DNA of 64,000 nucleotides from Candidatus Doudnabacteria bacterium (GTDB lineage: Bacteria > Patescibacteriota > Doudnabacteria > UBA920), in contig JARLHZ010000025.1 of the NCBI GenBank assembly GCA_031291995.1, positions 91,965 to 155,964 on the forward strand. Reading direction: 5' to 3'. The notes beneath the pieces are model-generated. The model had not been told where the DNA came from and searched no databases. It saw only the letters and a program-made list of their open reading frames with translations. Position numbers and translations under genes: made by a program. This document shows positions 1 to 64,000 of this stretch, piece by piece. The first letter of the stretch is position 1, and the number at the start of each line of letters is the position of its first letter.

Positions 1-402
1 CAAGACCGCGCAGCATCTTTCGAGTTTTGTACGACGTTGGTCGAACACGGTACTTCGTCCATATATTGCTAGGACAGTATTGCCTGGCAATAAAGGATGG
101 AAAACTCAAACTGCAGTTGTCGAAAAATTGGTTGGCAACCCTCAGCAGTTCTACAATCTCGACATCTGCGGACTCGCTAATTCCACGACCCACCCCAACC
201 GGTGGCAGCGCTGGCTGGTCAATGTGGCATACCTCTATATCATCTTGCGCTACGCCCCGTTCGCCCGCTGCGCCACTTCGCCGCTGTTGCCGCAGGGTGG
301 TACAGGGCGGTTTGCCAAATTTGCGAAGATCGTTAACCGGCGCATGCCTTTCGACCGCTAAGCCAAGCAGGCTGCGGGAGCCTCATCCTCGCGCACTTAA
401 AA

Positions 403-436
403 AGACAGGCGTCGCGCCCCTGTCTTTTCTTTTTGG
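403..436. terminator. Bidirectional intrinsic terminator between convergent frames
   Basis: GC-rich palindrome AGACAGG...CCTGTCT followed by TTTCTTTTT on plus and preceded by an A-run, directly after stop of 441..1244 (-). Confidence 0.5.
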
Positions 437-440
437 TCAT

Positions 441-1244
441 TTATTTTTCAGCTTTCTCCCACATGTACCAAAACCATTTGCGGTAGCTTTCGGCGAGATT
501 ATGACTGTGGAGGACGAAGACGACATCGCTGTCCTGAATTTTGCCGATTGAGATGCCGGTATAGGTTACCACGTAGTCGCCAAAAATATTTATAACAGAA
601 CCGGTGGAATAATCTTTGGGCAAAAAACGAAATTGCTTGGCAAAGTCGAGGCGTTTTTCAAAATCCGGTACCTGTTTCGGCACTTCGCTGTCGAACAACA
701 AATAATGTTTGATTTTTTCTTTTTTCATTCCGACAAAAAAAGCCTGACGCGCGGCTTCCAACCTCGGGTCTAGCCATTGGGCTTTGGCGCCGATGGTATA
801 AACAGGTTCTTTTACCCGGACAATATCACGCCAGACATTTTTTAGTCCTTCGTATCCGCGGTAGATATAGGCTTCCTCGGCCGCAAGCCGGTGGGCAAAT
901 TTATGTTTTAACTCGGGGAGGATTTTTTGCAGTTCGGTTTGCTTTTCCGACACCAACTCGGAAAGCTTGTCCGGGTCCACTGCGTTATAGAAATTTTGGG
1001 AGGACGAAAATATCTGGAAGACCAGTCCCTTGTCCTGCAGTCTTTGGATGGCGTCGTAGGCGTTACGCCGATAAATCTGCGCGCCAATGGCGATTGCTGA
1101 AATGCCGGATTCGCCTTTTTCTACCAGGAACTCGTAGATTTTAGCTTCATTTGGTGTTAGCCCTAAATTGTTTAGTATTTCTTGGTACATATTTAAATTT
1201 AATGTGGTAGTAATCGCTACCCTATGGTAGCCTTGGCCACTCAA
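441..1244 (-). CDS. TrmB-family (winged-helix) transcriptional regulator
   Basis: N-terminal wHTH segment LTPNEAKIYEFLVEKGESGISAIA typical of TrmB-like sugar-responsive regulators; 267 aa. Confidence 0.55.
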   Translation of the reverse strand: MSGQGYHRVAITTTLNLNMYQEILNNLGLTPNEAKIYEFLVEKGESGISAIAIGAQIYRRNAYDAIQRLQDKGLVFQIFSSSQNFYNAVDPDKLSELVSEKQTELQKILPELKHKFAHRLAAEEAYIYRGYEGLKNVWRDIVRVKEPVYTIGAKAQWLDPRLEAARQAFFVGMKKEKIKHYLLFDSEVPKQVPDFEKRLDFAKQFRFLPKDYSTGSVINIFGDYVVTYTGISIGKIQDSDVVFVLHSHNLAESYRKWFWYMWEKAEK

Positions 1245-1304
1245 TAGAGATATTATATGCTTTTGGGTCAGCCGTCAACAGGCGGTTATGACTGAAGGAG
1301 GACT

Positions 1305-1784
1305 GTGAAAAAACTGGCAGTTTTTGCTTTCCTGTTCATTCTGGTTGCCGACGCGCAGGTAAAAAAACAGGTCTTAGTCGGCGCTGGCGGTTCATTCCCG
1401 GATGTTGGCGAAGTTTCCCCGACAGTAGCGGCGGGAGGAGCGCTGATTTTTCCGCTCGGATCGAAATTATTTTTTCGTCCCGCGGCGGCATTCAGCCGGA
1501 ATTTTCCGCAGACCGGAAAGGCCGCGCGCCAAATTCAGGCGTTGCTGTTTGTTGGCGTAAAGGTGCGCCCCTTTTTGGCGATACTGGGAGGACGCGGCGA
1601 GACTTGGGTGTTTGTCGCGGGCAAGCCTGATGCCGTTCTGCCCATAACAACGATCTTGTCAGCGTGGTTTCCGTGGCCTCATGCCGATAATTGGAAAAAA
1701 CGTATCGGATTTTTTACGCCGGTGAGTCACACTTCAACAAAAAAGGGATGGGGGGCGGGTCTACAGGTCGGGTATACCTGGTAG
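1305..1784 (+). CDS. Exported hypothetical protein (signal peptide; C-terminal ...GYTW)
   Basis: N-terminal MKKLAVFAFLFILVADA signal-like segment; alternating hydrophobic pattern; terminal aromatic residue. Confidence 0.4.
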   Translation: MKKLAVFAFLFILVADAQVKKQVLVGAGGSFPDVGEVSPTVAAGGALIFPLGSKLFFRPAAAFSRNFPQTGKAARQIQALLFVGVKVRPFLAILGGRGETWVFVAGKPDAVLPITTILSAWFPWPHADNWKKRIGFFTPVSHTSTKKGWGAGLQVGYTW

Positions 1785-1814
1785 CAAAGAGGCGGACGCA
1801 ACAGCGCGGCCGCC

Positions 1815-2333
1815 TCAGATTTTTATATAATGTAACAGCAAGCTTCCACGCTTGTTTAGTTTTTTTTCAGAGATTAGTTTGAATTTTTTATTCAGATGAT
1901 TATCGTCGGCAAACAAACTAATACCCTGACCAAAGACTACCGGCTCGACGGTTAAATAAAGTTCATCCAGCAGATTATTTTTTAAACAAAAACTGTAAGT
2001 TTGTGCGCCGCCTAAGATAGCTATTAGCTTATAGCTTTTAGGTTTTAGGAGTTTTGACAGTTCTGTTTTATTTGGTTTGCAATACACCAGGTTTACTGTC
2101 CGCTGTCCGCTGTCTGCTGACCTGCTAATGACAATGCAATTGCGTTTGGATAAAGGTCCAATGGCGGTTTTGTATGTATTGTTGCCAACGATTATTGCGT
2201 CACATTTATCCAAAAGCGCGCGCATAAAGATTTTGTCCTCCTTACTGGTCCAGTCACTCATGTGGCTTTTATTGCGGGCAATTTTGCCGTCTAAAGTTAT
2301 GGCGGCGATGGCAATGTAACGGGGCTTAATCAT
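1815..2333 (-). CDS. RibD C-terminal / dihydrofolate-reductase-like reductase family protein
   Basis: ITLDGKIA...IVGNNTY motif pattern of RibD_C/DHFR-like fold; 172 aa. Confidence 0.6.
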   Translation of the reverse strand: MIKPRYIAIAAITLDGKIARNKSHMSDWTSKEDKIFMRALLDKCDAIIVGNNTYKTAIGPLSKRNCIVISRSADSGQRTVNLVYCKPNKTELSKLLKPKSYKLIAILGGAQTYSFCLKNNLLDELYLTVEPVVFGQGISLFADDNHLNKKFKLISEKKLNKRGSLLLHYIKI

Positions 2334-2372
2334 ATGTTATAATAAGCTTTCTATTATTAGTAAGATTATCAA

Positions 2373-3125
2373 ATGAATAACGATATGTCCCGCGGAGCGG
2401 GATCCGGCTCTGCCGGAAATGACAAGTTTGAAGGCCGGGAGCCTAAGTATTACGATATTTTTACGGGTTTGTTTGTGGCGATTCTGCTGGTTTCGGAAAT
2501 AACGTCTACTAAGCTAATTCAGGTCGGTTTTGTCCAAACCGCCGGTGCCATTATCTTGTTTCCAATATCGTATATTATGAGCGATATTTTAACCGAAGTC
2601 TATGGTTATGCCCGGGCCCGGCGCGTTATGTGGATCGGTTTTACCAGTTTGGTGCTAATGTCTTTGGTGCTAATCGCCGTGGAATATATGCCCTCTGCCC
2701 CGACTTGGCACAACCAGCAGGCTTATAATGTGATTTTGGGATTTGTCCCCCGGCTGTCGTTTGCCAGCATAGTAGCCTATTGGCTTGGTGGGTTTGCCAA
2801 CGATTTTACTTTGGCTAAAATGAAAATTTTAACCAAAGGCAAAATGTTGTGGAGCCGCACAATTGGTTCCACCGTAGTCGGCCAAGCGGTGGACTCGTTC
2901 TTGTTTATCGGCATCGCCTTTTACGGCCTTATTCCGACTCCGGTGGTTCTGCAAATTGCCTTCACACAGTATTTGTTAAAAGTCGCTTACGAAACAATAG
3001 CCACGCCAATTACTTATTACGTGGTTAACAAGCTTAAAAAAGGCGAAGGGTTGGATGTATTCGATTATAAGACCAACTTTAATCCGTTCCAATTTGGTGT
3101 GGGTGAGCAGGCAGATGCAAAATAA
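2373..3125 (+). CDS. Queuosine-precursor transporter, YhhQ/DUF165 (VUT) family membrane protein
   Basis: Polytopic membrane protein with LFPISYIMSDILTEVYGYARARRV block characteristic of YhhQ family. Confidence 0.65.
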   Translation: MNNDMSRGAGSGSAGNDKFEGREPKYYDIFTGLFVAILLVSEITSTKLIQVGFVQTAGAIILFPISYIMSDILTEVYGYARARRVMWIGFTSLVLMSLVLIAVEYMPSAPTWHNQQAYNVILGFVPRLSFASIVAYWLGGFANDFTLAKMKILTKGKMLWSRTIGSTVVGQAVDSFLFIGIAFYGLIPTPVVLQIAFTQYLLKVAYETIATPITYYVVNKLKKGEGLDVFDYKTNFNPFQFGVGEQADAK

Positions 3126-3287
3126 CCATCCGTGTCATTGCGGGCCTGCCTGCCGGTAGGCAGGGAGTGTCCACCGGAGGAGGATCTGCCTCAGGCACGA
3201 CATCCGACGAAGCAATCTTGTCAGGTAATAAAAAGATTGCTTCGTCAGCCAGATAAAGCCCTGGCCTACTCGCAATGACACATGGTG

Positions 3288-4025
3288 TTATTTTTTCTTC
3301 CGCTTAAACGCTTTAAAAAGCGGAGCGTATAAATCGGTTTTAGGGTGCATAACCAAATCGCGATAAGTATTCCGCGAAGTAAATTTAACAAAGGTAGCGC
3401 CGCGGATAATCAACAACGGGGTCTGTTCGTTACTCTCCCCCATCAGCATAACTCCGGCGGCGGTTAGCGCGTCCACGGTGTCGGTTTGGGTAATCTTGAG
3501 CTTCTGCCCAAAGACGTCGGGTTTGCCCCGCAAATCGTTCACCGGCTTTAGCCCATAAAAGCCAATACTCACCCCCATGGTTCCCCTCCTGAGCGGGATA
3601 GTATGGCTGTCGGTAATAATTACCGCCAGTTTTTTTATTTTATGTTTCTTTTGCAAATATTTGCAGAAAGTTTTGGCCGCCTGGTTAATATTTTTTGGCC
3701 ATAAAATGTAATAGTCCAGCGCGTTGCTGCGGTCTATGCCGGCGCTCGGAATTAAAGTGTGGTACTTGATGGTTAAAATAGCATACTGTCCCGGCACCTG
3801 GTTGCGTGGAATGTATTGCTCCGCCTCTTTCATTATGAGCTTATCTTTTTCCGGCAGGTCGCCAACTTTAACTTTTATGCACCGTCCCTGGTGGATAGCA
3901 AGAATTTTGGAAGTAATAAGCAAAACGTCCCCCTCTTTTAATTTGGGCAGGTGTTTGTCGAGCAGCTCAAACAAGTCGTCCTTGGGCGGAATAAACTTTC
4001 TAGTTTTTATGGGGAGGAAATGCAT
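3288..4025 (-). CDS. CofE-like gamma-glutamyl ligase family protein (F420-0:gamma-glutamyl ligase homologue)
   Basis: GDVLLITSKILAIHQGR ... ESNEQTPLLIIRG blocks matching the CofE fold family. Confidence 0.5.
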   Translation of the reverse strand: MHFLPIKTRKFIPPKDDLFELLDKHLPKLKEGDVLLITSKILAIHQGRCIKVKVGDLPEKDKLIMKEAEQYIPRNQVPGQYAILTIKYHTLIPSAGIDRSNALDYYILWPKNINQAAKTFCKYLQKKHKIKKLAVIITDSHTIPLRRGTMGVSIGFYGLKPVNDLRGKPDVFGQKLKITQTDTVDALTAAGVMLMGESNEQTPLLIIRGATFVKFTSRNTYRDLVMHPKTDLYAPLFKAFKRKKK

Positions 4026-4127
4026 AAAGTATAGTTTAGCAGATAAAGAGAATGAATATAAGATCCTTCTTGTAATAATCGTACCTTTGAATTATAATAA
4101 TGGTGGATATAATTCAAACAATTATAT

Positions 4128-4799
4128 TTGGCTAAATACAGATTAAGAAAAAAAGCAATAGAATTGCGGCTTAAGGGGATGAGCTACAATCAGATTAAAC
4201 CTCTGTTGGGAGTAAGTAAAAGCTCTCTTAGTTCATGGTTACAAGGCTACCCGCTTAGTGAAGAGCGGTTGAGGTCTCTACGGGATTTTAGCGAAATTCG
4301 GATAGAAAAATACCGAAATACAATGCAAGCTAAAAGGGAGAAACGTTTTGCCGAAACTTACAAGCAAGAGAAGATGAAGTATTTGCCTCTTTCTGAGAAG
4401 GAGCTGTTTGTGGCAGGACTGTTTCTTTATTGGGGCGAGGGGGTGAAAGGTTTAAAACGTTCTGTGGGGTTATACAATACAAATCCACAAATGATTAAAT
4501 TTGGTTTATTTTGGTATATTAAAATTTTAAAAATTCCGGCTGAAAAGATTAGGATAAAACTCCATCTTTATAGCGATATGAATATAAAAAAGGAGATGAA
4601 TTTTTGGAGCAAGGAATTAAAATTTCCTCTGTCTAGATTTTCCAACCCTTATATTAAAAATACAAAAAAAGCCGACATAAATAATAAAGGTGGATTTGGG
4701 CACGGAACTTGTGGCTTGTTGTTTAATGATGTTTTTTTAAAAGAAAGAATTTTGGCTGCAATCCAGGCTATTGCAGATTACTATGAAAATAGAATATAA
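4128..4799 (+). CDS. Hypothetical HTH-domain protein; weak LAGLIDADG-like motif (VAGLFLYWGEGVKG)
   Basis: N-terminal HTH-like segment (LRLKGMSYNQIKPLLGVSKSSLSSWL); internal G-rich motif loosely resembling LAGLIDADG; immediately upstream of a tRNA. Confidence 0.4.
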   Translation: MAKYRLRKKAIELRLKGMSYNQIKPLLGVSKSSLSSWLQGYPLSEERLRSLRDFSEIRIEKYRNTMQAKREKRFAETYKQEKMKYLPLSEKELFVAGLFLYWGEGVKGLKRSVGLYNTNPQMIKFGLFWYIKILKIPAEKIRIKLHLYSDMNIKKEMNFWSKELKFPLSRFSNPYIKNTKKADINNKGGFGHGTCGLLFNDVFLKERILAAIQAIADYYENRI

Positions 4800-4814
4800 T
4801 ATACTAAGTTTTAA

Positions 4815-4891
4815 GGGCGTGTAGCTCAGCTGGTTAGAGCATCTTGCTTATACCAAGAGGGTCCTAGGTCCGAATCCTAGCACGCCCACCA
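4815..4891 (+). tRNA. tRNA with anticodon UAU (Ile, decodes AUA), CCA encoded
   Basis: Cloverleaf read by hand: acceptor GGGCGTG/CACGCCC, D-arm GCTC-AGCTGGTTA-GAGC, anticodon stem TCTTG/CAAGA with loop CTTATAC, T-arm CTAGG-TCCGAAT-CCTAG, discriminator A, CCA. Confidence 0.7.
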
Positions 4892-4900
4892 TTAAATTTT

Positions 4901-5125
4901 ATGAATTGGTGTTTCGCAATAGTTAATGGAAAGTTATCGGAAATACATTTTGAAAAGGGCAAGCAGCCCAAGGTTTTTGGTCATTGTTATGTTCAGCCAA
5001 GCGAGTATAAAACCAAAAAGGAAAAGAATTGGATTAAAGAAGACATAAAACGTTTTCGATTTACATATAAAAAAGGGAAATATAAAGAAGTTGCTATTTC
5101 TAAAACAAAAACCCCGACTTCTTGA
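4901..5125 (+). CDS. Hypothetical small basic protein (74 aa)
   Basis: ORF ending 10 nt before a strong intrinsic terminator; no clear SD. Confidence 0.25.
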   Translation: MNWCFAIVNGKLSEIHFEKGKQPKVFGHCYVQPSEYKTKKEKNWIKEDIKRFRFTYKKGKYKEVAISKTKTPTS

Positions 5126-5140
5126 GTCGGGGTTTTTTGT
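5110..5140 (+). terminator. Rho-independent terminator
   Basis: CCCCGACT-TCTTG-AGTCGGGG hairpin followed by TTTTTTGTTT. Confidence 0.7.
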
Positions 5141-5246
5141 TTGGCTAAAAGCTAACCGCTATAAGCTAAATGTCGAAACGAATCCGTGGGATTTTTAAAA
5201 CAGCATAATTATGCTATAATCGGGCTAGATTCTTAACCCTTTATTT

Positions 5247-6986
5247 GTGACCAAATTAAAATTTTCCACGGCAGCATTTTTTTTGGCGGCGGCGTTTTTT
5301 ATTCTGCCAAAAATTGGGCTGGCGGAGACAATTAATAAGTTTAACAGCGCCATAACTATCAATCGTGATTCCAGCATTAGCGTGACCGAAACTATTGCTT
5401 ATGATTTTGCCGACGTGCCTCACCACGGCATTTACCGGGATATCCCCTACCGCTACCAGGCGCGCGGCGGGAATTACAATGTGAGGATTACCATTAAGGG
5501 TGTAACAGACGAGAATGGGCAACCATACCCCTACTCTACTTCCAAGTCAGGGGGCAATTTGGAAATAAAAATCGGCGACGCGAATACTTCTTTAACCGGC
5601 CCACATACTTATATAATTTATTACGATGTTGAGGGAGCCATTAATTATTTTAGCGATCACGACGAACTGTATTGGAACGCGACCGGTAATGGTTGGGCGG
5701 TTCCTATTGCCCAGTCGAATGCGGAAGTAAAATTGCCGGAAGTTGTTGATGCTAAATCGCCCGTTTTACAAAAAACTTGTTTTGCCGGTGAAGCTGGCTC
5801 AACCCGGGCTTGTCAGCAGGCTTTTTCTGATTCCGCCACCGGCGTTAGTACTATCGGTTTTGTCCAAAACGATCTTGGGCCAAATCAGGGTCTGACCGTG
5901 GTGGTCGGTTTTCCCAAAGGGTTGGTGACCCAGCCGACCTGGTGGCAGAAGCTTTTATGGATTTTGTCCGACAACTGGGGGCTGGGCTTGCCCGTGCTGG
6001 TATTTTTGTTAATGCTGTGGTTATGGCTCGGTAAAGGCCGAGACCCGGGCGGGTTTAGAACGATTATTGCGCAATACGACGCTCCGGCCGGGCTAACCCC
6101 GACCGAGGCGGGTACAGTGGTGGATGAGACCGCTGACAATAAAGATATTTCCGCGGAGATTATTAATTTGGCCGTACAGGGTTACATTAAAATCACCCGC
6201 CTGCAGACAAAAATCCTTGGCTTGTTTAACAGTGCCGACTATCAGCTGGATTTATTAAAGTCCGGTGATGATTTGCCGAATGATTTTGAGCGCCGCATGG
6301 TCAACGGGCTGTTTGGCGCCGAATCGACGGTGAAACTTTCCGAACTAAAAAATAAATTTTATGTGCATTTGGCGGGAATCCGCAAAGCCGTCTACCAAAG
6401 CGTGGTCGATAAGGGGTATTTTCCAAACAATCCGAACAATGTACGGGCCGCGTATATGGCCGGCGGATTTGCCGTGGGTTTTTTGGGATTTTGGGTCGGC
6501 ATGGCCACCCAGAATTTCTTTACCATCGGGGGCGCAATAGTCTCCGGAATAATTGTCATAATTTTTGGCTATTTTATGCCCAAACACACGGTCAAAGGCG
6601 CGGAGGCTAAACAGTATATTTTGGGTCTAAAATTATATCTGTCTGTGGCGGAGAAAGATCGCCTAAAGTTTTTTAACGCCCCGGCAGCCACTCCCGAACG
6701 ATTTGAAAAACTTTTACCTTATGCCATAGTCCTCGGGGTGGAAAATGAATGGGCCAAACAATTTGAAGGCGTCTACAATCAGCCGCCGCGTTGGTATTCA
6801 GATCCGTACGGAGGCACCTTTAATAGTGTGTTGTTTGTGGGAGCCATGCACGGGTTTTCCCAAAGCGCGGGTACGACCTTCTCTTCCCGTCCGAGCGGCG
6901 GGGGCGCAGGTGGCGGAGCGAGTGGCTTTGGCGGCGGGGGTTTCTCCGGCGGTGGCTTTGGCGGCGGCGGAGGCGGCGGGTGGTAA
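5247..6986 (+). CDS. DUF2207-like membrane protein with C-terminal glycine-rich tail
   Basis: GTG start; signal/TM, large extracytoplasmic domain, TM helices, C-terminal GGGAGGGASGFGGGGFSGGGFGGGGGGGW tail typical of DUF2207 architecture. Confidence 0.6.
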   Translation: MTKLKFSTAAFFLAAAFFILPKIGLAETINKFNSAITINRDSSISVTETIAYDFADVPHHGIYRDIPYRYQARGGNYNVRITIKGVTDENGQPYPYSTSKSGGNLEIKIGDANTSLTGPHTYIIYYDVEGAINYFSDHDELYWNATGNGWAVPIAQSNAEVKLPEVVDAKSPVLQKTCFAGEAGSTRACQQAFSDSATGVSTIGFVQNDLGPNQGLTVVVGFPKGLVTQPTWWQKLLWILSDNWGLGLPVLVFLLMLWLWLGKGRDPGGFRTIIAQYDAPAGLTPTEAGTVVDETADNKDISAEIINLAVQGYIKITRLQTKILGLFNSADYQLDLLKSGDDLPNDFERRMVNGLFGAESTVKLSELKNKFYVHLAGIRKAVYQSVVDKGYFPNNPNNVRAAYMAGGFAVGFLGFWVGMATQNFFTIGGAIVSGIIVIIFGYFMPKHTVKGAEAKQYILGLKLYLSVAEKDRLKFFNAPAATPERFEKLLPYAIVLGVENEWAKQFEGVYNQPPRWYSDPYGGTFNSVLFVGAMHGFSQSAGTTFSSRPSGGGAGGGASGFGGGGFSGGGFGGGGGGGW

Positions 6987-7075
6987 AAATTGATAAATCA
7001 AACAATAACTCCGACCCAATAGGACCGGAGTTAATGCAAATGTAGGGAACGGTCTAGACCGCTCCCTACCAAGGT

Positions 7076-9541
7076 TTAAATGATTGTCGCGCTTGCTACT
7101 TTGTCGTCTTCGTCCAGCCTCATGACTCTTACGCCTTGCGTAGCGCGGCCTAAGGTGGAAACGTTATTGAGCGGGGTGCGGATGGTTTGGCCGGACTTGG
7201 AAATAATTACCAAGTCGTGCTCCTCGGAATTATTAAGAATATACATGGAAACTATTTTTCCGGTCTTGGGTGTGACTTTTAATGTTTTTATCCCCGAGCC
7301 CCCGCGGTTCTGTACTTTATAGTATGCGGCTTCGGTTTTTTTGCCCAGGCCGTTTTCCGTGACAATCAGTACTTCCAAAGTCTTTACGTCAATACTCTTG
7401 CGGATTATGTCCATACTGATTATTTTGTCGTCCTTTTTCAGGCGCATCCCCGTAACGCCGCTGGCGTTGCGGCCCATGGGGCGCACGTCTTTTTCGCTAA
7501 AGCGGATGGCCTGGCCGTTTTCCGTGGACAGCATAACTTGGTCATCGCCGCCGGATGTTTCCACCCATTTGAGCTCATCGTCGCCTTTTAAGGAAATAGC
7601 AATCATTCCCGAGCGGCGGACTTTGCTGAATTCGTCTCGGCTGGTCTTTTTTATCAATCCATTCTTGGTGGACATCACCAAGAATTTGGCATCTTCTTTT
7701 TTTGAAAAAGTTAACACTGCCTGCGAAGTTTCACCGTTTTGCAGCTGCAGGAAATTGACCAGCGCTTGCCCCTTGCTGACGCGCGAGCCTTCGGGCAGTT
7801 CGTAAACTTTGGTCTGGAAGACCCGGCCTTTATTGGTAAAGAATAGAATATCGTCGTGGGTATTGGAAGAAATAAGTTTTTCGACAACATCCTCATCCTT
7901 CAGGGTTTGGCCGATTACCCCTTTGCCGCCGCGGCTTTGGGTTTTGTAGGTATCCGGCGCCAGGCGTTTGACGTAGCCGGACTTGGTGATGGTAATAATA
8001 ACATTGCTTTCCGGTATAAGGTCTTCCGCGGAGAAGCTGCCGATGGCATTTTTAACCACCGCGGTGCGGCGTTCGTCGCCAAAGCGTTCCTTCATGTCTT
8101 CCACCTCTTTTTTGATAATGCCCAAAATTTTCTTTTTGGACTGCAAAATGCCTTCCAGCTCGGCAATCAAAAGTTTCTTCTCTTTTAATTCGTCGTCGAT
8201 TTTCTTTCGTTCCAGCCCGGCCAGAGTTTGCAATCGCATTTCTAAAATCGCGTCGGCCTGAATTTCGGTCAGCTTAAATTTTTTGATTAAATTAGCCTTG
8301 GCTTCTTCCTTGGTTGGTGACTTGCGGATGGTATTGATAACTTCATCAATATGATCCAGGGCTTTTTTTAAGCCTTCCAGAATGTGGGCGCGTTCCTTGG
8401 CTTTTTTGAGCTCATACTCCGTGCGTTTGCGGACCACAATTTCGCGGTGTTCCAGATATTTTTCCAAAACCGTTTTCAGGTTCAAAACATGCGGTTCAAT
8501 GCCGTCCACCAGGGCCAGCATGTTCATGTGAAAAGTTTCCTGCAGCTGGGTGAAGGAAAAAAGCTGGTTGAGAATTTTATTGGGCAGACCGTCTTTTTTA
8601 ATGTCCACGACTATGCGCACGCCGTCTTTGTCGCTCTCGTCGCGCACGTCGCGGATACCTTCAATTTTTTTGTCGCGGACCAGTTCGGCGATTTTTTCCA
8701 AAAGCGTGGCTTTGTTCACGCGGTAAGGGATTTCATGCACCAAAATCTGGAAAGCGCCGCTTTTGGTTTCGGTAATTTCGGTTTTGGCGCGCATGACAAT
8801 GCTGCCCTTGCCGGTGGCGTAGGCGTTTTTAATGGCGGCAATGTCGTAAATTATTCCGCCCGTCGGGAAATCCGGACCGTGGACAAATTCCATTAGATCT
8901 TCGGTGGTAGCGTCCGGCTCCTCTATTAACTTAACTATGGCGTCGCAAATTTCGCTGAGGTTGTGCGGCGGAATGTCCGTAGCCATACCTACGGCAATAC
9001 CCAAAGTGCCGTTTAAAAGCAGGTTGGGCAGCTTGCCCGGCAACACAGCCGGCTCTTTGCGGGTGGCGTCGTAGTTGTCGCGCCAATCGACTGTTTCTTT
9101 GTCCAAGTCCAGTAGTATTTCTTCGGCCACGGCTGACATCCGCGCCTCGGTGTAACGCATGGCCGCGGCGCCGTCGCCGTCCATACTGCCAAAGTTTCCC
9201 TGGCCGTCAATTAACGGATACCGCAAAGAAAAAGTCTGAGCCATGTGGACCATGCTGTCGTAAACGGCAATGTCACCATGCGGGTGGTATTTACCAAGAA
9301 CATCCCCTACTACGGCCGCTGATTTGCGGAATTTGACGTTGTGGCGCAGCCCCATTTCGTGCATGGCGTACAAAATTCGCCGGTGCACGGGCTTAAGTCC
9401 GTCGCGAACATCGGGCAGGGCGCGGCTTACAATTACGCTCATGGCGTAATCCAGGTAAGACTCCTGCATTTCGGTCTGGATATCCCGGGCCAGAATTTTA
9501 CCGATATCGTTGCTTACGGGTTGTGATGAATCTTTGGGCAT
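7076..9541 (-). CDS. gyrA: DNA gyrase subunit A
   Basis: 821 aa; N-terminal [29 protein letters not shown], catalytic Tyr region, C-terminal beta-pinwheel repeats. Confidence 0.95.
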
Positions 9542-9644
9542 AAATAGTATTGAACAAAATTGACCAAAATTAAGTAAAAATAAATAAAATTGAGTTTAAC
9601 CAAAATTTTAATTAATTTTTGAAATTTTATTTAATTTTGGGCAA

Positions 9645-9848
9645 TTATTTCTGATAGTTGTCTCTTACGTCCTTAAATCCTTTGCCCAAACTTTGAAATA
9701 ATGTGGTGTCTTTGGGGACGTTTTTATAATAATGGGCGCTGACCACCCAAACGGCAATCATTACTATGACAATAACAACAGCCACGGTCCACATTATTCG
9801 GAACTTTTGTTCGGGGGATTTGTTACGAATATTGTTTAGGATTGACAT
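9645..9848 (-). CDS. Small single-pass membrane protein
   Basis: 67 aa ORF with one TM helix; TTGACA-containing promoter-like sequence upstream (9868-9910). Confidence 0.4.
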   Translation of the reverse strand: MSILNNIRNKSPEQKFRIMWTVAVVIVIVMIAVWVVSAHYYKNVPKDTTLFQSLGKGFKDVRDNYQK

Positions 9849-9910
9849 GATTTAAAAAATTTAAATAATTGACATAATTTAGGACGCACTATTTTTGTCA
9901 ATTTTGTCAA

Positions 9911-10537
9911 TCATCTTAACGGTTCTAATATGACAACTTTCGTCCCCTCTTCGGTCAGCTCTTTCCTTTTGATTGTCAGTTTTTCCATCTCTTCCTTTTT
10001 GCCTCCCATTTCTTTAACGAATTTTTCTATGCCGTCGAGGTCTAAAATCAAATCGGACATTTTGTAATGGGAAGGAATAACAATTTTCGGATCGACTTCA
10101 TTGACCACTTTACTGGCCGCGGAAGCGGAAAGTACGGTGTTGCCGCCCACGGGCAGGATTAAAATGTCGATGTCACCGAGCTCTTCCAGTTCTTCCTGCT
10201 TGAGATTAAAATCCTTGATGTGGGTAAGGTTTAAAATCCGAATGTCTTCACTTTCAATTAAAAAGGCCGTGACATATTTGTTTTCCTGTTTAAGAGGAAT
10301 GCCGGTTATGGTCACTCCTTTAACGTCGTATTCGCCCGGGTCGGTAACGTCAAAATGCTCGCCGGAAATCCCGGACGTGGCGGAATAAAGTTTGCTGTTT
10401 TTTTCGGCCAAAATTAAAATATCGGCCGCCCCCCGCGGGGCAACCAATCCGGAATCTTTATGGAACGGATCCGTGATAATTGTGGCTTCTTTGGTAGTGA
10501 TTTTAAAGGATGAAAGTCCGAAGTATTGTATCTGCAT
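9911..10537 (-). CDS. MBL-fold metallo-hydrolase (Lactamase_B_3-like)
   Basis: 208 aa; beta-lactamase-fold pattern of His/Asp-rich segments. Confidence 0.55.
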   Translation of the reverse strand: MQIQYFGLSSFKITTKEATIITDPFHKDSGLVAPRGAADILILAEKNSKLYSATSGISGEHFDVTDPGEYDVKGVTITGIPLKQENKYVTAFLIESEDIRILNLTHIKDFNLKQEELEELGDIDILILPVGGNTVLSASAASKVVNEVDPKIVIPSHYKMSDLILDLDGIEKFVKEMGGKKEEMEKLTIKRKELTEEGTKVVILEPLR

Positions 10538-10939
10538 TAAAGAGGTTTTAGGAGTTGGTTTAATTCCTAAATGTATAGTTTATGGCTTGTCTAAAAGCTA
10601 ATATCTAATACCTAAAACCTGAAATAATTATAGCTGATTTTAACCAAAAAGAAAAGGATTTTTTAACTGAATCTAACTAAAAAATCCGGCCAATTTAAGA
10701 GCTAATTTAACTGTATGCCAAGGCTTGCCAAATCTCAAAAATTACGCTAAGATATTAGTACTTATTTGGCGTAAAGCGCTATGTGCATAAATTATTAATC
10801 CCCAAATAAGTCTTAGGTAAGCGCTTTTTAACAATTAACCAAATGCAATAAGGTTTTTAATTGAGCAACGATTAGCCGTTGTTTTTATTTTACCCGCTAA
10901 TTATGTTCAATTTTACTTAATTTTATTTAATTTTGGTCA

Positions 10940-12133
10940 ATGAAAATTATTATGCCAGAAGAAAAAACTCAAGTTATTCCCGCCGGAGCAAGTACCGCCC
11001 AGACCATGGGTGATTTGCTCGGTACAGGTGTGGAAATTAAAGTGCTCAAAGCCGGCGACATGGTGGAAGGAAAACTCATCAGCGTCGGTAAAAACGAAGT
11101 CTACGTAGACCTGGAAGGTTACGGTATCGGCGTGGTCCGCGGCCGCGAACTTTATGACGACGAAGCCACGTTGTCGGCTCTCAAGCCGGGCGACCAGATT
11201 TTTGTTTCGGTCGTGGATCCGGAAAATAAAGACGGGATTGTTGAATTGTCCTTAAGGCAGGCCGGTCAGGAGCGGGTTTGGCAGACTTTGCGCGAAAAAA
11301 TGGAAAGCAAAGAAGTTGTCCGTACTAAAATTTTGGAAGCCAACAAGGGCGGGTTGATGGTGGAAATAAACAACGTGACCGGATTTTTGCCGGTATCCCA
11401 GTTATCCTTAGACCATTATCCCCGTGTGGAAGACGGCGACAAAAACCGCATTTTGGGCGTTTTGCAAAGCTACATCGGCCAGTTATTTGATGTGCAAATA
11501 ATTACCGCCGACGCCCAGGAAGAAAAGCTGATTGTCAGCGAGAAGGCCGTATTCGAAAAAGAAATGGAAAATAAGCTCGGCCAGCTGAAAATCGGCATGG
11601 TCGTGGAAGGTACGGTTACCGGCGTAGTAGATTTTGGAGCTTTTGTGAAGTTCGGCGAACTGGAAGGCCTGGTTCATATAAGCGAGCTGGCCTGGCAGAG
11701 AATCGACAACCCCAAGGACATAATTAAAGTCGGCCAGAAAGTGACGGCCAAAGTTATTTCCATAGACAAAGGCCGTGTGTCTTTGTCCATCAAGCAGCTG
11801 CAGGAAGACCCCTGGCTGGAGGCCGTAAAGAAATACCAAATCGGCCAGCTGGTTACTGGTAAGGTCAGCAAGATAATGCCGTTTGGCGTGTTTGTGGAGC
11901 TGGATAAAGACATACAAGGGCTTTGTCACGTCATGGAGCTGTCTCACCAGGCGGTAAAAAACCCCGAGGATATTTTAAAACCGGGCCAGGAAAAAGAGTT
12001 CAAAATTATTTCCATTGAACCCGGCGAACATCGCTTGGGCTTATCGTTAAAGGCGCTAACCCCCGAACCGGAAAAGGTTTCGGTGCCCGCCGCGGAACCG
12101 GCTGTTCAGGAAACACAGGAAGAAGCCAAATAA
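10940..12133 (+). CDS. rpsA: 30S ribosomal protein S1-like (four S1 RNA-binding domains)
   Basis: Repeated S1 motifs: GKLISVGKNEVYVDLEGYGIGVV, GTVTGVVDFGAFVKFG, GKVSKIMPFGVFVELD; 397 aa. Confidence 0.75.
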   Translation: MKIIMPEEKTQVIPAGASTAQTMGDLLGTGVEIKVLKAGDMVEGKLISVGKNEVYVDLEGYGIGVVRGRELYDDEATLSALKPGDQIFVSVVDPENKDGIVELSLRQAGQERVWQTLREKMESKEVVRTKILEANKGGLMVEINNVTGFLPVSQLSLDHYPRVEDGDKNRILGVLQSYIGQLFDVQIITADAQEEKLIVSEKAVFEKEMENKLGQLKIGMVVEGTVTGVVDFGAFVKFGELEGLVHISELAWQRIDNPKDIIKVGQKVTAKVISIDKGRVSLSIKQLQEDPWLEAVKKYQIGQLVTGKVSKIMPFGVFVELDKDIQGLCHVMELSHQAVKNPEDILKPGQEKEFKIISIEPGEHRLGLSLKALTPEPEKVSVPAAEPAVQETQEEAK

Positions 12134-12146
12134 TTCGGACAAAACA

Positions 12147-12180
12147 AAACCCCTCCCGCTAAATCGGGAGGGGTTTTAAT
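12147..12180. terminator. Bidirectional intrinsic terminator between rpsA (+) and 12186..12830 (-)
   Basis: AAAACCCCTCCCG-CTAAAT-CGGGAGGGGTTTT. Confidence 0.75.
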
Positions 12181-12185
12181 ATGGA

Positions 12186-12830
12186 CTAATGTTTTTGTTC
12201 GCCGTCTTTGGATTCCATGGATGTTTCGGAAGCGGCCGCCGCGGTTTCGGTTGGTTTTTTCAAGCACATAAGCAGGATGACAATCAGCAGGTAGCTTAAT
12301 ATCCAGGAGGCGCCCAGGGCAATAAGTGAAATTTTGTTTAAGTTGGATTCGCGAATTTCAATTTCTTTTAAGGATCGGCCAACTAAAGCAAATCCGGGGG
12401 TAGCGCCGCCAAATTTGGTGACTACAACCGCTTCGCGAACTCCCGGCTTGGGTTGCCAGGTAATCCGGTCTTCGCCATGGAGATTTACGTAGTCGCTGAC
12501 ACCGGCCGGCATGCTGGGGATTTTTCCGTCAAGCACTACGGAACTGCCGATGGGTGTTCCGGTCGCGGTATAAATAATCAGGAAGCTGGACAGAGTATTG
12601 GCCAAGTCCTGTGTCGGATTGGGGGATACAATTTGATCGGGAGTGGCATTGCCGCTGGACACGGCCGAAGCAATGTCTTCCGCCACCTGGATTTGCGGGT
12701 CGTTGGCCGACATGCGATAATTTTGTTGCACCGCCAGGTTAACAAATCCGCACAAAATTAAGGCCACCAATCCGAGCGGCAGCCACAGAATAAAACCCTT
12801 ATACCATTTGTTCTTATTTTGGAACATCAT
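12186..12830 (-). CDS. Hypothetical bitopic membrane protein
   Basis: N- and C-terminal TM helices flanking a soluble domain; 214 aa. Confidence 0.5.
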   Translation of the reverse strand: MMFQNKNKWYKGFILWLPLGLVALILCGFVNLAVQQNYRMSANDPQIQVAEDIASAVSSGNATPDQIVSPNPTQDLANTLSSFLIIYTATGTPIGSSVVLDGKIPSMPAGVSDYVNLHGEDRITWQPKPGVREAVVVTKFGGATPGFALVGRSLKEIEIRESNLNKISLIALGASWILSYLLIVILLMCLKKPTETAAAASETSMESKDGEQKH

Positions 12831-12993
12831 GTGATTATTCGATAATTATAAATACGCTTTTAAGTATACACCGACTTTGGCGGTTTGGCAAAGTCGGCGC
12901 AAAATAAATCAATATGTCCCGCCATAATGGCGGGACATATTATTCGCGCAAGATTAGTTATCTACAAGCAAAACGGCAACAATAATAATGTAT

Positions 12994-13245
12994 TTATATT
13001 TTGCCGCCCCGAATGGCTCTGACAATCCATATTAGTACAACGGCTCCGAATATCGCGACCAGGAAACTGTAAAGATTAAAACCACTAACTCCCCCCTGGC
13101 CGAACAGGCTCATAATAAATCCGCCCAATATTGCGCCCACTATGCCGAGAACAATATCCATAAGCAGTCCGTCCCGGCTGCCCATAATGCTTGAGGCAAT
13201 CCACCCGGCCAATGCGCCAAAGATAATCCAAATTATTATACCCAT
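12994..13245 (-). CDS. GlsB/YeaQ/YmgE-family stress-response membrane protein
   Basis: 83 aa; GALAGWIASSIMG ... GIVGAILGGFI glycine-zipper TM pattern of this family. Confidence 0.8.
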   Translation of the reverse strand: MGIIIWIIFGALAGWIASSIMGSRDGLLMDIVLGIVGAILGGFIMSLFGQGGVSGFNLYSFLVAIFGAVVLIWIVRAIRGGKI

Positions 13246-13277
13246 AAAAGTAAGTTTAGTTTTTAATATTGCGAAGG

Positions 13278-13637
13278 CTATTTTTGCTCTTGGTTATCCA
13301 GCTTGGCCGCGGCTTCCGGCGTTGAAACGGTTTTGCCCATTAAAAATAATTTTATAATTGCCATGGCAATGAGCCAATATACAAGCATTGCTAACAATGT
13401 GGTCCATTCAAAAAGGCTGCCATTTACATCGGTAATTTTAAATACGCTTAAGAACGGAGCGGCAAACGGATAGGTAATGCCGTAAACAAAGCCGGTAAAT
13501 CCGGCGTAAGGATTGGCGCCAAAAAGTTTGAGCAAAAAACGGAAAGCCAGCAGCGCTTCCAGAAGTCCGGCAATATACCAGACAATTTGCGTGCCGCGAT
13601 ACAAAGGCTTGGTGCTTGGTGAGTTATATGAGTCCAT
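13278..13637 (-). CDS. YggT-family membrane protein
   Basis: 119 aa; two TM segments with YggT-like organisation. Confidence 0.45.
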   Translation of the reverse strand: MDSYNSPSTKPLYRGTQIVWYIAGLLEALLAFRFLLKLFGANPYAGFTGFVYGITYPFAAPFLSVFKITDVNGSLFEWTTLLAMLVYWLIAMAIIKLFLMGKTVSTPEAAAKLDNQEQK

Positions 13638-13724
13638 GAGATTTATATTGTTTAATTTTTTTTAGGACATGCGCGATTCGTCTTTTATTAAATATTTAGA
13701 TGAAACGCGTAAGTCCTATTTTTC

Positions 13725-14417
13725 TTATATTTCGGTGCCAAACACCACCAGATTATCGCTGTAGTGTCCGGAAGTTTTATTCCATGTCCCGCTGCAGGTA
13801 ATAATTCTTAAACCCGGGTAGGAAATCGCGCCATAAATTGCCTGGGTTGGAAATCGGTTTTGCGGGAATTTGGCCAGCGAGTCCACGCGGTAAGTGACCA
13901 CAGAGCCGTCCGCGCGGGTAATAAAAATTTTATCTCCCGGTTTGATATATTGCAGGCTGGCAAAAATCGCGGGACCCGACGCCGAATCCAGATGGCCGAC
14001 AATTATTGCCGCCCCGTTTTGCCCGGGTTTGGCTCCGTAAACAAACCAACCTACCCCCATATTATTTTTTGGTACGGCAATAGTGTGGTCGGGGTTTAGC
14101 CCTAAGGGTTCAAACGGAGCGCTAAGTTTTAAGCTGGGGATGCTGAGCAGGCTTGGATCCGGCGCGTTGACTGTTAAAACCTGTGGCGCCGGATGCGGTA
14201 AGAAAGCGGCGCTGGCCGGAGCCTCTTTGGTGATGTTTAATTGCAAGACCGAATTACTGGCCGCCAAGGCAAGAACCCCGACAATTAATCCGATAAAAAT
14301 CGATCTTACCGCCCAAACTGTCCAGCTTCTTTTAGAGCCCAAGACGTTTTGAACCAGCAGGTTTTCCGGAATATTATTTTTTTGAGAAGACATAGGAGAT
14401 TTTTCGGCTGGTGACAA
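13725..14417 (-). CDS. Sortase (class F-like transpeptidase)
   Basis: N-terminal TM anchor; IIVGHLDS (catalytic His), GDKIFI, LRIITCSG (TLXTC-type Cys motif), conserved Arg region. Confidence 0.8.
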   Translation of the reverse strand: MSPAEKSPMSSQKNNIPENLLVQNVLGSKRSWTVWAVRSIFIGLIVGVLALAASNSVLQLNITKEAPASAAFLPHPAPQVLTVNAPDPSLLSIPSLKLSAPFEPLGLNPDHTIAVPKNNMGVGWFVYGAKPGQNGAAIIVGHLDSASGPAIFASLQYIKPGDKIFITRADGSVVTYRVDSLAKFPQNRFPTQAIYGAISYPGLRIITCSGTWNKTSGHYSDNLVVFGTEI

Positions 14418-14480
14418 ATAAACCGGTAAAACTTAACACCAGTATAATGAATAAGATTTCCTCGGAGCTCTGCTCCGGGG

Positions 14481-15587
14481 TTATAGCAACTCCTTTGCAA
14501 CCTGCAGTTCATACCTCGCAGCTCTGCTGCGGGGTAATTGATTTTCCGCCAGCACCAAATAATTGAATGTAGAATTTTGGCCATGGCCGGCTGCGACTCC
14601 CCCGGTTGGCATATTGACCGTAGATACTACCACGGGAGCCATTGCTCCAAGCATGATGACATTGGAGAAGGTTGCACCGTTAGGGCAGGCCACAACAAAT
14701 GTCGCCGGGTCGCTTCCGACGCTGGACGGAAAAAATACCGACGAGTTGAAAGTGCTGTTGTTGTTGGTAAAGTTGTTGGATCCCGGTAAGTTGGTGATGG
14801 CGCCATTGCGTAACAAGCTAAAACTAACCGTGCCGTTTTGGTTAGTGCTTGCGTTGGCGCAGCTGCCCGAAACGGATGTGCTTTGACCCGGGAGAGGACC
14901 GGATCCGAACGCAAATAAGTTAACGGCCGGCGAACCAATATTGGTTGCGGAGGTAATTGTGTTGCCATTGGAGCAGGCTGCCTTAAAAGTTGCCTTGCCG
15001 ACCCCGGCGTTTTGGGGAATCGTTACCGAGTAGGAAAAAGTCGCGGTTTGGGTAAGGTTAGCTGTGCCTAAGGCGTAGTTGTTGCCGAAACTGTTTAGAG
15101 TTAGTACAGCGGTTCCGATGCCGTTGGATGGGCCGCACAATCCGGAAAGGTTAAAAATTCCGCCCTGGCTGGGGGTATAAGCCGGTAAGCCAAAAGAAGA
15201 GCTGGCCGGAACCGCGAAAGTCAATGTGGGGGAGTTAATAGTATCGCCGGTCCGGTTGCAGGTAGCCACCAGTGTGGCTGAACCGGCGCCGTATGAAGAA
15301 GGAAATGTAATAGTGCCGGTAAATGATCCGTTTGTATCGGTAGTCATAACGGTCGGCAAAGTGGTGGATATCCCGTTTTGGATTAAGGCCAAGCTAATGG
15401 CGCTATAGCTTGCGGCGGTACCGCAGCTGCCGGAGATATTGGTAGTGCCGCCCGATACCGGATAGACAGTGCCGACATTTAACATAGCGTTCAAAGTCGC
15501 GGCTCCCGCCAACAGAGGCAGGAATAACAACATCGCGGAAATAAGTATGATTTTTTTACCCGCGAATCGGGAAATAAAATTTTTCAT
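14481..15587 (-). CDS. Exported S/T/N/G-rich repetitive surface protein
   Basis: Signal peptide MKNFISRFAGKKIILISAMLLFLPLLAGAA (start chosen at internal ATG 15587 rather than ORF-track 15668); low-complexity body; no LPXTG or TM at predicted C-terminus. Confidence 0.55.
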   Translation of the reverse strand: MKNFISRFAGKKIILISAMLLFLPLLAGAATLNAMLNVGTVYPVSGGTTNISGSCGTAASYSAISLALIQNGISTTLPTVMTTDTNGSFTGTITFPSSYGAGSATLVATCNRTGDTINSPTLTFAVPASSSFGLPAYTPSQGGIFNLSGLCGPSNGIGTAVLTLNSFGNNYALGTANLTQTATFSYSVTIPQNAGVGKATFKAACSNGNTITSATNIGSPAVNLFAFGSGPLPGQSTSVSGSCANASTNQNGTVSFSLLRNGAITNLPGSNNFTNNNSTFNSSVFFPSSVGSDPATFVVACPNGATFSNVIMLGAMAPVVVSTVNMPTGGVAAGHGQNSTFNYLVLAENQLPRSRAARYELQVAKELL

Positions 15588-15759
15588 ATAAAATATTAAA
15601 TTAAGTATTAATCTATGGTGGGAAAGTATTTGCGGATTTATGTCTGCCTGAGGAGTGATAGGATACATATCGCTAACATATCTAAGCCTGGTTTCGTTTA
15701 ATTTTTCCGCCCGGAATTTTTTTTAACAGATTGGGCAATCCAATAGAAAAGTATATTGT

Positions 15760-16065
15760 TTAAAGCACTCCCTCCGAAATTGACCGGGCAATGCGGTTAT
15801 CGGCCCGAAGTTTGTAGTAAACTTTTTGTCCGGCCTTTTCTTTAATAAGCATATTGGCCTGCTCTAAAATTTTTAAATGTTGGGATGCAAGCGGCAGGGA
15901 AATTTTTAGGATTTTCGCTATGTCGCCGACGCTGATTCTGGACTGCTTGCCCAGCATTTCAAAAATCCGGTAGCGGTTGGTATCGCCGAGAATTTTAAAA
16001 ATCGCTCTTTGGTCGGTACCATTAAACGCGTTTCGGATTTTGTCAATTTGTTTGTCAGTCAGCAT
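15760..16065 (-). CDS. ArsR/SmtB-family transcriptional regulator
   Basis: 101 aa; HTH NRYRIFEMLGKQSRISVGDIAKILKISLPLASQHLKILEQANML. Confidence 0.8.
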   Translation of the reverse strand: MLTDKQIDKIRNAFNGTDQRAIFKILGDTNRYRIFEMLGKQSRISVGDIAKILKISLPLASQHLKILEQANMLIKEKAGQKVYYKLRADNRIARSISEGVL

Positions 16066-16175
16066 ATTGTTTATTAGTTAATAATTTTAGATTCAAATTG
16101 AGCCCTTAATTTGTTTTCCAAACTCAAACCGGCCGGAGCGGGATTCCACCGCCTTCCGGCCCGGGCTCATCCGAG

Positions 16176-16196
16176 GAACAAATTATAAATTTGTTC
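16176..16196. promoter_or_regulatory. Perfect palindrome GAACAAATT-ATA-AATTTGTTC upstream of arsR-like gene (candidate operator)
   Basis: 9-bp perfect inverted repeat with 3-nt spacer about 110 bp upstream of the ArsR start. Confidence 0.4.
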
Positions 16197-16670
16197 TGGA
16201 TGACACCAAGGATGAAGATGATACTAAAACAAAGTTACTCTAACTTTTCGGTACTTAACCGACTATGGGTCTCACGCCTTTTTATTAAAAAAACCTGAGT
16301 TTTTAAAAATAAAAGGCGTAAGGCCTAAAGGCAGTTAAACCATTGCTTATTTATTTAGCCATTAACCTCATTTGCTATTTTAAGCCTACTCCCAATTAGT
16401 AAGGCTGTATATAGTGGTAACCTCAGTTATACACTTGTTACGAGCTTTTTGGCTCCTTTAAGGCCGAATTGGATGTTTAAATACTTAATTAACTGCTTAA
16501 CTCTGCAACTAAGTGCTTCTTTACGCTTAGGTCTGGCGTAAATGTTCTAATATTGGCTTTTGGCTGTATACACAATCCATTATTGAGCCTATGCTTACTT
16601 TAGAGACCCTGTTTTGAGGTCCAACGAATTTTAATTCATCCTGCTTTGCCAAAGGCAGAGAAAGGAAAAT

Positions 16671-16754
16671 ATGAACGAAGATCCAAAGCCCACGCCGGCC
16701 ACGCCGCCGACAACCACTACCGAAACCAAACCCGCGGCTCCCGCGGTTGTGTAA
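16671..16754 (+). CDS. Small Pro/Thr-rich peptide ORF (27 codons: MNEDPKPTPATPPTTTTETKPAAPAVV)
   Basis: ATG preceded by AGAGAAAGGAAAAT (purine-rich RBS) and followed by an intrinsic terminator. Confidence 0.35.
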   Translation: MNEDPKPTPATPPTTTTETKPAAPAVV

Positions 16755-16757
16755 ATT

Positions 16758-16786
16758 AAAGCCCCTGCTAGAGCAGGGGCTTTTTG
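16758..16786 (+). terminator. Rho-independent terminator
   Basis: AAAGCCCCTGC-TAGA-GCAGGGGCTTTTT. Confidence 0.75.
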
Positions 16787-16809
16787 CTTATTATTTATCA
16801 GCTAATTTT

Positions 16810-17031
16810 ATGAATAAACAAAGCACGTTAAATTTAGCCAGAGAAATTTTTAAAATCAGGATCAGTTCCGCCAACGAAGGCGACGAGCAGGACGACGAAG
16901 TTCATAAGATGAAAATCAGGGGCATTAAATCTTATGACCCTTCGGTTATAGAAAAATGGTATTTGGAAGCCATAAAAACGGCGGAAATAATTATAAACCT
17001 GGAAGAACAATATTTAACCGCACCGAGTTAA
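16810..17031 (+). CDS. Hypothetical acidic protein (73 aa; start moved to internal ATG)
   Basis: ORF-track start 16747 lies inside the upstream terminator; internal ATG at 16810 taken instead. Confidence 0.3.
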   Translation: MNKQSTLNLAREIFKIRISSANEGDEQDDEVHKMKIRGIKSYDPSVIEKWYLEAIKTAEIIINLEEQYLTAPS

Positions 17032-17184
17032 AAAAAGAGTTTTAAAAACTTCTTGTCAGTTAGGTTTATCTAGAAGCATTTTGATATTTTTGATAAATAT
17101 TAATATCTTGTTAAGTCTGGGCGACTTTGGCGGTTTGGCAAAGCCGGTGTATAATAGGTTGAGAATAATTAACACTTATAATTT

Positions 17185-17460
17185 ATGGACAACAATATGC
17201 CCGGCGGTGCCGTACCGAGCGCCGGAGCCGGTAAGAAATTTTTGGTTTGGGTGAGTATTCTATTGGGTGTAGCATTTTTTGTAATCGGCTATATTTATGT
17301 GACCCATTCCGCGGGGAGTTTGCCTTCGTTTTTCCCCGGATACTCGGCTGGGGCGGCCGGTATCCACGCAAAACATGCCATTGCCTCATTTGTGGTGGGC
17401 ATAGCCTGTTTTATTTACGGTTGGTTTGCCTCCGGGCCAAAAGCGCCGCCTTCTACCTAA
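17185..17460 (+). CDS. Small two-TM membrane protein
   Basis: 91 aa with two hydrophobic helices. Confidence 0.4.
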   Translation: MDNNMPGGAVPSAGAGKKFLVWVSILLGVAFFVIGYIYVTHSAGSLPSFFPGYSAGAAGIHAKHAIASFVVGIACFIYGWFASGPKAPPST

Positions 17461-18313
17461 AATATAATATTATAGAGGAAATCACGCCGGCGGAAAAACA
17501 ATAGACCGCGAACGGCGTGATTTTATTTGTGCGGAAATATTTCATCAGGAATTTTACCGACAGGTAGGCGGCGACGGCGGCGGACAAAGCGCCAATAACA
17601 GTTGGTCCAACCAAGCCGCGGTTTTGCGTGGCTAATAATTCGGGAAGCTTTAAAACCGCGGCCGCGCCGATAATTGGCGTGGCTAAAAGGAAACTAAACT
17701 TGGCCGCGTCCTCGTGGGATAAGCCGACAATAAGGCCGCCCGCCATGGTACTGCCGCTGCGGGAAAAACCCGGAATGAGCGCGATTATTTGCGCCAATCC
17801 GACTTTGACGGATTGCGCCCAGCTTAGTTGGCCCAGGCGCTGGTAGGCTTGGTTCTGGTTTTGATCCTCCGGCGCTTTTCGCCTTAACAGTTCGGCGCCG
17901 TACAGCATCAACCCATTCAAAATTAACACGAACGCGGCAATGCGCGCTGAAGCAAACAGCATTTGAATTTTGTCTTTCAGCAGCAAACCTAAAATTCCGG
18001 CCGGAATAGTGCCCACAACTAACAGCCAGCCTAAGCGGGAGTAATAATCATCCCTCCGGATTTGTCTTTGCGCTAAAGACCGGCCCAGTCCCTTAATAAT
18101 TTGCCACCAATCTTTCCAAAAAAATCCGAGCAGCACAAGAGCCGTGGCAAAATGCGTGGCTACCAGGAAAGTTAAAAAAAACGGCTCGCCCTGGTTTAAG
18201 TTCCAGTTAAGCAGTTTGGGTAATATTACGGTGTGACCCAGGCTGGAAATTGGAAATAATTCCGAAATCCCCTGCGCGAGCCCAATTAGGATAGCCTGAT
18301 AGTATGTAAGCAT
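17453..18313 (-). CDS. uppP: Undecaprenyl-diphosphate phosphatase (BacA/UppP)
   Basis: LIGLAQGISELFPISSLGHTV hallmark and second conserved block PGFSRSGSTMAGGL. Confidence 0.9.
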   Translation of the reverse strand: MLTYYQAILIGLAQGISELFPISSLGHTVILPKLLNWNLNQGEPFFLTFLVATHFATALVLLGFFWKDWWQIIKGLGRSLAQRQIRRDDYYSRLGWLLVVGTIPAGILGLLLKDKIQMLFASARIAAFVLILNGLMLYGAELLRRKAPEDQNQNQAYQRLGQLSWAQSVKVGLAQIIALIPGFSRSGSTMAGGLIVGLSHEDAAKFSFLLATPIIGAAAVLKLPELLATQNRGLVGPTVIGALSAAVAAYLSVKFLMKYFRTNKITPFAVYCFSAGVISSIILYFR

Positions 18314-18647
18314 TTATCCGCCATATTTTGCCCTAAATTGCGGGGCAAATTTAAAATATTTTAACTTAACGTTACATGTTAGTTTTGTATCTCAATCCGC
18401 AAAATTTTGGCGGATGAATTGATTATATCACGATTCCGATATAAATTTAAATGTTTTGATCGTATCAGTTCACAAGCCTGAGTGAGGACGAAAATCCTGC
18501 CGATTTTCCGCAGCTTGGGGACTCCTCGTTCATCCGCCTCCGGCGGATATCACAACTCCTCCCAATCCTCGCTGCGGAAAATCGCCAGTATTTCCGTCCT
18601 CCCGGGTTTGTTCTGCTCAAGATTGTGAACTGTTAATTTTGATCGGG

Positions 18648-20228
18648 TTATACAAATCCGGGGAAAAAGTCGGTTTTGATGCTGTTCTTGCCGACACCCA
18701 TGTCCGACAGGGTTTTTTCAAAAGCCGCGACCATGCCGTGCGGCCCCGAGAGGTAAAATTTTCGCTCCTTATAATCCGGAACCTGTTCGGCAATCATTTT
18801 AGCGTCAACCGGGCCGACGTGCCCCTGCCACTGTGGAGGGACTTGCGAGGCATCGGTTAAAGTATAAATAACTTTTAAACCCAAATTTTCGACGGCCCGG
18901 TCAAAAATATCCGTGTAGACCACTTCGGAAATATTTTTATTACTGTAAAACATGATAATATCCCTGGGTTGATTCGTGTCAACCAGATATTTTATCATGC
19001 TGCGAAACGGGGTTACGCCGATGCCGCCGGCAATGAACACGCTTTTTTCCGCGGATTTTTTGGGTAAAGTAAAATCCCCGGCTAGCTGGCCGGCCAATAT
19101 TTTGTCGCCCGGTTCCATAGCCAGCATGGATTGTTTGTAACTGCTCGCCGGTTCGTAAAATTTTACGCCCATAATAATTTCCCGTTCCGTCGGCGCGGAA
19201 GCGATGGTAAAATAACGCCGGTTGCCGCGGTTGTCGGTTTTGTCGTGTTCCAGGGTCCATTCAAAATACTGGCCCGCGCGGAAATTCATTGCGGTATCCG
19301 CGGCAAAAACAAAATCATAAATGGTCGGAGCCAGTTTAATTTTTTCTTTTAGTGTCAGAAGCAGCTTTTTTTTGGGGCTGACTATGTAGGCAAAGACATT
19401 CCCGGCCAAAAGTGAGAGTTCCGGTGTGGAATATACCGCGCCCAGGTGGATTTGCGGCGCGAACATAAAACCCACCAGGCCCCCGTAAATTATTTGCAGG
19501 GATTTGGTCGGGGGCGTGGTCAGCGGTTCGGTCAGCATGACAAAGGCGAAAAAGAACAAGGGCGAATCGACAATAATTTTTTGCAAAGATCCGGCCAGTG
19601 GCAAGCCGCGCGCCAAATCAAAGCCTAGAATGGTTACGGTCGCCGCGATAAAAAAGCTAAAGACTAAATCAAATCTCCTGATTTTTCTGACAATTAAAAC
19701 GCCGCCGGCAAACACGAACGGCAGCATCCATAAAGTGCCAACCCACCAGCTGGCCGATTGGTTGATGGTAATGGCGGTTAAGGCTACGGCAAACGCCGCG
19801 GGGTTAAAAATATGTTTGCGGTTTATTGCAAAAATATACTTTGAAGTTTCCGACCAGATCGCGGCCCACGCGACAAAACCGAAATAGGCGGCATCCAGGG
19901 TTTTAATGGGAGTTATAATCAAAGCCAAAATGAGCGCGGTAATATATACCGATTCCACATTGGTCGGAACTTTAAAAATCCAGGCGGAAACTACATTTAC
20001 TATCCAGCATAAAAGTGTAATAAAAAATACGGAGTAAACCAGGCCGACCGGATTGTAAGGTAGAATCCCGAGCAAGCTTAAGGCCACAGCCACAGCCAAA
20101 AGGCCGAGCAGGTAATAGAGAACCAGTCGGTACATGGTTATTTTATTCAGGAAGTTGTCGATGGAATTGAGCATGTGCGGTTCGATTGGCGGGGTGGATT
20201 TTATATATGTTCGGAAAGTATATGCCAA
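18648..20228 (-). CDS. Membrane oxidoreductase: RnfD/NqrB-like polytopic domain fused to FNR-type FAD/NAD(P)-binding reductase domain
   Basis: N-terminal about 300 aa membrane domain with HIFNPAAFA and FVMLTEPLTTPPT (RnfD/NqrB-like FNPA and LTDPVT-like blocks); C-terminal RRYFTIASAP (RxYS FAD motif) and FIAGGIGVTPF (NAD(P) GGxGxxP). Confidence 0.6.
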   Translation of the reverse strand: MAYTFRTYIKSTPPIEPHMLNSIDNFLNKITMYRLVLYYLLGLLAVAVALSLLGILPYNPVGLVYSVFFITLLCWIVNVVSAWIFKVPTNVESVYITALILALIITPIKTLDAAYFGFVAWAAIWSETSKYIFAINRKHIFNPAAFAVALTAITINQSASWWVGTLWMLPFVFAGGVLIVRKIRRFDLVFSFFIAATVTILGFDLARGLPLAGSLQKIIVDSPLFFFAFVMLTEPLTTPPTKSLQIIYGGLVGFMFAPQIHLGAVYSTPELSLLAGNVFAYIVSPKKKLLLTLKEKIKLAPTIYDFVFAADTAMNFRAGQYFEWTLEHDKTDNRGNRRYFTIASAPTEREIIMGVKFYEPASSYKQSMLAMEPGDKILAGQLAGDFTLPKKSAEKSVFIAGGIGVTPFRSMIKYLVDTNQPRDIIMFYSNKNISEVVYTDIFDRAVENLGLKVIYTLTDASQVPPQWQGHVGPVDAKMIAEQVPDYKERKFYLSGPHGMVAAFEKTLSDMGVGKNSIKTDFFPGFV

Positions 20229-20238
20229 ATGTGGCTTG

Positions 20239-20871
20239 TTAGGTTTTGGCCTGTGCCAAGGCCGCGGCCAGGGATTGTTGGAAGGCCTGGCTGGTGTCCG
20301 TTGCGCCCGATACTATGTCCACTGAAGCGGATTGCGCGGCTATGGCTTCCTGTTTTAAGTATGGCATGGCCTGGCCGTTGATATAGCGGGAAGTACTGCG
20401 GTCGCTTGGGTATTGCAAAAATATGACATCCGTAATTTTACCGCCCGAAACCGTGACTTTAACCTGGACATTTCCATAGTACGCGTCGGCCACGGTTCCC
20501 GTGTACTGGCCGTCTGTATATTGCCCTTTTGGAGCGGGAGCCGCGGTTAATGTGGGTGTTGGCTGCGGGGCGGGCGCCGGCTTGGCGGTTAATGTGGGCG
20601 TGGGTTGGGCCGCTTGGCTGGTCGGAGTTGGAGCTGTGGCCGTTGGCGAAGGTGATTGGCTGCGGCCGGCCGGATTGTCGGGCGGATTATTGGATATTGG
20701 CGTTTGGGTGGAAATATTTGAATTCGGAGCCGTTGAAGTTGGAACAATCGCCGCCGGAGAAGTGACGGAGACATCCGCAAAAGCACCGGGGTTTTGACCC
20801 AACCGGTTTTGATAAACGGCGTAAAATGCAAAGCCGCCGATAAAAATTAAAGAATAAATAAATTTTTTCAT
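20239..20871 (-). CDS. Exported FMN-binding-domain protein with Pro/Thr/Ala-rich linker
   Basis: N-terminal TM/signal, PT-rich spacer, C-terminal FMN_bind-like domain with flavinylation-type motif DIVSGATDTSQAF. Confidence 0.65.
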   Translation of the reverse strand: MKKFIYSLIFIGGFAFYAVYQNRLGQNPGAFADVSVTSPAAIVPTSTAPNSNISTQTPISNNPPDNPAGRSQSPSPTATAPTPTSQAAQPTPTLTAKPAPAPQPTPTLTAAPAPKGQYTDGQYTGTVADAYYGNVQVKVTVSGGKITDVIFLQYPSDRSTSRYINGQAMPYLKQEAIAAQSASVDIVSGATDTSQAFQQSLAAALAQAKT

Positions 20872-20877
20872 GGCTGA

Positions 20878-21411
20878 TTACTCGCTGTCGTCGTCATTGT
20901 TACGATCGTTGGCGCCGGTGTATTGGCCGTCTATCCAACCGGCTTCGTTTGAATTGATATTAATTTTGTACCAGCCGTTTTTTGTGGCGGTATAAGCATG
21001 GGTCTCTCCGGGATAAACTTTGCCGATAACCGTGCCTGATATTGATGGCTGGTCTCTGACATTTAAATAACCCGTTGGCGTATTGGATATTTTAATATAT
21101 TTTGGCGCCGTGGTCGCCGCTGGTAACGGTGTTGCCTCTGCCACAGGTGTTGGCGCGGCTGCCGGGCCGGTCGTTGTTGAGGATTTTGCGGCCGGAGGCT
21201 GGGGCGAAACTTCCACCAGCGGTTGAATTTGTGATTCCGGGGATTGGACTGCTGTCCCCAATCCGCTGTCTTTTCCCCGGACATTTTCTTGCGCTTCGAT
21301 GACTTGGCCGGCGTTGAACAGTTTTTTGCTGCCGATTACTAAAATTGCCAGTCCCAGGATGGCAAAAATTAATTTAAGCCATGGAAGTTTTTTGGTGCGA
21401 GTATTTTTCAT
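20878..21411 (-). CDS. Exported SH3b-domain protein
   Basis: Signal/TM, low-complexity linker, C-terminal GYLNVRDQPSISGTVIGKVYPGE...GWYKI...GWI SH3_3-like pattern. Confidence 0.55.
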   Translation of the reverse strand: MKNTRTKKLPWLKLIFAILGLAILVIGSKKLFNAGQVIEAQENVRGKDSGLGTAVQSPESQIQPLVEVSPQPPAAKSSTTTGPAAAPTPVAEATPLPAATTAPKYIKISNTPTGYLNVRDQPSISGTVIGKVYPGETHAYTATKNGWYKININSNEAGWIDGQYTGANDRNNDDDSE

Positions 21412-21455
21412 GATCTTTGAATTTTCAGCTCATTTCCGGCTCGGCAAATTTAAGA

Positions 21456-21860
21456 TTAACTTTGAGCCTGGGATAAAGCGGAGGCCAGGGATTGTTGAAA
21501 AGCCTGGCTGGTCGCCGTGGCGCCCGAAACCCCGTTAACCTGCGCGGTTTGCGCGGCAATGGCTTCCCGTTGCAGGTACGGCATGGCCTGGCCGTTAATG
21601 CTTCTGGAAGTGGAACGGTCGTTGGGATACTGTAAAAAATTTACCCCCGACACTTTGCCGCTCGCAATCGTAACCTGAACCTGGACATTGCCATAATAGG
21701 CGTTTGTCACACCGCCGGTGTAAACGCCATTTTTATAGCTGACATTGGCGTTGGCCGGAGTTATAGTTGGGGCGGTGACCAAATGACCGCCAAAGTGCTG
21801 GTAAAAAATCCCGATTAAAATGGCAATGGCTACCGCGCCGGATAAAAGTATTTTTTTCAT
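21456..21860 (-). CDS. Exported FMN-binding-domain protein
   Basis: Signal peptide plus FMN_bind-like domain; motif NGVSGATATSQAF. Confidence 0.65.
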   Translation of the reverse strand: MKKILLSGAVAIAILIGIFYQHFGGHLVTAPTITPANANVSYKNGVYTGGVTNAYYGNVQVQVTIASGKVSGVNFLQYPNDRSTSRSINGQAMPYLQREAIAAQTAQVNGVSGATATSQAFQQSLASALSQAQS

Positions 21861-21939
21861 AATGTGGTGGTATTTACGCTGATTATATATATATCAGCAT
21901 ACAAACACCACATGAAGTAATTATGAAGCGTAAAATTGG

Positions 21940-23343
21940 CTATTGCGCGGGAACCAATAATTCTAAATGGTAAATATTGTTGTTGCTGGAGTTTAAGCCC
22001 TGATTTTTAATAATCCCCCGGAAGGTATATTTTTGGCGCGCGGCCAGTCCGGCAATATTCTGGCCGGTAACGGGCAAATCATACGGTCCGACCGCCCCGG
22101 CGGATTCGTCGGATATTATGGAATAACCATTCTGCTGTTCCAAAACATAACCGGTAATGGTGACCGTCTGGCCCAGATAATTCCCCGCATGCCTGCTGAC
22201 AGCGCCGACGCTCAAGGCCGGCGTTCCGGGTTTGGATAAAATAATATCCAGCCCGTCCGGGATATTTAATTGTCCATCGGCCGCGCCCGGTTTACGGGTT
22301 ACTCCATATTGCCAAACAATTTTGCCGGTCTGCTTGTTAATGACTATGACCCGATGGTTTAAATCATCATTGGCCAAAATATTCCCGTTAGGCAGTTCAA
22401 TGGCCAGCGATGGATGGTTTAATTTTACGTCCCCGGCCTGCCCGCTGAATTTCCAAATAATTTTTCCCTGTCGGCTAACCTCCACGATTTGTCCGGGATT
22501 GCTGTAATCGGAAATTAAAATATTTCCGGCCCGAGTCAGTTGCGGATCGGACGGGTATTTAACGGGCAAAGGCATGGTAAACACCGGCTGCCAATTTTGG
22601 TCCAGTTCCAGCAGATTCCTGCCCACAATATTACTAATGAAGGTATGTCCGTTAGGCAGAGGCGTGTCGCCATTGGGCTTATCCAGTTGGCTCAGGCCAT
22701 TGCCGCATTTGCCCGTTATGCCGTATTGGCGCACAATATTTTTGCCGGGCGCGATTTCCAAAATCCGGCAATTTTTTATGTCCGCGACGGTAACGTCACC
22801 GTTCGGGAGGCGATATGCGTCGTCCGGAGTGTTCAAATATCCCGTCCCGGCGCCGGGGTGTCCTGCTGTGCCGTAAGACCAGGTGACCTGCTTGCTGGCA
22901 TAATTAATAATCTGAATAACGTGGTATTCTTCCAGGTTGACGATAATGGAGTTGCCGTTGTCGGTAAAGAATGAGTCGTCGGCGCCCAGGCCGGGTTTGG
23001 GAAGACTGAACCGGTATTGCCAAATAATTTTTTTATCCGGCGTGACTTCAATCAGCCGGTTGTTTCCGCGGTCAGCTATCAGGACATTGTAGCCGCCTAA
23101 GGCCGAGGCGTCCTGCGGTTCCCCCTGAATATCCAGAGTGGTTACTGGGACTGATGTCGCGGCGGGAAGTTCCTCGTCGCCGTCAGCCGTTGGATCCTGG
23201 GATTCTTTGTCGCCGTCGCTGGCTCCCGCGCGGGACTGGCTAAACAGGAATGTTTGGTGCCCGCCGCGGGCAAGCAGTACTGTCCCGCCAAATATGACGC
23301 AGGCAAGCCCAATTATTCCGATAATAATATAAAATTTTCGCAT
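21940..23343 (-). CDS. Membrane-anchored beta-propeller repeat protein (NHL/ASST-like repeats)
   Basis: N-terminal TM; at least five repeats of the pattern D..N.R(I/L).E....GK(I/V)(I/V)W(Q/K)(Y/F). Confidence 0.5.
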   Translation of the reverse strand: MRKFYIIIGIIGLACVIFGGTVLLARGGHQTFLFSQSRAGASDGDKESQDPTADGDEELPAATSVPVTTLDIQGEPQDASALGGYNVLIADRGNNRLIEVTPDKKIIWQYRFSLPKPGLGADDSFFTDNGNSIIVNLEEYHVIQIINYASKQVTWSYGTAGHPGAGTGYLNTPDDAYRLPNGDVTVADIKNCRILEIAPGKNIVRQYGITGKCGNGLSQLDKPNGDTPLPNGHTFISNIVGRNLLELDQNWQPVFTMPLPVKYPSDPQLTRAGNILISDYSNPGQIVEVSRQGKIIWKFSGQAGDVKLNHPSLAIELPNGNILANDDLNHRVIVINKQTGKIVWQYGVTRKPGAADGQLNIPDGLDIILSKPGTPALSVGAVSRHAGNYLGQTVTITGYVLEQQNGYSIISDESAGAVGPYDLPVTGQNIAGLAARQKYTFRGIIKNQGLNSSNNNIYHLELLVPAQ

Positions 23344-23353
23344 GCGGCTGAAA

Positions 23354-24376
23354 TTAAAAATTATTTAAAGCCGGCAGGTTTATGGCAATAGTGGTGCCCG
23401 AAGACAGCCGGCTTCTCACGGTTATAAAACCGCCGTGGCCGTCGATTATGGCTTTAACAATCGATAGGCCCAGGCCGGTTCCTTGGCCGTGCTTGGACTG
23501 GTCGGTTTGGTAAAAACGTTCAAAAATAAGCGGCAGGTCACTTTCCGCGATGCCGATTCCGGTATCGGTAATGCTGATTTCCGCCCGGTTTTTGCCGGCG
23601 TTTGCGCCAATCCGCACCCGACCGCCGGGTTTGTTGTATTTGATGGCATTTTCTATAACATTTCCCAAAGCGTGTTCCAGAAAATGGCTGTTACCCAAAA
23701 TTTTTACCGGCGCGATTTCCTCCACGCTTAATTCCACTTGGCGGCTGTGGGAATAATTTTGGAATTTTGCGGCCGTGCCGACTATTAGCTGTTGTAAATC
23801 CAGAGGTAAAAAGTTTTGCCTGAACGTTATGTCTTCGGCTTTGGATAAATCCAGGAGCTGGCTGCTTAAATGGGTCAGGTTGCCTATCTCTTCCAAAACG
23901 CTGTCCAGGGTGTTTTTGACTTCCGGAGCTGCCGGAGTTTTTTGCCGGAGCAGAACCTCAATGTCCGTACGCATTACGGCAAGCGGAGTGCGCAGCTCGT
24001 GCGAAGCATCGGCCACAAAACGTTTTTGGCCTTCCAGAGTTTGCTTGATGGGTTTTAAAGTGTAGCCGGCAAACGAGTAACTGCTGAAAGCGGCAATCAG
24101 CAGTATTGTCCCGTCAATCGCGACGAGCAGCCAGGCCAGCCGTTCATGGGAATCTTCCAAAAAATTTTCTTCCTGCCCGGGTTCCGCCCGGATGTATTCA
24201 TGGAAGGAACGCTGGATTTGTCTTGTGGAAACAATATAAAAACTGATGCTAAAAAGCGTGACGATTACCAAAATAATCGCCATGTACCACAAGGTCAGTT
24301 TTATCCGCGCCCGATGGAAGGCGTCAGAATTCCAGGCGGTAGCCCAGGCCCCGGACGGTTTGGAGGTTTTTACCAT
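23354..24376 (-). CDS. Sensor histidine kinase
   Basis: Two TM, H-box HELRTPLAVM, N/G boxes NAIKYNKPGG, DTGIGI, GTGLGLSIV. Confidence 0.85.
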   Translation of the reverse strand: MVKTSKPSGAWATAWNSDAFHRARIKLTLWYMAIILVIVTLFSISFYIVSTRQIQRSFHEYIRAEPGQEENFLEDSHERLAWLLVAIDGTILLIAAFSSYSFAGYTLKPIKQTLEGQKRFVADASHELRTPLAVMRTDIEVLLRQKTPAAPEVKNTLDSVLEEIGNLTHLSSQLLDLSKAEDITFRQNFLPLDLQQLIVGTAAKFQNYSHSRQVELSVEEIAPVKILGNSHFLEHALGNVIENAIKYNKPGGRVRIGANAGKNRAEISITDTGIGIAESDLPLIFERFYQTDQSKHGQGTGLGLSIVKAIIDGHGGFITVRSRLSSGTTIAINLPALNNF

Positions 24377-24992
24377 AGTCTCCCAGTTTCTTTCTTAAAT
24401 TTTTAATATGCACATCAACTACGTTGCTAAATGAATCAAAGGAGAAATCCCAAACCGCCGCCAGGATTTGGTCCCGGGATAAGACTTGTCCGGGATGGCG
24501 CATAAAATATTCCAGCAGGCGGAGTTCCCTTAAGGTCAGGTTTAGCGGCTGTCCGCCAAGGGTCAGCTGTTTTTTGGCGTTATTTAAAATGAGCGGCCCG
24601 ACCAATAACGATTCCGACTGGGAAGTTTGCGGGCGGCGGGACAGGGCGCGAATCCTCGCCAGGAGCTCGGTAAATTCAAACGGTTTTATCAGGTAGTCGT
24701 CGGCGCCCGAATCCAAGCCCAGCACTTTGTCTTCCGTGGTATCTCTGGATGTCAGCATTAAAACAGGCGTAATAATATTGTCCGCGCGCCAGGCGGCGCA
24801 AACCGCGACGCCGTTTTTCCCCGGCAACATGACGTCCAAAATAACCAAATCATAAATGTCACGGCGGGTTTTGAGCCGGCGTTCCCCCGATTCCCCGTCA
24901 AATAATAAGTCTACCGCGTAGTTTTCCTGCTCCAGCCCGCGCTTGAGGGAATTAGCCAGTTTTGTGTTGTCTTCTATTACCAGGATTTTCAT
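24324..24992 (-). CDS. OmpR-family response regulator
   Basis: Receiver domain (DLVILDVMLPGKNG) plus winged-helix output (LTLRELRLLEYFMRHPGQVLSRDQIL). Confidence 0.85.
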   Translation of the reverse strand: MKILVIEDNTKLANSLKRGLEQENYAVDLLFDGESGERRLKTRRDIYDLVILDVMLPGKNGVAVCAAWRADNIITPVLMLTSRDTTEDKVLGLDSGADDYLIKPFEFTELLARIRALSRRPQTSQSESLLVGPLILNNAKKQLTLGGQPLNLTLRELRLLEYFMRHPGQVLSRDQILAAVWDFSFDSFSNVVDVHIKNLRKKLGDYGKNLQTVRGLGYRLEF

Positions 24993-25100
24993 TGTAATTA
25001 TAATATTATTTTAACATGAAGCGCCCGTGAAGTCTTCCCATAGCCGCCATAAAAAATCGCCCCGCGGGATGATTGTGTAATGGCGGCGGCTTGCCGGCAA

Positions 25101-26585
25101 TTATTTAAGGCCAATGATTATTTTTTCGGCTCGCGCCCGGGAAAAATTGAAGGATTGCCAGGAATGGGCACTTTGGTTGTTTTCCATTTGCATAAATATG
25201 TCGGCGGCTAAAGCGGGCAGGGTGTCTCCCCGCTTGTCGTTTAACTCCGGCATTTCTAGCAGTCGCGAAATTTCCGGGGCGGCGTCGGCCGATAAGGAGT
25301 AAAAATATGTCCCATCCAGCCTGCCGGATTTAGCGAATTGCGCGATGTTTTTTCGCGCGATAAACGCTTCCGGGTTAAACAGGTTAAAGACCGCGAAAAA
25401 AGCCAGCATGGACAAAAATATGCCAAAAATGAACGGCCGTGTTTCCATCCCCCCAATAATTTTATACCCAAGCCACAAAAATACCGCCGCAAGCCAAATT
25501 ATAAAGGCTTGCACTAAAATTCGAAGCAGAGTAAAGCCGTAAGCCTGCTCATAAACACTCAACCTTAAAAAAGCCGATGCCATAATGACCAGGGTTAATA
25601 CTATCAAGCAATTGCTCAAAATTTTAAACCGGCTTGCGTGAGCCCCCGATTTTTTTTCTATATATTTTTCCGCGACAAATATTAGCGCGAAAGTCATTAG
25701 AGCGATAACAACCAATTCTCCAAACCCTTTATGCGCGTATTCCGCGTAGGTGTAGCCCAGCGCGGCAATGGCGCCGTGTCCGCCGAACAGGTAGCGAATT
25801 TGGAACAAGACGAACGCCAGGAACAATACATTCAGCGTTCCGAACAAAATCCCGCCCTCAATATTGCCGAGCACGTAGCCGGAAGTTTCTTCCGGATTCG
25901 GCGCTGTTTCTTTGGAAGTGCTGTTTTCCAAAACATAAACATAAGCCCCCAGCCAAATAAACGCGATAAAAACCGCCCACCAAATTTGGGCTACCGCATC
26001 CGGCGAAAGGTTTACGTTAAGTTTGAATAATCCGGACACAAAATGGTTAAAAGCCAGATCGGCCGAAGACATTAGCACCAAAAATAACAAAGCAATCGGC
26101 AGGGTAATTAAGATGCCCTTGGTAACCTGGGAAGCCTTCCGGTACTCGATTGCGCCTTTTCTCACCGCTAACATCTTTACAATACTGCCAAAAGATTTGC
26201 CCAATATTTTTAACGGCAAGAGAAATGCGGTTTTTAAATAATCGGAAAACAAGCAGCTTTTTATGTTCCGTCCTGCCAAGTGATGCGACAGCAATAACAA
26301 CAGGCCAAAGGTAATAATCAAATTCCAAAACAGCAAAAATCCGCTGTCGCGTACCGCTACCATGCCGGAAAAAAATACTATTGGCACAATATACCATAGC
26401 GCAATCTTATTATAGCTGACTTTAAACGCGCGGAGTAAACTGAACAACATCAGAAGAAGTAAACAAACATAAATAAAAAAAGAAATGCCGACCTGTTTTT
26501 GGAAAAAAAAATAATCGAATATTAATCCGAGCGCCAAAGCCGCTGCCGCCACTGACCACAGGTTTTTTGAAGATAATGTTTGCAT
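25101..26585 (-). CDS. Large polytopic membrane protein of unknown function
   Basis: 494 aa, more than 10 predicted TM helices; upstream and co-directional with the TCS pair. Confidence 0.5.
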   Translation of the reverse strand: MQTLSSKNLWSVAAAALALGLIFDYFFFQKQVGISFFIYVCLLLLMLFSLLRAFKVSYNKIALWYIVPIVFFSGMVAVRDSGFLLFWNLIITFGLLLLLSHHLAGRNIKSCLFSDYLKTAFLLPLKILGKSFGSIVKMLAVRKGAIEYRKASQVTKGILITLPIALLFLVLMSSADLAFNHFVSGLFKLNVNLSPDAVAQIWWAVFIAFIWLGAYVYVLENSTSKETAPNPEETSGYVLGNIEGGILFGTLNVLFLAFVLFQIRYLFGGHGAIAALGYTYAEYAHKGFGELVVIALMTFALIFVAEKYIEKKSGAHASRFKILSNCLIVLTLVIMASAFLRLSVYEQAYGFTLLRILVQAFIIWLAAVFLWLGYKIIGGMETRPFIFGIFLSMLAFFAVFNLFNPEAFIARKNIAQFAKSGRLDGTYFYSLSADAAPEISRLLEMPELNDKRGDTLPALAADIFMQMENNQSAHSWQSFNFSRARAEKIIIGLK

Positions 26586-26626
26586 ATATAAGCATTATAC
26601 GCCCCTAAGGAGCCCAAGTAAAACAT

Positions 26627-26650
26627 CAAAAAAACCACTCTGGGTGGTTT
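26627..26650 (-). terminator. Intrinsic terminator (minus strand)
   Basis: AACCAC-CCAGA-GTGGTT followed by TTTTTTT on the minus strand. Confidence 0.5.
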
Positions 26651-26913
26651 TAGAAATAGTAGATGATATTATTTTTCCGCGAGCACTTTAATTTTTTCCA
26701 GCATCTTGTTCCAGCCGGGGACGAAGTCGTTATAAAATTCTGCCGGAAAATCCACGTGCACAGAACCCCCCGGCTCATAGTAGTCGGCTAAATCTATTTT
26801 GGCTCAGCAATTGCGTTCTTCATTTTCGTTTTTAAATTTTGGAACTTTGAGGCACTTTTTTATAAAGAGTCCATTCTCGCTTGCTTGCGGGCTTATGCTT
26901 ACACCAAAAGCAG

Positions 26914-27882
26914 TTACGCTCCTATCTTCCAAATATTTTTTTCCAAAAATGCTTCTATGGTTTGCCTGTTTGCTTTATTTATTAAATTAGAATGTGAAAG
27001 CTTGTTTTGTTTTGCGTAATCTGCAAGAGTAACAATTTTTTTACCTTCCAAATAAGCCAGCCGTTTATGGTAACTATTAGTAAGCGCCTTCCCGACAATT
27101 CCTTCCATAATTACAGAAGCACCTTTTCGTTGGAATTCTTCAAAGGCGTCATAATATTTTCTTCTGTCAATAAATTTTATATTAATCGGGACAAAACCTT
27201 CTCTAATAAGAAGATAATTATTAATTACCCTGCCAATGCGCCCATTGCCGTCTATGAACGGATGAGTATATTCGAAACTTAGATGTAATTTTGCAATTCG
27301 TTTTATTATACTTTCGTGGCTCGCGGCATTGTATTCTTCAAACATTTTTTCCAGATGCGGTAAAATTTCTTTTGGTCCCGGGGCTATGTGGCTGCCGACG
27401 CGCACGTACTCGTCGTCTTTTCTAAACCGGCCGGCAATTTCGTCGCGAATGTTGGAAATTAACATTTTATGAAGCGATAAAATTACGTCTAGCGTTAATT
27501 CCTGTTCTTTGGATTTTTTTTCAATATATTCCACAACCCGCGCCAAATTTTTGGCTTCAAAAATTTCACGTTCGGAAATAAATCTGTCTAAGTCTATTTG
27601 TAAAAGTATTTTTTCCGTTTCGTCCAAAGTCAACGTGCTGTTTTCTATGGCATTGGAGTTATATACCTGTTCCGGCACTTCTGCTTCCGAGATAAGTTTT
27701 AGCAAGGCCCCTTTGCCTGTGGCGGCCTTATAATATCTTTCCCTAAGGTGATTTATTCGTTTATAGACATTTAATATCTTAGCCATATTAAAAGTATATA
27801 CATATTTCACGGTTTTGTCAACATAACCGTGAAAAATGTATAAAAATCTTAATTTTTCACGGTTTTGAACAAAAACCGCCAA
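26914..27882 (-). CDS. Fic-family protein (class II-like, with inhibitory motif)
   Basis: Active-site HPFIDGNGRIGR; upstream SNAIENST matches (S/T)xxxE(G/N) inhibitory motif. Confidence 0.85.
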   Translation of the reverse strand: MAVFVQNREKLRFLYIFHGYVDKTVKYVYTFNMAKILNVYKRINHLRERYYKAATGKGALLKLISEAEVPEQVYNSNAIENSTLTLDETEKILLQIDLDRFISEREIFEAKNLARVVEYIEKKSKEQELTLDVILSLHKMLISNIRDEIAGRFRKDDEYVRVGSHIAPGPKEILPHLEKMFEEYNAASHESIIKRIAKLHLSFEYTHPFIDGNGRIGRVINNYLLIREGFVPINIKFIDRRKYYDAFEEFQRKGASVIMEGIVGKALTNSYHKRLAYLEGKKIVTLADYAKQNKLSHSNLINKANRQTIEAFLEKNIWKIGA

Positions 27883-28147
27883 AAAGGCGATTTTTTAAGC
27901 GAAATTTTGTAATTTTTATTCAGATGCTCCATCCGTACTAATAAAACAACCCAGCCGTTAAAGAAATTTTCCTATGCGCCACTCTAATGTCAGTCATTTT
28001 GTTGTGGTTTAATTTGCGACGTAGAGCGAGTCCGGCTGCTTGCAGCCGAGCGAGCCGAGGAGCTAATACAGGTTCCTCCGAGGAGCCTTTATTTTTTATC
28101 TGGTTCGTGCGGTATACAAGCAAACTGGGAAAATAGATATTAAAAAA

Positions 28148-29484
28148 CAATGGGTCATGTCCCATAACTGTTAAAAATCCCAAATCTTCGCTACAATAAA
28201 AACAAAAGCAGTAAAAACAAACAAAAATCAAAAGTTATGAAGCTAAAACCTTTAACGGCTCTCCAGGTTATTGATCTGGTGCCGGATAGTATTTTAGACG
28301 CTTTAAGCCAAGAAAGCGGTGTTGATTTTGGCGTAAAGAAATTGCAAGGGAAAGTCCTGTTTAAGCTAATCATCTACTCTTTTCTTAGCTCCAAGCAAGT
28401 TTCGCTTCGCATACTGGAGGCCATTTACAATTCTGAAAAATTTAAAGCTTTGTTTAATATCCCCTTTACCGCGGTAACCAGGAAAGCCACTTATGCCGCT
28501 TTTAGTTTCAGGCTGAAGAACATAGACTACCGCTACTTTGAAAAAATTTTTAATTATTTGATCACCTCAACTTCGGTTCAAGACGTATTTTTTAATTCCC
28601 AAAAAATTAACCTTCGTAAAATCGACTCCACCATGCTCAGTCTTTCCAGCAAGCTGCTGTCCTTCGGCACGCACACCAGCGGCGGGCAGAATAACCTTAA
28701 AGTTACCCTGGAACTCACCGGCGGTATACCGGTGAACTTCATTCTGTTTAAAGATCAGCGATACTTAGCGGAAGAACTCGCCCTGCCGGAAGCGGTTAAG
28801 CGCCAGACGATAAAAAAGGCTTTAAATATTGCCATTTTTGACAGAGGGATTAAAAAAGTCAGTAGCTATTTGGATTTTAGCGAACAAAAGATATCCTTCA
28901 TCTCCAGACTGCAAAACCATAAAAATTTTAAGGTTGTAAAAGTCAATTCTCTCGGCGTCAACCATACGGCTACCCTTGAGTTGATTTCAGACAAAGTTAT
29001 CAGCTTTACCGGCAAACCAACCTTAGGAGTTACAGCAAAGAGTCAAAAATTTAACCGCTTTCGTGTGGTAACCGCGAAAAGTAAAGCTACGGGGCAAGTC
29101 ATCAGGTTTATCAGCAACATAAATTTTCTTACCGCGACGGAAATTACTGAACTTTACAAATCCCGATGGGAAATAGAAACCTTTTTTAAGTTTATTAAAC
29201 AGGAACTGAATTTTAAACACTTCCTCTCCAGGGACGAGAATGGGATTAAGGCTATGGTTTTTTTGACTATGATCACTGCCATATTGCTGACGCTCTACAA
29301 AAAAGTTAATAATTTAAGCGGCTGGGCTGTTGTCAAAATCAAATTCATGGATGAGCTTGAAGTTTGGCTTATGAAAACCTGGCATCAGGAAATGGCTCCG
29401 GCATTTTTACCCTTTTCATCATCACCCTACCCAAGTTTAAGCGGTTAATCAGGATTTTTAACAGTTATGGTCATGTCCCCATTG
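28148..29484 (+). mobile_element. IS4-family insertion sequence (about 1.34 kb) with about 33-bp terminal inverted repeats
   Basis: Left CAATGGGTCATGTCCCATAACTGTTAAAAATCC (28148-28180) vs reverse complement of right end CAATGGGGACATGACCATAACTGTTAAAAATCC (29452-29484); single DDE_Tnp_1 transposase inside. Confidence 0.8.
28237..29448 (+). CDS. IS4-family DDE transposase
   Basis: C-terminal YKSRWEIETFFKFIKQ hallmark of DDE_Tnp_1 (IS4/IS5-type) transposases; 403 aa. Confidence 0.8.
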   Translation: MKLKPLTALQVIDLVPDSILDALSQESGVDFGVKKLQGKVLFKLIIYSFLSSKQVSLRILEAIYNSEKFKALFNIPFTAVTRKATYAAFSFRLKNIDYRYFEKIFNYLITSTSVQDVFFNSQKINLRKIDSTMLSLSSKLLSFGTHTSGGQNNLKVTLELTGGIPVNFILFKDQRYLAEELALPEAVKRQTIKKALNIAIFDRGIKKVSSYLDFSEQKISFISRLQNHKNFKVVKVNSLGVNHTATLELISDKVISFTGKPTLGVTAKSQKFNRFRVVTAKSKATGQVIRFISNINFLTATEITELYKSRWEIETFFKFIKQELNFKHFLSRDENGIKAMVFLTMITAILLTLYKKVNNLSGWAVVKIKFMDELEVWLMKTWHQEMAPAFLPFSSSPYPSLSG

Positions 29485-29487
29485 TTT

Positions 29488-30027
29488 CATATACTTGGGC
29501 TATGTCTTTTTTCTTTGGGTAATTCCTCTGACAGTTTCCTAATTTTGCGGGCCCAAAATTTGGGATTAAGCCTAATTTTAGTTATATCCGCCTACATTGT
29601 TTATAACCTCGTTTATGCCCTGGCCTCAACGCCTGCCGGAATAATAGCTGATAAAATCGGGACGAAAAAAGTTTTCATTACGGGGATTATTATTTTCGCT
29701 CTGGCGTACTTAGGCTTTGCGCTGGATAAATACGGCAGCCTGGTCTGGCTGCTGTTTGGAGTTTATGGGTTCTATATTGCCCTAACCGACGGCGTCTCCA
29801 AAGCCATGATTGGCTCCTTAATTCCAAAGGAAGAAGCGGGAACGGCCTATGGGGTATTAACTACCGTGACCAGCGTGTTTACCTTAGCGGCGTCAGTGAT
29901 AGGCGGATTTCTGTGGTCGGCAGTTTCTCCGTCCGCGACTTTTATATTTGCCGTTGTTTGCGCAGTTCTTTCACTAATAGTATTTGCCAGTATTAAGACT
30001 AATAGCTTCATCAAAATTTCATCTTGA
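29488..30027 (+). pseudogene. MFS transporter fragment (about 6-TM C-terminal half only)
   Basis: ORF-track start 29467 lies inside the IS4 right inverted repeat; remaining sequence (LGNSSDSFLILRAQNLG..., six TM) looks like half of a 12-TM MFS protein; no N-terminal half upstream of the IS. Confidence 0.45.
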
Positions 30028-30044
30028 GGCTTTAACTTGAACCT

Positions 30045-30719
30045 ATGAGAATTTTAATCGTCGAAGATCAGGAAAAGCTGGCAAAGAGCCTGAAAAAAGG
30101 TCTAGAGCAAAAAGGCTACGTGGCTGACTATCTTTTGGATGGGGAGTCTGCGCAGCGAAGAATTGAAATGAAAGCCGACGATTACGACGCCGTTATTCTT
30201 GATGTTATGTTGCCCAAAAGGAATGGCGTGGACGTATGTAAAAGCTGGCGCAGCCAAAATATCACCATTCCTGTCTTGATGCTAACCGCTAGGGATACAA
30301 TGGCCGACAAAGTGACGGGGCTTGATTGCGGTGCTGATGATTACTTGGTAAAGCCTTTTGGCTACGAGGAACTTTTGGCCAGGCTCAGAGCTTTGTTGCG
30401 CCGGCCCAGGCAAGCCTTACAAACAGACTTAACTGTTGGGGATTTAAAATTAGACTCTGCAAAAAAGCAGATTACCTGTCATGGCAGGACACTTTCTTTA
30501 ACCGCAAAAGAGTTTGTCCTGCTGCAATATTTTATGCGCAATCCTAATTTGGTTTTAAGCAAGGAACAAATCTTACAGCACGTTTGGAACTACGACTCCA
30601 GTGCTTTTTCCAACATCGTGGATGCCCATATCAAGAATTTACGCAAGAAATTAAACAAGGTTCAATATGACCACGTTCTCCAAACGGTTCGGGGCATGGG
30701 CTACAGCCTTAAGACTTAA
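30045..30719 (+). CDS. OmpR-family response regulator (paralog of 24324..24992)
   Basis: MRILIVEDQEKLAKSLKKGLEQKGY... closely parallels the other RR; receiver plus wHTH. Confidence 0.85.
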   Translation: MRILIVEDQEKLAKSLKKGLEQKGYVADYLLDGESAQRRIEMKADDYDAVILDVMLPKRNGVDVCKSWRSQNITIPVLMLTARDTMADKVTGLDCGADDYLVKPFGYEELLARLRALLRRPRQALQTDLTVGDLKLDSAKKQITCHGRTLSLTAKEFVLLQYFMRNPNLVLSKEQILQHVWNYDSSAFSNIVDAHIKNLRKKLNKVQYDHVLQTVRGMGYSLKT

Positions 30720-31674
30720 CCCTTTCCAGCAAGCCCGTATTAAGCTGACCGCATCTTACATTTTTATGTTGGCAGTGATCTTATGCGTGTTCAGTTTCAG
30801 CCTTTATTATTCACTGGCAAAAAATTTAAGGGAAGATTTTGAAAGTGAAACCGCAGTCCAGCAGGTTCGCCATGAACTGGTCGAGTCGGCCTTAGACCAT
30901 ATCCAAACAACCATAGTTTTTGTAGATATAGGGGTGTTGCTGCTGTTTAGCTCTTTGGCTTACGTTTTGGCGGGCAAAACATTAAAGCCTATTGAACTGG
31001 CTTTAGACGCCCAAAAGCAATTCAGCGCCGATGCTTCCCATGAGTTCCGGACCCCGCTGTCAATCATAAAAAACGAACTGGAAGTTGCGTTGCAAAGCGA
31101 CCATATAGATGCCAAAGCCTTGATTCGAAGTAACCTCGAAGAGGTTAATCACATGTCCTCAATGGTTGACCAGCTTTTAAAATTATCCCGCAGCGAAAAT
31201 CACAAAAACGGTTTTAAAATGGCTCCGGTCAAATTAACGGAAATTGTTAAGTCATCTGTTACCACAATGCAAAAACTTGCCCAAATTAAGGATATAAAGC
31301 TGAGCTTAGAGACAGTCGAACAGGGTGATATATCGGGCAGCTTTGGCGCGTTACAGGAAGTGGTATTAAATTTATTACAGAACGCCATTGATTACACGCC
31401 AGAGGGCGGCTCTGTTAAGGTAGCAGTAAAAGCCACCGGAAAATTCCAGGAGCTGACAATCCAGGATACCGGCATCGGCATCGAAGCCAAGGACCTCCCT
31501 CATATATTTGAACGTTTTTACAAAGCTGATAACGCAAGAAGTTTACGATCCAACAGTTCCGGCCTCGGTCTTTCCATTGTCTATGATATCGTTCAAAGAC
31601 ACGGAGCTAAAGTTTTTGTCAGCAGTACGCCGGACAAAGGTACTTTGGTAACGTTAATTTTCCCATTATTGTGA
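30667..31674 (+). CDS. Sensor histidine kinase (paralog of 23354..24376)
   Basis: H-box HEFRTPLSII, DTGIGI, GLGLSIV; two TM. Confidence 0.85.
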   Translation: MTTFSKRFGAWATALRLNPFQQARIKLTASYIFMLAVILCVFSFSLYYSLAKNLREDFESETAVQQVRHELVESALDHIQTTIVFVDIGVLLLFSSLAYVLAGKTLKPIELALDAQKQFSADASHEFRTPLSIIKNELEVALQSDHIDAKALIRSNLEEVNHMSSMVDQLLKLSRSENHKNGFKMAPVKLTEIVKSSVTTMQKLAQIKDIKLSLETVEQGDISGSFGALQEVVLNLLQNAIDYTPEGGSVKVAVKATGKFQELTIQDTGIGIEAKDLPHIFERFYKADNARSLRSNSSGLGLSIVYDIVQRHGAKVFVSSTPDKGTLVTLIFPLL

Positions 31675-31813
31675 TAGCTTGTGGATAAATTTTCAAATTC
31701 TTTACCTTAGGTTGCTTAAACAAGGAGTATTTCCTTTCGTCCGTTCACGGTTATTTCATTCCCGCTCGTTAAGCTATATTCAGGTATAGAAAATTAACTC
31801 AAGAAAGGAATTA

Positions 31814-32179
31814 TTGATGGAAATAAACAAAAAATACGCCGCGCTGCTTTCTGTCGGCGCGTTGATCGGGACTGTTGGCGTAGTTGCCCTCCAGACTCAC
31901 GCTCAACAAGCTGTCAGCCAGCCTGTTGTCCAAAAGCAGCCAGCTACCCAAACTGCGGCACCTAGCCCGACTGCCACCGTTGATAAGGTTACGCCCCAGG
32001 ATACGGATAACATCCAAGACCCTGGCGGCGTGGAAAAGCCTGACGCTCCCGCTACTCAGGTCAAGGGAACGGAAACAGAAACCAATGACGGACAAGGTAG
32101 CGATAAGGATACATCTCCAGACAATGGCAGTAGTGATCAAGGAGAAACCAACGCCACTACTCCAGCAGCAACCAAATAA
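31814..32179 (+). CDS. Exported low-complexity protein
   Basis: Signal peptide then Q/T/P/D-rich sequence. Confidence 0.4.
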   Translation: MMEINKKYAALLSVGALIGTVGVVALQTHAQQAVSQPVVQKQPATQTAAPSPTATVDKVTPQDTDNIQDPGGVEKPDAPATQVKGTETETNDGQGSDKDTSPDNGSSDQGETNATTPAATK

Positions 32180-32202
32180 TCATTAACTATCAAACACGCG
32201 CC

Positions 32203-32240
32203 ACTCACCCCGGCGTGTGTTTGCTTTTGTGGTGACTCTT
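32203..32240 (+). terminator. Intrinsic terminator
   Basis: ACACGCGCC...GGCGTGTGT hairpin followed by TTGCTTTTGT. Confidence 0.45.
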
Positions 32241-32305
32241 TGCAAGCAAAAATTCACGAAATTTTCATCTGGAAAAATTATCCTTAACTAATAGGATAAC
32301 ATATA

Positions 32306-33475
32306 ATGTATAACTTTCGGCCACCTGAAATAAAAATAGAAACAACTAAGCGTTTCCCCTGGCTTTGGGTAATTTTCAAGTATCTAAAATATCCGGCTCT
32401 GGCTTTGGTTGCGCTGGTTGTTATAGGCGCGTTATTTGTTAAATTTGATACTTCAGCCGCAGCGGAAATGACTGACAAATACCTACGTCCGAGCTTTGGC
32501 GATAGCCGAATTATTTTTTTAGAAAAAATCTTCTTTAATTTATCCGATAAAGCGACTAAGGTTGTCTACGATTTTAAAAAACCTTTAGCCCCGCAGTTTT
32601 TAAGTTCAACCGCGGATACTAACATACCAACATCGCTTGACCTCAAACCAATCCCCCCAAATCCGGCCTTTACGCCATTACCCGAAGAAGGTGTATGGCA
32701 TAATATCCCTCTAAATATATTTCCAAACAAGGAAGTGATAGCCTACTCTTTTGTCAGACCTGATTCAAGTAGGTCTTTTGCAATAGTCTCGGTCGTTAAG
32801 ATCGACACCTCCGCGCTTACTTTAGGAAGCGTAGCTGGAATCTATGAGCCGGGTGGTAAGGTGGGAAAACACGGAACCGGCCAAGTACCAAAAAGTATTA
32901 TACAAAGCGGCGGTCTTGTTGCTGCCTTTGACGGAGGCTTCCAGTATCGTGATGGGGCCTATGGAATGATTGTAGGCAAGACCACTTATTTGCCGTTAAA
33001 GAACGATTTAGGCACGGTTGTTGGCTATTCTGACGGGACGTTTAAAATATTTGATTACACCGGGCAGGATCTAGGCAGTAATACAACTTTCGTGCGCCAA
33101 AACGGGCCAATGCTCATTGAAAACGGCGACATAACTGTGACCAATGCCGACAGCCAAAAAGTTTGGGGCAGAGTTGTCGGCGGGACAGATACTTTTACCT
33201 GGCGTTCAGGAATTGGCATAACCCAGAAAGGCGAGTTAATTTTTGCAGCCGGAAATAATTTAAGCCCACAGACTTTAGCGCAGGCTTTAAGCGCAGCTGG
33301 CGCAGTCAACGCCATCCAGTTGGATATCAACCCTCATTGGGTACGCTTTAATATTTTTAACTCTACGGGTTCCGGCCAATATGATTCTGCTCCACTAAAT
33401 AAAGACATGCAGGACGGGTCAAAGGAGTACTTGAACGGTTACCAAAAAGATTTTTTCTATGTCTACAAAAAATAA
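32306..33475 (+). CDS. Phosphodiester glycosidase-like (DUF2233/NAGPA) exported protein
   Basis: N-terminal TM; C-terminal SGIGITQKGELIFAAGNNLSPQTLAQALSAAGAVNAIQLD resembling DUF2233 domain. Confidence 0.45.
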   Translation: MYNFRPPEIKIETTKRFPWLWVIFKYLKYPALALVALVVIGALFVKFDTSAAAEMTDKYLRPSFGDSRIIFLEKIFFNLSDKATKVVYDFKKPLAPQFLSSTADTNIPTSLDLKPIPPNPAFTPLPEEGVWHNIPLNIFPNKEVIAYSFVRPDSSRSFAIVSVVKIDTSALTLGSVAGIYEPGGKVGKHGTGQVPKSIIQSGGLVAAFDGGFQYRDGAYGMIVGKTTYLPLKNDLGTVVGYSDGTFKIFDYTGQDLGSNTTFVRQNGPMLIENGDITVTNADSQKVWGRVVGGTDTFTWRSGIGITQKGELIFAAGNNLSPQTLAQALSAAGAVNAIQLDINPHWVRFNIFNSTGSGQYDSAPLNKDMQDGSKEYLNGYQKDFFYVYKK

Positions 33476-34058
33476 AATTCTTATTGGGTTAGGGGTTTGT
33501 CTAATTGCTTTAATGCTGGGCTCTATTTTCATTCAGCACAAACATCCACAACAAAAAAATATCGTTAAAGCCGAAGCGCTAAAACCAGTTCCAATACCAA
33601 CCGCACTTGATCCTAACTTTTTAACTCAAGTCAACGAGTGCTTTATCCCGACCGCCGCTGTTTACGGCTATGATTTACGCATTACTTCCGGCTTTCGCAG
33701 TTTGGCAGAGCAAAATGCCATATATGATTCGGGACGAACAGTAAATGGCCATATTGTCACTTGGGCTGAGCCGGGTAAAAGCCTCCATAATTACGGCTTT
33801 GCCGTTGATGTCGTCGACCGATTGAGAGGATATAATATTGATTTTGATAAGCTGGCAAAGATCGGCATATATTGCGGGCTTGAACAGGTTGATCCCCCTC
33901 ACTTCGAACACAGAGCCGGTCTGTCTACTGCTGACTTTGAAGCAGGCAAAAGACCTCCGCCTTTGACTTTACCCTGCACAGTAATGGACGAACGTTATAA
34001 GGCCAATCAGTCGCTGACACTTAAGGACTTACAGGCTTGCGGCGTGCCTAAGTTCTAA
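33459..34058 (+). CDS. M15-family D-Ala-D-Ala carboxypeptidase-like peptidase (VanY-like)
   Basis: SGFRSLAEQNAIY ... SLHNYGFAVDV zinc-binding motifs (H-x6-D / H) of peptidase M15. Confidence 0.75.
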   Translation: MSTKNKILIGLGVCLIALMLGSIFIQHKHPQQKNIVKAEALKPVPIPTALDPNFLTQVNECFIPTAAVYGYDLRITSGFRSLAEQNAIYDSGRTVNGHIVTWAEPGKSLHNYGFAVDVVDRLRGYNIDFDKLAKIGIYCGLEQVDPPHFEHRAGLSTADFEAGKRPPPLTLPCTVMDERYKANQSLTLKDLQACGVPKF

Positions 34059-34119
34059 TAGTTAAACAGAATCGCAACTCAGGGCAGAAAAGTGTTAGAA
34101 TGAATATAATAGACACTTT

Positions 34120-35265
34120 ATGAAGAAGCCTTTGTGCCCACTAACAATTATTTTTTTACTAGCTGCGGGATGCAGTTCCGCTGCAACGCAAACTTTTAAC
34201 AACTCCGCTCCGGCTGCAAATAATACCAACACGGCATCAACCCTCACTGCCGCTAAAAGCTGCCCGCCAGGTTTTGTTAAAGTTCCGGGTAGCACTGTCT
34301 ACCATACCCCAGATTTTTGCATCATGAAATACGAGGCCAAAGCCGCGCTAATTTCCAACCCTGCTGTCGGCCTAGAGCCCAAACTGGGCGATCCCTGCTC
34401 TGGGCAGAGCAACGGGCACGCGTACGGAACTTATAAAAACAACGGCGTGGGATGCGCTACGACTGCCAAGAATAACAAGCAGGTAGTTTCCACGGCTTCC
34501 GGCTTTCCTATTGCCTACATCCCTGAAACAGCCAACGGATCAGATAACGTCAAAAGTTATTGTCAGCAGATGGGCTGGCACTTAATCACTAATCCTGAAT
34601 GGATGACTATCGCACGAAATGTTGAACAGGTGGCGGCAAACTGGTGTAATGCCGATGGCACTAGTTGCGGCGCTATGCCGGGAACGCTAGGTAAAATTTT
34701 GGCTAACGGGCACAACAATGCTCAACCGGCCGCCGCGCTCGTCGCGTCGGCTAATGACAGCCAAGCTTGCTTTGGCACGGCAACAGATGGTTCAAATACC
34801 TGCGACGGAACAAATTCTCAAAAACGGACATTAACCTTAAGTAATGGAGAGGTCTTGTGGGACTTTGCCGGCAATGTCTGGCAGTGGGTAGACGGTAGCG
34901 TACTTCGGAAGGATGAGCCCCAATCGAAAAGCAACGGCAAGCTTGATATTGGTTGGCTGTCCAGCGAGTTTGCACCCGGACCGGGGGCGCTTCTAAGCGT
35001 GATTACGGGTAACGGCCAGGGACCATCGTTAGGGTATGATTCATTCCGGCCGTCCAACCCGGCCTGGAATTCAAATAACGGTGTAGGCCGAATTTTTCAT
35101 TACAGCAGCGCCAGTGAAACTAACACCACGGTTTACGGCTTTATCCGGGGAGGTCAATGGGACCATGGCGCCGTTGACGGAGCCTTTAGCATGCACCTAA
35201 CGCCAGTCCCTGACAAAACCAATATTGACGATGTGGGTTTCCGGTGTGCGGCCCCGTTACAATAA
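34120..35265 (+). CDS. Lipoprotein with FGE-sulfatase (SUMF1/DUF323) domain
   Basis: Lipobox LLAAGC; C-terminal GNVWQWVDG ... RGGQWDHG ... GFRCA blocks characteristic of formylglycine-generating-enzyme-like domain. Confidence 0.65.
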   Translation: MKKPLCPLTIIFLLAAGCSSAATQTFNNSAPAANNTNTASTLTAAKSCPPGFVKVPGSTVYHTPDFCIMKYEAKAALISNPAVGLEPKLGDPCSGQSNGHAYGTYKNNGVGCATTAKNNKQVVSTASGFPIAYIPETANGSDNVKSYCQQMGWHLITNPEWMTIARNVEQVAANWCNADGTSCGAMPGTLGKILANGHNNAQPAAALVASANDSQACFGTATDGSNTCDGTNSQKRTLTLSNGEVLWDFAGNVWQWVDGSVLRKDEPQSKSNGKLDIGWLSSEFAPGPGALLSVITGNGQGPSLGYDSFRPSNPAWNSNNGVGRIFHYSSASETNTTVYGFIRGGQWDHGAVDGAFSMHLTPVPDKTNIDDVGFRCAAPLQ

Positions 35266-35341
35266 TCTCCCAGATAAATTTATAAATAATTAATGGCGGA
35301 AAGACCACCTTGGTAATTCCACCAAAAAGGATAAACTGTTA

Positions 35342-36160
35342 ATGGATACAATTAATAGCGTGGCAGGAACCAGTGCTCCTTCCGTGGCCAAACAACTGTT
35401 TAATAAAGTGCCGGAAGTGACCATATATTTCTGGCTAATCAAAGTTTTATGTACTACCGTTGGCGAGACTTTTTCTGATTTTCTTGACGGCAAATTTAAC
35501 TTGGGTACCGCCAACTTGGCGTACATCTTTGGCGGCTTGCTCCTGATCGTTTTGTTTTTTCAGTTTAAGAAAAAGAAGTATGTGCCAGGGATATATTGGC
35601 TGGCAGTTGTTTTGGTCAGCGTTGTAGGCACTTTGATAACAGACAACCTCACTGATAATTTGGGGATTTCGCTGGTTACGACTACGGTTGTCTTTAGCAT
35701 AGTATTGGCCGCAGTGTTTGCCATTTGGTACTCGATGGAAAAAACCTTGTCCATTGAATCCATTAACACCTTCGGCAGGGAAGCCTTTTATTGGCTGGCT
35801 ATTTTATTCACCTTTGCTCTTGGTACAGCCTCCGGTGACCTGATTGCCGAAAAGTTCGCTTTGGGCTATCTGATTTCCGCCGCCATTATTTTCGGCGCAA
35901 TCCTTCTTATCTCCGCAGGGCATTTTTGGATGAAGATGAGCAAGGTGTTGGCATTCTGGCTGATTTATATCCTAACCAGACCCCTCGGAGCTTCTCTTGG
36001 CGATTTATTGTCGCAAGCTAAAACCGACGGCGGTTTGGGACTTGGGCCTACGATGACCAGCGCGATTTTTCTGCTAGCTATTTTAGCGCTCGTCACCTAC
36101 CTGGCAATTACCAAAAAGGACGTCACGCCTCAAGAAAAAGTATTAGCGGAGCAAAATTAA
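35342..36160 (+). CDS. Polytopic membrane protein, paralog A (internally duplicated)
   Basis: PEVTIYFWLIKVLCTTVGETFSDFL and later SINTFGREAFYWLAILFTFALGTASGDL repeat; paralogous to 38244..39020. Confidence 0.5.
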   Translation: MDTINSVAGTSAPSVAKQLFNKVPEVTIYFWLIKVLCTTVGETFSDFLDGKFNLGTANLAYIFGGLLLIVLFFQFKKKKYVPGIYWLAVVLVSVVGTLITDNLTDNLGISLVTTTVVFSIVLAAVFAIWYSMEKTLSIESINTFGREAFYWLAILFTFALGTASGDLIAEKFALGYLISAAIIFGAILLISAGHFWMKMSKVLAFWLIYILTRPLGASLGDLLSQAKTDGGLGLGPTMTSAIFLLAILALVTYLAITKKDVTPQEKVLAEQN

Positions 36161-36186
36161 ATTAAGCCAATAATAACCTTAAATAT

Positions 36187-36471
36187 ATGAACAAATTACA
36201 ACTTACAGAACAATTAGGAGCTAAACTTGGGATTGCTCACAGCGAGGCAGAGCGATTTTTAAATTCCTTAACGGGCATGATCTATGAAATACTTAGGGGC
36301 GGTGATAAGGTTAATATTTCCGGCTTCGGCCAATTCAGCGTTTCCCACCGCGCTCCCCGTATTGGTGTAAACCCGCGGAACCCCTCACAAAAAATTACTA
36401 TTCCCGAACTGAATACTCCGAAGTTTAAGGCCGGGGAGGCATTTAAGGAAGCGATCAAATTGAGGCAATAA
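36187..36471 (+). CDS. HU/IHF-family DNA-binding protein
   Basis: 94 aa; ISGFGQFSVSHRAPRIGVNPRNP arm motif. Confidence 0.85.
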   Translation: MNKLQLTEQLGAKLGIAHSEAERFLNSLTGMIYEILRGGDKVNISGFGQFSVSHRAPRIGVNPRNPSQKITIPELNTPKFKAGEAFKEAIKLRQ

Positions 36472-36496
36472 CCCACTCCGGAACCAAATATTCCTT

Positions 36497-37033
36497 ATGA
36501 AACTATGGATATGGATAGTTGTAACTTTATTATTCCAAGAACTTATTTCCACCAATGCTGTCTTATTGGAGGCTTTTCAGAAACATTATAATATTTGGAT
36601 TATCCACGGAATATTCTTGGCCACCACCGCTATTGGGATTATTGTCGGCTACTGGCTGGGACAGTGGGTGCAGAAAACTTTCCATAACAACAAAGTAGTC
36701 TCCTATATTCAAAAATTGGCTAAAAGAACCGAGCGTTTTATGGGAAGAAATGGCACACGGCTTTCATTGGTTTTCTTGTCTATAATAGACTTTAATTTTA
36801 TGGATTCGTTTTTGTCAGCGTGGCTGGATGTATCTTTCTGGGAAATTTTTATTTTCCTGTTTATTGGTAACTTGTTATGGTATGTTTCCCAGTGGATAAT
36901 CATTCTGGGCGTTAACACTTACGTCCGCAATCCAATTCAGGCCTTGTATGTAATAATTGGCCTGTCTGTGGTTCTGACAATTATTTTTAAATTGATTAGC
37001 AATAAAGTCTTAAAAAGAAAAAAGTCGGATTAA
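36497..37033 (+). CDS. Hypothetical membrane protein
   Basis: 178 aa, four TM. Confidence 0.4.
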   Translation: MKLWIWIVVTLLFQELISTNAVLLEAFQKHYNIWIIHGIFLATTAIGIIVGYWLGQWVQKTFHNNKVVSYIQKLAKRTERFMGRNGTRLSLVFLSIIDFNFMDSFLSAWLDVSFWEIFIFLFIGNLLWYVSQWIIILGVNTYVRNPIQALYVIIGLSVVLTIIFKLISNKVLKRKKSD

Positions 37034-37680
37034 TGCGAAATATACTCTCAACTTATAAATCTTTCTTCACCAAACCGCGACGGCGCTCTCTCTATGTAGC
37101 CTTTTTCATTTTGGCTTTGAGCCTAATCTTCCAATACTACGCTGGCGCTTACTCAGCCCACGTAGCCACTCAGTATGTCGGCGATCTACTTCTTGACCAC
37201 TTACCAATAGTCAACCTTAATCTTATTATCGTAGAGGGGGCGCTTTGGGCGATTTTATTTAGCGCAATTCTCATACTAGCCAAACCTAAGTATATAATTT
37301 TCACTTTAAAAGCTGTGGCGGTGTTCCTGGCGCTGCGGGCTATTTTTGTTGCAGTAACGCACTTGGGGATTTACCCAGGCCAGATAGTGCCGGGCCCCGG
37401 ACCTTTTGATTCGCTGTATACGGCCTTGGGGCTGCAAACGGGTTATTTCTTTTCCGCCCATACGGGATTACCGCTGCTCATGGCCCTGATCTTTTGGGAA
37501 GAACGGCTGTGGCGTTTTATCTACCTTGCGGCATCGGCAATTTTTGCCATCTCAGTGCTACTGGCCCATGTGCACTATTCCATAGATGTTTTAGCAGCTC
37601 CTCTTATGACTTACAGTATTTTTAAGTTTGCTGAATATATGTTCCAGGAGGACTTCAATTTAACAAAGACAAAAATTTGA
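37033..37680 (+). CDS. PAP2-like membrane phosphatase (divergent)
   Basis: FSAHTGLPLL and LLAHVHYSIDV resembling PAP2 motifs 2 and 3. Confidence 0.45.
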   Translation: MRNILSTYKSFFTKPRRRSLYVAFFILALSLIFQYYAGAYSAHVATQYVGDLLLDHLPIVNLNLIIVEGALWAILFSAILILAKPKYIIFTLKAVAVFLALRAIFVAVTHLGIYPGQIVPGPGPFDSLYTALGLQTGYFFSAHTGLPLLMALIFWEERLWRFIYLAASAIFAISVLLAHVHYSIDVLAAPLMTYSIFKFAEYMFQEDFNLTKTKI

Positions 37681-37749
37681 AAAAAGCGGTATATTTATTA
37701 ATCCGCTAATTCGTATAAATTAAATATCTTTCTAGAAAGGAGCTTTGGT

Positions 37750-38247
37750 TTGAACGCCCTAATTATTTTTTCCGCCCAATATTTATATCTGCTCGTAATT
37801 GCTATAACGGCCGTTTGCTTTTTTATAATCCCCAAAGACCAAAAGAGAAACTTCGGACTTTTGCTGATTATCGCCCTGCCCTGTATCTATCTGATTTCAA
37901 AGGTGGCTGCAAATTTTTACTTTGATCCTCGGCCGTTTGTAGTCGGCCACTTTGCTCCTCTTATTCCACATGCTCCTGACAACGGTTTTCCATCTGACCA
38001 CGTCCTGCTTACCAGCGCCATATCTTCCGTGGTTTTTGCATACAACAAAAAAGTAAGCGCTGTACTTTGGGCACTTACAATTATTGTGGGACTGGCCAGG
38101 ATCCTTGTCGGCGTTCATCACCTTATTGATATTGCTGGAGCAATTACTATTTCTATCCTGGTAACTGCCGTTATAGACTACCTTCTAAAAAAGCAAAAAG
38201 TTTTCATTTACAGATACAAAACATTGACTGGGAGGATTATTCTATGA
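37750..38247 (+). CDS. PAP2-family phosphatase (BcrC-like)
   Basis: FPSDHV (PSGH) and ARILVGVHHLIDI (SRxxxxxHxxxD) motifs. Confidence 0.7.
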   Translation: MNALIIFSAQYLYLLVIAITAVCFFIIPKDQKRNFGLLLIIALPCIYLISKVAANFYFDPRPFVVGHFAPLIPHAPDNGFPSDHVLLTSAISSVVFAYNKKVSAVLWALTIIVGLARILVGVHHLIDIAGAITISILVTAVIDYLLKKQKVFIYRYKTLTGRIIL

Positions 38248-39020
38248 ACAAACCCTTAATCACAAAAGTTCCGGAAATTACGGCTTACTTCTGGATCATC
38301 AAAGTCTTAACTACCGGCATGGGAGAAACCACCTCGGACTACCTGGTCCGCCAGATCAACCCAGTAATCGCCGTCGCTCTTGGTTTTATTGGCTTGGTCA
38401 TTGCGCTTATGCTGCAATTTTCGGCTCGCCGGTATGTAACATGGATTTACTGGTTAGCAGTTATTATGGTTGCGGTTTTCGGCACCATGGCTGCTGATGT
38501 TTTGCATATTGTTTTAGGCATTCCATACCTTGTGTCTGCCATATTCTTTACCATTGTGCTGGTTATTATCTTCGCGGTCTGGTACAAAAGTGAAAATACT
38601 TTATCCATCCACAGCATTAACACCACTCGCCGTGAAGTATTTTACTGGGCCACGGTGCTGACTACATTTGCGCTGGGAACAGCAGTGGGCGATATGACCG
38701 CGACAACCATGCACCTGGGCTACTTCTCATCGGGCGTATTATTTTTATTCCTAATTGCAGTAGTCACCGCTGCTCACTATATTGCCAAAGCTATCTTAGG
38801 CGCCGAACATCGCCGCATGAGTTCAAATGCGGTTTTAGCCTTCTGGTTAGCCTATATCTTAACCCGGCCCTTAGGCGCTTCATTTGCGGATTGGATCGGC
38901 GTGCCGGCCAGCAGGAGCGGCCTTGGATGGGGCACTGGGCCAGTCAGCTTGGTCTTATTGGTTATTATAATTTGTTTCGTAGGCTATCTGACCGTCAGCC
39001 GTAAGGATGTTAAAAGCTAG
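38244..39020 (+). CDS. Polytopic membrane protein, paralog B
   Basis: VPEITAYFWIIKVLTTGMGETTSDYL and SINTTRREVFYWATVLTTFALGTAVGDM; same architecture as 35342..36160. Confidence 0.5.
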   Translation: MNKPLITKVPEITAYFWIIKVLTTGMGETTSDYLVRQINPVIAVALGFIGLVIALMLQFSARRYVTWIYWLAVIMVAVFGTMAADVLHIVLGIPYLVSAIFFTIVLVIIFAVWYKSENTLSIHSINTTRREVFYWATVLTTFALGTAVGDMTATTMHLGYFSSGVLFLFLIAVVTAAHYIAKAILGAEHRRMSSNAVLAFWLAYILTRPLGASFADWIGVPASRSGLGWGTGPVSLVLLVIIICFVGYLTVSRKDVKS

Positions 39021-39029
39021 TATGATATC

Positions 39030-39653
39030 TTATGCATTCCTGCACGCGTCAAACAGCGGCACTATATTATGAAAGTGCTGTGCTATTAGTCCATTAATAA
39101 AGCAGGGTATTGCATCATGTGCCGGAATAAAGGCCGCGGCTCCTATACCAGCTACCGCTACCACCAGAGTTAATACATTAGTGCGAATAAATTCCAAACT
39201 TGCCACGTCCGACGTCTGTTTTTGCTGAAATAAGTTATTTACCAGTGGCACCAAGTTCATAAAGAAAGCTCCCATTGGCAGGATTATTAAAATAAATGGA
39301 GCCAGTCCTAGGTGGCCGGCAAGAATATGCTGGCCGATAAAGTTATTAGCGGGGAAGTGAAATAAAGTTCCCAGCATAGCCGCCAAAACCAAAAGAGTGA
39401 AAGGCACCAGCATGGCAACTCCCCATAACGCCAATTTGAATTGCAAAGATGATTTTTCCATAAAATCTTTAATGTTAATTATGAGGACGCTGATAAAAAA
39501 GTCCGGCAGGACGCGGAGCCAGGTTTTTACCAGACCGTAATCTTTTATTAGCTCGTCAAATGTCTGCCGCATTTCCAGACCGTGCTGCTTCTGGAAATCC
39601 ATAGGGTAGAAGTTTATCAGTAGGCTATAGATTTTTTGTGGAAGTTTTTCCAT
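39030..39653 (-). CDS. Hypothetical membrane protein (downstream partner of PadR gene)
   Basis: 207 aa; four to five TM. Confidence 0.45.
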   Translation of the reverse strand: MEKLPQKIYSLLINFYPMDFQKQHGLEMRQTFDELIKDYGLVKTWLRVLPDFFISVLIINIKDFMEKSSLQFKLALWGVAMLVPFTLLVLAAMLGTLFHFPANNFIGQHILAGHLGLAPFILIILPMGAFFMNLVPLVNNLFQQKQTSDVASLEFIRTNVLTLVVAVAGIGAAAFIPAHDAIPCFINGLIAQHFHNIVPLFDACRNA

Positions 39654-39660
39654 ATAAAGT

Positions 39661-40008
39661 TTAGACCTTAATTGACGGCATCAACTCCAATTTCTTGGCC
39701 ACCTTTATTGCAGACTGATAACGCTCCAATTCCCCGCCTATGGCCTTAGTACCCAGCTTCGTGATGCGGTAATATTTCCGGCGTTCTTCATCCTTGGCGT
39801 GGCCGTCAGCTTCTTCTACCAACTTATCTTTAAGCATTCGCTGGATGCTGCCGTATAGAGTGCCGGGACCCATCTTTATTTTGTTTTGGCTGTCTTCAAC
39901 CACCTGCTTCATAATGCCGTAGCCGTGTAGGTCTTGGCGTGATAAAGCCAAAAGAATATAAAATACCGCTGGAGTTAAGTTTTCAGATTGGTCATTAATG
40001 TTGTTCAT
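39661..40008 (-). CDS. PadR-family transcriptional regulator
   Basis: YILLALSRQDLHGYGIMKQV...GPGTLYGSIQRMLKDKLVE...RKYYRITKLG. Confidence 0.8.
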   Translation of the reverse strand: MNNINDQSENLTPAVFYILLALSRQDLHGYGIMKQVVEDSQNKIKMGPGTLYGSIQRMLKDKLVEEADGHAKDEERRKYYRITKLGTKAIGGELERYQSAIKVAKKLELMPSIKV

Positions 40009-40094
40009 ACATATAGTATATATCCGCTACGGATATATGTCAAGAGTTGGAGTTCGTGGTATTCTTACATTAAGATACTTAAAATTTATCTTAC

Positions 40095-40385
40095 ATGAAT
40101 TCAATAATAAAAAAACCTAGTGCATGGATTCCTATAGCATTATCAGTTATTGTTATTGGCTTGTGGGTGTTTGCTTTTTCATTTGGTGCTACTCCTAGTC
40201 GGCAACCAGACGAGGGCACAGCGGCTCACCTCTTCCAAATTTGGTTAGTTTTAGAAGTGTTGCTGTTAGGCTTCTTTGCTGTTAAGTGGCTGCCCAAGAT
40301 GCCAAAGCAAGCTGTTTGGGTTTTGGCCATACAAATTATCTTAGTGCTCGCGGGATGTTTCCCCGTTTACTACTTCAAGCTATAA
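40095..40385 (+). CDS. Small membrane protein
   Basis: 96 aa, three TM. Confidence 0.4.
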   Translation: MNSIIKKPSAWIPIALSVIVIGLWVFAFSFGATPSRQPDEGTAAHLFQIWLVLEVLLLGFFAVKWLPKMPKQAVWVLAIQIILVLAGCFPVYYFKL

Positions 40386-40386
40386 C

Positions 40387-40899
40387 TTGGTATTTGCAAA
40401 AATAATTATGAAGTTAGCCTTAATCATAATCGGATCAGCTTTGGCCAGCGTGGCAATTATCTCCTACCTACTGAATTTATTTGTCCGCAAAGCTTTAAAG
40501 AATGATAATGACCTTCTCGCCCGAACACTGGTCGGACTTTTAACTCTGCAATTCATCCTAGGAATGTTGGCTAATTTATTCGTCAAAATTCCCGATACCC
40601 AGGCTTATGACGTTTGGCACCACCTGGGGCCGATAGAATTCCACTCCATAAATGCGTTGGTGCTCGTTATCCTCTCGGTTATTTTTCTTGTCCGCGCCGT
40701 CAAAAATAGCAGCTCCGTAATTATTGCAACAATTTCTCTAATCAGTATACTAATAGCCACCTACAGCGGTATTGCCTTCGTTCTAACCGGGCAAGCTAAC
40801 GCGTACTCATTTATTATGTCGATGGGCTTTATCGTAGCGTTCTTGCTTTATGCCCGGAAAGGATTTTCTAACTTTAAAGCTTCCTCAAAGTTAGTTTAA
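40387..40899 (+). CDS. Membrane protein
   Basis: 170 aa, four TM; 1-nt gap from previous gene. Confidence 0.4.
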   Translation: MVFAKIIMKLALIIIGSALASVAIISYLLNLFVRKALKNDNDLLARTLVGLLTLQFILGMLANLFVKIPDTQAYDVWHHLGPIEFHSINALVLVILSVIFLVRAVKNSSSVIIATISLISILIATYSGIAFVLTGQANAYSFIMSMGFIVAFLLYARKGFSNFKASSKLV

Positions 40900-40916
40900 A
40901 ATTAAACAACAACTTT

Positions 40917-41270
40917 ATGATCAAAACTGAAATAAAAGATAATATTTTGCATCTTTATGTGGAAGGCGCTGACAAAATTTGGGCTTTTAAAAGCCAGCTT
41001 AGTATCCCGCTTAAGCACATCACCGGCATAAGACTAGACGAAGAGATTGTTAATAAATGGTGGCGCGGTTTAAAACTGCCCGGTGTTAACATTCCTTATG
41101 TTATTACGGCAGGCACTTTTTACCATGACGGCAAAAGGATATTTTGGGACATTCATCACCCAAAGCAGGCCATCATTCTTTCCCTGGCAGATGAAAAATA
41201 TAGCGAGCTTGTTATTGAAGTGGAAAATCCTGAAATGTTTATGCAAGAAATTCAGCAAGCCATTAAATAG
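40917..41270 (+). CDS. Hypothetical protein
   Basis: 117 aa soluble ORF. Confidence 0.35.
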   Translation: MIKTEIKDNILHLYVEGADKIWAFKSQLSIPLKHITGIRLDEEIVNKWWRGLKLPGVNIPYVITAGTFYHDGKRIFWDIHHPKQAIILSLADEKYSELVIEVENPEMFMQEIQQAIK

Positions 41271-41293
41271 ATTAAGCTTGAAATTAAGTTTTT

Positions 41294-41569
41294 ATGATCC
41301 TAAAAAATAAAGCGCTAATAATCGTAATATCCTTAGCCCTTCTGCTAGTTGTCATTTTTGGCATTTACGAAATGTACGTAACAGACAAAGCCCATAAAAC
41401 TTTTGAGAACTATTATGCTTTTAGGGGATGTACCCAGTTAATTAGCAGAACAGCGGATTCCGGATTATGCAAAACTGACTCCGGTCAAACCATTAAGATC
41501 GTCAAATTTAACAATCAGTGGTATCTCGACGGCGACCTGCCGATGTGCTGGAATAATATTTGCTTTTAA
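41294..41569 (+). CDS. Hypothetical exported/anchored protein
   Basis: 91 aa; N-terminal TM. Confidence 0.35.
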   Translation: MILKNKALIIVISLALLLVVIFGIYEMYVTDKAHKTFENYYAFRGCTQLISRTADSGLCKTDSGQTIKIVKFNNQWYLDGDLPMCWNNICF

Positions 41570-41572
41570 TTT

Positions 41573-42166
41573 ATGCCAAGTATTTACACGATAATTGCAT
41601 ACTGGTCATGGATTGCCATACTTTTAGTGTGGCTGCCCGGTTATTTTACAGGCAAACGCACGATTAGAAGACCAAACCCGATTCGCCGGGTCATAGCCTA
41701 TGCTTTACTTATTGCCGGCTACATGTTTTTGTTTTCCCATTCAGGGTCTGGTTCTGCGGCGGAAGCATTCTTGGGCATTCCCAGTATTCAGATTACGCCG
41801 GACACGGCTATTTTTGGGATAATAGGACTCGCGATTGATTTAGTTGCGATTGCCTTCGCGATTTGGGCAAGGATTACTCTTGGCAGCAACTGGTCAAATG
41901 CTATAGCTTTAAAAGAAAATCATGAGTTGGTACAGAAAGGCCCTTACGGGATAGTGCACCACCCTATTTATACCGGCTTATTGTTTGCGGCGTTTGGTAC
42001 GGCTATGACTATTGGCCGGCTGACGGATTATATTGGTATTATTTGTATCCTTGTCGCGGTTCTTATCCGCATCCACGACGAAGACGTTCTAATGGCCGAG
42101 CAGTTTCCGGAATCTCATTCGGCTTATCGGCAACAAACCAAGAAGCTGGTTCCGTTTATTTGGTAA
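41573..42166 (+). CDS. ICMT/PEMT-family membrane methyltransferase
   Basis: GPYGIVHHPIYTGLLFAAFG block typical of isoprenylcysteine carboxyl methyltransferase-like proteins. Confidence 0.65.
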   Translation: MPSIYTIIAYWSWIAILLVWLPGYFTGKRTIRRPNPIRRVIAYALLIAGYMFLFSHSGSGSAAEAFLGIPSIQITPDTAIFGIIGLAIDLVAIAFAIWARITLGSNWSNAIALKENHELVQKGPYGIVHHPIYTGLLFAAFGTAMTIGRLTDYIGIICILVAVLIRIHDEDVLMAEQFPESHSAYRQQTKKLVPFIW

Positions 42167-42191
42167 AAATATAATACTCTATCGCGCACCT

Positions 42192-42596
42192 ATGAACAAA
42201 GCAAAAAATGTAGATGAATACATTACTAGAACCCCAAAGGAAGGGCAAGGCAAGCTGAAACAGCTTCGTGCGCTTATCAAAAAGATTGCTCCGGATGCGG
42301 AAGAACGAATCAGTTACGGGATGCCATTCTACGATTACAAAGGGCGGCTGGTTTATTTTGCCGCCATGCGAGGGTATATTGGACTTTACATTCCTCCGCC
42401 CATAATTGCCGATCATGCTAAGGAATTAAAGATATACGTGACCACCAAGTCCGCAATACACTTACCTCCTACAAAACTTCCCTTCGCTCTTATCAAAAAG
42501 AAAAAGAAAAAGGGTCAGGAGCAATTATCCCGAAATGCGCAAATCAAAAAATACCCTTGCGGGTATTTTTTACATGCAACCGTTCTTAACGGCTAA
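42192..42596 (+). CDS. DUF1801 (YdhG-like) domain protein
   Basis: ISYGMPFYDYKGRLVYFAAMRGYIGLY pattern; C-terminus runs through the terminator hairpin. Confidence 0.55.
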   Translation: MNKAKNVDEYITRTPKEGQGKLKQLRALIKKIAPDAEERISYGMPFYDYKGRLVYFAAMRGYIGLYIPPPIIADHAKELKIYVTTKSAIHLPPTKLPFALIKKKKKKGQEQLSRNAQIKKYPCGYFLHATVLNG

Positions 42597-42697
42597 ATAG
42601 TGATTAGAAAAGCTTAAACATTACTGCTTAAACGTACAACACCTAATGTTCACGTCACAAATTGTTTCAAGAAGCGCTAATTTTCGAAAAAATTAAC
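42566..42697. repeat. Direct repeat copy A (about 132 bp), preceded by intrinsic-terminator hairpin ATACCCTTGCGGGTAT
   Basis: TTTTTACATGC...TTAACGGCTAAATAGTGATTAGAAA...ATTACTGC...ACAACACC.AATGT...GCTAATTTTCGAAAAAATTAAC shared with 43866..43999. Confidence 0.8.
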
Positions 42698-42704
42698 TTA
42701 CTTT

Positions 42705-43751
42705 TTAATTTGTAGGTTTTTCTACTCTGTCGACCATAAATTTGACCGCCTCATTGGTATTTGTTGATTCGATAATAATATTTGGGTGTTTGGTTTGGAA
42801 TACTCGATAAATTTCGTCTACAAAAGCTTGTCCGACCGTCGGTACCTTATCGTAGTCAAAAACAATATGTCTAAATTTTTCAAGACCAGTCAGCACTCTC
42901 CTAGCTTGAGATCTCGAAACATAAATCGTCCCCATGGTATAAAGTTTTACCTGGACTTTAGTCTTGTCAAAATTTGGTTCATTCGGATCGGATGAAAAAG
43001 CTTTAAAGGTATCGCTTAAATGTTTTGTAGTATCTAGCGATATTTTAAAGGTAACGCGGGTGCCCTTTTTCAGACGCGGCAGTTCTCCAACAAAAATATC
43101 GGGAATGAGGTTATCTATCCTAAGCCGAAACTCAAAGCTTTCCAAGCTAAAAACATCTGCGACCTTGGAAGTGAAAAAAATCCCTTCGCCTGAATGAGCC
43201 TGTGGCTCAGTGGTAGTTTTTCCTTTCAGTAAATCTTGGATAGCTTCCAGTTCCGATTTTAGTCCGCGTTTTCTCATGACATTTTTAAATACGCCTACAC
43301 CAAAATCACTCACAACAAAGCAGAGGTTATTGTCTTCTTTTGCAACCTCAATTTCTATAAATTTTGACTTGGAATGTTCAATTGCATTATTTAGCATTTC
43401 AGAAAAAGCGTAATCAAAAATGCTGCGAATGCTTTCTTCAGCTTTAACGATGAACGGCAAGCGTCGGTTAATATCATTTAAAACCTCGTGTTCTTTTAAG
43501 GAGCTATTGCTGAGACGCAGTTTGATTTTATTGCCCAAGCTTTCCTGTGCCTCATCCTGTTTTCCTGGCAACACATAAAACGTGTTGGTGGTCTGACCTA
43601 CCCTCACGATCTTTCCTTCTTGGGCTAGACTGTTCAGCACTCTGCTCACATACTGCCTGGAGTACTGATTCTTTAAGGCTGTTACGGTATCACTGGTTTT
43701 AAGCCGTTTTTTCTCCTCTATTAGCCTTAATATGGTCTTTTTTATATCCAT
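42705..43751 (-). CDS. wHTH - GHKL (histidine-kinase-like) ATPase - DUF4325/STAS-like domain protein
   Basis: N-terminal wHTH; N-box LNNAIEHSKSK and G-box VSDFGVGV; C-terminal HIVFDYDKVPTVGQAFVDEIYRVF resembling DUF4325. Confidence 0.6.
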   Translation of the reverse strand: MDIKKTILRLIEEKKRLKTSDTVTALKNQYSRQYVSRVLNSLAQEGKIVRVGQTTNTFYVLPGKQDEAQESLGNKIKLRLSNSSLKEHEVLNDINRRLPFIVKAEESIRSIFDYAFSEMLNNAIEHSKSKFIEIEVAKEDNNLCFVVSDFGVGVFKNVMRKRGLKSELEAIQDLLKGKTTTEPQAHSGEGIFFTSKVADVFSLESFEFRLRIDNLIPDIFVGELPRLKKGTRVTFKISLDTTKHLSDTFKAFSSDPNEPNFDKTKVQVKLYTMGTIYVSRSQARRVLTGLEKFRHIVFDYDKVPTVGQAFVDEIYRVFQTKHPNIIIESTNTNEAVKFMVDRVEKPTN

Positions 43752-43755
43752 ATAT

Positions 43756-43828
43756 CTTGTAAACTAGTTAAATATTCTTGTAAACTAATTGTAAACCATA
43801 ATTTAAATCTTGTCAACCCGTTGTAAAC
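43756..43828. promoter_or_regulatory. Five iterated TTGT(A/C)AAC motifs immediately upstream of 42705..43751
   Basis: Copies at 43757, 43778, 43789, 43809 (TTGTCAAC) and 43821. Confidence 0.5.
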
Positions 43829-43865
43829 TTGCGCTCAGACATCAAAAAAACCACCCGTGAGGGTG

Positions 43866-43999
43866 GTTTTTACATGCGATTTTAACCTTTAACGGCTAAA
43901 TAGTGATTAGAAATAGTTAAGCATTACTGCCTAACAGCACAACACCGAATGTAATGCGTCAAAGTTGATTCAAGAACGCTAATTTTCGAAAAAATTAAC
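43866..43999. repeat. Direct repeat copy B (about 134 bp), preceded by terminator hairpin AACCACCCGTGAGGGTGGTT
   Basis: Aligned by eye to copy A, roughly 80% identity. Confidence 0.8.
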
Positions 44000-44227
44000 G
44001 ACGACCTATGGAATGTACACCAACAGTAACTTCGAAAAGTTACAGGATGTATATTTTATTCCTTAGAAAGGAGGTGTTACCGAGCCAACTTGACGCAATT
44101 TAACACTGTGTCAACAATAGGAATAATTTTTAATCTGCTACCTGTATTTTAACGCTGAACCAAACTTATGGCAAGGCCGCACCACGCTTGGCTTAGTGCC
44201 AGTAGTATGCTCTGGCTAATAAAACAA

Positions 44228-44258
44228 AAACAGCCCTGCAAGAGAGCTGTTTTTTGAA
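44228..44258. terminator. Bidirectional terminator hairpin
   Basis: AAAAACAGCCCTGCAAGAGAGCTGTTTTTTG. Confidence 0.55.
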
Positions 44259-44295
44259 ATTATTGTTGCACCCTCGTAAGGATGATTTTAACACA

Positions 44296-44631
44296 CTATT
44301 GTGGCATACTTTCCAACTTCATAAACTCTTCAAAGGGAATATCCTTACCACCGACAGCAATAACAGCATCGGAAACAGTATTCATACCCGAGCCTCCTAC
44401 CCACTCCTCGCCGACAATCTTGCCCATAACTTTTGCTTTTAATCTTTCAAAATCACCATCGCTTAACGGAGCCTCTTGGCTATTAGTTCGTGATCCATTA
44501 TTAACTTTAAACTTTAGCACAACATTTATAGGTTGTTTTTGCTTTTCTGCGTCTTCCAAACTCAATACCTCGGCTTGATAATCAACAACTGCTTCCGGAG
44601 GAGTTTGTAAGGTACCCATTTCTTTAGACAC
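44296..44631 (-). CDS. Hypothetical protein; annotated start lies inside IS3 terminal repeat
   Basis: 111 aa; first codons ATGTCTAAAGAAATGGGTACC coincide with the IS3 right-end inverted repeat. Confidence 0.3.
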   Translation of the reverse strand: MSKEMGTLQTPPEAVVDYQAEVLSLEDAEKQKQPINVVLKFKVNNGSRTNSQEAPLSDGDFERLKAKVMGKIVGEEWVGGSGMNTVSDAVIAVGGKDIPFEEFMKLESMPQ

Positions 44632-44651
44632 CTTGTAAGCGGTTTTTTAGG

Positions 44652-45491
44652 TTAAGTTAATGATACTTGATTTCGCTGCCGGTCGGCAAATGCTGACGGC
44701 GGCATTTTTAATGATGTGTGGATTCTGTAGTGATTGTAGCTATGGATAAGGAGGTAGATTTCGGCGGTCAGTTCCCCTAAGGTCTTAAACCTCCCCGGAT
44801 CACCTAAGTCAGTTTTAAACTTACCATAGAACGATTCCTGGTAGCCGTTTTCCCAAGGGCTGGATTTACGACTCATGGAAATTGTAATGCCGGCTTGTTC
44901 TGCAAGCCCGCAGTAAGTTTGAGACTTGTATTCCTGTCCTTGGTCGGAATGCAGGTATTTGGCGGCTGGGTGTTTTTCTAAAGCGTCAATTAAAGCCAGT
45001 AAAATTAACTGGCTGCTATGCGCGGTCCAGACTGACCAGCCGACAACCTCTCTGGTAAATAAATCTATTATCGTCGCCAGATAAACAAACCGGCCGTGGA
45101 ATGGTATGTAGGTAAAGTCACTGACCCAGACAATGCCTTCATGTTCAGGGAACGGAATCAGCAATAACCAATTCTGGTAGGGTGCGACAATTTGTCCTAA
45201 ATCCCGCTTCTTTGTTAGCTTTTTACCCCTCCTACGATAAGGCTTAATGCCAAACAGCTTCATGACGCGCCGGACTCTTTTTTTGTTTACTCCCAATACC
45301 GGAGCTAATCGTTTGTGGCCATAGCTTGGGTGGTCATGGAGGGTTTGTTCAATGCGGATTTTAAGAAGCCAGTCTTTTTGAGGAAGTGCCGGTTCGTAAT
45401 ACAGGCTGGCCCTACTGACTCCCAGACTTTTAGCCAATTCGGTCTTAGTCGGATTTTCAAGGTGCATAGACTCAGCCAGCTCCTTAACCAA
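44652..45491 (-). CDS. IS3-family transposase OrfB (rve/DDE integrase domain)
   Basis: 279 aa; DDE integrase-fold region (WVSDFTYIPF... HSDQGQEY...). Confidence 0.8.
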   Translation of the reverse strand: MVKELAESMHLENPTKTELAKSLGVSRASLYYEPALPQKDWLLKIRIEQTLHDHPSYGHKRLAPVLGVNKKRVRRVMKLFGIKPYRRRGKKLTKKRDLGQIVAPYQNWLLLIPFPEHEGIVWVSDFTYIPFHGRFVYLATIIDLFTREVVGWSVWTAHSSQLILLALIDALEKHPAAKYLHSDQGQEYKSQTYCGLAEQAGITISMSRKSSPWENGYQESFYGKFKTDLGDPGRFKTLGELTAEIYLLIHSYNHYRIHTSLKMPPSAFADRQRNQVSLT

Positions 45492-45750
45492 GTTCCTTTT
45501 TTTCCGCCAATGACAGTTTGACTGTCAGTCGGCCGATAATCTCGTGCAGGGTTTGGTTCTCCCGCTTTAGTCGGGACAGTTCAATCACCGAGGGCGGCGC
45601 GGTAACTCCCTTGGCTATCCAGCCGTAGATAGTCTGGGTGGACAAGCCATGTTCCTCGGCGGCTTGGGTGACACTGACGCCTTCTTCCTTAATGCGTTTT
45701 AAAATTTGCTGTTTGACTTCCAGGCTGACTTTGTATTTGCCTTTGGGCAT
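45484..45750 (-). CDS. IS3-family transposase OrfA (HTH)
   Basis: 88 aa HTH plus leucine-zipper-like; overlaps orfB by 8 nt around GGAAAAAAAG (minus strand, plus-strand 45496-45504). Confidence 0.8.
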   Translation of the reverse strand: MPKGKYKVSLEVKQQILKRIKEEGVSVTQAAEEHGLSTQTIYGWIAKGVTAPPSVIELSRLKRENQTLHEIIGRLTVKLSLAEKKELG

Positions 45751-45814
45751 AGTTAGAAATTCCTTTCTAACCTAATTATACCTCAGACTAAGTGTCTTAA
45801 ATTTGGGGTACCGG

Positions 45815-47005
45815 TCATAATTTGGTTTGATATTGTTTGTGAGTAGCGCGTTTCCATTCCATTTCTACTTGATATTTTCTGGATTGCAGAATATTTTGAT
45901 GTTCGTCTTGAGTAAAATGCACCTGGCCATTTTTGTCTACGCCAAAATGCTCCAGATAAATATCGTAATCGGACAAATAAAAGTCTGGTTTATATTGTCT
46001 GTATTCGCTATTGGAAGTTTTGTACTTATACGGAGCTTCGTATTGGTAATTAACGCCGTTAACACATAAAAAGTTGGCAACCATTACTTCCTGCTGGCTT
46101 TTTACCAATTCTTTTTTTAAAGTAAGATTCTGCTTGGTTTTAACATATTTATAATAGTCATCCAGATTTTTAAAGCCGGGCTTTAAAATTACCGGCTTAA
46201 AATAATAAGCAAAGTATTCCACTGCCCGCTGTAGATAGCTAGGGTTTTTTAGTAGCAAGCTAAATTGTTCGTCAAGAAAATTTTGTCTGGCTGTACTGCT
46301 AGGAAAAGCCAGATCCGGCCTTTGGTCAAGAGCTTTGCCAATAACTGACAAGCCAAAGCTATGGAAAGTTTGGGCTTTAACGCTGTTTTCCCCGAATTTT
46401 TTACTTATCCTATCGGCCAATTCTTCTACGGCCCTGCCGGTAAAAGACAAAAGCAAAATATCTTCCGGTTTAATTTTTACCCGCTCCAAGATGTATGCTA
46501 ATTTGCCCATTATGGTAGTTGTCTTGCCGGTGCCTGCGCCAGCTACTAATAATGTGTTGTCTTCGTCCGAAGCAATGGCCGTAACTTGGTCCTTGTTATT
46601 TTGGATTTGTTTCGCGCTTAGTATTTGCTTAATGGTAGACGATTCACGCTGAACAAAGTTTTCGTTAAATTTGTCAATAAACAGTTCCCTGCCTTTGTTA
46701 TAAAAGTCCGCAAAGTCGGTAACCAGTTTTTTAAATTGATCCCGCGTTTTAACTTTATACAATAACGGACTGAACATTTCGGCCAGATATTGATATTTGG
46801 TTTTCCACAACCGATATTGTCGATTGCTAATATACCAATTTTGCCTGCTTAAGCCGTTAAATTCGCCCAAGGCGTTCTTAAACTCCGGCTCGTGCTTCTT
46901 TAAGGCTAATAACAAATTAAGCGAGCGCCTATTTTTTAGGAACTCGCTAAATTCATAGGCTCCAAATATTAAAATGGCAATTATTAATACGGAAAAAAAT
47001 AACAT
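45815..47005 (-). pseudogene. UvrD/PcrA-like helicase N-terminal fragment, apparently truncated by the IS3 insertion
   Basis: Walker A LLVAGAGTGKTTTIMGK but only about 250 aa after it and no motifs IV-VI; its TGA stop is the terminal TCA/TGA of the IS3 end. Confidence 0.5.
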
Positions 47006-47018
47006 AAATATTTACATT

Positions 47019-47300
47019 CTAAATCTTTTCAGTATGTTTGCATTTTGGATAGCTTGTACAACCATAAAATTCTCCAAACTTGCCGGAACGTATTTGCATT
47101 GGACTGCCGCAAGCAGAGCAAATTTTGTCAGTCGAGTTTTCCGAAACCGTACCATTTTTTAATTTATTCTTGCGTTTTAAATAGTCTAAAAAATCCGGTG
47201 CTAATTCGGCAATAATATAAAAAACAGCCAAAACAATTAGCCAAGGCCAAAAAGTTTTTAACACCGACCAAAATATATTACCAACAAAATCAGGTTGCAT
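47019..47300 (-). CDS. Small membrane protein with topoisomerase-type C4 zinc ribbon
   Basis: N-terminal TM then CSACGSPMQIRSGKFGEFYGCTSYPKC (zf-C4_Topoisom-like). Confidence 0.5.
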   Translation of the reverse strand: MQPDFVGNIFWSVLKTFWPWLIVLAVFYIIAELAPDFLDYLKRKNKLKNGTVSENSTDKICSACGSPMQIRSGKFGEFYGCTSYPKCKHTEKI

Positions 47301-47599
47301 AAGTCACCTTAATTAATTGCTCGGCCAATTGTTCCTTTAGCCCGTCTTCTTCCACTTCCATTCTTATTTCGTCCTCTAAATCTTCAAGTGGCATAGGTTT
47401 TAACTACTTGATCTACCTTTTCCGGTTGTAATTATTTCCAAGGCTAAATAAGGCCCAAATGAAACCAACCAGGGTTAAGAAAACCGCGAGCCCTTTATGC
47501 CCGGTTTTAAAAAGAGCGTATATTAAGCAACAAAATGCTACAAAAAGTATGAAGTCTAACATTGGAGAATAATTACAATTTTAATGGCACAAAAGCCTT

Positions 47600-47935
47600 C
47601 TATTTGCCTCTGTTTTTTACTTCATAAATTTCCCAGGCATAATCAAATGGAAGAAGTGAGCATAAATAATTTCCGTCTTTGTCTTTGGGCGTATATTCAT
47701 CAACAATATCCAAAATTGCGCTTTGCTCTTCTTCGGTAAGTTCTCGGCCAACTATTTCCTCCAACTCAAGAAATTGCTCGTCTATAATTCCAATATTCCC
47801 CTCTATCCTCTGGTCTTCGTCCGAAGCCTGCTTCTGCGCCACTTTGTGTTCTTCCATAACCACCCAAAATACATCCTCAAGACTCATTTTGGGAAGCATG
47901 GTATCACTCGCAAATTTTTGTGCTTTGTTCTTCAT
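47600..47935 (-). CDS. Hypothetical acidic protein (111 aa)
   Basis: Co-directional with the downstream defence-like block; no recognisable motif. Confidence 0.4.
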   Translation of the reverse strand: MKNKAQKFASDTMLPKMSLEDVFWVVMEEHKVAQKQASDEDQRIEGNIGIIDEQFLELEEIVGRELTEEEQSAILDIVDEYTPKDKDGNYLCSLLPFDYAWEIYEVKNRGK

Positions 47936-47948
47936 ATTTTTTATAATT

Positions 47949-48251
47949 TTAATTTGGCAGTCTGCCTTCTTTTTCTCTTATAGGATAGGTTTCGGACTTT
48001 AAACAGCGGTTTATAATATTGTCCATATGCCAGTAAGTATTGCCGTTATAATCAAAGTAAACATTTTTTGTTGAGTAAAAATTTGCTTCGTAGCCGTAAG
48101 TATCTATATGGTTTGCTAAAGCTAAAAATAAGTTATTATCAACATTTTCCTGGACTATATACTCATGCGGCCAAGTCTTTGCGTAGTTCACCGCAAATAT
48201 CCACTTGGAGTTTTCTATAAATTGTTTTACAGCGTCTGGAAATTGCTTCAT
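47949..48251 (-). CDS. Hypothetical protein (100 aa)
   Basis: 13-nt spacing from previous gene; no recognisable motif. Confidence 0.4.
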   Translation of the reverse strand: MKQFPDAVKQFIENSKWIFAVNYAKTWPHEYIVQENVDNNLFLALANHIDTYGYEANFYSTKNVYFDYNGNTYWHMDNIINRCLKSETYPIREKEGRLPN

Positions 48252-48277
48252 CCAAATTTTTCTTTACTAATCAATTA

Positions 48278-49291
48278 TTATGCTTGGCTTTCGTATGACT
48301 TATGGACGGCAGCAATCACCTCAGGCAATGATTCAGCTGCTATGGTAAAATCCCATCCGCCGCCTTTATCTATGGCCATTCCTTTGGGCAGCTGGCCGCC
48401 AATTGCCCAGGTCCAACCCCAAATTTCACGAGAACCTTCGCCGTACTGAACAAAAATTTTAGACCTGTTTTCACTCCGGCGCAATGATACGAACCCGTTT
48501 TTTAAAGTATACCGGTAGATATCATCGCCAAACCCGTTCACAGTGGTTAAAAATTTACCAAGTACGCTGCCTTTTTCTGGAGCATTGGTCGAGGCCAAAA
48601 AGTCTGACAACTTTTCTGCACGAACTTCGCTCGACCTATGTGAAACGCCAATATTCTTCTTAGTCTCAACTCCGAATAACTTTGGAATCATTATTTCATA
48701 TTCGTTAAACTTGTAATAATCAAGTTGTATTGCGTATATGTCAAACTGGCTGTTTCGGTTGACATAGATAATTAAATCTTTTAACCTATCTTCCATTTCG
48801 TCCATTAATATTACAAATTTAAGATTACCCTCAAATAGATTGCGGCGCATTGCTTCTAAAAGCTCGTCTGTTTTTTCTTCATCAAGACTAAAAAATTCCG
48901 TAACCTTCTGTTTAAAACTCAAATTAAATTTTATCTCGACTTCCTCATCTAAAAGATGAATAAATTCGTTAAAATCACCTTGGTGTTTCCAAAGAGCCGC
49001 TCCATAATCAAGTGCTTGGGCAACTACCGTCCTTTTGTCCGGATTTTTAAATAGTTTGGTTTCCACAATATAAATATCTCCGTCCTTATCTATCGCCAAA
49101 GCATCGATCGACCCGGACTCTGTTGGAAACTCACGCGCAGCAACAAAGAGATGCTTGTCTTCTTCAATTTCATATACTGGAATTGACTCTGGATTTTGAT
49201 GGATATAATTTTGAAGGTAATCTTCCTTTTCAAAATTAGATTTGTCTATTTTTTTGGCGTTCATACCGCCTTGGGAAACAATAATACTCAT
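48278..49291 (-). CDS. Hypothetical protein with N-terminal PD-(D/E)XK-like (Hjc/NucS-like) motif
   Basis: GSIDALAIDKDGDIYIVETKL (D...D/E-x-K arrangement) near residue 60-80; C-terminal domain unassigned. Confidence 0.45.
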   Translation of the reverse strand: MSIIVSQGGMNAKKIDKSNFEKEDYLQNYIHQNPESIPVYEIEEDKHLFVAAREFPTESGSIDALAIDKDGDIYIVETKLFKNPDKRTVVAQALDYGAALWKHQGDFNEFIHLLDEEVEIKFNLSFKQKVTEFFSLDEEKTDELLEAMRRNLFEGNLKFVILMDEMEDRLKDLIIYVNRNSQFDIYAIQLDYYKFNEYEIMIPKLFGVETKKNIGVSHRSSEVRAEKLSDFLASTNAPEKGSVLGKFLTTVNGFGDDIYRYTLKNGFVSLRRSENRSKIFVQYGEGSREIWGWTWAIGGQLPKGMAIDKGGGWDFTIAAESLPEVIAAVHKSYESQA

Positions 49292-49382
49292 ACATTATCT
49301 ATTAATTGTGAATTTAATATTTACGCCAATGGCTATAGTTGATCCCGTCTTCTAAATCTTCATATTCAACGGACATAGGGTA

Positions 49383-50120
49383 TTATTTTTCTACTGCTTG
49401 GGCTTTGGCCCTATATTGGCAAAATTCACATTCAAGATTGGATTCGGGCAAATCGGATAGGTTTAAGCAATCGTAAATATTAAAAATTGTTTGCTCTACC
49501 CAAGAGTCACTGCCGGTATAAGGGATTAGTTTGGCATCAAATTCCAGTACGCCGTTAAAACCTGCTCTGTCTTTCTTTCCATTCACGTAAAAAAAGTAGC
49601 CGGTATTGGAAACTTTTAGGCCATTTTGCCTTAACAACCACTGGTAGACTTCCATTTGCCTGCGGTAGGAGTTGTGCCATTTGGCGTCAGTTAGTTCTAC
49701 TTCGCCCTCCTTGCTGGTGGCCTTGTAATCCACCACAATATATTCTCCCGCCGAATTTTTCCACAAATCATCTATGGCCCCATAAACTAGCATATTGATT
49801 TTTTTGTGGAGGCACTGCACGCCTGTAAAGTTATGCCGCCACTGGTCCAAAAGTTCATGAGCCACAGGAACAGCGTCCAGGCCGTAAGTTTCCATAAGCG
49901 GATGTTTGGTTCCGTTGGCGCGGTATACATCAAACTCTTTTTTTAGCAAAGCGTCCACAGCCACATTCAAAGTAAATGCTGGGCCAGATGGCCTGGAAAT
50001 CCCCAACCGCCGGTCCATATAAAAACAGCGCGGACAATCCAAAAACATATCAATCTTTGATCGGCTCAATTTAAAAGGTTTATCAGACGCAGGGTTGTAC
50101 AAATTGTTTATTCTAGGCAT
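49383..50120 (-). CDS. Cas4-like / RecB-family PD-(D/E)XK nuclease with four-cysteine cluster
   Basis: N-terminal CPRCFY and C-terminal CEFCQY cysteine pairs; GAIDDL, IVVDYKAT and QMEVYQWL (QhxxY) nuclease motifs. Confidence 0.6.
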   Translation of the reverse strand: MPRINNLYNPASDKPFKLSRSKIDMFLDCPRCFYMDRRLGISRPSGPAFTLNVAVDALLKKEFDVYRANGTKHPLMETYGLDAVPVAHELLDQWRHNFTGVQCLHKKINMLVYGAIDDLWKNSAGEYIVVDYKATSKEGEVELTDAKWHNSYRRQMEVYQWLLRQNGLKVSNTGYFFYVNGKKDRAGFNGVLEFDAKLIPYTGSDSWVEQTIFNIYDCLNLSDLPESNLECEFCQYRAKAQAVEK

Positions 50121-50180
50121 TTACTTTCCTTAAAATTTTCATAAATTTAACAATACTTAATGGGTTATATCCCCCACCGC

Positions 50181-51344
50181 TTATTCGGTTTTATTGGTAT
50201 GGGAAAGCTCTTCAAACTTAGCAGCCATTGTAGGGTTGCCGCGCGTTAGTCTTTTGATTGTCAAATCTTCTGCTTTATCATTAGCGAGACGGAGATTATT
50301 TTCAGACGATAAGAGAGCCTCTTTGGTTTTCTGAAGATGGTCTATGGTTTTGTCAATTTCATCGATTGCTGTTTTAAAACGGTTAGAAGCAATCTGGTAA
50401 TTTTTAGAAAAGCCCTCTTTAAATTTATTAATATTGTCCTCAAAGTTTGTGATGTCAACATTTTGGTTCCTCACCAAAGCAAGCTCGGCTTTGTATTTAA
50501 GTGAATTCATGGCCGAGTTGCGCAGCAGGGTTATCATTGGGATAAAAAATTGTGGGCGGACCACATACATTTTGGGATGTTTATGGGATACATCAACAAT
50601 GCCGGTATTATATAGTTCATTTTCGGCTTCCAAAAGCGTAACAAGGACGGCGTATTCGCACTTCTTCTCTGTCCGATCTTTATCAAGCTCGCGTAAAAAA
50701 TCTTCATTTTTGTGTTTTGTAGCGGTTTCGTCGCCTTCATTTTTCATCTCAAACATAATAGAAATGATTTCATTGCCGACCTCATCATTTTCGCGATAAA
50801 TGTAATCACCCTTACTGCCGGATTTTGTATTGTTGTCTTTTTCGAAATACGCATTCTGAAAACCGGTCGCGCGAAGCTTGTTAAACTCGGTTTCGCAGTG
50901 CTGTTCAAGGGTTTCGCCAACCATCTTCGTTGAGAGTTTAAGCTTCATATCCTTACGGAAAGCAATTTCGTCGTCCTTCATCTTTATAATGTCGTCCTTG
51001 GTCCTGAGTTCGGCGGCAAGTTCGTCACGTTCTTTCGCAACTTTATTGACCGCTTCTGTGACTGCGAGTTTTTTCTCTATTTCTGCATTACTGTTTTTTG
51101 ATTTTATTTCGGCTAATTCAGCTTCCTTCTTCGCAATGTCCTTTTGCAATGCATTTGTAATATTTGCCTCTGCAAGTTTAACAGCAGTTTCTTTATTTTT
51201 TTCCAACATTTCTATACGCTCATGCAGTTCTTTTTCAAACTCATGATTGCGGACTTGCTTCAAAATATCGGCAAATCCTGCTTCGTCGACTTTAAAAGCT
51301 TTTTTACAATGTGGACATATAATTTCATTCATATTTTTGAACAT
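50181..51344 (-). CDS. DUF2130-like coiled-coil protein with N-terminal CxxC
   Basis: [36 protein letters not shown] start and long coiled-coil. Confidence 0.5.
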
Positions 51345-51359
51345 TAATTTTGCAACATC

Positions 51360-54323
51360 CTATATGCTCATTTTATTAAGTACGTGCTCAAACACGCGCT
51401 CTTGCACAAACTTTTTTAATTCCGGATTTTGGTCGAGTTTTTGGTACAGACTAAAATGATTATCCAATACTCCAACAAGCTCGTCCTGAAAGAGTTGGTC
51501 AAATTTTAACTTGGCTGCGTCTTTGCTGTTATTTTTTACGGAGCCTTTTAATACATGGTTATTTACCAAACGCGAACTTAAATCGTTTAAAATTACCCGG
51601 TCGCCGTCGTTAAAATTTGTTCCGTAGCGCTCATTAATTTCTTTAATGATTCTTGAAAGAGGGTCTATTGCCGCCTCGGCAATACGGCCTTCCCCTCCCC
51701 CGCCCATAGGATAAATAATTCCCTCTGTATTGTCTAATTGTATATTTACCTTGCCCTTGTTCTCAATCCTGTAAGTTTCCATATCTATTGCATCCAATAC
51801 CTCCACCGGCAACGGATTTTCCCGCTTAGGCGATTTTTTGATTAAAAATTTTAAAAAGATGAACAGCTTTTCCAGTTGTGGATCTTTAAAAGTAATTATT
51901 TGGGAAATAAAGGCATACTTTTTTAAATATTCCGCAACCGTGGTTTTAAAGCTTTCCATTTCTTCTTCTGTCAGGTTCTCGTCATTTATCCTGGCTACCA
52001 CATTGTCAATAATATGGTTAAGTTTATCCGGCGTTGCTCCACCCAAGTATTCTTCAGTAAACCCATTGATTTCAAAGTCGGTAAAAAATTTAAACCCACG
52101 CACTTCGCGTTCCAAATTGTGCAAAATGTTCGGGTCCGTCGCTTCAGACAGCACCGTGGTAGTGTAATACGGTTGGAAAGCTTCTTTAATGTCGTCCGTC
52201 TCATTTACGAAATCCAAAACAAAAGTTTCGTCTTTGCCGTACGTAGTTCTGTTTAAACGCGAAAGTGTTTGAACCGCTCTAACATCGCTGAGTTTTTTGT
52301 CCACATACATAACCGTTAGCATAGGCTGGTCAAAACCGGTTTGAAATTTTTCCGCCACAATCAAAAATTTATTTTCGTCCTTCTTAAATTCTTCAGCCGT
52401 TTGGCTTTCCGGGACTTTATTCATTTGACCTTCGGTATATTCCAGTTTTGTATCCACGTCTTTTACAGTGCCCGAAAAAGCCACCAAGGCTTTATGATTG
52501 TAGCCTTTTTCTTTAAGGTATTTATCAAAAGCAATTTTGTAACGAACCGCGTGCAAACGGGACTTTGTAACCACCATTGCTTTTGCGCGTCCCGCAATGA
52601 GTAATGCAATTTTTTCTTCAAAATGTTCCACCATAATAGCCGTTTTTTTATCAATGGCATGCTCATGGCGCTCTACATAGCCAATCATAAGCCTTTGGGC
52701 TTTTTTCTTATCAAATTCCGGGTCGTCTTCTATTTTTTTGAGTAAGCCAAAATAAGTTTCGTAAGTGGTGTAGTTTTTTAGCACATCCAAAATAAACTTT
52801 TCTTCTATGGCCTGCTTCATGGAATACAAAGAAAACGGAATAAATTTACCGGTAACCGCGTCCTTGTCTCCAAATAGTTCCAACGTCTTCTGCTTTGGCG
52901 TGGCGGTAAAAGCAAAAAATGAAAGGTTCGGGGAACTGACCTTTCTAGCCTTCATGCGCTCAATAATTTGGTCTTCAACTGTTTTAAAAACATGCTCTTC
53001 TTTTTCGGCTTGCTTTTCGGCTTCATCTAAAGTTAATACCTGACGTAAATCCGCCGCGGACTCCCCGGACTGTGAAGAATGCGCTTCGTCTATAATTACC
53101 GCAAATTTTTTTCCTTCAACTTTTTCTATTGTCTCTACAATAACCGGGAATTTCTGCAAAGTGCTTGTTAGTATTCTAACCCCGGTTTCCAAGCCCTCGC
53201 GCAGTTCGGCGGATGTTTCCACGTGCTTAACCAAACCTTTAACCTGGCTAAAATCTGTTACCGTATTAGAAAGTTGCCTGTCTAAAACCCGGCGGTCAGT
53301 TACTACAATAACGCCGTCAAATACATTTTTATTGGAATCGTCATGAAGTTCTGCAAGACGGTGCGCCACCCAGGCAATGGTATTGCTTTTGCCGGACCCG
53401 GCGCTATGTTGAATTAAATAATTTTTGCCGGTTCCATTTGCCTGCGCGTCTACAACAATTCTCTTTACGGTTTCTAATTGATGATACCGTGGAAAGATTA
53501 ATTTTTCTTCCTTTTTCTTTTTGCCGTTCTTGTCTTCTTTTTCTTCCGTCACTTCCTGAATGAAATTGCCTATTAAATCAAACACACTGTCCTTGGAAAA
53601 AATATCTTCCCACAAATAATGCGTTTTGTATTTTCCTTCCGGCGCTTCCGGATTTTTAGATGAGTTTTTGTCGCCTTTATTAAATGGCAAGAAAACCGTG
53701 GAAAGACCCGAAAGCCGGGTGGTCATAAACGCCAAGTCTGTATCTACCGCAAAATGAGTAAAGCAGCGCTTAAAAGATAAAAGTTTTTCTTTATTGTCGC
53801 GGTCGGTTTTATATTGTGATATGGCGTTAATAACATTTTGCCCGGTAAACTGATTTTTAAGCTCTATTGTAAACACCGGTAAGCCATTTACAAAAATAAC
53901 CATATCTATGGAATTTTCATTCTTGCCACTATATTTAACCTGCCTCATAACACTTAAAATATTCCCGGCATAATCGGCAACCGTCTCCGGGTTCCTGTCA
54001 TTCTGCGGTTTAAAATAAGCAAGCTTAACCCGCACTCCCCTGTCTGTAATGCCCTCACGAAGCACGCTTAACAAACCACGCGAACTAATTTCTTCATCCA
54101 CCCGAGCCAAAAACCTCTCCGCGACATCTTCCCCATACTGCTCAACCAGCTTCTCCCAAGCCTCATTTTGAGTCTCCAAAACAAACTCCAAAACCAGCTC
54201 TGCATCCATACAGAGCTCTTTATTAAAAGTTGAATTTAATCTAGATTTATACTTATGAAGCTTTATCAGCTCCTGCTCTATAAATTCCTCAAAACCCGAT
54301 TCTTTAGTGTTAGATTTTGTCAT
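51360..54323 (-). CDS. hsdR: Type I restriction enzyme R subunit
   Basis: 987 aa; Walker A HSAGSGKSNT, DEAH box VIIDEAHSSQ, helicase C-terminal motifs, N-terminal nuclease region. Confidence 0.9.
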   Translation of the reverse strand: MTKSNTKESGFEEFIEQELIKLHKYKSRLNSTFNKELCMDAELVLEFVLETQNEAWEKLVEQYGEDVAERFLARVDEEISSRGLLSVLREGITDRGVRVKLAYFKPQNDRNPETVADYAGNILSVMRQVKYSGKNENSIDMVIFVNGLPVFTIELKNQFTGQNVINAISQYKTDRDNKEKLLSFKRCFTHFAVDTDLAFMTTRLSGLSTVFLPFNKGDKNSSKNPEAPEGKYKTHYLWEDIFSKDSVFDLIGNFIQEVTEEKEDKNGKKKKEEKLIFPRYHQLETVKRIVVDAQANGTGKNYLIQHSAGSGKSNTIAWVAHRLAELHDDSNKNVFDGVIVVTDRRVLDRQLSNTVTDFSQVKGLVKHVETSAELREGLETGVRILTSTLQKFPVIVETIEKVEGKKFAVIIDEAHSSQSGESAADLRQVLTLDEAEKQAEKEEHVFKTVEDQIIERMKARKVSSPNLSFFAFTATPKQKTLELFGDKDAVTGKFIPFSLYSMKQAIEEKFILDVLKNYTTYETYFGLLKKIEDDPEFDKKKAQRLMIGYVERHEHAIDKKTAIMVEHFEEKIALLIAGRAKAMVVTKSRLHAVRYKIAFDKYLKEKGYNHKALVAFSGTVKDVDTKLEYTEGQMNKVPESQTAEEFKKDENKFLIVAEKFQTGFDQPMLTVMYVDKKLSDVRAVQTLSRLNRTTYGKDETFVLDFVNETDDIKEAFQPYYTTTVLSEATDPNILHNLEREVRGFKFFTDFEINGFTEEYLGGATPDKLNHIIDNVVARINDENLTEEEMESFKTTVAEYLKKYAFISQIITFKDPQLEKLFIFLKFLIKKSPKRENPLPVEVLDAIDMETYRIENKGKVNIQLDNTEGIIYPMGGGGEGRIAEAAIDPLSRIIKEINERYGTNFNDGDRVILNDLSSRLVNNHVLKGSVKNNSKDAAKLKFDQLFQDELVGVLDNHFSLYQKLDQNPELKKFVQERVFEHVLNKMSI

Positions 54324-54433
54324 AATCTTATAAAATACTTATAACGGTTACATAAGAAAGGCCTATATTTATTGCATTTTTTTGATAATTTTTCTAAAAT
54401 TGGTTTAACTTGTTACATAAGATAGTTTAAAAA

Positions 54434-54462
54434 TTGACAGGCGGGATACATTCGTTTACAAT
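54434..54462 (+). promoter_or_regulatory. Consensus sigma70-type promoter TTGACA-N17-TACAAT (plus strand)
   Basis: TTGACA 54434-54439, 17-nt spacer, TACAAT 54457-54462; AGGTG RBS and ATG at 54482 follow. Confidence 0.45.
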
Positions 54463-54541
54463 AGGTATATGCAGGTGCTTGATGGCCATTGAGCCATTAA
54501 GTATGCGGGCATACATTGAATGTATACCCCGCAGGCCTGCT

Positions 54542-55207
54542 TTATCTCCATTTTACTCTCCATTCGTTGAACCGGCTATTGCCCACGGCAAGCCGGATTT
54601 TTTGTACCTCCGTAGCTAATCGGCCTTTTATTTTATCGGAACCTTTATAAACCGAACTGCCAAGCAAAACATCAGCCATTTGAACTAATAATACGCCATG
54701 GCTGTCCACTTGCAAAACATCCCACAGCTGAGGAACAACTGCCGGAAGTGTAGAAATAGAATGGGTCGGTGCCTTTTTTGGCTGCCTTAAATAATCCGCG
54801 ATTAAGGTTGTCTTTTCTTCAGCTTTTAAATTTTTTTGAAGCAGCATTTTAATATAACGCAAATAACATTCCCAGGATTCCAAATAGTCTTTCGGCGCCT
54901 GGAATTTAACGTCATTTAAGTCTACAAAAAAAGAACAAAATCTCCAATTGGGTTCGTTTAACAAAATTTTCAAACAATTTAAATAATAAGGCAGAGATTT
55001 TTGCGTAACGGAGGTAAATTTAAATTCAACCCTACTACTGTCTTTTTTTAGCGCGTTGCATAACCCTTCATACTCGCTATGAAGCGCGGTAATAAGTTTG
55101 TCCGGGAACGAATGGACAATCGCGCCCACCGCAAAATACCTTACAGCCCGATTCTGCACATTAAGCGTACCCGACTCATCCAAAAAACAAAAAGTTGGTT
55201 TAATCAT
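54542..55207 (-). CDS. DUF3800-like protein
   Basis: N-terminal CFLDESGT (DESG start typical of DUF3800); 221 aa; embedded between hsdS and hsdR. Confidence 0.5.
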   Translation of the reverse strand: MIKPTFCFLDESGTLNVQNRAVRYFAVGAIVHSFPDKLITALHSEYEGLCNALKKDSSRVEFKFTSVTQKSLPYYLNCLKILLNEPNWRFCSFFVDLNDVKFQAPKDYLESWECYLRYIKMLLQKNLKAEEKTTLIADYLRQPKKAPTHSISTLPAVVPQLWDVLQVDSHGVLLVQMADVLLGSSVYKGSDKIKGRLATEVQKIRLAVGNSRFNEWRVKWR

Positions 55208-56521
55208 TTATACTTTCACTTTCCCCGTAACCACATTGGAAATTAGGGAAGATTTAAATTTGTTTAATAATTCAATTGATTTTTCTGTTTTTTCTAAAAT
55301 AGCATTAAATGTTGAAATTTTTTCATCTAAGAACTTAATAATTAAATTTTGTTCGTCTTTGCTTGGATAAATCATTTCCAACGAACTTAAGTCAAAAGGA
55401 GTGATTGCTGGGTAGCCAATGCCTTTTGAATTAAGAATGACTTGACTAATAAATCTATCGGACTGTAAGTAATAAAAAAGGTATTTTGGCAATAAGTTTT
55501 TACCAGGAGTTAATACGGCAAAACCAGTAGATGCAATAGTATTTGTATCGAGTTTATCAAAATAAGCAATGGCCTTTAAGTAAGTTCTAACTGTAGCGAT
55601 TATTGAATCGCCAACACTCACAACTCTACGAGCCCTACTTGGTGCTTTTTCAAAAGTAATTTCATTTTCTATATTTGACGCCTCTTCTCCATCCACAGAC
55701 CCAATGTCAAAATATTTAAAAGAGAAGTCGGGATCTGTGTTCTCTGAAAGAGATTTTTTATTCATTTGGGAGACTCTTTTTATTTTTTCAATATTCCATC
55801 CTTTCGGAATTTTGCCAATCCATTCGACATCGCTTTCAACATACTCAGCTTTTGGGTCAAGGCCTTTTGACACGGCATTATTAATAACAGCCGTGCGTTT
55901 TTCGCGCAGGAGTTCTATTAACTTTTGCTTTTTTTCAATAATTTGGTCAATGGTTGCAATTTTTTCGTCGAGATAATTTGCAATTTTTTCTTGCTCATTA
56001 ATATTTGGGATTAATGTTGGCAAATATTTAAAATTGCTAAAATCTAGCGTTTGTCTAACCCCTCCACCCATCCCATAATAAACTTTCTGAATGTCGTAGG
56101 CGTGAAATAAATAGTAGGTGAATTTTGAGTTTAATTTTTCACTCAATTGCAACGCTAAATAAGCTGAAGTAATTATACCTGGCTCATCAAAGTTCATATA
56201 GCCGACTCTTAAACTTTTTTTGTCATTTTGTAAGTCAGTCAGACGAAATACAATATTCCCTTTATTTATAACTTGATAAGTATTGAATGATTCTGGTAGT
56301 AATCCCTCGTTTGAGTCGATATCTTTTTGAATTATTTTACCATAGCTTAATGATAAGAGATTATTACATTTTCCCTCAATATTATTTTGTTCATTTTCAA
56401 AAGCGACTGATCGCAAGGGTGTTACATCCCAATCTTTAGGAATTTTGCCAATCCACTCAACGCCCGAGTTTTTGTATTCGGGATATTTTTTATATTCTTT
56501 TTTTAGCTGTAATTTAGGCAT
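55208..56521 (-). CDS. hsdS: Type I restriction-modification specificity subunit (two target-recognition domains)
   Basis: 437 aa; two TRDs separated by conserved helical spacer (IDQIIEKKQKLIELLREKR) and C-terminal repeat of the same. Confidence 0.85.
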   Translation of the reverse strand: MPKLQLKKEYKKYPEYKNSGVEWIGKIPKDWDVTPLRSVAFENEQNNIEGKCNNLLSLSYGKIIQKDIDSNEGLLPESFNTYQVINKGNIVFRLTDLQNDKKSLRVGYMNFDEPGIITSAYLALQLSEKLNSKFTYYLFHAYDIQKVYYGMGGGVRQTLDFSNFKYLPTLIPNINEQEKIANYLDEKIATIDQIIEKKQKLIELLREKRTAVINNAVSKGLDPKAEYVESDVEWIGKIPKGWNIEKIKRVSQMNKKSLSENTDPDFSFKYFDIGSVDGEEASNIENEITFEKAPSRARRVVSVGDSIIATVRTYLKAIAYFDKLDTNTIASTGFAVLTPGKNLLPKYLFYYLQSDRFISQVILNSKGIGYPAITPFDLSSLEMIYPSKDEQNLIIKFLDEKISTFNAILEKTEKSIELLNKFKSSLISNVVTGKVKV

Positions 56522-57732
56522 ATTTGTAAATATTGTGGAAAACGGTACGGGGTCAAGACATTTTGTGATTGAGCCTGTGGAAAAGTTTCCATTAAGGGAT
56601 TAAAGAGGTTGTCCAGGATTAACATCGGAAAGCGGCAGATCTGGTCGGCATTGTATATGCCAAGAGAGTCAAGTTTTTCTTTAGGCGACATTCCGTTCAT
56701 GCCAATACCGTCAGAGGCGCGACGGTTGTAGTAAAAATTCCAGTACTGTCCTTCTATCAGAAAATCGGAGTTACTGTTAATGTGTTCCCCCCTGGGGCAG
56801 TAAAATTCTTCGTCGTCGATCCTGTGCGTCCGTTCCACCAGGTTGTTCTTCCACTTTGCTCCGCCTGTCCACTCGGCCGCGGCTCCCAGCGGCTTTAACT
56901 GTTCGTTCCAATCCGCAAGCTTCCTCTCTGAAGCGGAAAAGAATTCCGCGCCGCCGTCCATTCGCGTGTTAATATTGTTTTGTATGTTATGGGCTCTCAG
57001 CCAGAGAATTACGGTTTGTAAAAACTTTAATCCATAAAAAGAACTTAAGGTATACGACCAGGCCAAGAATCTGGTTTTGGTCTTGGCGTCAACAATCGTC
57101 CATTGGTATTTGGGCAGAGCAAGCTTTTGGCTTTTAAACTTCTGATAAATTTCTTTCGGCAAAGCGTGTTGGTCTAAAATTTCCTTGGTATCGTACTGTA
57201 ATTGCTCAAATGCCCCAATTTCCGCATAGTTGTACAAGGCCCTGCGTTCCCCGTTAACGGTCCTAATCTTTTTCCCTTTTAGCCCCAGTCTTTTGTAAAC
57301 TCCCTTGATTTTGGAAAAAGTAAAGGCCTCCATGTCCAGCCCGGCTATTTTAAAATGCTTGTAGAGGCGTTTAAAGCCGTAGTTTAATTTCAAATGTTTC
57401 TCTGTGATGGTTTTTTCGGTATTTTCGTCAGCCGTCCGCTTGTTGGTCTTGGGCCTTCTGGACTCAAACTTTAAAAATTCAAACAGCTTTAAATCATCAG
57501 TTTTAATCTTTTCGTTGCAGGACAGCAGGCAAAGGACTTTAGAGTCAGACTGATTTTTACAAAGTTTAATAATTTCATTAACGGTATTTTTATGGCAGCC
57601 GATATCCCGGGCAATGTCTTTTTGGGGGATGTGGTCGGCAAAGTAATGGCGGGCGATTTTCAGCCGGGTGATGATCGGCCCTTCGGTTTTGCAATTGTCC
57701 TTGTAACTCATTACAATACTTTTACAGGTCAT
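56503..57732 (-). CDS. DDE (rve-type) transposase, IS481/IS30-like single-ORF
   Basis: N-terminal HTH; WTIVDAK, RMDGGAEF, NLVERTHRIDDEEF = D,D,E catalytic triad spacing; stop overlaps hsdS start by 19 nt. Confidence 0.65.
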   Translation of the reverse strand: MTCKSIVMSYKDNCKTEGPIITRLKIARHYFADHIPQKDIARDIGCHKNTVNEIIKLCKNQSDSKVLCLLSCNEKIKTDDLKLFEFLKFESRRPKTNKRTADENTEKTITEKHLKLNYGFKRLYKHFKIAGLDMEAFTFSKIKGVYKRLGLKGKKIRTVNGERRALYNYAEIGAFEQLQYDTKEILDQHALPKEIYQKFKSQKLALPKYQWTIVDAKTKTRFLAWSYTLSSFYGLKFLQTVILWLRAHNIQNNINTRMDGGAEFFSASERKLADWNEQLKPLGAAAEWTGGAKWKNNLVERTHRIDDEEFYCPRGEHINSNSDFLIEGQYWNFYYNRRASDGIGMNGMSPKEKLDSLGIYNADQICRFPMLILDNLFNPLMETFPQAQSQNVLTPYRFPQYLQICLNYS

Positions 57733-57787
57733 TGTCGTATTCTGTTTTAGTTATTACTCGTAACTAAATTATACGGCAATGGCTTGT

Positions 57788-57982
57788 TTAATTTTCAGCC
57801 GGAGCTGATCCGCCTGTGGCGGAAATGTGAAGGCCTTTATCGACTTTAAAGGTTTTAAGGTATTTGAGGTAATGACGCTGTCTTTTCCTTACTTTTCCCA
57901 AAAACCGCTTAAATTCTACCTTGGCGGCGATCACATTATGTATTGTATCCTCTATTAATATTGTGGAAAACAAGCTTGACAA
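57788..57982 (-). CDS. Hypothetical small protein (64 aa)
   Basis: ORF only; between transposase and NYN gene. Confidence 0.2.
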   Translation of the reverse strand: MSSLFSTILIEDTIHNVIAAKVEFKRFLGKVRKRQRHYLKYLKTFKVDKGLHISATGGSAPAEN

Positions 57983-58069
57983 ACGTTCATATAATAGTTA
58001 AAATAGAAACGATCGAAAGATCACGAACTCTATAGCTTAAGGGCTCCGCAAGGAGTCCTTTTTGCATGG

Positions 58070-58834
58070 TTATGAACCAGCTGGTTTTGGACCATCCATT
58101 TCTCTGTTCCAACAAATAAAATTTTTAATTTTCTGAATATCGTAAATAAACAAGCCTTGTGAGGTTAGAGACGCTAATTCACTGGCCACTCTTCGAGGAG
58201 TGGAAAAAATAAAGACCTTTTTACCATTTTGGAGCAACTGCTCAATAGGCCCCGCAAAATCGCTGTCTCCGCTCCAAAGCACGAAACAATCCGCTTCCTT
58301 TTTCTCAAAAGCAAGCATCATGTCCCGGCCAATTTCTACATCAAAATTGCATTTGCGATCTTCAATAAAGTAAGTCCCGAGTTTGTTTAACTCTCCCAGT
58401 TGCGCGTTTAGGTACTCAACCACTTCAACCTTTAACCGCCTTAAAAGCGAAGGCCGAATAAAACTTTTAAGGATATCAGTAGATGACGGAGAAATACTGG
58501 AGACATCAATAGACTTTTGCATAATTTTTACAGGTTTTGTAATACAGCCAGGTCCAAAAGCCTTAGTAAGGTCCTTATTTTCGTGTTCAGACTCTTTATC
58601 GCCAATTAAAGTACCGTTATAAATCTTAATTTCCTTGACAGCGCCAAAGGAGTCAAAAAACTGTTTGACCCTAAAAGGCTCTACATGCCAACCCAACTTA
58701 TCGGCCCACGGTCTAACATTGGCAAAATCGATATAAATTTTCGTAGAAACGCTTAAAAGCGTATCCATCTCGGAAATTCTTTCCGGGAACATTTGCGCAA
58801 GTAAGTCAATTTTTACCGTTTTGGCTTTAAACAT
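58070..58834 (-). CDS. NYN-domain (LabA/PIN-like) protein
   Basis: YIDFANV ... ADCFVLWSGDSDFAGPIEQLLQNGKKVFIFS matching NYN acidic-residue pattern. Confidence 0.75.
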   Translation of the reverse strand: MFKAKTVKIDLLAQMFPERISEMDTLLSVSTKIYIDFANVRPWADKLGWHVEPFRVKQFFDSFGAVKEIKIYNGTLIGDKESEHENKDLTKAFGPGCITKPVKIMQKSIDVSSISPSSTDILKSFIRPSLLRRLKVEVVEYLNAQLGELNKLGTYFIEDRKCNFDVEIGRDMMLAFEKKEADCFVLWSGDSDFAGPIEQLLQNGKKVFIFSTPRRVASELASLTSQGLFIYDIQKIKNFICWNREMDGPKPAGS

Positions 58835-59001
58835 AATAATGTGCTATTAGTAATGGCTGGCAATAATAACTTGGAATATGCTATGGTGTCCCTCCGGAGA
58901 ATCCGGAACTTAAGCTGTAAATAACCATTTTCCTAGACGCCGCCATTCTTGAATACCTAAGGGGATGTGATTCCTTGTCGCCCTCCCCTTTTTTATTTAT
59001 A

Positions 59002-60996
59002 TTATAGCTGCTTTAATAAATCCAATAGCTCGTTTTCCACCTTTTCTATATCTGTCTCTATGGCTTCAAGACTCCTTGGGGCTTCGTATTTGTAGAAGTG
59101 GCGGGTAAAGGGAATTTCGTAGCCGACAATACCAACTTTGCCGTCTTTGTGGTCGACTATCGATGTGTTTATCCAGACATCAGGAACGTAAGGCTTAACC
59201 TCTTTTTCAAAATATTGTTTAATGTCCATTTCGTAAGGCACATTTTCATAGTCGCGCAGTTCGCTGTCGGGTTCTATATTACCGTCTTTGTCGGTGCATA
59301 TAACAGCATTTTCATCACGCTCGCCCAGAGCATCTACAACAATTTTAATAATTGTAGCGCTTTTTTTAAGATGTTTAAAATACGTTTGTATTTTTTGGAC
59401 AAACAATTCCCTACTGTTTATGGGAGCTTTAAAATCCTTGGCTAACTGGCCAAAAATAGTAATAACTTCCTCCATTTCTTTGGCTGGAAGTTTTTTAAAG
59501 GCGTTTTCGTGTGATATTTTGTCCAGGGAGTCTTTAGTAACTTCAAACTTAAGCTTTAGCGGCCGTTCAATAGTTATTTGTCTGTAAGCAAAATCCGTGG
59601 TTATAAAGATTTTAGAGAATTCACCCTCCTCGTACTTTTCGTATAGCTCAACAATTTTCTTTTTAGACTCCGCGTCTATTTCATGTCTCTTACTACCAAG
59701 ACTTTTCCGAGTTTTTTTAAAAAACGTACGGCCGTCTATAAGTTGAACTTTGCCTTTTCTTTCCTTAGATTTTCTGTTGGTAACAAACCATAGGTAAGTG
59801 TTTATGCCTGTGTTATAAAAAAGTTGGTCCGGCAATGCTACAATGGCTTCCAATAAGTCTTTTTCCAGTATCCACCTGCGGATTTCGCTTTCGCCACTTC
59901 CGGCGTCTCCGGTAAACAGTGGAGAACCATTATGAACAATAGCTATGCGGGAGCCACCGTCTTTTTCCGGTTTCATTTTGGAAATAAGGTGCTGTAAAAA
60001 CAAAAGCTGGCCATCGGAAATACGGGGCGTACCCGCGCCAAACCTGCCGGCGTAACCGCGGGCGGCTTCGCGTTCTACAGAGTCTTTGTCTTTTTTCCAG
60101 TCAACCCCATAGGGTGGATTGGAAAGCCCGTAGTCGAAAACCTCGCCAAAAAATTGGTCGTTGGCAAGCGTGCTCGCTTTGGAATGGTCTTTCTCTCCGC
60201 CGCGAATAAGGTCAGGGTCGTCACCCTTTATAAGCATGTCGGACTTAGCCATGGCGTAGGTAATGGAGTTTAACTCTTGACCGTAGAGAAAGATATCGGC
60301 CTCCTTGTTAATTTTAGTAAGAATGTAATCTTTAGACACACTTAACATTCCACCGGTGCCGCACGCAGGATCATATATTTTTTTAATAACATGGGGTTTT
60401 TGAAGATCCTTAATGTCCGGTGAAAAAAGCAATTCAGTCATAAGTTCTATTACATCGCGCGGGGTGTAGTGTTCTCCGGCAGTTTCATTGGACATTTCAG
60501 AAAATTTGCGGAGCAACTCTTCAAAAATATGCCCCATTTGGTAGTTGTCCACCTTGGAAGGATGAAAAGCAACGCCGTTTAATATTTGAATAATTTCGAA
60601 TAATAAATTTCCGCCTTCTAATCTCTCTAGCTGTTTGTTAAAATCAAACTTTTCAAAAATATCCTGAATATTTTTGCTATAACCGTTTATATACTGCTTA
60701 AAGTTTTTTGCCAAATGTTTTGGTTCGCCAAGGATCGTTTTAAAATCATAATCGGAAATATTATAAAAAGCCGTGCCCGAAGTTTTTTTAAGAATTGGGT
60801 CCAGATCGTTTATTTTGCCTTTGTATTCGTTGTACTTTTCCAAAACTTTTGGTTTTGTATCCGCGAGAATAGAATCCAGGCGTTTTAAGACCACCAGCGG
60901 AAGTATTACGTCCTGGTATTCGTGCTGTTTCCAACCTCCGCGCAAGATATCGGCAATATTCGAGATCATTGATGTTTTTTGGCTAAAATTTTCCAT
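59002..60996 (-). CDS. hsdM: Type I restriction-modification DNA methyltransferase subunit
   Basis: HsdM_N-like start, GEHYTPRDVIELM, motif I IYDPACGTGGML, motif IV NPPYG; 664 aa with C-terminal extension. Confidence 0.9.
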   Translation of the reverse strand: MENFSQKTSMISNIADILRGGWKQHEYQDVILPLVVLKRLDSILADTKPKVLEKYNEYKGKINDLDPILKKTSGTAFYNISDYDFKTILGEPKHLAKNFKQYINGYSKNIQDIFEKFDFNKQLERLEGGNLLFEIIQILNGVAFHPSKVDNYQMGHIFEELLRKFSEMSNETAGEHYTPRDVIELMTELLFSPDIKDLQKPHVIKKIYDPACGTGGMLSVSKDYILTKINKEADIFLYGQELNSITYAMAKSDMLIKGDDPDLIRGGEKDHSKASTLANDQFFGEVFDYGLSNPPYGVDWKKDKDSVEREAARGYAGRFGAGTPRISDGQLLFLQHLISKMKPEKDGGSRIAIVHNGSPLFTGDAGSGESEIRRWILEKDLLEAIVALPDQLFYNTGINTYLWFVTNRKSKERKGKVQLIDGRTFFKKTRKSLGSKRHEIDAESKKKIVELYEKYEEGEFSKIFITTDFAYRQITIERPLKLKFEVTKDSLDKISHENAFKKLPAKEMEEVITIFGQLAKDFKAPINSRELFVQKIQTYFKHLKKSATIIKIVVDALGERDENAVICTDKDGNIEPDSELRDYENVPYEMDIKQYFEKEVKPYVPDVWINTSIVDHKDGKVGIVGYEIPFTRHFYKYEAPRSLEAIETDIEKVENELLDLLKQL

Positions 60997-61008
60997 ATTT
61001 AGATTTTG

Positions 61009-62145
61009 TTATTTGGTAAAGAGGTCAATATATTTTGTTAAGTAGAATATCCTGTCTTTTTTAAAACCCGTTTTTTCGGAAAATAAACCAAGTCTTTCAA
61101 AATCAGTGGCAATAGCTGATGCAGTTGGGAATGTAACAGAAAGCATGGACTCAATATCTCTAATAGTTACCACAGGCTGGGAAAATAACAGCCTTAACAG
61201 CTCTTTGCCCAGTTTTTGGCGTTTAACGCCCATACCTGTTTCAATCGCGTTTTCGTATTTTTTGCGAAGATCAATAATTTTTTCCAAGGTTTCTCTTGAG
61301 CCTTTGGCGGTTTCCAAAACGCCCGTAAGAAAAAACCGTATCCATTGCTCTATGTCGTTGCTTTCACGAACGCGCGAAAGGCCATCGTAATATTGCGGAC
61401 GATGTTTTTCAAAAAAATCAGATATATACAAAGTAGGCTTTTGTATAATACCTAGACTTACCAAATGCAGAGTAATTAATAGCCTGCCTACACGCCCATT
61501 GCCGTCTAAGAATGGGTGAATTGTTTCAAACTGGTAATGCGAAATTGCAATTTTAATTAAGTCCGGAATATCAATATTTTTGTTGTGCCAAAATTTTTCC
61601 AGGTCGCTAAGTAATTCTGCAAGTTCTTCGTGATGCGGCGGAATAAATACGGCATCCTTTAAAGTTGCGCCGCCCAGCCAATTTTGGCTTTTGCGTATTT
61701 CGCCCGGCATTTTGGAAAAACCCCGAACGCTTGAAAGCAAAACTTTGTGAGTATCTTTTACCAACCGCATTGAAAGAGGCAGCTTTTCCAATTCTTTGAT
61801 GGAATAATTTATGGCTTTAACGTAATTTTGTACCTCTTCCCAGTCATCTCGTTTTTCGGGCTTAATTTCAAGCTGCGGCAATAGAGCTTCGTCTAATTTT
61901 GTGCGAGTTCCCTCTATTTTGCTGGAAACTGTAGCTTCTTTGGCAATGTGCATTTTTATAAAAAAGTCCACATCGGGGATAAGTTTGGAAAAAGCATTAA
62001 GTTCTCCAAGATAGCGCATGGCATCCGAAAGCAGCAGATTAATGCGTTTGTCTGCCCATTCAAAGTTAGTATTTACAACAGAAGGTTGGAAACTCTTATA
62101 TCCAAGCTGTTGTTTGTATGTTCCTGCCTTATATTTATATGCCAT
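61009..62145 (-). CDS. Fic-family protein with C-terminal wHTH-like region
   Basis: [12 protein letters not shown] active-site motif; SSKIEGTRT inhibitory-type motif; 13 nt upstream of hsdM, same strand. Confidence 0.85.
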
Positions 62146-62257
62146 AGGCCAAGTATAGCACGTAATATAGTCTTGTCAAATTAAATATTTAGGCTTTAAC
62201 CTTTAATATAGTAATAATGAATTAAAACTCAATTTACAATTCCCCCCAAAGCTTACC

Positions 62258-62289
62258 ATATCAAAAGCCCCGGCTTTTGTACGGGGCTT
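62258..62289 (-). terminator. Intrinsic terminator (minus strand)
   Basis: AAGCCCCG-loop-CGGGGCTT followed on the minus strand by TTTTGAT. Confidence 0.5.
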
Positions 62290-62928
62290 GAGAAATTGGC
62301 TTTCAAAGGAAAACGAGATTTGGGTTTACTCGCAAGCCGGGGGGAAGGTTACAGCTTTTATTTTTGATTCCTCAGGCAGCCTACCGCCTTTGAAATGGAC
62401 TGGCGTCCAACCCGACGCCGCTTGTCCAATACACTCAGCAAGACAATTGCCTCTGCAGAAGTTTTGTCTCACTTTGTTGAATGTAGGGTGATTGCAGTTT
62501 ATTTGCACCCGCTTTAAGAACAATACCTTTAATTAAGGTTCCGGGAACCGCCTTACTCCACCCTATTGTGTTTCGGGCATGCGTTACTTCTTGTTCTATG
62601 AGAAGTTGTTCCGCCATTTCCTATGAAAGCCGACACTAAATAAGACGTGTGCGGAAATTTTTTGTTACATTTTTCCTAAAGCTTCTTCGGTTTCAAACAT
62701 TCCAATATAGGTGTGCTTTTGCGCTTCAAAAGCGGCAAAAAGTTCCGTTTCCGCCAGCGGCACTCCCCGCTACGCGACAAAAAGCTCGACAAAAAGGGGT
62801 CTGGAGCTATTATTTAAAATTCGATAGGAGAGTTTAAATCAGGTAGCGTCAAAGCGTCGGAACCCCGACGCAGGCTGGTCGGGGCTGGTTGAACTCCGAC
62901 GTTCCAGATAAAGCCCTGGAAGTCGGAG

Positions 62929-62963
62929 CAGGCCGATGACCTACTCCTTACCATGGAGTTGCT
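62929..62963 (-). repeat. Partial duplicate (about 35 nt) of the tRNA-Thr D-loop/anticodon-arm region
   Basis: GATGACCTACTCCTTACCATGGAGTTGCTCTACCA identical to 63101-63135 inside the tRNA. Confidence 0.8.
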
Positions 62964-63074
62964 CTACCAACCCCGACGCCCCTTTGGGGGTCGGGGCTCC
63001 GACCTTTGACGCCGCGAGGTTAAAGCTGGCAGCGTCAAAGCGTCGGAGCTGAGCAACCAATAAAAAAATTTTCC

Positions 63075-63150
63075 TGGAGCCGTTGATCGGAATTGAACCG
63101 ATGACCTACTCCTTACCATGGAGTTGCTCTACCAGCTGAGCTACAACGGC
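63075..63150 (-). tRNA. tRNA-Thr (anticodon GGU), CCA encoded
   Basis: Minus-strand cloverleaf: acceptor GCCGTTG/CAACGGC, D-arm GCTC-AGCTGGTA-GAGC, anticodon arm ACTCC-ATGGTAA-GGAGT, T-arm ATCGG-TTCAATT-CCGAT, discriminator U, CCA. Confidence 0.8.
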
Positions 63151-63174
63151 ACTAAGAAAATTTTTTTATTAACA

Positions 63175-63963
63175 TCAGCCAATTAAATTTGAGGCTTGGC
63201 CCATGGCTTGGGCTTTTTGGGTTTGGCCGGCTTTTTGGTAGGCGGCGCTGGCCGCGGAGTAGTATTTGGCCGAGGGCTCGAGGGAGGCCGCTTTTTCAAA
63301 GTTTACGGCGGCTTCCTGGGCGTTCCCGTCCTGTTCCAGGCACAGGCCTAGGTTATAATAGCGGTTTGGCTGGGTGGAATCAAGTGCCAGGGAAGCCTTG
63401 TAACTTTCGGCCGCTTTATGGAAATTTTTAAGCTGATAGTGGCAAAAGGCCAGCCGCGCGTGGTAATCGGGATTGGCCGGGCGGTGGTTGGTTAAATAAA
63501 TATAGACATCGGAAGCGTCGCTAAAATTTTCCCGGGAAATATAAAATTTTCCCAAAGCGTCGTAATGGTCAAAGTTAGCCGGCTGAAGTTTGATGTTATT
63601 GAGGTAGTATTGTTCATTGCGAACCTCGCTGGTCGTAAGCGGTTTTGGCGGAGCCGGTTTGGCCGCGCCGGTAAATTTATCGCCAAAGATTTTTTTCATC
63701 TGATAGCCGGTAACGGAATGCGGCCTGAGGTCTTTGGCTTCGAGCACAAAATTCCACAGTTTCTTTAGCCACAGCCGGAGTGTGCTGCGGATTTTGGAAA
63801 GTTCGATAACCGGCAGGCCTTTGGCCGCCAATTTTTGGCCGGATGACGCTTCCGCGCTGCCGCTTTGGCCCGCGGCGGCTTCGGGTAGTCTGCGGATAAT
63901 AATCAACAGCATCCCTAACACCGCCAGAATGAAAATTATATTGGGAATAATTTGGTAAGACAA
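63175..63963 (-). CDS. Membrane-anchored TPR-repeat protein
   Basis: N-terminal TM; C-terminal TPR-like repeats (YYNLGLCLEQDGNAQEAAVNFEKA...). Confidence 0.6.
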   Translation of the reverse strand: MSYQIIPNIIFILAVLGMLLIIIRRLPEAAAGQSGSAEASSGQKLAAKGLPVIELSKIRSTLRLWLKKLWNFVLEAKDLRPHSVTGYQMKKIFGDKFTGAAKPAPPKPLTTSEVRNEQYYLNNIKLQPANFDHYDALGKFYISRENFSDASDVYIYLTNHRPANPDYHARLAFCHYQLKNFHKAAESYKASLALDSTQPNRYYNLGLCLEQDGNAQEAAVNFEKAASLEPSAKYYSAASAAYQKAGQTQKAQAMGQASNLIG

Positions 63964-64000
63964 GGAAGTAGAATTGACAAAATTTAAAAAATTGACATAA

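What the first reader, a model, noticed from the sequence alone, without database searches (positions are those of the whole stretch)
51360..60996. Type I R-M system split by insertions: hsdM | NYN gene | small ORF | DDE transposase | hsdS | DUF3800 gene | hsdR
All three hsd genes are on the minus strand but are not contiguous. About 2.5 kb separates hsdM from hsdS. That gap holds a NYN/PIN-like RNase-fold gene, a 64-codon ORF, and an IS481/IS30-like DDE transposase whose stop codon overlaps the hsdS start by 19 nt. A DUF3800-like gene sits exactly between hsdS and hsdR, with 0-nt spacing to hsdS. Either the IS disrupted an hsdMS operon, which may have silenced hsdS, or NYN and DUF3800 are accessory components that ride with the R-M system. 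Genes embedded inside Type I operons are a recurring location for additional defence functions.
Basis: partly seen in the sequence, partly recalled or inferred. Interest (0 to 1): 0.6.

Follow-up and report, generated by a model that had tools for sequence, protein, structure and literature searches.

The report
Restriction operon carrying nuclease–small-RNA modules
An intact-looking Type I restriction–modification operon of an uncultured Doudnabacteria bacterium carries a recent insertion sequence and two add-on modules, each a predicted nuclease gene paired with its own apparently undescribed structured small RNA, which may help explain the long-unexplained RNAs found next to DUF3800 genes.

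Summary
The gene map is correct at the stated coordinates. All three hsd genes look full-length. The three kinds of "insertion" differ.

(1) The transposase belongs to a real 1413-bp IS481-like element (56544-57956) with a 15-bp target duplication. It sits 7 nt upstream of the hsdS start and breaks no ORF. The 64-codon ORF is mostly its non-coding leader.

(2) NYN and DUF3800 are not disruptions. They are compact cassettes that recur, without any IS, inside Type I and Type III R-M loci, in Type II/IIG-like methylase contexts, and alone.

(3) Each cassette carries a strongly covarying structured RNA that matches no Rfam 15 family. Conserved promoters, wobble-pair asymmetry and folding energies indicate each is a separate small-RNA gene on the opposite strand, convergent with its nuclease gene. 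The strand is well supported for NYN and less so for DUF3800.

A third small RNA, Rfam DUF3800-V, lies between hsdM and NYN. A SoFic gene heads the operon.

My best reading is that these are nuclease/RNA-antidote (toxin-antitoxin-like) second-line defence modules riding in an R-M operon, as PrrC does. This function is inferred, not shown.

The parts
62152..62179 (-). Promoter-like site upstream of SoFic, the candidate operon promoter
   Evidence: TTGACA-16-TATACT, 11 of 12 matches with TG before the -10. This is a consensus match only.
61009..62145 (-). SoFic-type Fic gene, ending 12 nt upstream of hsdM
   Evidence: PADLOC SoFic 4.7e-115 over the full length. Pfam Fic_N plus Fic. The HPFxDGNGR motif is visible in the translation.
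59002..60996 (-). hsdM (664 aa), Type I methyltransferase
   Evidence: Pfam N6_Mtase 2.7e-59 and HsdM_N. PADLOC MTase_I 1.5e-260, covering 2-663 of 661. The NPPY and DPACGTGG motifs are present.
58812..58840 (+). Promoter-like site for the DUF3800-V small RNA
   Evidence: TTTACC-17-AATAAT, 9 of 12, ending 11 nt before the Rfam match. This is weak evidence.
58852..58947 (+). DUF3800-V small RNA (Rfam RF02964), on the strand opposite to the operon
   Evidence: 57.7 bits against a gathering score of 37.4, E 3e-10, full-length model match. Three G-U pairs fit the plus strand only.
58950..58999 (+). Terminator-like hairpin plus T-run following DUF3800-V, abutting the hsdM stop codon
   Evidence: Fold of 58852-59000 gives a G+C-rich hairpin followed by UUUUUUAUUU.
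58070..58834 (-). NYN (LabA/MARF1-like) predicted RNase gene, 254 aa
58008..58067 (+). NYN-associated structured small RNA (new motif, model R2), convergent with NYN and ending at the NYN stop codon
   Evidence: There is one hit per locus in 75 of 76 NYN loci and none in the DUF3800 loci searched. Pairing is 94.9%, 12 of 15 pairs have compensatory changes, and 0 of 500 shuffles reach the observed pairing or covariation score. The plus strand is favoured: A.C 50 against G.U 13, a conserved G.U that completes a 9-bp stem followed by a U-run, and alifold -20.8 against -14.4. No Rfam match.
57976..58004 (+). Promoter of the NYN-associated small RNA
   Evidence: TTGACA-17-TAAAAT, 11 of 12. An equivalent promoter scoring at least 9 of 12 is present in 58 of 71 loci, against 12 of 71 on the other strand. 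Its distance to the motif is 3-5 nt in 49 of those 58.
57957..57971 (.). Left copy of the 15-bp target-site duplication (GTTTTCCACAATATT read on the minus strand)
   Evidence: Perfect direct repeat. Two other IS copies have their own different 15-bp duplications.
56544..57956 (-). IS481-like insertion sequence, 1413 bp
   Evidence: blastn homology to two independent copies (L025, L026; 86%) starts at the left boundary and ends at or within 3 nt of the right one. The two terminal sequences are the same in all three copies apart from one base at the right end of L026. There is only one copy in the window.
57788..57982 (-). 64-codon ORF, which is the IS leader plus 26 nt of flank and not a gene
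   Evidence: No family hits. No codon-position bias, and indels in other IS copies.
56503..57732 (-). Transposase ORF (409 aa), which runs 41 nt beyond the IS end and stops inside hsdS
   Evidence: NCBIfam IS481 1.3e-13, 51 bits, below the cutoff. 255 homologues, mostly on contigs of about 1.5-2 kb and 397-417 aa long. D181, D259 (DGGxEF) and E300 (VERTHR) are invariant.
56529..56556 (-). Right copy of the target duplication (56529-56543) plus an outward-facing -35 in the IS end, forming a possible hybrid promoter for hsdS
   Evidence: TTGACC-16-AATATT, 9 of 12. Sequence shown.
55208..56521 (-). hsdS (437 aa, two target-recognition domains), ORF intact
   Evidence: Pfam Methylase_S, two stretches. 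PADLOC Specificity_I 2.4e-100 covering 9-437. Aligns over 11-437 with hsdS of L011.
54542..55207 (-). DUF3800 gene (221 aa), RNase HII-like predicted nuclease
54469..54542 (+). DUF3800-associated structured small RNA (new motif, model R1), a three-helix junction abutting the DUF3800 stop codon. The strand is probably plus and is not settled.
   Evidence: Found directly next to DUF3800 in 10 of 12 distinct loci, including 3 not used to build the model. No hit in 366 kb of other loci. Pairing is 94%, 16 of 28 pairs are compensatory, and 0 of 500 shuffles reach the observed pairing or covariation score. No Rfam match at E<=10. Strand evidence: an antisense promoter in 9 of 9 loci, alifold -38.3 against -32.6, and variable-position wobble 9 against 2. 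Two invariant U.G pairs favour the minus strand.
54434..54462 (+). Promoter of the DUF3800-associated small RNA
   Evidence: TTGACA-17-TACAAT, 11 of 12. A counterpart scoring at least 9 of 12 is present in all 9 loci tested.
51360..54323 (-). hsdR (987 aa), Type I restriction/translocase subunit
   Evidence: Pfam HSDR_N, ResIII, SWI2_SNF2 and T1R_D3-like. TIGR00348 hsdR 5.6e-61. A DEAH box is present.

Best explanation
The locus is one operon-like defence cluster on the minus strand: SoFic, hsdM, NYN, (IS), hsdS, DUF3800, hsdR. The Type I R-M genes are all full-length.

Two compact accessory modules are plugged into it. Each module is a predicted metal-dependent nuclease gene plus a short structured RNA gene. 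One nuclease is NYN, a PIN-like RNase. The other is DUF3800, with an RNase HII-like fold. Each RNA gene has its own sigma-70-type promoter. It is read from the opposite strand towards the 3' end of its nuclease gene. The NYN-associated RNA ends in a hairpin followed by a U-run at the NYN stop codon.

A third small RNA of the known DUF3800-V family lies between hsdM and NYN, also on the opposite strand.

A 1413-bp IS481-like element later inserted into the NYN-hsdS spacer. It lies 5 nt from the -35 of the NYN-RNA promoter and 7 nt upstream of the hsdS start. It interrupts neither.

Proposed mechanism (inferred): each small RNA is the cognate antidote or regulator of its nuclease. It would act by binding the protein, as type III antitoxins and the AbiF/RCd22 pair do, and/or by antisense pairing with the 3' end of the nuclease transcript, as some type I systems do. 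When infection or loss of the R-M system disturbs the RNA:protein balance, the nuclease is freed and causes abortive infection. That would be a second line of defence co-transcribed with R-M, in the way PrrC works with EcoprrI.

Shown here: gene content, IS boundaries and target duplication, recurrence of the cassettes in other R-M loci, and the conservation, covariation, specificity and promoters of the RNAs.

Inferred: transcription of the RNAs, RNA-protein interaction, toxicity, and a defence role.

The stated confidence (0.5) applies to the mechanistic reading. The descriptive anatomy I hold at about 0.85.
For: Intact R-M genes and SoFic.

The IS is a discrete element with a 15-bp target duplication:
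- Homology to two independent copies starts at the left direct repeat and ends at or within 3 nt of the right one.
- Each copy has its own different 15-bp repeat.

The cassettes are autonomous units:
- Nucleotide homology of the NYN unit starts at the NYN start codon and ends at the -35 of the small-RNA promoter (window 57975-58837).
- The DUF3800 unit spans about 54456-55207.
- DUF3800 is 72% identical in L006, where hsdM is only 26% identical. In L011, whose hsd genes are the closest to the window's (45-55% for hsdM and hsdR, 41% for hsdS), DUF3800 sits between M and S instead of between S and R.
- The closest NYN (82%) stands alone.

Embedding in R-M recurs.

The RNAs are real and specific:
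- R1: 94% paired, 16 of 28 compensatory pairs, 0 of 500 shuffles reach the observed pairing or covariation score, slid controls 28-39% paired.
- R2: 73 distinct sequences, 94.9% paired, 12 of 15 compensatory pairs.
- R2 gives one hit per locus in 75 of 76 NYN loci and none in the DUF3800 loci searched. R1 gives none in 366 kb of other loci.

Opposite-strand small-RNA genes: conserved promoters at a fixed distance, wobble asymmetry and a terminator-like stem plus U-run.

The linker of the NYN RNA is highly conserved in sequence (AAGC..UAGA; consensus). A purely cis-antisense RNA would not need this, so it points to recognition by a trans factor.

Nuclease folds and intact acidic sites.

Precedents:
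- DUF3800 genes are known to be accompanied by 11 unexplained RNA motifs, in either orientation (PMC5737381).
- The abiF RNA motif proved to be a type III-like RNA antitoxin (PMC12373285).
- Genes embedded in Type I R-M are enriched for defence functions, and PADLOC PDC families were derived that way (bioRxiv 10.1101/2024.01.29.577857).
- DUF3800 is the effector domain of type VII retrons (PMC7736814).
Against: - There are no expression data. Promoters and terminators are consensus matches only.
- The strand of the DUF3800-associated RNA is not settled. Two invariant U.G pairs (19-20 cells) fit the gene strand, and no clear terminator follows the motif on the plus strand.
- The RNA is single-copy and convergent. 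It is not a tandem array upstream of the toxin as in ToxIN.
- The toxins are large enzymes, unlike type I toxins.
- No complementarity was found between the NYN small RNA and the NYN translation start.
- The only NYN candidate tested experimentally (HEC-09, a distant relative, E 6.7e-07) gave no protection against the phages tried (bioRxiv 10.1101/2024.01.29.577857).
- DUF3800-V was found next to no other NYN or DUF3800 locus examined, so its role here is unexplained.
Confidence: 0.5

Rival explanations
1. The small RNAs and nucleases are regulators of the R-M operon itself rather than independent defence modules. Antisense transcription and structured RNA between the methylase and the specificity or restriction genes, together with an RNase, would process the polycistronic mRNA. 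That would set the ratio or timing of modification against restriction, a post-transcriptional counterpart of the C-proteins of Type II systems.
For: - The cassettes sit between the methyltransferase and the specificity or restriction genes in Type I and Type III loci: M-NYN-S, mod-NYN-res, res-DUF3800-mod and S-DUF3800-R.
- The nuclease ORFs start at or within a few nt of the upstream gene's stop and have no conserved promoter of their own.
- Convergent transcription would create double-stranded RNA within the operon transcript.
Against: - More than half of the NYN units, and some DUF3800 units, lie outside any R-M context (L007/8, L024, L204). The pair therefore has a function that does not need R-M.
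- The same cassette serves unrelated R-M families.
- Strong sequence conservation of unpaired RNA positions is not needed for antisense interference.
Confidence: 0.2
2. The NYN and DUF3800 units are selfish mobile cassettes. They insert precisely behind other genes, preferentially in R-M operons. The structured element is a single-stranded nucleic-acid recognition site for their own movement, so there is no host benefit.
For: - The units have sharp boundaries: start codon to RNA promoter.
- They occur at different positions in related R-M loci, and in unrelated loci at higher identity than their hosts.
Against: - No terminal repeats or target duplications flank the units, and there is only one structured end.
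- The closest structural relatives are RNase HII/H3, not transposases.
- NYN is an RNase fold with no known role in DNA transposition.
- A conserved promoter directed into the element argues for a transcribed RNA.
- Neither RNA motif was found in viral contigs by pattern scan.
Confidence: 0.1
3. One reading: the IS insertion, and the other embedded genes, have broken the hsdM-hsdS operon. The Type I system is then decaying or silent, and the embedded genes are incidental.
For: - A 1413-bp IS now separates NYN from hsdS.
- The native spacer, including a conserved TTATCCACA-like box, is duplicated around it.
- No strong minus-strand promoter is predicted directly upstream of hsdS other than a 9-of-12 hybrid.
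Against: - hsdM, hsdS and hsdR are all full-length with their catalytic motifs.
- The IS is co-oriented and has no terminator. Its ORF reads through into hsdS, and its end provides an outward -35.
- NYN and DUF3800 occupy the same kinds of positions in IS-free loci.
Confidence: 0.1
4. The conserved elements are sense-strand 3'-UTR structures of the nuclease mRNAs, acting as stabilisers, terminators or autoregulatory cleavage sites, rather than separate small-RNA genes.
For: - The elements begin within 0-10 nt of the stop codon in nearly all loci.
- In the DUF3800 motif, two invariant U.G pairs fit the gene strand. The raw paired fraction is higher on that strand, 94% against about 89%.
- In the window sequence both strands fold well (z -3.9 and -4.0).
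Against: For NYN:
- A.C cells outnumber G.U cells 50 to 13.
- An A.C in 70 of 73 sequences becomes a G.U that completes a 9-bp terminator stem on the other strand.
- The window's sense strand does not fold better than shuffles (z -0.8, against -2.4 for the other strand).

For both motifs, sigma-70-type promoters at a fixed distance are conserved on the opposite strand only. Alifold energies favour that strand.
Confidence: 0.1

Closest known systems
PrrC anticodon nuclease embedded in the EcoprrI Type Ic R-M locus (and the 'rlo' genes of Campylobacter hsd loci)
   Same: An RNase gene sits between hsd genes on the same strand and is thought to act as a back-up when restriction is neutralised. 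The position between hsdS and hsdR is the same as for DUF3800 here. Payne et al. (bioRxiv 10.1101/2024.01.29.577857) note that PrrC is almost exclusively embedded in Type I R-M. The rest is from my own knowledge.
   Different: PrrC is an ABC-ATPase plus an HEPN-like nuclease, kept latent by protein contact with the R-M complex. Here the folds are NYN and RNase HII-like, and each gene comes with its own structured small RNA. PrrC has no such RNA.
DUF3800-I to DUF3800-XI RNA motifs (Weinberg et al. 2017, PMC5737381)
   Same: These are structured RNAs found next to DUF3800 genes, on either strand, several followed by terminators, with function unknown. One of them (DUF3800-V) is present in the window above Rfam's threshold.
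   Different: The RNA abutting the window's DUF3800 gene matches none of the Rfam models at E<=10. It would be a further, twelfth, structure class. DUF3800-V here lies 3.6 kb from the DUF3800 gene, next to hsdM and NYN.
AbiF/RCd22 and type III toxin-antitoxin systems (ToxIN, CptIN, TenpIN)
   Same: A nuclease toxin is neutralised by a cognate structured non-coding RNA encoded beside it, giving phage defence by abortive infection. The abiF motif, a conserved RNA motif that was later shown to be an antitoxin (PMC12373285), is a direct precedent.
   Different: ToxIN-type antitoxins are tandem repeats upstream of the toxin on the same strand, and they are processed by the toxin. Here there is a single-copy RNA, downstream and convergent, with its own promoter, and no repeats. 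The toxin folds differ (ToxN/AbiQ and HEPN, against NYN and RNase H).
Type I toxin-antitoxin loci with convergent antisense RNAs (e.g. par/fst RNAI-RNAII, txpA/RatA, bsrG/SR4; my own knowledge; review PMC6563280)
   Same: The toxin gene and a small RNA are transcribed towards each other and meet at their 3' ends. The RNA has its own promoter and terminator.
   Different: Type I toxins are small membrane peptides. The antitoxin works only by base pairing, so its unpaired sequence is not conserved across distant relatives. Here the partners are 221-254-aa nucleases, and the RNAs have conserved unpaired sequence.
Type VII retrons (RT fused to or next to DUF3800; Mestre et al. 2020, PMC7736814)
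   Same: A DUF3800 RNase H2-like effector is combined with a structured non-coding RNA in a defence-type module. The DE ... QxxD signature is present in the window protein.
   Different: There is no reverse transcriptase in the window locus. The window protein hits PADLOC PDC-M04A and did not hit the retron DUF3800_VII model, which the second DUF3800 of L001 does hit.
PADLOC candidates PDC-M04A (DUF3800) and HEC-09 / NYN (Payne et al. 2024)
   Same: These families were picked up because they are embedded in Type I R-M, BREX, DISARM or Hma systems. The window proteins hit them at 1.8e-12 and 6.7e-07.
   Different: The matches are weak, and the NYN match is C-terminal only. No partner 'B' gene of PDC-M04 was found among the neighbours scanned. 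HEC-09 showed no defence in tests. That paper's text does not mention non-coding RNA.
IS481 family insertion sequences
   Same: A single DDE transposase with an N-terminal HTH, the DGGxEF and VERxHR core motifs, and a target duplication at the top of the family's reported 4-15 bp range (the range is from my own knowledge of ISfinder).
   Different: The score is below NCBIfam's IS481 cutoff and there is no Pfam rve hit. The terminal inverted repeats are poor, about 17 of 30 with a 1-nt offset. The transposase ORF has no stop inside the element.

Membership tests
Type I restriction-modification system | HsdM: N6-adenine methyltransferase with an HsdM N-terminal domain | tested here: met
   Pfam N6_Mtase 2.7e-59 plus HsdM_N 1.7e-21. 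PADLOC MTase_I 1.5e-260.
Type I restriction-modification system | HsdS with two target-recognition domains | tested here: met
   Methylase_S with two stretches. Specificity_I 2.4e-100 covering 9-437.
Type I restriction-modification system | HsdR: N-terminal nuclease plus SF2 translocase | tested here: met
   HSDR_N, ResIII/SWI2_SNF2 and T1R_D3. TIGR00348 5.6e-61, below that model's subfamily cutoff. A DEAH box is visible.
Type I restriction-modification system | Bipartite m6A methylation and restriction activity | not testable with these tools
   This needs SMRT or nanopore methylome data, or an assay.
IS481 family insertion sequence | DDE (rve-type) transposase recognised by the family model | tested here: inconclusive
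   NCBIfam IS481 1.3e-13 at 51 bits, against a cutoff of 224. No Pfam rve hit. No PDB sequence match to the core. The invariant D181, D259 and E300 motifs fit.
IS481 family insertion sequence | Defined ends with a target-site duplication, and multiple independent copies | tested here: met
   Three copies share the same two terminal sequences apart from one base at the right end of L026. Each is flanked by its own 15-bp direct repeat. Homologues occur on many short contigs.
IS481 family insertion sequence | Terminal inverted repeats | tested here: inconclusive
   Only an imperfect match was found. The best part is a subterminal 13-nt block, ACAT..TGTGAT.G.
DUF3800 (PF12686) RNase H-like proteins | Pfam model above the gathering score; N-terminal DE and C-terminal QxxD motifs; RNase H fold | tested here: met
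Rfam DUF3800-V RNA (RF02964) | Covariance-model score above the gathering threshold | tested here: met
   57.7 bits against 37.4, full-length match, plus strand.
Rfam DUF3800-V RNA (RF02964) | Adjacent to a DUF3800 gene | tested here: not met
   The nearest DUF3800 gene is 3.6 kb away. The immediate neighbours are hsdM and NYN. There is no second DUF3800 in the window.
Any Rfam 15 family (for the two new RNAs) | Match to a curated covariance model | tested here: not met
   Nothing at E<=1 over 47000-63500, and nothing relevant at E<=10 over 54300-54560. Nothing at the gathering score in 30 related loci.
NYN domain (PF01936) nucleases | Pfam model above the gathering score; NYN/PIN-like fold with conserved acidic residues | tested here: met
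Type III toxin-antitoxin (ToxIN-like) | Tandem-repeat RNA antitoxin upstream of the toxin on the same strand | tested here: not met
   No tandem arrays in 54000-62400. The RNAs are single-copy, downstream and convergent.
Type III toxin-antitoxin (ToxIN-like) | RNA binds and inhibits the toxin protein | not testable with these tools
   This needs co-expression or toxicity assays and binding assays.
Type I toxin-antitoxin | Small hydrophobic toxin peptide | tested here: not met
   The partners are nucleases of 254 and 221 aa.
Type I toxin-antitoxin | Antisense RNA convergent with, and overlapping, the toxin transcript | tested here: inconclusive
   The geometry fits: promoters point at the 3' end of the gene. 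Transcript ends are unknown.
PrrC-type R-M-embedded anticodon nuclease | ABC-ATPase N-domain plus HEPN-like nuclease C-domain | tested here: not met
SoFic defence system | Fic-domain protein matching the SoFic model | tested here: met
   PADLOC SoFic 4.7e-115, covering 12-377 of 361. The NCBIfam SoFic equivalog scores below its cutoff, 175 against 550.
PADLOC PDC-M04 (two-gene candidate) | Both the A and B components present | tested here: inconclusive
   The A component matched at 1.8e-12. No protein among the 14 neighbours scanned hit a PDC-M04B model.

The most novel reading that the evidence does not exclude
NYN and DUF3800 nucleases, each with a convergently encoded structured small RNA, would be two members of a previously unrecognised class of protein-RNA defence modules. 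The RNA would act as an antidote, or possibly as a specificity-giving cofactor. This would give a common architecture and a testable function to the orphan DUF3800 RNA motifs. It would also show that candidate-phyla-radiation bacteria routinely plug such modules into R-M operons as a second line of defence.
Probability: 0.35. Interest if true: 0.8.

Novelty: new variant of a known kind. Interest (0 to 1): 0.62.

Why it matters
Defence genes embedded in R-M operons are known, and so is the puzzling association of DUF3800 genes with many unrelated structured RNAs. What is added here:

- Two RNA structure classes absent from Rfam 15. One accompanies 75 of 76 members sampled from a very large NYN family. 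The other accompanies a DUF3800 subfamily.
- A common gene architecture. The nuclease ORF is met head-on by a promoter-driven small RNA. This turns "RNA motif near a gene" into a concrete two-gene module.
- Evidence that these modules move between Type I and Type III R-M loci and Type II/IIG-like methylase contexts.

The modules are short (about 0.8 kb) and use sigma-70-type promoters. The toxin/RNA-antidote hypothesis can therefore be tested directly in E. coli. If it holds, it would extend RNA-antitoxin systems to two new nuclease folds and explain a set of orphan RNAs described in 2017.

Tried and rejected
1. I first read both conserved elements as sense-strand 3'-UTR structures, and the TTGTCAA boxes after them as -35 boxes for the downstream hsd gene. 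The promoter scan, the cross-locus promoter test, wobble counts and folding reversed this. TTGTCAA is TTGACA on the other strand.

2. Rfam searches for the new motifs found nothing at the gathering score or at E-value thresholds, in the window and in 30 related loci.

3. Pattern scans of viral contigs for both motifs gave only chance matches in coding DNA.

4. DUF3800-V was sought beside other NYN and DUF3800 loci and never found. Its link to either gene is unexplained.

5. A sequence-only MAFFT alignment of the NYN element gave no consensus fold. Re-anchoring the sequences and then aligning them to a covariance model solved this.

6. Base pairing between the NYN small RNA and the NYN translation start gave no consistent signal. 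The DUF3800 pair was not tested.

7. PDB sequence searches with the transposase and DUF3800 profiles gave only an HTH match and noise.

8. The NYN protein has no match in the plasmid collection.

9. I looked for tRNA-Thr attachment-site repeats that could bound an island. Only an internal 37-nt tRNA fragment 165 nt away was found.

10. I looked for tandem-repeat antitoxin arrays. There are none.

11. I looked for a second IS copy or a second DUF3800 gene in the window. There are none.

12. The genome-collection scan for DUF3800 relatives returned only 5 loci, so the statistics for that subfamily rest on 12 distinct loci.

Full report
**1. Observation**

All genes between 51360 and 62145 lie on the minus strand. 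Domain searches identify them as follows.

| Gene | Coordinates | Main evidence |
|---|---|---|
| hsdM | 59002-60996 | N6_Mtase 2.7e-59, HsdM_N; PADLOC MTase_I 1.5e-260 |
| NYN protein | 58070-58834 | Pfam NYN 6.2e-14 |
| 409-aa transposase-like ORF | 56503-57732 | NCBIfam IS481 1.3e-13 but below cutoff; no Pfam rve hit |
| hsdS | 55208-56521 | Methylase_S, two domains |
| DUF3800 protein | 54542-55207 | 36.1 bits against cutoff 21; PADLOC PDC-M04A 1.8e-12 |
| hsdR | 51360-54323 | HSDR_N, ResIII/SWI2_SNF2, T1R_D3 |

- The stated spacings hold: a 2480-nt M-S gap, a 19-nt transposase/hsdS overlap, and a 0-nt hsdS/DUF3800 junction.
- A SoFic-type Fic gene (61009-62145; PADLOC SoFic 4.7e-115) lies 12 nt upstream of hsdM, behind an 11-of-12 promoter match.
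- The exact DUF3800 and NYN proteins are on record from a Candidatus Doudnabacteria MAG.

**2. The insertion sequence**

- A perfect 15-nt direct repeat (GTTTTCCACAATATT on the minus strand) lies at 57957-57971 and 56529-56543.
- blastn against two independent copies of the element from other metagenomes (L025, L026; 86% identity) gives homology that starts at the left repeat and ends at or within 3 nt of the right one (57956 to 56544/56541).
- The three copies share the same two terminal sequences apart from one base at the right end of L026. Each is flanked by its own, different 15-bp direct repeat.
- The element is therefore 1413 bp (56544-57956) with a 15-bp target duplication.
- The transposase ORF has no stop inside the element and ends 41 nt later, in hsdS.
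- Invariant D181, D259 (DGGxEF) and E300 (VERTHR) fit a DDE core. No PDB sequence relative of the core was found.
- The 64-codon ORF is not a gene. Codons 10-60 are IS leader, substitutions are spread 7:8:12 over codon positions (transposase 35:28:112), and other copies have indels.
- The IS lies 7 nt upstream of the hsdS ATG and interrupts no ORF. It is co-oriented with the operon, and its end supplies an outward TTGACC -35 (TTGACC-16-AATATT, 9 of 12).
- hsdS aligns over residues 11-437 with its closest relative. Silencing is possible but not indicated.

**3. NYN and DUF3800 are recurrent cassettes, not disruptions**

DUF3800 orthologues (48-73% identity) occur in these contexts:

- hsdM-DUF3800'-x-hsdS-x-x-DUF3800-hsdR-GmrSD (L001-3)
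- hsdM-x-hsdS-DUF3800-hsdR (L006)
- hsdM-DUF3800-hsdS-hsdR (L011)
- Type III res-DUF3800-mod (L004/5)
- after a Type ISP fragment (L009/10)
- alone (L007/8)

None of these loci contains the IS.

- The hsd genes of L011 are the closest to the window's (hsdM 55%, hsdS 41%, hsdR 45%), yet DUF3800 sits at a different junction there.
- L006 has a 72%-identical DUF3800 in an R-M system whose hsdM is only 26% identical.

The NYN family is very large (1877 hits). Its contexts:

- hsdM-NYN-hsdS-x-hsdR (L018-21)
- NYN-EcoRI_methylase-AAA_13-GmrSD/HNH (L022/23)
- alone (L024, L204)
- In 80 further metagenomic loci, 9 N6_Mtase, 6 N6_N4_Mtase and 2 Eco57I proteins are among 60 upstream neighbours.
- Among 51 downstream neighbours there are 7 ResIII, 4 Methylase_S, 4 RE_endonuc, 3 Eco57I, 2 EcoRI_methylase and 1 GmrSD.

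Nucleotide homology delimits the units sharply. The NYN unit runs from its start codon to window 57975. The DUF3800 unit runs from its start codon to about 54456.

**4. Folds**

- D10-E11, E61, D138 and Q176-x-x-D179 are invariant. This matches the DE...QxxD signature and the RNase H2 similarity reported for the family (PMC7736814, PMC10910872).

**5. Three RNAs**

(a) Rfam finds DUF3800-V (RF02964) at 58852-58947 on the plus strand, that is, opposite to the operon (57.7 bits against 37.4). Three G-U pairs fit only that strand, and a hairpin plus T-run follows it. It was found in no other NYN or DUF3800 locus examined. It is not part of the NYN unit.

(b) A 70-nt element abuts the stop codon of every DUF3800 orthologue.

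- It forms a closing stem with two hairpins.
- A covariance model built from 7 sequences (R1) finds exactly one copy next to DUF3800 in 10 of 12 distinct loci. This includes Woesebacteria, Methylacidiphilales and Thermotogae MAGs that were not in the seed.
- It finds nothing in 366 kb of other loci.
- 94% of cells pair and 16 of 28 pairs show compensatory changes. 0 of 500 shuffles reach the observed pairing or covariation score, and slid controls pair at 28-39%.

(c) A second, unrelated element abuts the NYN stop codon.

- Model R2 finds one copy per locus in 75 of 76 NYN loci and none in the DUF3800 loci searched.
- Over 73 distinct sequences, 94.9% of cells pair and 12 of 15 pairs are compensatory.
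- Neither element matches any Rfam 15 family.

**6. Which strand**

I first took (b) and (c) for 3'-UTR structures. Three results point to the opposite strand.

- Promoters. The window has 11-of-12 sigma-70 matches on the plus strand aimed into each element (57976-58004 and 54434-54462).
  - Across loci, the strand opposite to the gene has a promoter of at least 9 of 12 in 58 of 71 NYN loci, against 12 of 71 on the gene strand.
  - The -10 ends 3-5 nt from the model boundary in 49 of those 58.
  - The DUF3800 loci show 9 of 9, against 1 of 9 on the gene strand.
- Non-Watson-Crick cells.
  - In the NYN element, A.C/C.A cells (G.U on the other strand) number 50, against 13 G.U.
  - A further A.C in 70 of 73 sequences becomes a G.U that completes a 9-bp stem followed by UUUGC/UUUUU, which is a terminator shape.
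- Energies.
  - Alifold energies favour the opposite strand: -20.8 against -14.4 for NYN, and -38.3 against -32.6 for DUF3800.
  - The window's NYN element folds at z -2.4 on the plus strand and z -0.8 on the minus strand.

For the DUF3800 element the case is weaker. Two invariant U.G pairs fit the gene strand, both strands fold well, and no clear terminator follows on the plus strand.

The IS inserted 5 nt from the -35 of the NYN-RNA promoter and left it intact.

**7. Mechanism**

What is established is an architecture. Each nuclease ORF has no conserved promoter of its own. It is met at its 3' end by a promoter-driven structured small RNA. The pair moves as a unit and is often lodged between the methylase and the specificity or restriction genes of R-M systems.

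- The conserved unpaired sequence of the NYN RNA (AAGC..UAGA) is more than an antisense mechanism needs. It suggests recognition by a protein.
- The closest experimentally understood parallel is AbiF/RCd22. There, a conserved RNA motif (abiF) next to a toxin gene proved to be a type III-like RNA antitoxin that binds the toxin (PMC12373285).
- The convergent geometry resembles some type I systems.
- The embedded position resembles PrrC in EcoprrI.

I therefore favour nuclease/RNA-antidote modules that act as back-up, abortive-infection defence co-expressed with R-M, with confidence about 0.5 for the mechanistic part. The alternatives, each listed with its refuting test in the rival-explanations section of this report, are:

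- regulators of the R-M operon
- selfish mobile cassettes
- an R-M system inactivated by the IS
- sense-strand UTR elements

**8. What is known and what is new**

- Embedding of defence genes in Type I R-M is established (bioRxiv 10.1101/2024.01.29.577857). PADLOC's PDC families, including the DUF3800 family hit here, were derived from it.
- A distant NYN candidate (HEC-09) gave no protection in that study.
- The association of DUF3800 with 11 unrelated RNA motifs in either orientation has been known, and unexplained, since 2017 (PMC5737381).
- Three things are new as far as the tools and the held literature show:
  - two RNA classes absent from Rfam 15
  - the near-obligate NYN-RNA pairing
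  - the reading of these RNAs as convergent small-RNA genes
- Literature searches found no functional study of DUF3800 RNAs and no NYN-RNA pair.

**9. Limits**

- There are no expression or activity data.
- The DUF3800 subfamily statistics rest on 12 distinct loci.
- The covariance-model alignments lean towards the model structure, although the seed-free hits and the shuffle and slide controls argue against artefact.
- Promoter and terminator calls are consensus matches in organisms whose promoters are poorly characterised.

Noticed in passing
window 57957-57971 and the equivalent positions in L124-L203: A TTATCCACA (DnaA-box-like) sequence with at most 1 mismatch lies at a fixed position just upstream of the -35 of the NYN small-RNA promoter in 26 of 72 NYN loci (18 exact), against 3 for the reverse-complement control. 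In the window the box (TTTTCCACA) is inside the IS target duplication, so it is now present twice.
   Followed up: partly
window 62933-62969: A 37-nt internal fragment of the adjacent tRNA-Thr gene (63075-63150; D-loop to T-stem) is duplicated on the same strand about 165 nt away. It could be a scar of an old integration at the tRNA. No matching repeat was found at the far side of the defence cluster.
   Followed up: partly
window 47949-51344: The genes downstream of hsdR continue the defence-island theme. They are a DUF2130 protein (50181-51344), a PD-(D/E)XK/Cas4-like nuclease (49383-50120), a 337-aa protein hitting PADLOC PDC-S11 at 2.2e-16 (48278-49291), and an unassigned 100-aa ORF.
   Followed up: partly
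window 44652-47005: A second, unrelated transposase is present (IS3-type, Pfam rve 8e-22, 44652-45491). Next to it is a 396-aa UvrD/GajB-like helicase fragment (45815-47005) that looks truncated.
   Followed up: no
L001 6252-7277: The second DUF3800 gene of this locus (248 aa; PADLOC retron-type DUF3800_VII 1.8e-14) is followed by a 279-nt gap. The gap has its own TTGACA on the opposite strand and a hairpin-rich stretch, with no Rfam match. It may hold yet another DUF3800-associated RNA.
   Followed up: no
L025 1040-1082 and window 57972-57990: Both the window copy and the L025 copy of the IS inserted a few nt downstream of a GTTTGTCAAG sequence. This hints at a target preference for promoter-like AT-rich spacers. 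Two cases only.
   Followed up: no
L018 10168-10950, L001 8769-9951, L006 3504-4529, L021 3355-4020: Other R-M loci carry further embedded ORFs of 125-341 aa between hsd genes. They have no significant Pfam or PADLOC assignment (one weak PDC-S47 hit, 3.9e-04). They are possible additional cassettes of the same kind, and their flanks were not checked for RNAs.
   Followed up: no
window 4815-4891: A tRNA-Ile gene with anticodon TAT (UAU) is predicted. This is an uncommon way of reading AUA in bacteria.
   Followed up: no
window 62303-62640: There is a weak sub-threshold Rfam match to the manA RNA (18.4 bits against a gathering score of 55.2, E 0.53) in the SoFic-tRNA spacer. It is most likely chance.
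   Followed up: no

What the first reader, a model, noticed from the sequence alone, without database searches (positions are those of the whole stretch)
62280..63160. Island boundary: tRNA-Thr(GGU) next to a partial tRNA duplicate embedded in an about 800-bp ORF-free, GC-rich, hairpin-dense spacer
The defence/mobile island ends about 900 bp from a tRNA-Thr gene. Between them is an about 800-bp stretch with no credible ORF, and a 35-nt exact copy of the tRNA D-loop/anticodon-arm lies only about 110 bp from the intact gene. The stretch is locally GC-rich (62820-63060) and holds several perfect stems. GCGTCGG-AACC-CCGACGC occurs twice in a larger AGCGTCAAAGCGTCGGA repeat. The others are CTCCGACGTTCCAG/CTGGAAGTCGGAG and CCCCGAC...GTCGGGG. 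tRNA genes are classic integration sites and partial tRNA copies are scars of integrase-mediated insertion. The other boundary may be the direct repeats at 42.5/43.9 kb. The spacer could alternatively encode a structured ncRNA, since a minus-strand terminator sits at 62258-62289.
Basis: partly seen in the sequence, partly recalled or inferred. Interest (0 to 1): 0.55.

Follow-up and report, generated by a model that had tools for sequence, protein, structure and literature searches.

The report
Palindromic hairpin elements beside tRNA-Thr
The GC-rich hairpins and the partial tRNA copy next to this tRNA-Thr gene are copies of a small palindromic "selfish DNA" element, found in several lineages of ultra-small (CPR) bacteria, that have riddled a dead second copy of the tRNA; the same element also sits in frame inside essential genes such as gyrase, and I could find no published description of it.

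Summary
tRNA-Thr(GGU) lies at 63075-63150 (minus strand). An exact 37-nt internal copy lies 105 nt away. The 930 nt beyond the tRNA have no ORF. A 228-nt block of 60% GC is made of perfect hairpins.

The reading as an integrase scar is only partly right. This tRNA is an integration hot spot in related Doudnabacteria, and synteny with relatives stops at about 63059. But the two tRNA copies bracket 128 nt, not the island. The copy is an internal segment (positions 17-53). No recombinase is nearby.

The hairpins belong to a dispersed family of 40-80-nt double hairpins: CCCCGAC..GTCGGGG, a C or T linker, then TCCGAC..GTCGGAG. At least 120 stretches were found in low-GC metagenome contigs, many from groundwater. 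Labelled hosts are Wolfebacteria, Jorgensenbacteria-like and Patescibacteria. Family members:
- insert without target duplication;
- lie in frame in GyrA, SecA, UvrA and ValRS, with a filled and an empty site between 97%-identical GyrA genes;
- recur in the D-loop of tRNA fragments beside intact tRNAs (14% against 2% expected).

The window repeats that pattern. The element resembles REP dimers and Rickettsia RPEs. No paper describing it was found.

The parts
63075..63150 (-). Intact tRNA-Thr(GGU) at the ancestral position, 25 nt after the TPR gene
   Evidence: ARAGORN. Rfam tRNA, 70 bits. Identical to the tRNA of relative L006.
63058..63074 (-). tRNA trailer (GGAAAAUUUUUUUAUUG). It pairs with the 5' leader as a 27-nt inverted repeat. 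It is the last sequence shared with relatives.
   Evidence: Inverted repeat I1. blastn homology to L001-L005 ends at 63059.
63049..63057 (-). Remnant of the 5' acceptor and D-arm of a second tRNA-Thr copy (GTTGCTCAG; the intact gene has GTAGCTCAG), ending exactly at the D-loop insertion site
   Evidence: Spliced alignment. Repeat D10. Same junction as in L074, L066 and L144.
62971..63048 (+). Module B, a canonical double-hairpin element of 78 nt. Its first hairpin is CCCCGAC-G-CCCCTTTGGGG-GTCGGGG. The linker is C. Its second hairpin is TCCGAC, a 9-bp inner stem, C, then GTCGGAG. It sits in the D-loop of the tRNA copy, between positions 15 and 16.
   Evidence: Matches the family architecture, including the unpaired G and C.
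62933..62970 (-). tRNA-Thr fragment, positions 16/17-53. 37 nt are identical to the resident gene; 39 nt are identical to the CAGTTGG allele of relative L007.
62863..62928 (+). Module A, atypical. Its first hairpin (CCCCGAC-G-CAGGCTG-GTCGGGG) and second hairpin (CTCCGAC..GTCGGAG with a 6-bp inner stem) are separated by 9 nt (CTGGTTGAA, the reverse complement of TTCAACCAG), which may be T-loop remains of the tRNA copy.
   Evidence: The spliced alignment places GTTCAA and TTCCGA in tRNA order, but weakly (20 of 500 shuffles score as well).
62830..62861 (+). Truncated third copy of the second hairpin (loop plus 3' arm), 28/32 identical to 63016-63047. It marks the left edge of the GC-rich block.
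   Evidence: Repeat D2. Self-comparison.
62228..62829 (.). Orphan AT-rich spacer. It is not coding, not shared with relatives and not part of the Fic-RM cassette. It holds one possible decayed hairpin junction at 62398-62423.
   Evidence: Repeat D6.
62258..62296 (-). Terminator-like hairpin on the minus strand (GCCCCG..CGGGGC, then UUUUGAUAU), just upstream of the Fic promoter
   Evidence: Inverted repeat I7. Sequence.
62152..62179 (-). Sigma-70-like promoter of the Fic gene (TTGACA, 16 nt, TG, TATACT). It lies inside the DNA shared with Fic-RM cassettes on other metagenome contigs (L031, L032), which starts at 62227.
61009..62145 (-). Fic/DOC family gene, the first gene of the mobile Fic-type I RM cassette (to 51360)
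   Evidence: Pfam. 80-94% identical homologues with CPR and non-CPR labels. About 80% DNA identity to L031 and L032.

Best explanation
The 228-nt GC-rich block (62830-63057) is a small graveyard. It holds a second, dead copy of tRNA-Thr, of which roughly positions 5-64 are recognisable. That copy has been invaded by two and a half copies of a dispersed double-hairpin palindromic element.

Each element is a dimer of one unit, C[C/T]CCGAC-G-(variable palindrome)-GTCGG[G/A]G, followed by an inverted copy of the unit. This resembles a REP dimer or REPIN.

Shown:
- The family is dispersed in low-GC metagenome contigs; the labelled hosts are CPR lineages.
- It inserts precisely, with no target-site duplication.
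- It is tolerated in frame in essential proteins.
- It is strongly enriched at one place in tRNA DNA, the D-loop after A14-R15. There it is found only in truncated tRNA copies lying next to an intact tRNA.

Inferred:
- The element moves as DNA. It may use a single-strand hairpin intermediate cut by an HUH/Y1-type enzyme 3' of a TCAR-like target.
- Insertions in a single-copy tRNA survive only when an intact copy remains beside it. This would explain why each tRNA-linked copy comes with a partial tRNA duplicate.

The block lies at the edge of conserved synteny. On its other side are an orphan AT-rich spacer and a horizontally mobile Fic-type I RM cassette. The tRNA is a real accessory-DNA boundary, but the partial tRNA copy is not the attachment-site scar of that island.
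For: In 113 of 130 matches the second hairpin closes, although the pattern did not ask for it.
2. Structure is maintained. The linker base and the last base covary: C-G 80, T-A 13, T-G 1. An unpaired G occurs in the first hairpin (88/94) and an unpaired C in the second (90/94). The variable interiors form extra stems, 4.6 pairs against 0.6 in shuffles. All window hairpins fit this architecture.
3. Mobility. Wolfebacteria GyrA P0241 carries a 14-aa insert that the 97%-identical P0243, P0244 and P0246 lack. In DNA, the empty site AAACAAG|GCGAT is filled by exactly 42 nt, with no duplication.
4. In-frame tolerance. 43 of 108 modules lie in long open frames, and 31 of those 43 have lengths that are multiples of 3. 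Hosts include PurL, SecA, GyrA, RecG, ValRS, UvrA and SMC. The module is an extra 16-24 aa relative to solved ValRS and UvrA structures.
5. tRNA link. 9 of 100 modules have strict acceptor and D-arm flanks, against 0.015% of random positions. 16 of 113 lie within 100 nt of an intact tRNA, against 2.2% expected (p=3.5e-9). Ten of eleven share the junction after position 15, in tRNAs Arg, Asn, Thr and Pro (tRNA-Lys L130 is the exception). L050 and L130 have the same order as the window: intact tRNA, then 15-25 nt, then a fragment with a module.
6. No module lies in an otherwise intact tRNA: 0 of 113 after excision.
7. L074 shows the same thing at a comparable TM-TPR-tRNA-Thr(GGU) locus on another contig.
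8. No recombinase lies near the tRNA-linked modules.
Against: - No transposase was identified. The mechanism, including the origin of the partial tRNA duplicates, is inferred.
- Copy number is low. There are only these copies in the 64-kb window and none in 238 kb of relatives' loci. That is unlike classical REPs.
- Evidence that the tRNA copy extends beyond the 37-nt core is weak (20 of 500 shuffles score as well).
- Module A is atypical: it has a 9-nt linker and the bulge of its second hairpin is on the other side.
- The search pattern fixed the outer stems, so their conservation is partly by construction.
- An older integrase event could still have created the tRNA duplicate that the elements later invaded.
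- The locus adjoins an accessory region, and the far boundary of that region is unknown.
Confidence: 0.7

Rival explanations
1. Attachment-site scar. An integrase-borne island (or a series of them) integrated into tRNA-Thr and left a partial tRNA duplicate. The hairpins are incidental, or were part of the attP region.
For: - The tRNA is a proven hot spot in relatives. A large serine recombinase abuts the tRNA in L007 and L016-L022, and a tyrosine integrase follows it in L012.
- Synteny breaks at 63059.
- GC is lower from about 26 to 62 kb.
- The Fic-RM cassette is mobile.
- L012 also has partial tRNA-Thr copies.
- An old attachment-site duplicate could simply be the harmless target that the elements later hit.
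Against: - The repeats are 165 nt apart and do not flank the island.
- The copy is internal (positions 17-53) and lacks the 3' end that tRNA attachment sites normally include.
- There is no other tRNA-Thr piece in 64 kb.
- There is no integrase or recombinase remnant at the junction.
- From established knowledge, serine recombinases leave no long direct repeat.
- The same architecture recurs at a dozen or more tRNA loci with no recombinase in the DNA held for them, which is only 1-15 kb per locus.
Confidence: 0.15
2. A functional structured RNA on the minus strand, for example a tRNA-like domain flanked by hairpins, made from a transcript ending at the 62258-62296 terminator.
For: - Very stable fold (z -8.9).
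- A terminator-like hairpin lies downstream.
- Base pairs covary across the family.
- The fragment contains a perfect tRNA anticodon arm.
Against: - No Rfam family matches, even with E-values up to 10.
- Both strands fold equally well, as DNA palindromes do.
- Family members occur in both orientations, inside ORFs and translated.
- Relatives have nothing at this locus.
- A T-run after the tRNA probably ends tRNA transcription before the block.
Confidence: 0.07
3. Assembly artefact. The island was joined to the tRNA locus through the shared 37-mer.
For: Three Logan assemblies all break inside the repeat at 62967.
Against: - 128 nt of unique sequence lie between the two copies.
- Module B is contiguous with the conserved tRNA trailer.
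- The left part (module A, spacer, Fic) is reproduced at 100% identity in three read sets.
- A 37-nt repeat would be easily spanned if the reads are of ordinary short-read length (about 150 nt); read lengths were not checked.
Confidence: 0.04
4. A second, functional tRNA-Thr gene carrying small introns in its D-loop and T-loop.
For: - The pieces are in tRNA order.
- Patescibacteria do carry unusual tRNA introns (PMC13011429; L012).
Against: - No acceptor stem can be formed.
- ARAGORN finds no tRNA after excision, here or in any of 113 family members.
- No splicing system for such inserts is known in bacteria.
Confidence: 0.02

Closest known systems
REP sequences, their dimers (BIME, REPIN), and the GTAG/CGTC-tagged REP superfamilies (Di Nocera et al. 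2013, PMC3733652)
   Same: - Short GC-rich imperfect palindromes.
- Organised as a dimer of a unit and its inverted copy, separated by 1 nt. That paper describes head-to-head dimers with 1-2-bp spacers.
- A CGTC motif at the foot of each unit.
- Occasional intragenic, in-frame copies in DNA-repair and tRNA-synthetase genes.
   Different: - Low copy number per genome stretch.
- The CGTC lies inside the paired outer stem instead of being a free terminal tag.
- The outer stems are invariant while the interior is hypervariable yet always palindromic.
- Hosts are CPR bacteria.
- No RAYT or other transposase has been linked.
- Strong association with the D-loop of tRNA fragments.
Rickettsia palindromic elements (RPE; Ogata et al. 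2000, from my own knowledge; RPE-4 and RPE-6 are classed as CGTC REPs in PMC3733652)
   Same: Selfish palindromic DNA in a reduced genome, inserted in frame in essential protein genes and translated as extra surface peptides. Presence and absence are patchy between close relatives.
   Different: - Shorter: 40-80 nt, against roughly 100-150 nt for RPE-1.
- No sequence relationship was tested or is evident.
- A different bacterial radiation.
- The tRNA D-loop association is, to my knowledge, not an RPE feature.
IS200/IS605-family ends and their non-autonomous derivatives (PATEs), moved by HUH Y1 transposases
   Same: Hairpin ends, insertion without target-site duplication, and a preferred short sequence immediately 5' of the element (TCAR here).
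   Different: - The element is only two abutting hairpins, with no room for the usual guide and cleavage-site geometry.
- The flank preference is partial (50-67% per position).
- No tnpA was found or looked for genome-wide.
GC clusters and 'byp' elements of yeast mitochondria (from my own knowledge)
   Same: GC-rich hairpin elements spreading in an AT-rich, reduced genome, including into coding regions.
   Different: Byps are skipped by the ribosome. Here lengths are mostly multiples of 3 and reading frames stay open, so plain translation is the simpler reading.
tRNA-gene attachment sites of integrative elements (genomic islands, ICEs)
   Same: A partial tRNA duplicate beside a tRNA gene at the edge of accessory DNA. 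This very tRNA is used by recombinase-bearing elements in relatives.
   Different: The duplicate is internal, lies 105 nt from the gene, does not flank the island, has no integrase nearby, and is split by a dispersed repeat at the D-loop.

Membership tests
CPR double-hairpin element family (defined here) | First hairpin CCCCGAC-G-(inner stem)-GTCGGGG, directly followed by [C/T]TCCGAC-(inner stem)-C-GTCGGA[G/A] | tested here: met
   Module B (62971-63048) fits in every detail. Module A fits except for a 9-nt linker and the side of one bulge.
CPR double-hairpin element family (defined here) | When tRNA-linked: it sits after position 15 of a truncated tRNA copy that lies next to an intact tRNA | tested here: met
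   The window has GCTCAG|module|TTGGTAGAGC, 16 nt after intact tRNA-Thr. Ten other loci share the junction.
REP / REPIN (RAYT-associated) | Short imperfect palindromes arranged as inverted dimers | tested here: met
   Unit plus inverted unit, shown by the unpaired G (5' side) in the first hairpin and the unpaired C (3' side) in the second.
REP / REPIN (RAYT-associated) | Tens to thousands of copies per genome, mostly extragenic | tested here: inconclusive
   The only copies in 64 kb are at this locus, and there are none in 238 kb of relatives. About 40% of family members are intragenic. No whole genome was available.
REP / REPIN (RAYT-associated) | Terminal GTAG or CGTC tag | tested here: inconclusive
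   CGTC is present in each unit (C bulge plus GTC) but lies within the outer stem, not at a free terminus.
REP / REPIN (RAYT-associated) | A RAYT (Y1 transposase) gene in the same genome | not tested
   No Y1 transposase was seen among the window ORFs scanned, but ORFs in 1-25 kb and 36-40 kb were not scanned, and no whole genome was available.
Rickettsia palindromic elements (RPE) | Palindromic repeat inserted in frame in conserved protein genes, absent from orthologues | tested here: met
   Shown for the family, not in this window: GyrA filled and empty sites, and ValRS and UvrA against solved structures.
Rickettsia palindromic elements (RPE) | Sequence homology to RPE-1 to RPE-8 consensus sequences | not tested
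   No RPE consensus was available in the tools. The hosts are unrelated (CPR).
IS200/IS605-derived PATE | No target-site duplication | tested here: met
   An exact 42-nt insertion between AAACAAG and GCGAT. tRNA flanks are contiguous across the module.
IS200/IS605-derived PATE | Insertion 3' of a fixed tetra- or pentanucleotide | tested here: inconclusive
   The left flank prefers T-C-A-R (51, 61, 68 and 87 of 102) but the preference is not fixed.
tRNA attachment-site scar of an integrative element | The direct repeat contains the tRNA 3' end, and the two copies flank the inserted element | tested here: not met
   The copy covers positions 17-53 only. The copies are 165 nt apart. There is no other copy in 64 kb.
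tRNA attachment-site scar of an integrative element | An integrase or recombinase gene next to the attachment site | tested here: not met
   The genes next to the junction are Fic and HsdM. The only DDE genes lie at 28 kb and 44.7 kb. No recombinase remnant was found. The region beyond the window was not seen.
Known structured RNA families (Rfam 15) | Covariance-model match at or near the gathering score | tested here: not met
   Only the tRNA passes the threshold. The best other match in the region (Plastid-ycf2 on the antisense strand of the tRNA gene) and the best within the spacer or block (manA) both score about a third of their gathering thresholds.
TIGR arrays (Tas-associated) | Regular array with box C/D motifs next to a Nop-domain Tas gene | tested here: not met
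   Copies are dispersed singly, inside ORFs. No Tas-like gene was found among the 30 window ORFs scanned with Pfam; ORFs in 1-25 kb and 36-40 kb were not scanned. Description taken from PMC12045711.

The most novel reading that the evidence does not exclude
An undescribed family of 40-80-nt double-hairpin mobile elements, found here in several CPR/Patescibacteria lineages. It inserts without target duplication. It is tolerated in frame in essential genes such as GyrA, SecA, UvrA, ValRS and SMC. It has a specific affinity for tRNA D-loop DNA, where each surviving insertion is accompanied by a local partial duplication of the tRNA gene. If so, it would be the CPR counterpart of Rickettsia RPEs, with a new target (the tRNA D-arm) and possibly a new mechanism for making tRNA gene fragments, which are usually read as integrase scars.
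Probability: 0.45. Interest if true: 0.72.

Novelty: new variant of a known kind. Interest (0 to 1): 0.6.

Why it matters
- Partial tRNA copies next to tRNA genes are routinely taken as footprints of integrases. Here at least a dozen such fragments, for five different amino-acid tRNAs, are tied to a tiny palindromic repeat instead. In CPR genomes the usual rule of thumb can therefore mislead island prediction.
- CPR bacteria have streamlined genomes of about 1 Mb, yet they carry selfish DNA inside gyrase, SecA, UvrA and a tRNA synthetase. This repeats the Rickettsia RPE story in a different reduced-genome radiation.
- Filled and empty sites between near-identical genomes could serve as natural markers for strain tracking.
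- The conserved outer stems, combined with a free but always palindromic interior, give a clean substrate for finding the enzyme that moves these elements.

Tried and rejected
- **Rfam.** Searched at gathering score and with E-values up to 10. Only the tRNA passes; the rest are chance microRNA-type matches to hairpins, plus a manA match at a third of its threshold.
- **Pseudogene remnants in the spacer.** Pfam on all small ORFs, tblastn with the serine recombinase of L007 and tblastx against all relatives found nothing.
- **Phage and plasmid collections.** Only tRNA-Thr matches in phages; nothing in plasmids.
- **First metagenome pattern.** The arm core GTCGGGGYTCCGAC(N)CTTTGACGC gave 0 hits. 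This particular 9-bp inner stem is private to this locus.
- **Viral contigs.** A looser module pattern and the 17-mer gave only chance hits in contigs of 59-69% GC. The family is not evident in IMG/VR.
- **CRISPR-transposon homing spacer.** I considered a 37-nt tRNA match flanked by repeats lying about 40 nt from the target. I rejected it because no Tn7-like or Cas genes turned up among the 30 ORFs scanned between about 25 and 64 kb and the flanks are not direct repeats.
- **TIGR arrays.** Rejected.
- **Group I intron.** The window block has no similarity to the intron-like insert of L012. Rfam does not detect that insert either, which agrees with PMC13011429.
- **Distal island boundary by synteny.** None of the relatives' downstream genes occurs in the window.
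- **Source contig.** The TPR protein gave no exact-match contig, and the source genome was not among the genome-contig hits. The region beyond 64000 was therefore not seen.
Full report
**What is in the window**

ARAGORN and Rfam place tRNA-Thr(GGU) at 63075-63150 on the minus strand. It follows a TM-TPR protein gene (63175-63963).

An exact 37-nt copy of tRNA positions 17-53 lies at 62933-62969. It is 105 nt beyond the 3' end of the gene.

From the Fic gene start (62145) to the tRNA there are 930 nt without a credible ORF. The small ORFs have no Pfam hit even at E<=1. Translated searches against every related locus give only noise.

Only 62830-63057 is GC-rich, at 60% against 43.5% for the window. 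That block folds with z about -8.9 on both strands. The AT-rich remainder folds only marginally better than shuffles.

- The copy is 37 nt, not 35.
- GCGTCGGAACCCCGACGC occurs once. The 17-mer AGCGTCAAAGCGTCGGA occurs twice.

**Origin and neighbourhood**

The TPR protein is 100% identical to a protein of a Candidatus Doudnabacteria MAG on a 266,756-nt contig.

In related Doudnabacteria the order rpsB-tsf-TPR-tRNA-Thr is conserved. Homology to the window stops at about 63059, 16 nt after the tRNA.

What follows the tRNA differs between relatives:
- an ECF sigma factor (L001-L005);
- VIT1 and TruB (L013-L015);
- a tyrosine integrase island (L012);
- a large serine recombinase whose last codons overlap the tRNA 3' end, with cargo that includes a Fic gene (L007);
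- the same kind of recombinase with type IV secretion genes, that is, an ICE (L016-L020, L022).

The tRNA is therefore a real integration hot spot and a real edge of conserved synteny.

On the other side, Fic-HsdM-NYN-(unknown)-HsdS-DUF3800-HsdR is a mobile cassette. It is about 80% identical in DNA to loci on other metagenome contigs, where it follows RadC, and that homology starts at 62227. Close homologues of its Fic protein (80-94% identical) carry CPR and non-CPR labels.

The stretch 62228-63057 belongs neither to the core nor to the cassette.

**Why the integrase-scar reading fails for the partial tRNA copy**

- The two copies bracket 128 nt, not the island.
- The copy is internal and lacks the tRNA 3' end.
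- No other tRNA-Thr fragment exists in the 64 kb.
- The repeats at 42.5/43.9 kb form a direct repeat of about 150 nt around one gene and have no tRNA similarity.
- No integrase or recombinase lies at the junction, and there is no remnant of the relatives' recombinase.

A known ncRNA also fails: Rfam gives nothing at or near threshold.

**Anatomy of the GC-rich block**

Self-comparison resolves the block as follows, reading the plus strand:

| Coordinates | Content |
|---|---|
| 62830-62861 | truncated hairpin arm |
| 62863-62884 | hairpin CCCCGAC..GTCGGGG |
| 62885-62893 | 9-nt linker |
| 62894-62928 | hairpin CTCCGAC..GTCGGAG |
| 62929-62932 | CAGG |
| 62933-62970 | tRNA fragment |
| 62971-62996 | hairpin CCCCGAC..GTCGGGG |
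| 62997-63048 | hairpin CTCCGAC..GTCGGAG |
| 63049-63057 | CTGAGCAAC |

In tRNA sense this reads GTTGCTCAG | 78-nt double hairpin | TTGGTAGAGC...CATCGG. It is a tRNA-Thr copy with an insertion exactly in its D-loop.

Weaker matches in tRNA order (GTTCAA, TTCCGA) lie between the next hairpins. The spliced alignment is beaten or equalled by 20 of 500 flank shuffles.

**The hairpins are members of a dispersed family**

A pattern made only of the first hairpin plus the 5' arm of the second was run against the metagenome contigs. Almost all are on contigs of 0.3-0.5 GC, many of them from groundwater samples such as the Hainich wells.

In 113 of 130 matches the second hairpin closes with GTCGGAG, although the pattern did not require this. 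Flanks are unrelated between loci, so the 40-80-nt double hairpin is itself the repeated unit.

The architecture is strict:
- The linker base and the last base covary: C-G 80, T-A 13, T-G 1.
- The first hairpin has an unpaired 5' G (88/94). The second has an unpaired 3' C (90/94).
- The otherwise free interior of the second hairpin forms extra stems of many different sequences: 4.6 pairs against 0.6 in shuffles.

The module is therefore a unit followed by its inverted copy. The window's hairpins fit. Module B is canonical. Module A is atypical in its linker and in the side of one bulge.

Labelled hosts are Wolfebacteria, a Jorgensenbacteria-like genome, a 'Patescibacteria group' bacterium and, for the window, Doudnabacteria. 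A looser pattern found only GC-rich chance hits in IMG/VR viral contigs.

**The family is mobile and tolerated in proteins**

43 of 108 modules lie inside long open frames, and 31 of these have lengths that are multiples of three. The host genes include PurL, SecA, GyrA, RecG, ValRS, UvrA, SMC and a PilB-like ATPase. Relative to solved ValRS and UvrA structures, the module is an extra 16-24 residues.

The GyrA of a Wolfebacteria genome carries a 14-aa insert. GyrA proteins that are 97% identical lack it. A 73%-identical GyrA has an insert at the same site.

At the DNA level, the empty site ...AAACAAG|GCGAT... is filled by exactly 42 nt, CCCCGACGTCAAAGGGTCGGGGTTCCGACCAAAGCGTCGGAA, with no target-site duplication.

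The 4 nt to the left of modules prefer T-C-A-R.

**The tRNA connection is recurrent**

- Nine of 100 modules have strict tRNA acceptor and D-arm flanks, against 0.015% of random positions.
- 16 of 113 lie within 100 nt of an intact tRNA, against 2.2% expected (p=3.5e-9).
- In ten of eleven resolved cases the junction is after position 15 (GCTCAG|, GTTCAA|), in either orientation, for tRNAs Arg (four anticodons), Asn, Thr and Pro. In tRNA-Lys (L130) it lies between positions 10 and 11.
- After excising the module, no flanks ever reconstitute a tRNA: 0 of 113.

The element thus sits only in truncated copies, always beside an intact gene. Two arrangements occur:
- fragment 1-15 | module | 16-~23, then a spacer, then the intact tRNA (L042, L066, L074, L106, L109, L137, L139, L144);
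- intact tRNA, then 15-25 nt, then a few nt | module | the rest of a copy (L050, L130 and this window).

L074 is a comparable TM-TPR-tRNA-Thr(GGU) locus on another contig, with tpiA instead of tsf upstream.

No recombinase homologue lies near these loci in the DNA held for them.

**Interpretation**

Shown:
- The block consists of family members plus tRNA-Thr pieces in tRNA order.
- The family inserts precisely and is polymorphic between near-identical genomes.
- The arrangement of D-loop fragment beside an intact tRNA is a repeated outcome.

Inferred:
- Movement is as DNA, through a hairpin or single-strand intermediate. This rests on the absence of target duplication, the flank preference and the hairpin ends, as in IS200/IS605 and REP/RAYT systems.
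- Survival of tRNA insertions requires that an intact copy remains. This would explain the partial duplicates.

Whether the duplication arises in the same event is unknown. An older integrase-made duplicate that was later invaded cannot be excluded, which is why that rival keeps 0.15.

**Comparison with what is known**

The closest kinds are REP dimers and REPINs, including the CGTC-tagged REPs and their intragenic copies (PMC3733652), and Rickettsia RPEs.

Differences:
- low copy number;
- the CGTC lies inside the outer stem;
- invariant outer stems with a hypervariable palindromic interior;
- CPR hosts;
- the tRNA D-loop association.

Full-text searches found no paper containing these sequences or describing such an element in CPR. 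The library does not cover subscription journals. TIGR arrays, which are also found in CPR, are a different thing.

**Verdict**

The integrase-scar reading is only partly supported: the boundary is real, the scar is not.

Best explanation, at 0.7: a dead tRNA-Thr copy riddled by a REP/RPE-like double-hairpin element that is dispersed across several CPR lineages.

I rate it a new variant of a known kind, with interest 0.6.

Noticed in passing
window 58852-58947 (+): Rfam DUF3800-V RNA motif (57.7 bits against a gathering score of 37.4). It lies between the NYN-domain gene and hsdM, on the strand opposite to the operon. A DUF3800 gene lies about 3.6 kb away at 54542-55207 (-), inside the type I RM cassette.
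   Followed up: no
window 4815-4891 (+): tRNA-Ile with anticodon UAU (TAT), which is unusual for bacteria. The terminator 220 nt downstream (5112-5132) uses the same CCCCGAC/GTCGGGG stem as the repeat family, but as a single hairpin with a T-run.
   Followed up: partly
L007 10977-12473 (-); L016-L020 and L022, about 10883-12433 (-): Large serine recombinase genes directly abut tRNA-Thr(GGU) in related Doudnabacteria, and their last codons overlap its 3' end. In L016-L020 the recombinase heads an element with VirB4, TraG and pilin genes, that is, an ICE in a CPR genome.
   Followed up: partly
L012 5852-6296: A 5' half copy of tRNA-Thr, followed by a tRNA-Thr(GGU) gene split after position 36 by an insert of about 187 nt (5' exon ends in U, insert ends in G). 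ARAGORN and Rfam see neither the tRNA nor an intron. This fits the divergent group I introns at 36/37 of Patescibacteria tRNA-Thr reported in PMC13011429. A tyrosine integrase follows.
   Followed up: partly
window 51360-62227: The Fic-HsdM-...-HsdS-...-HsdR cassette is about 80% identical in DNA to loci on other metagenome contigs (L031, L032), but with different inserted genes: NYN, a 409-aa HTH-like protein and DUF3800 here, against 159-aa and 287-aa proteins in L032. The Fic protein is 80-94% identical to homologues labelled as various CPR lineages and one labelled Tenericutes.
   Followed up: partly
window 42546-42697 and 43846-43999: A direct repeat of about 150 nt (81-100% identical in pieces) flanks a single gene (42705-43751, HATPase plus a STAS-like DUF4325 domain). 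It looks like a one-gene cassette or a local duplication, and is unrelated to the tRNA.
   Followed up: partly
L154 (GyrA of P0262) and L135: The double-hairpin element occupies the same GyrA codon position in two Wolfebacteria lineages that are only 73% identical, and is absent from seven lineages in between. This means either repeated insertion at one site or repeated precise loss.
   Followed up: partly
P0278, P0330, P0334, P0346, P0348: Several GyrA proteins homologous to the Wolfebacteria GyrA are 1,200-1,340 aa long and carry intein domains (PF14890, PF14528). GyrA in these lineages therefore hosts both inteins and the palindromic element.
   Followed up: no
L049, L051, L093, L106, L110: Some family members carry a further complete CTCCGAC..GTCGGAG hairpin nested in the loop of the second hairpin. 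This suggests that elements insert into each other or grow by hairpin extension.
   Followed up: no
window 62398-62423: GGCGTCCAACCCGACGCC in the AT-rich spacer resembles the junction hairpin GCGTCGGAACCCCGACGC at 62854-62871. It may be a decayed older copy of the element.
   Followed up: no
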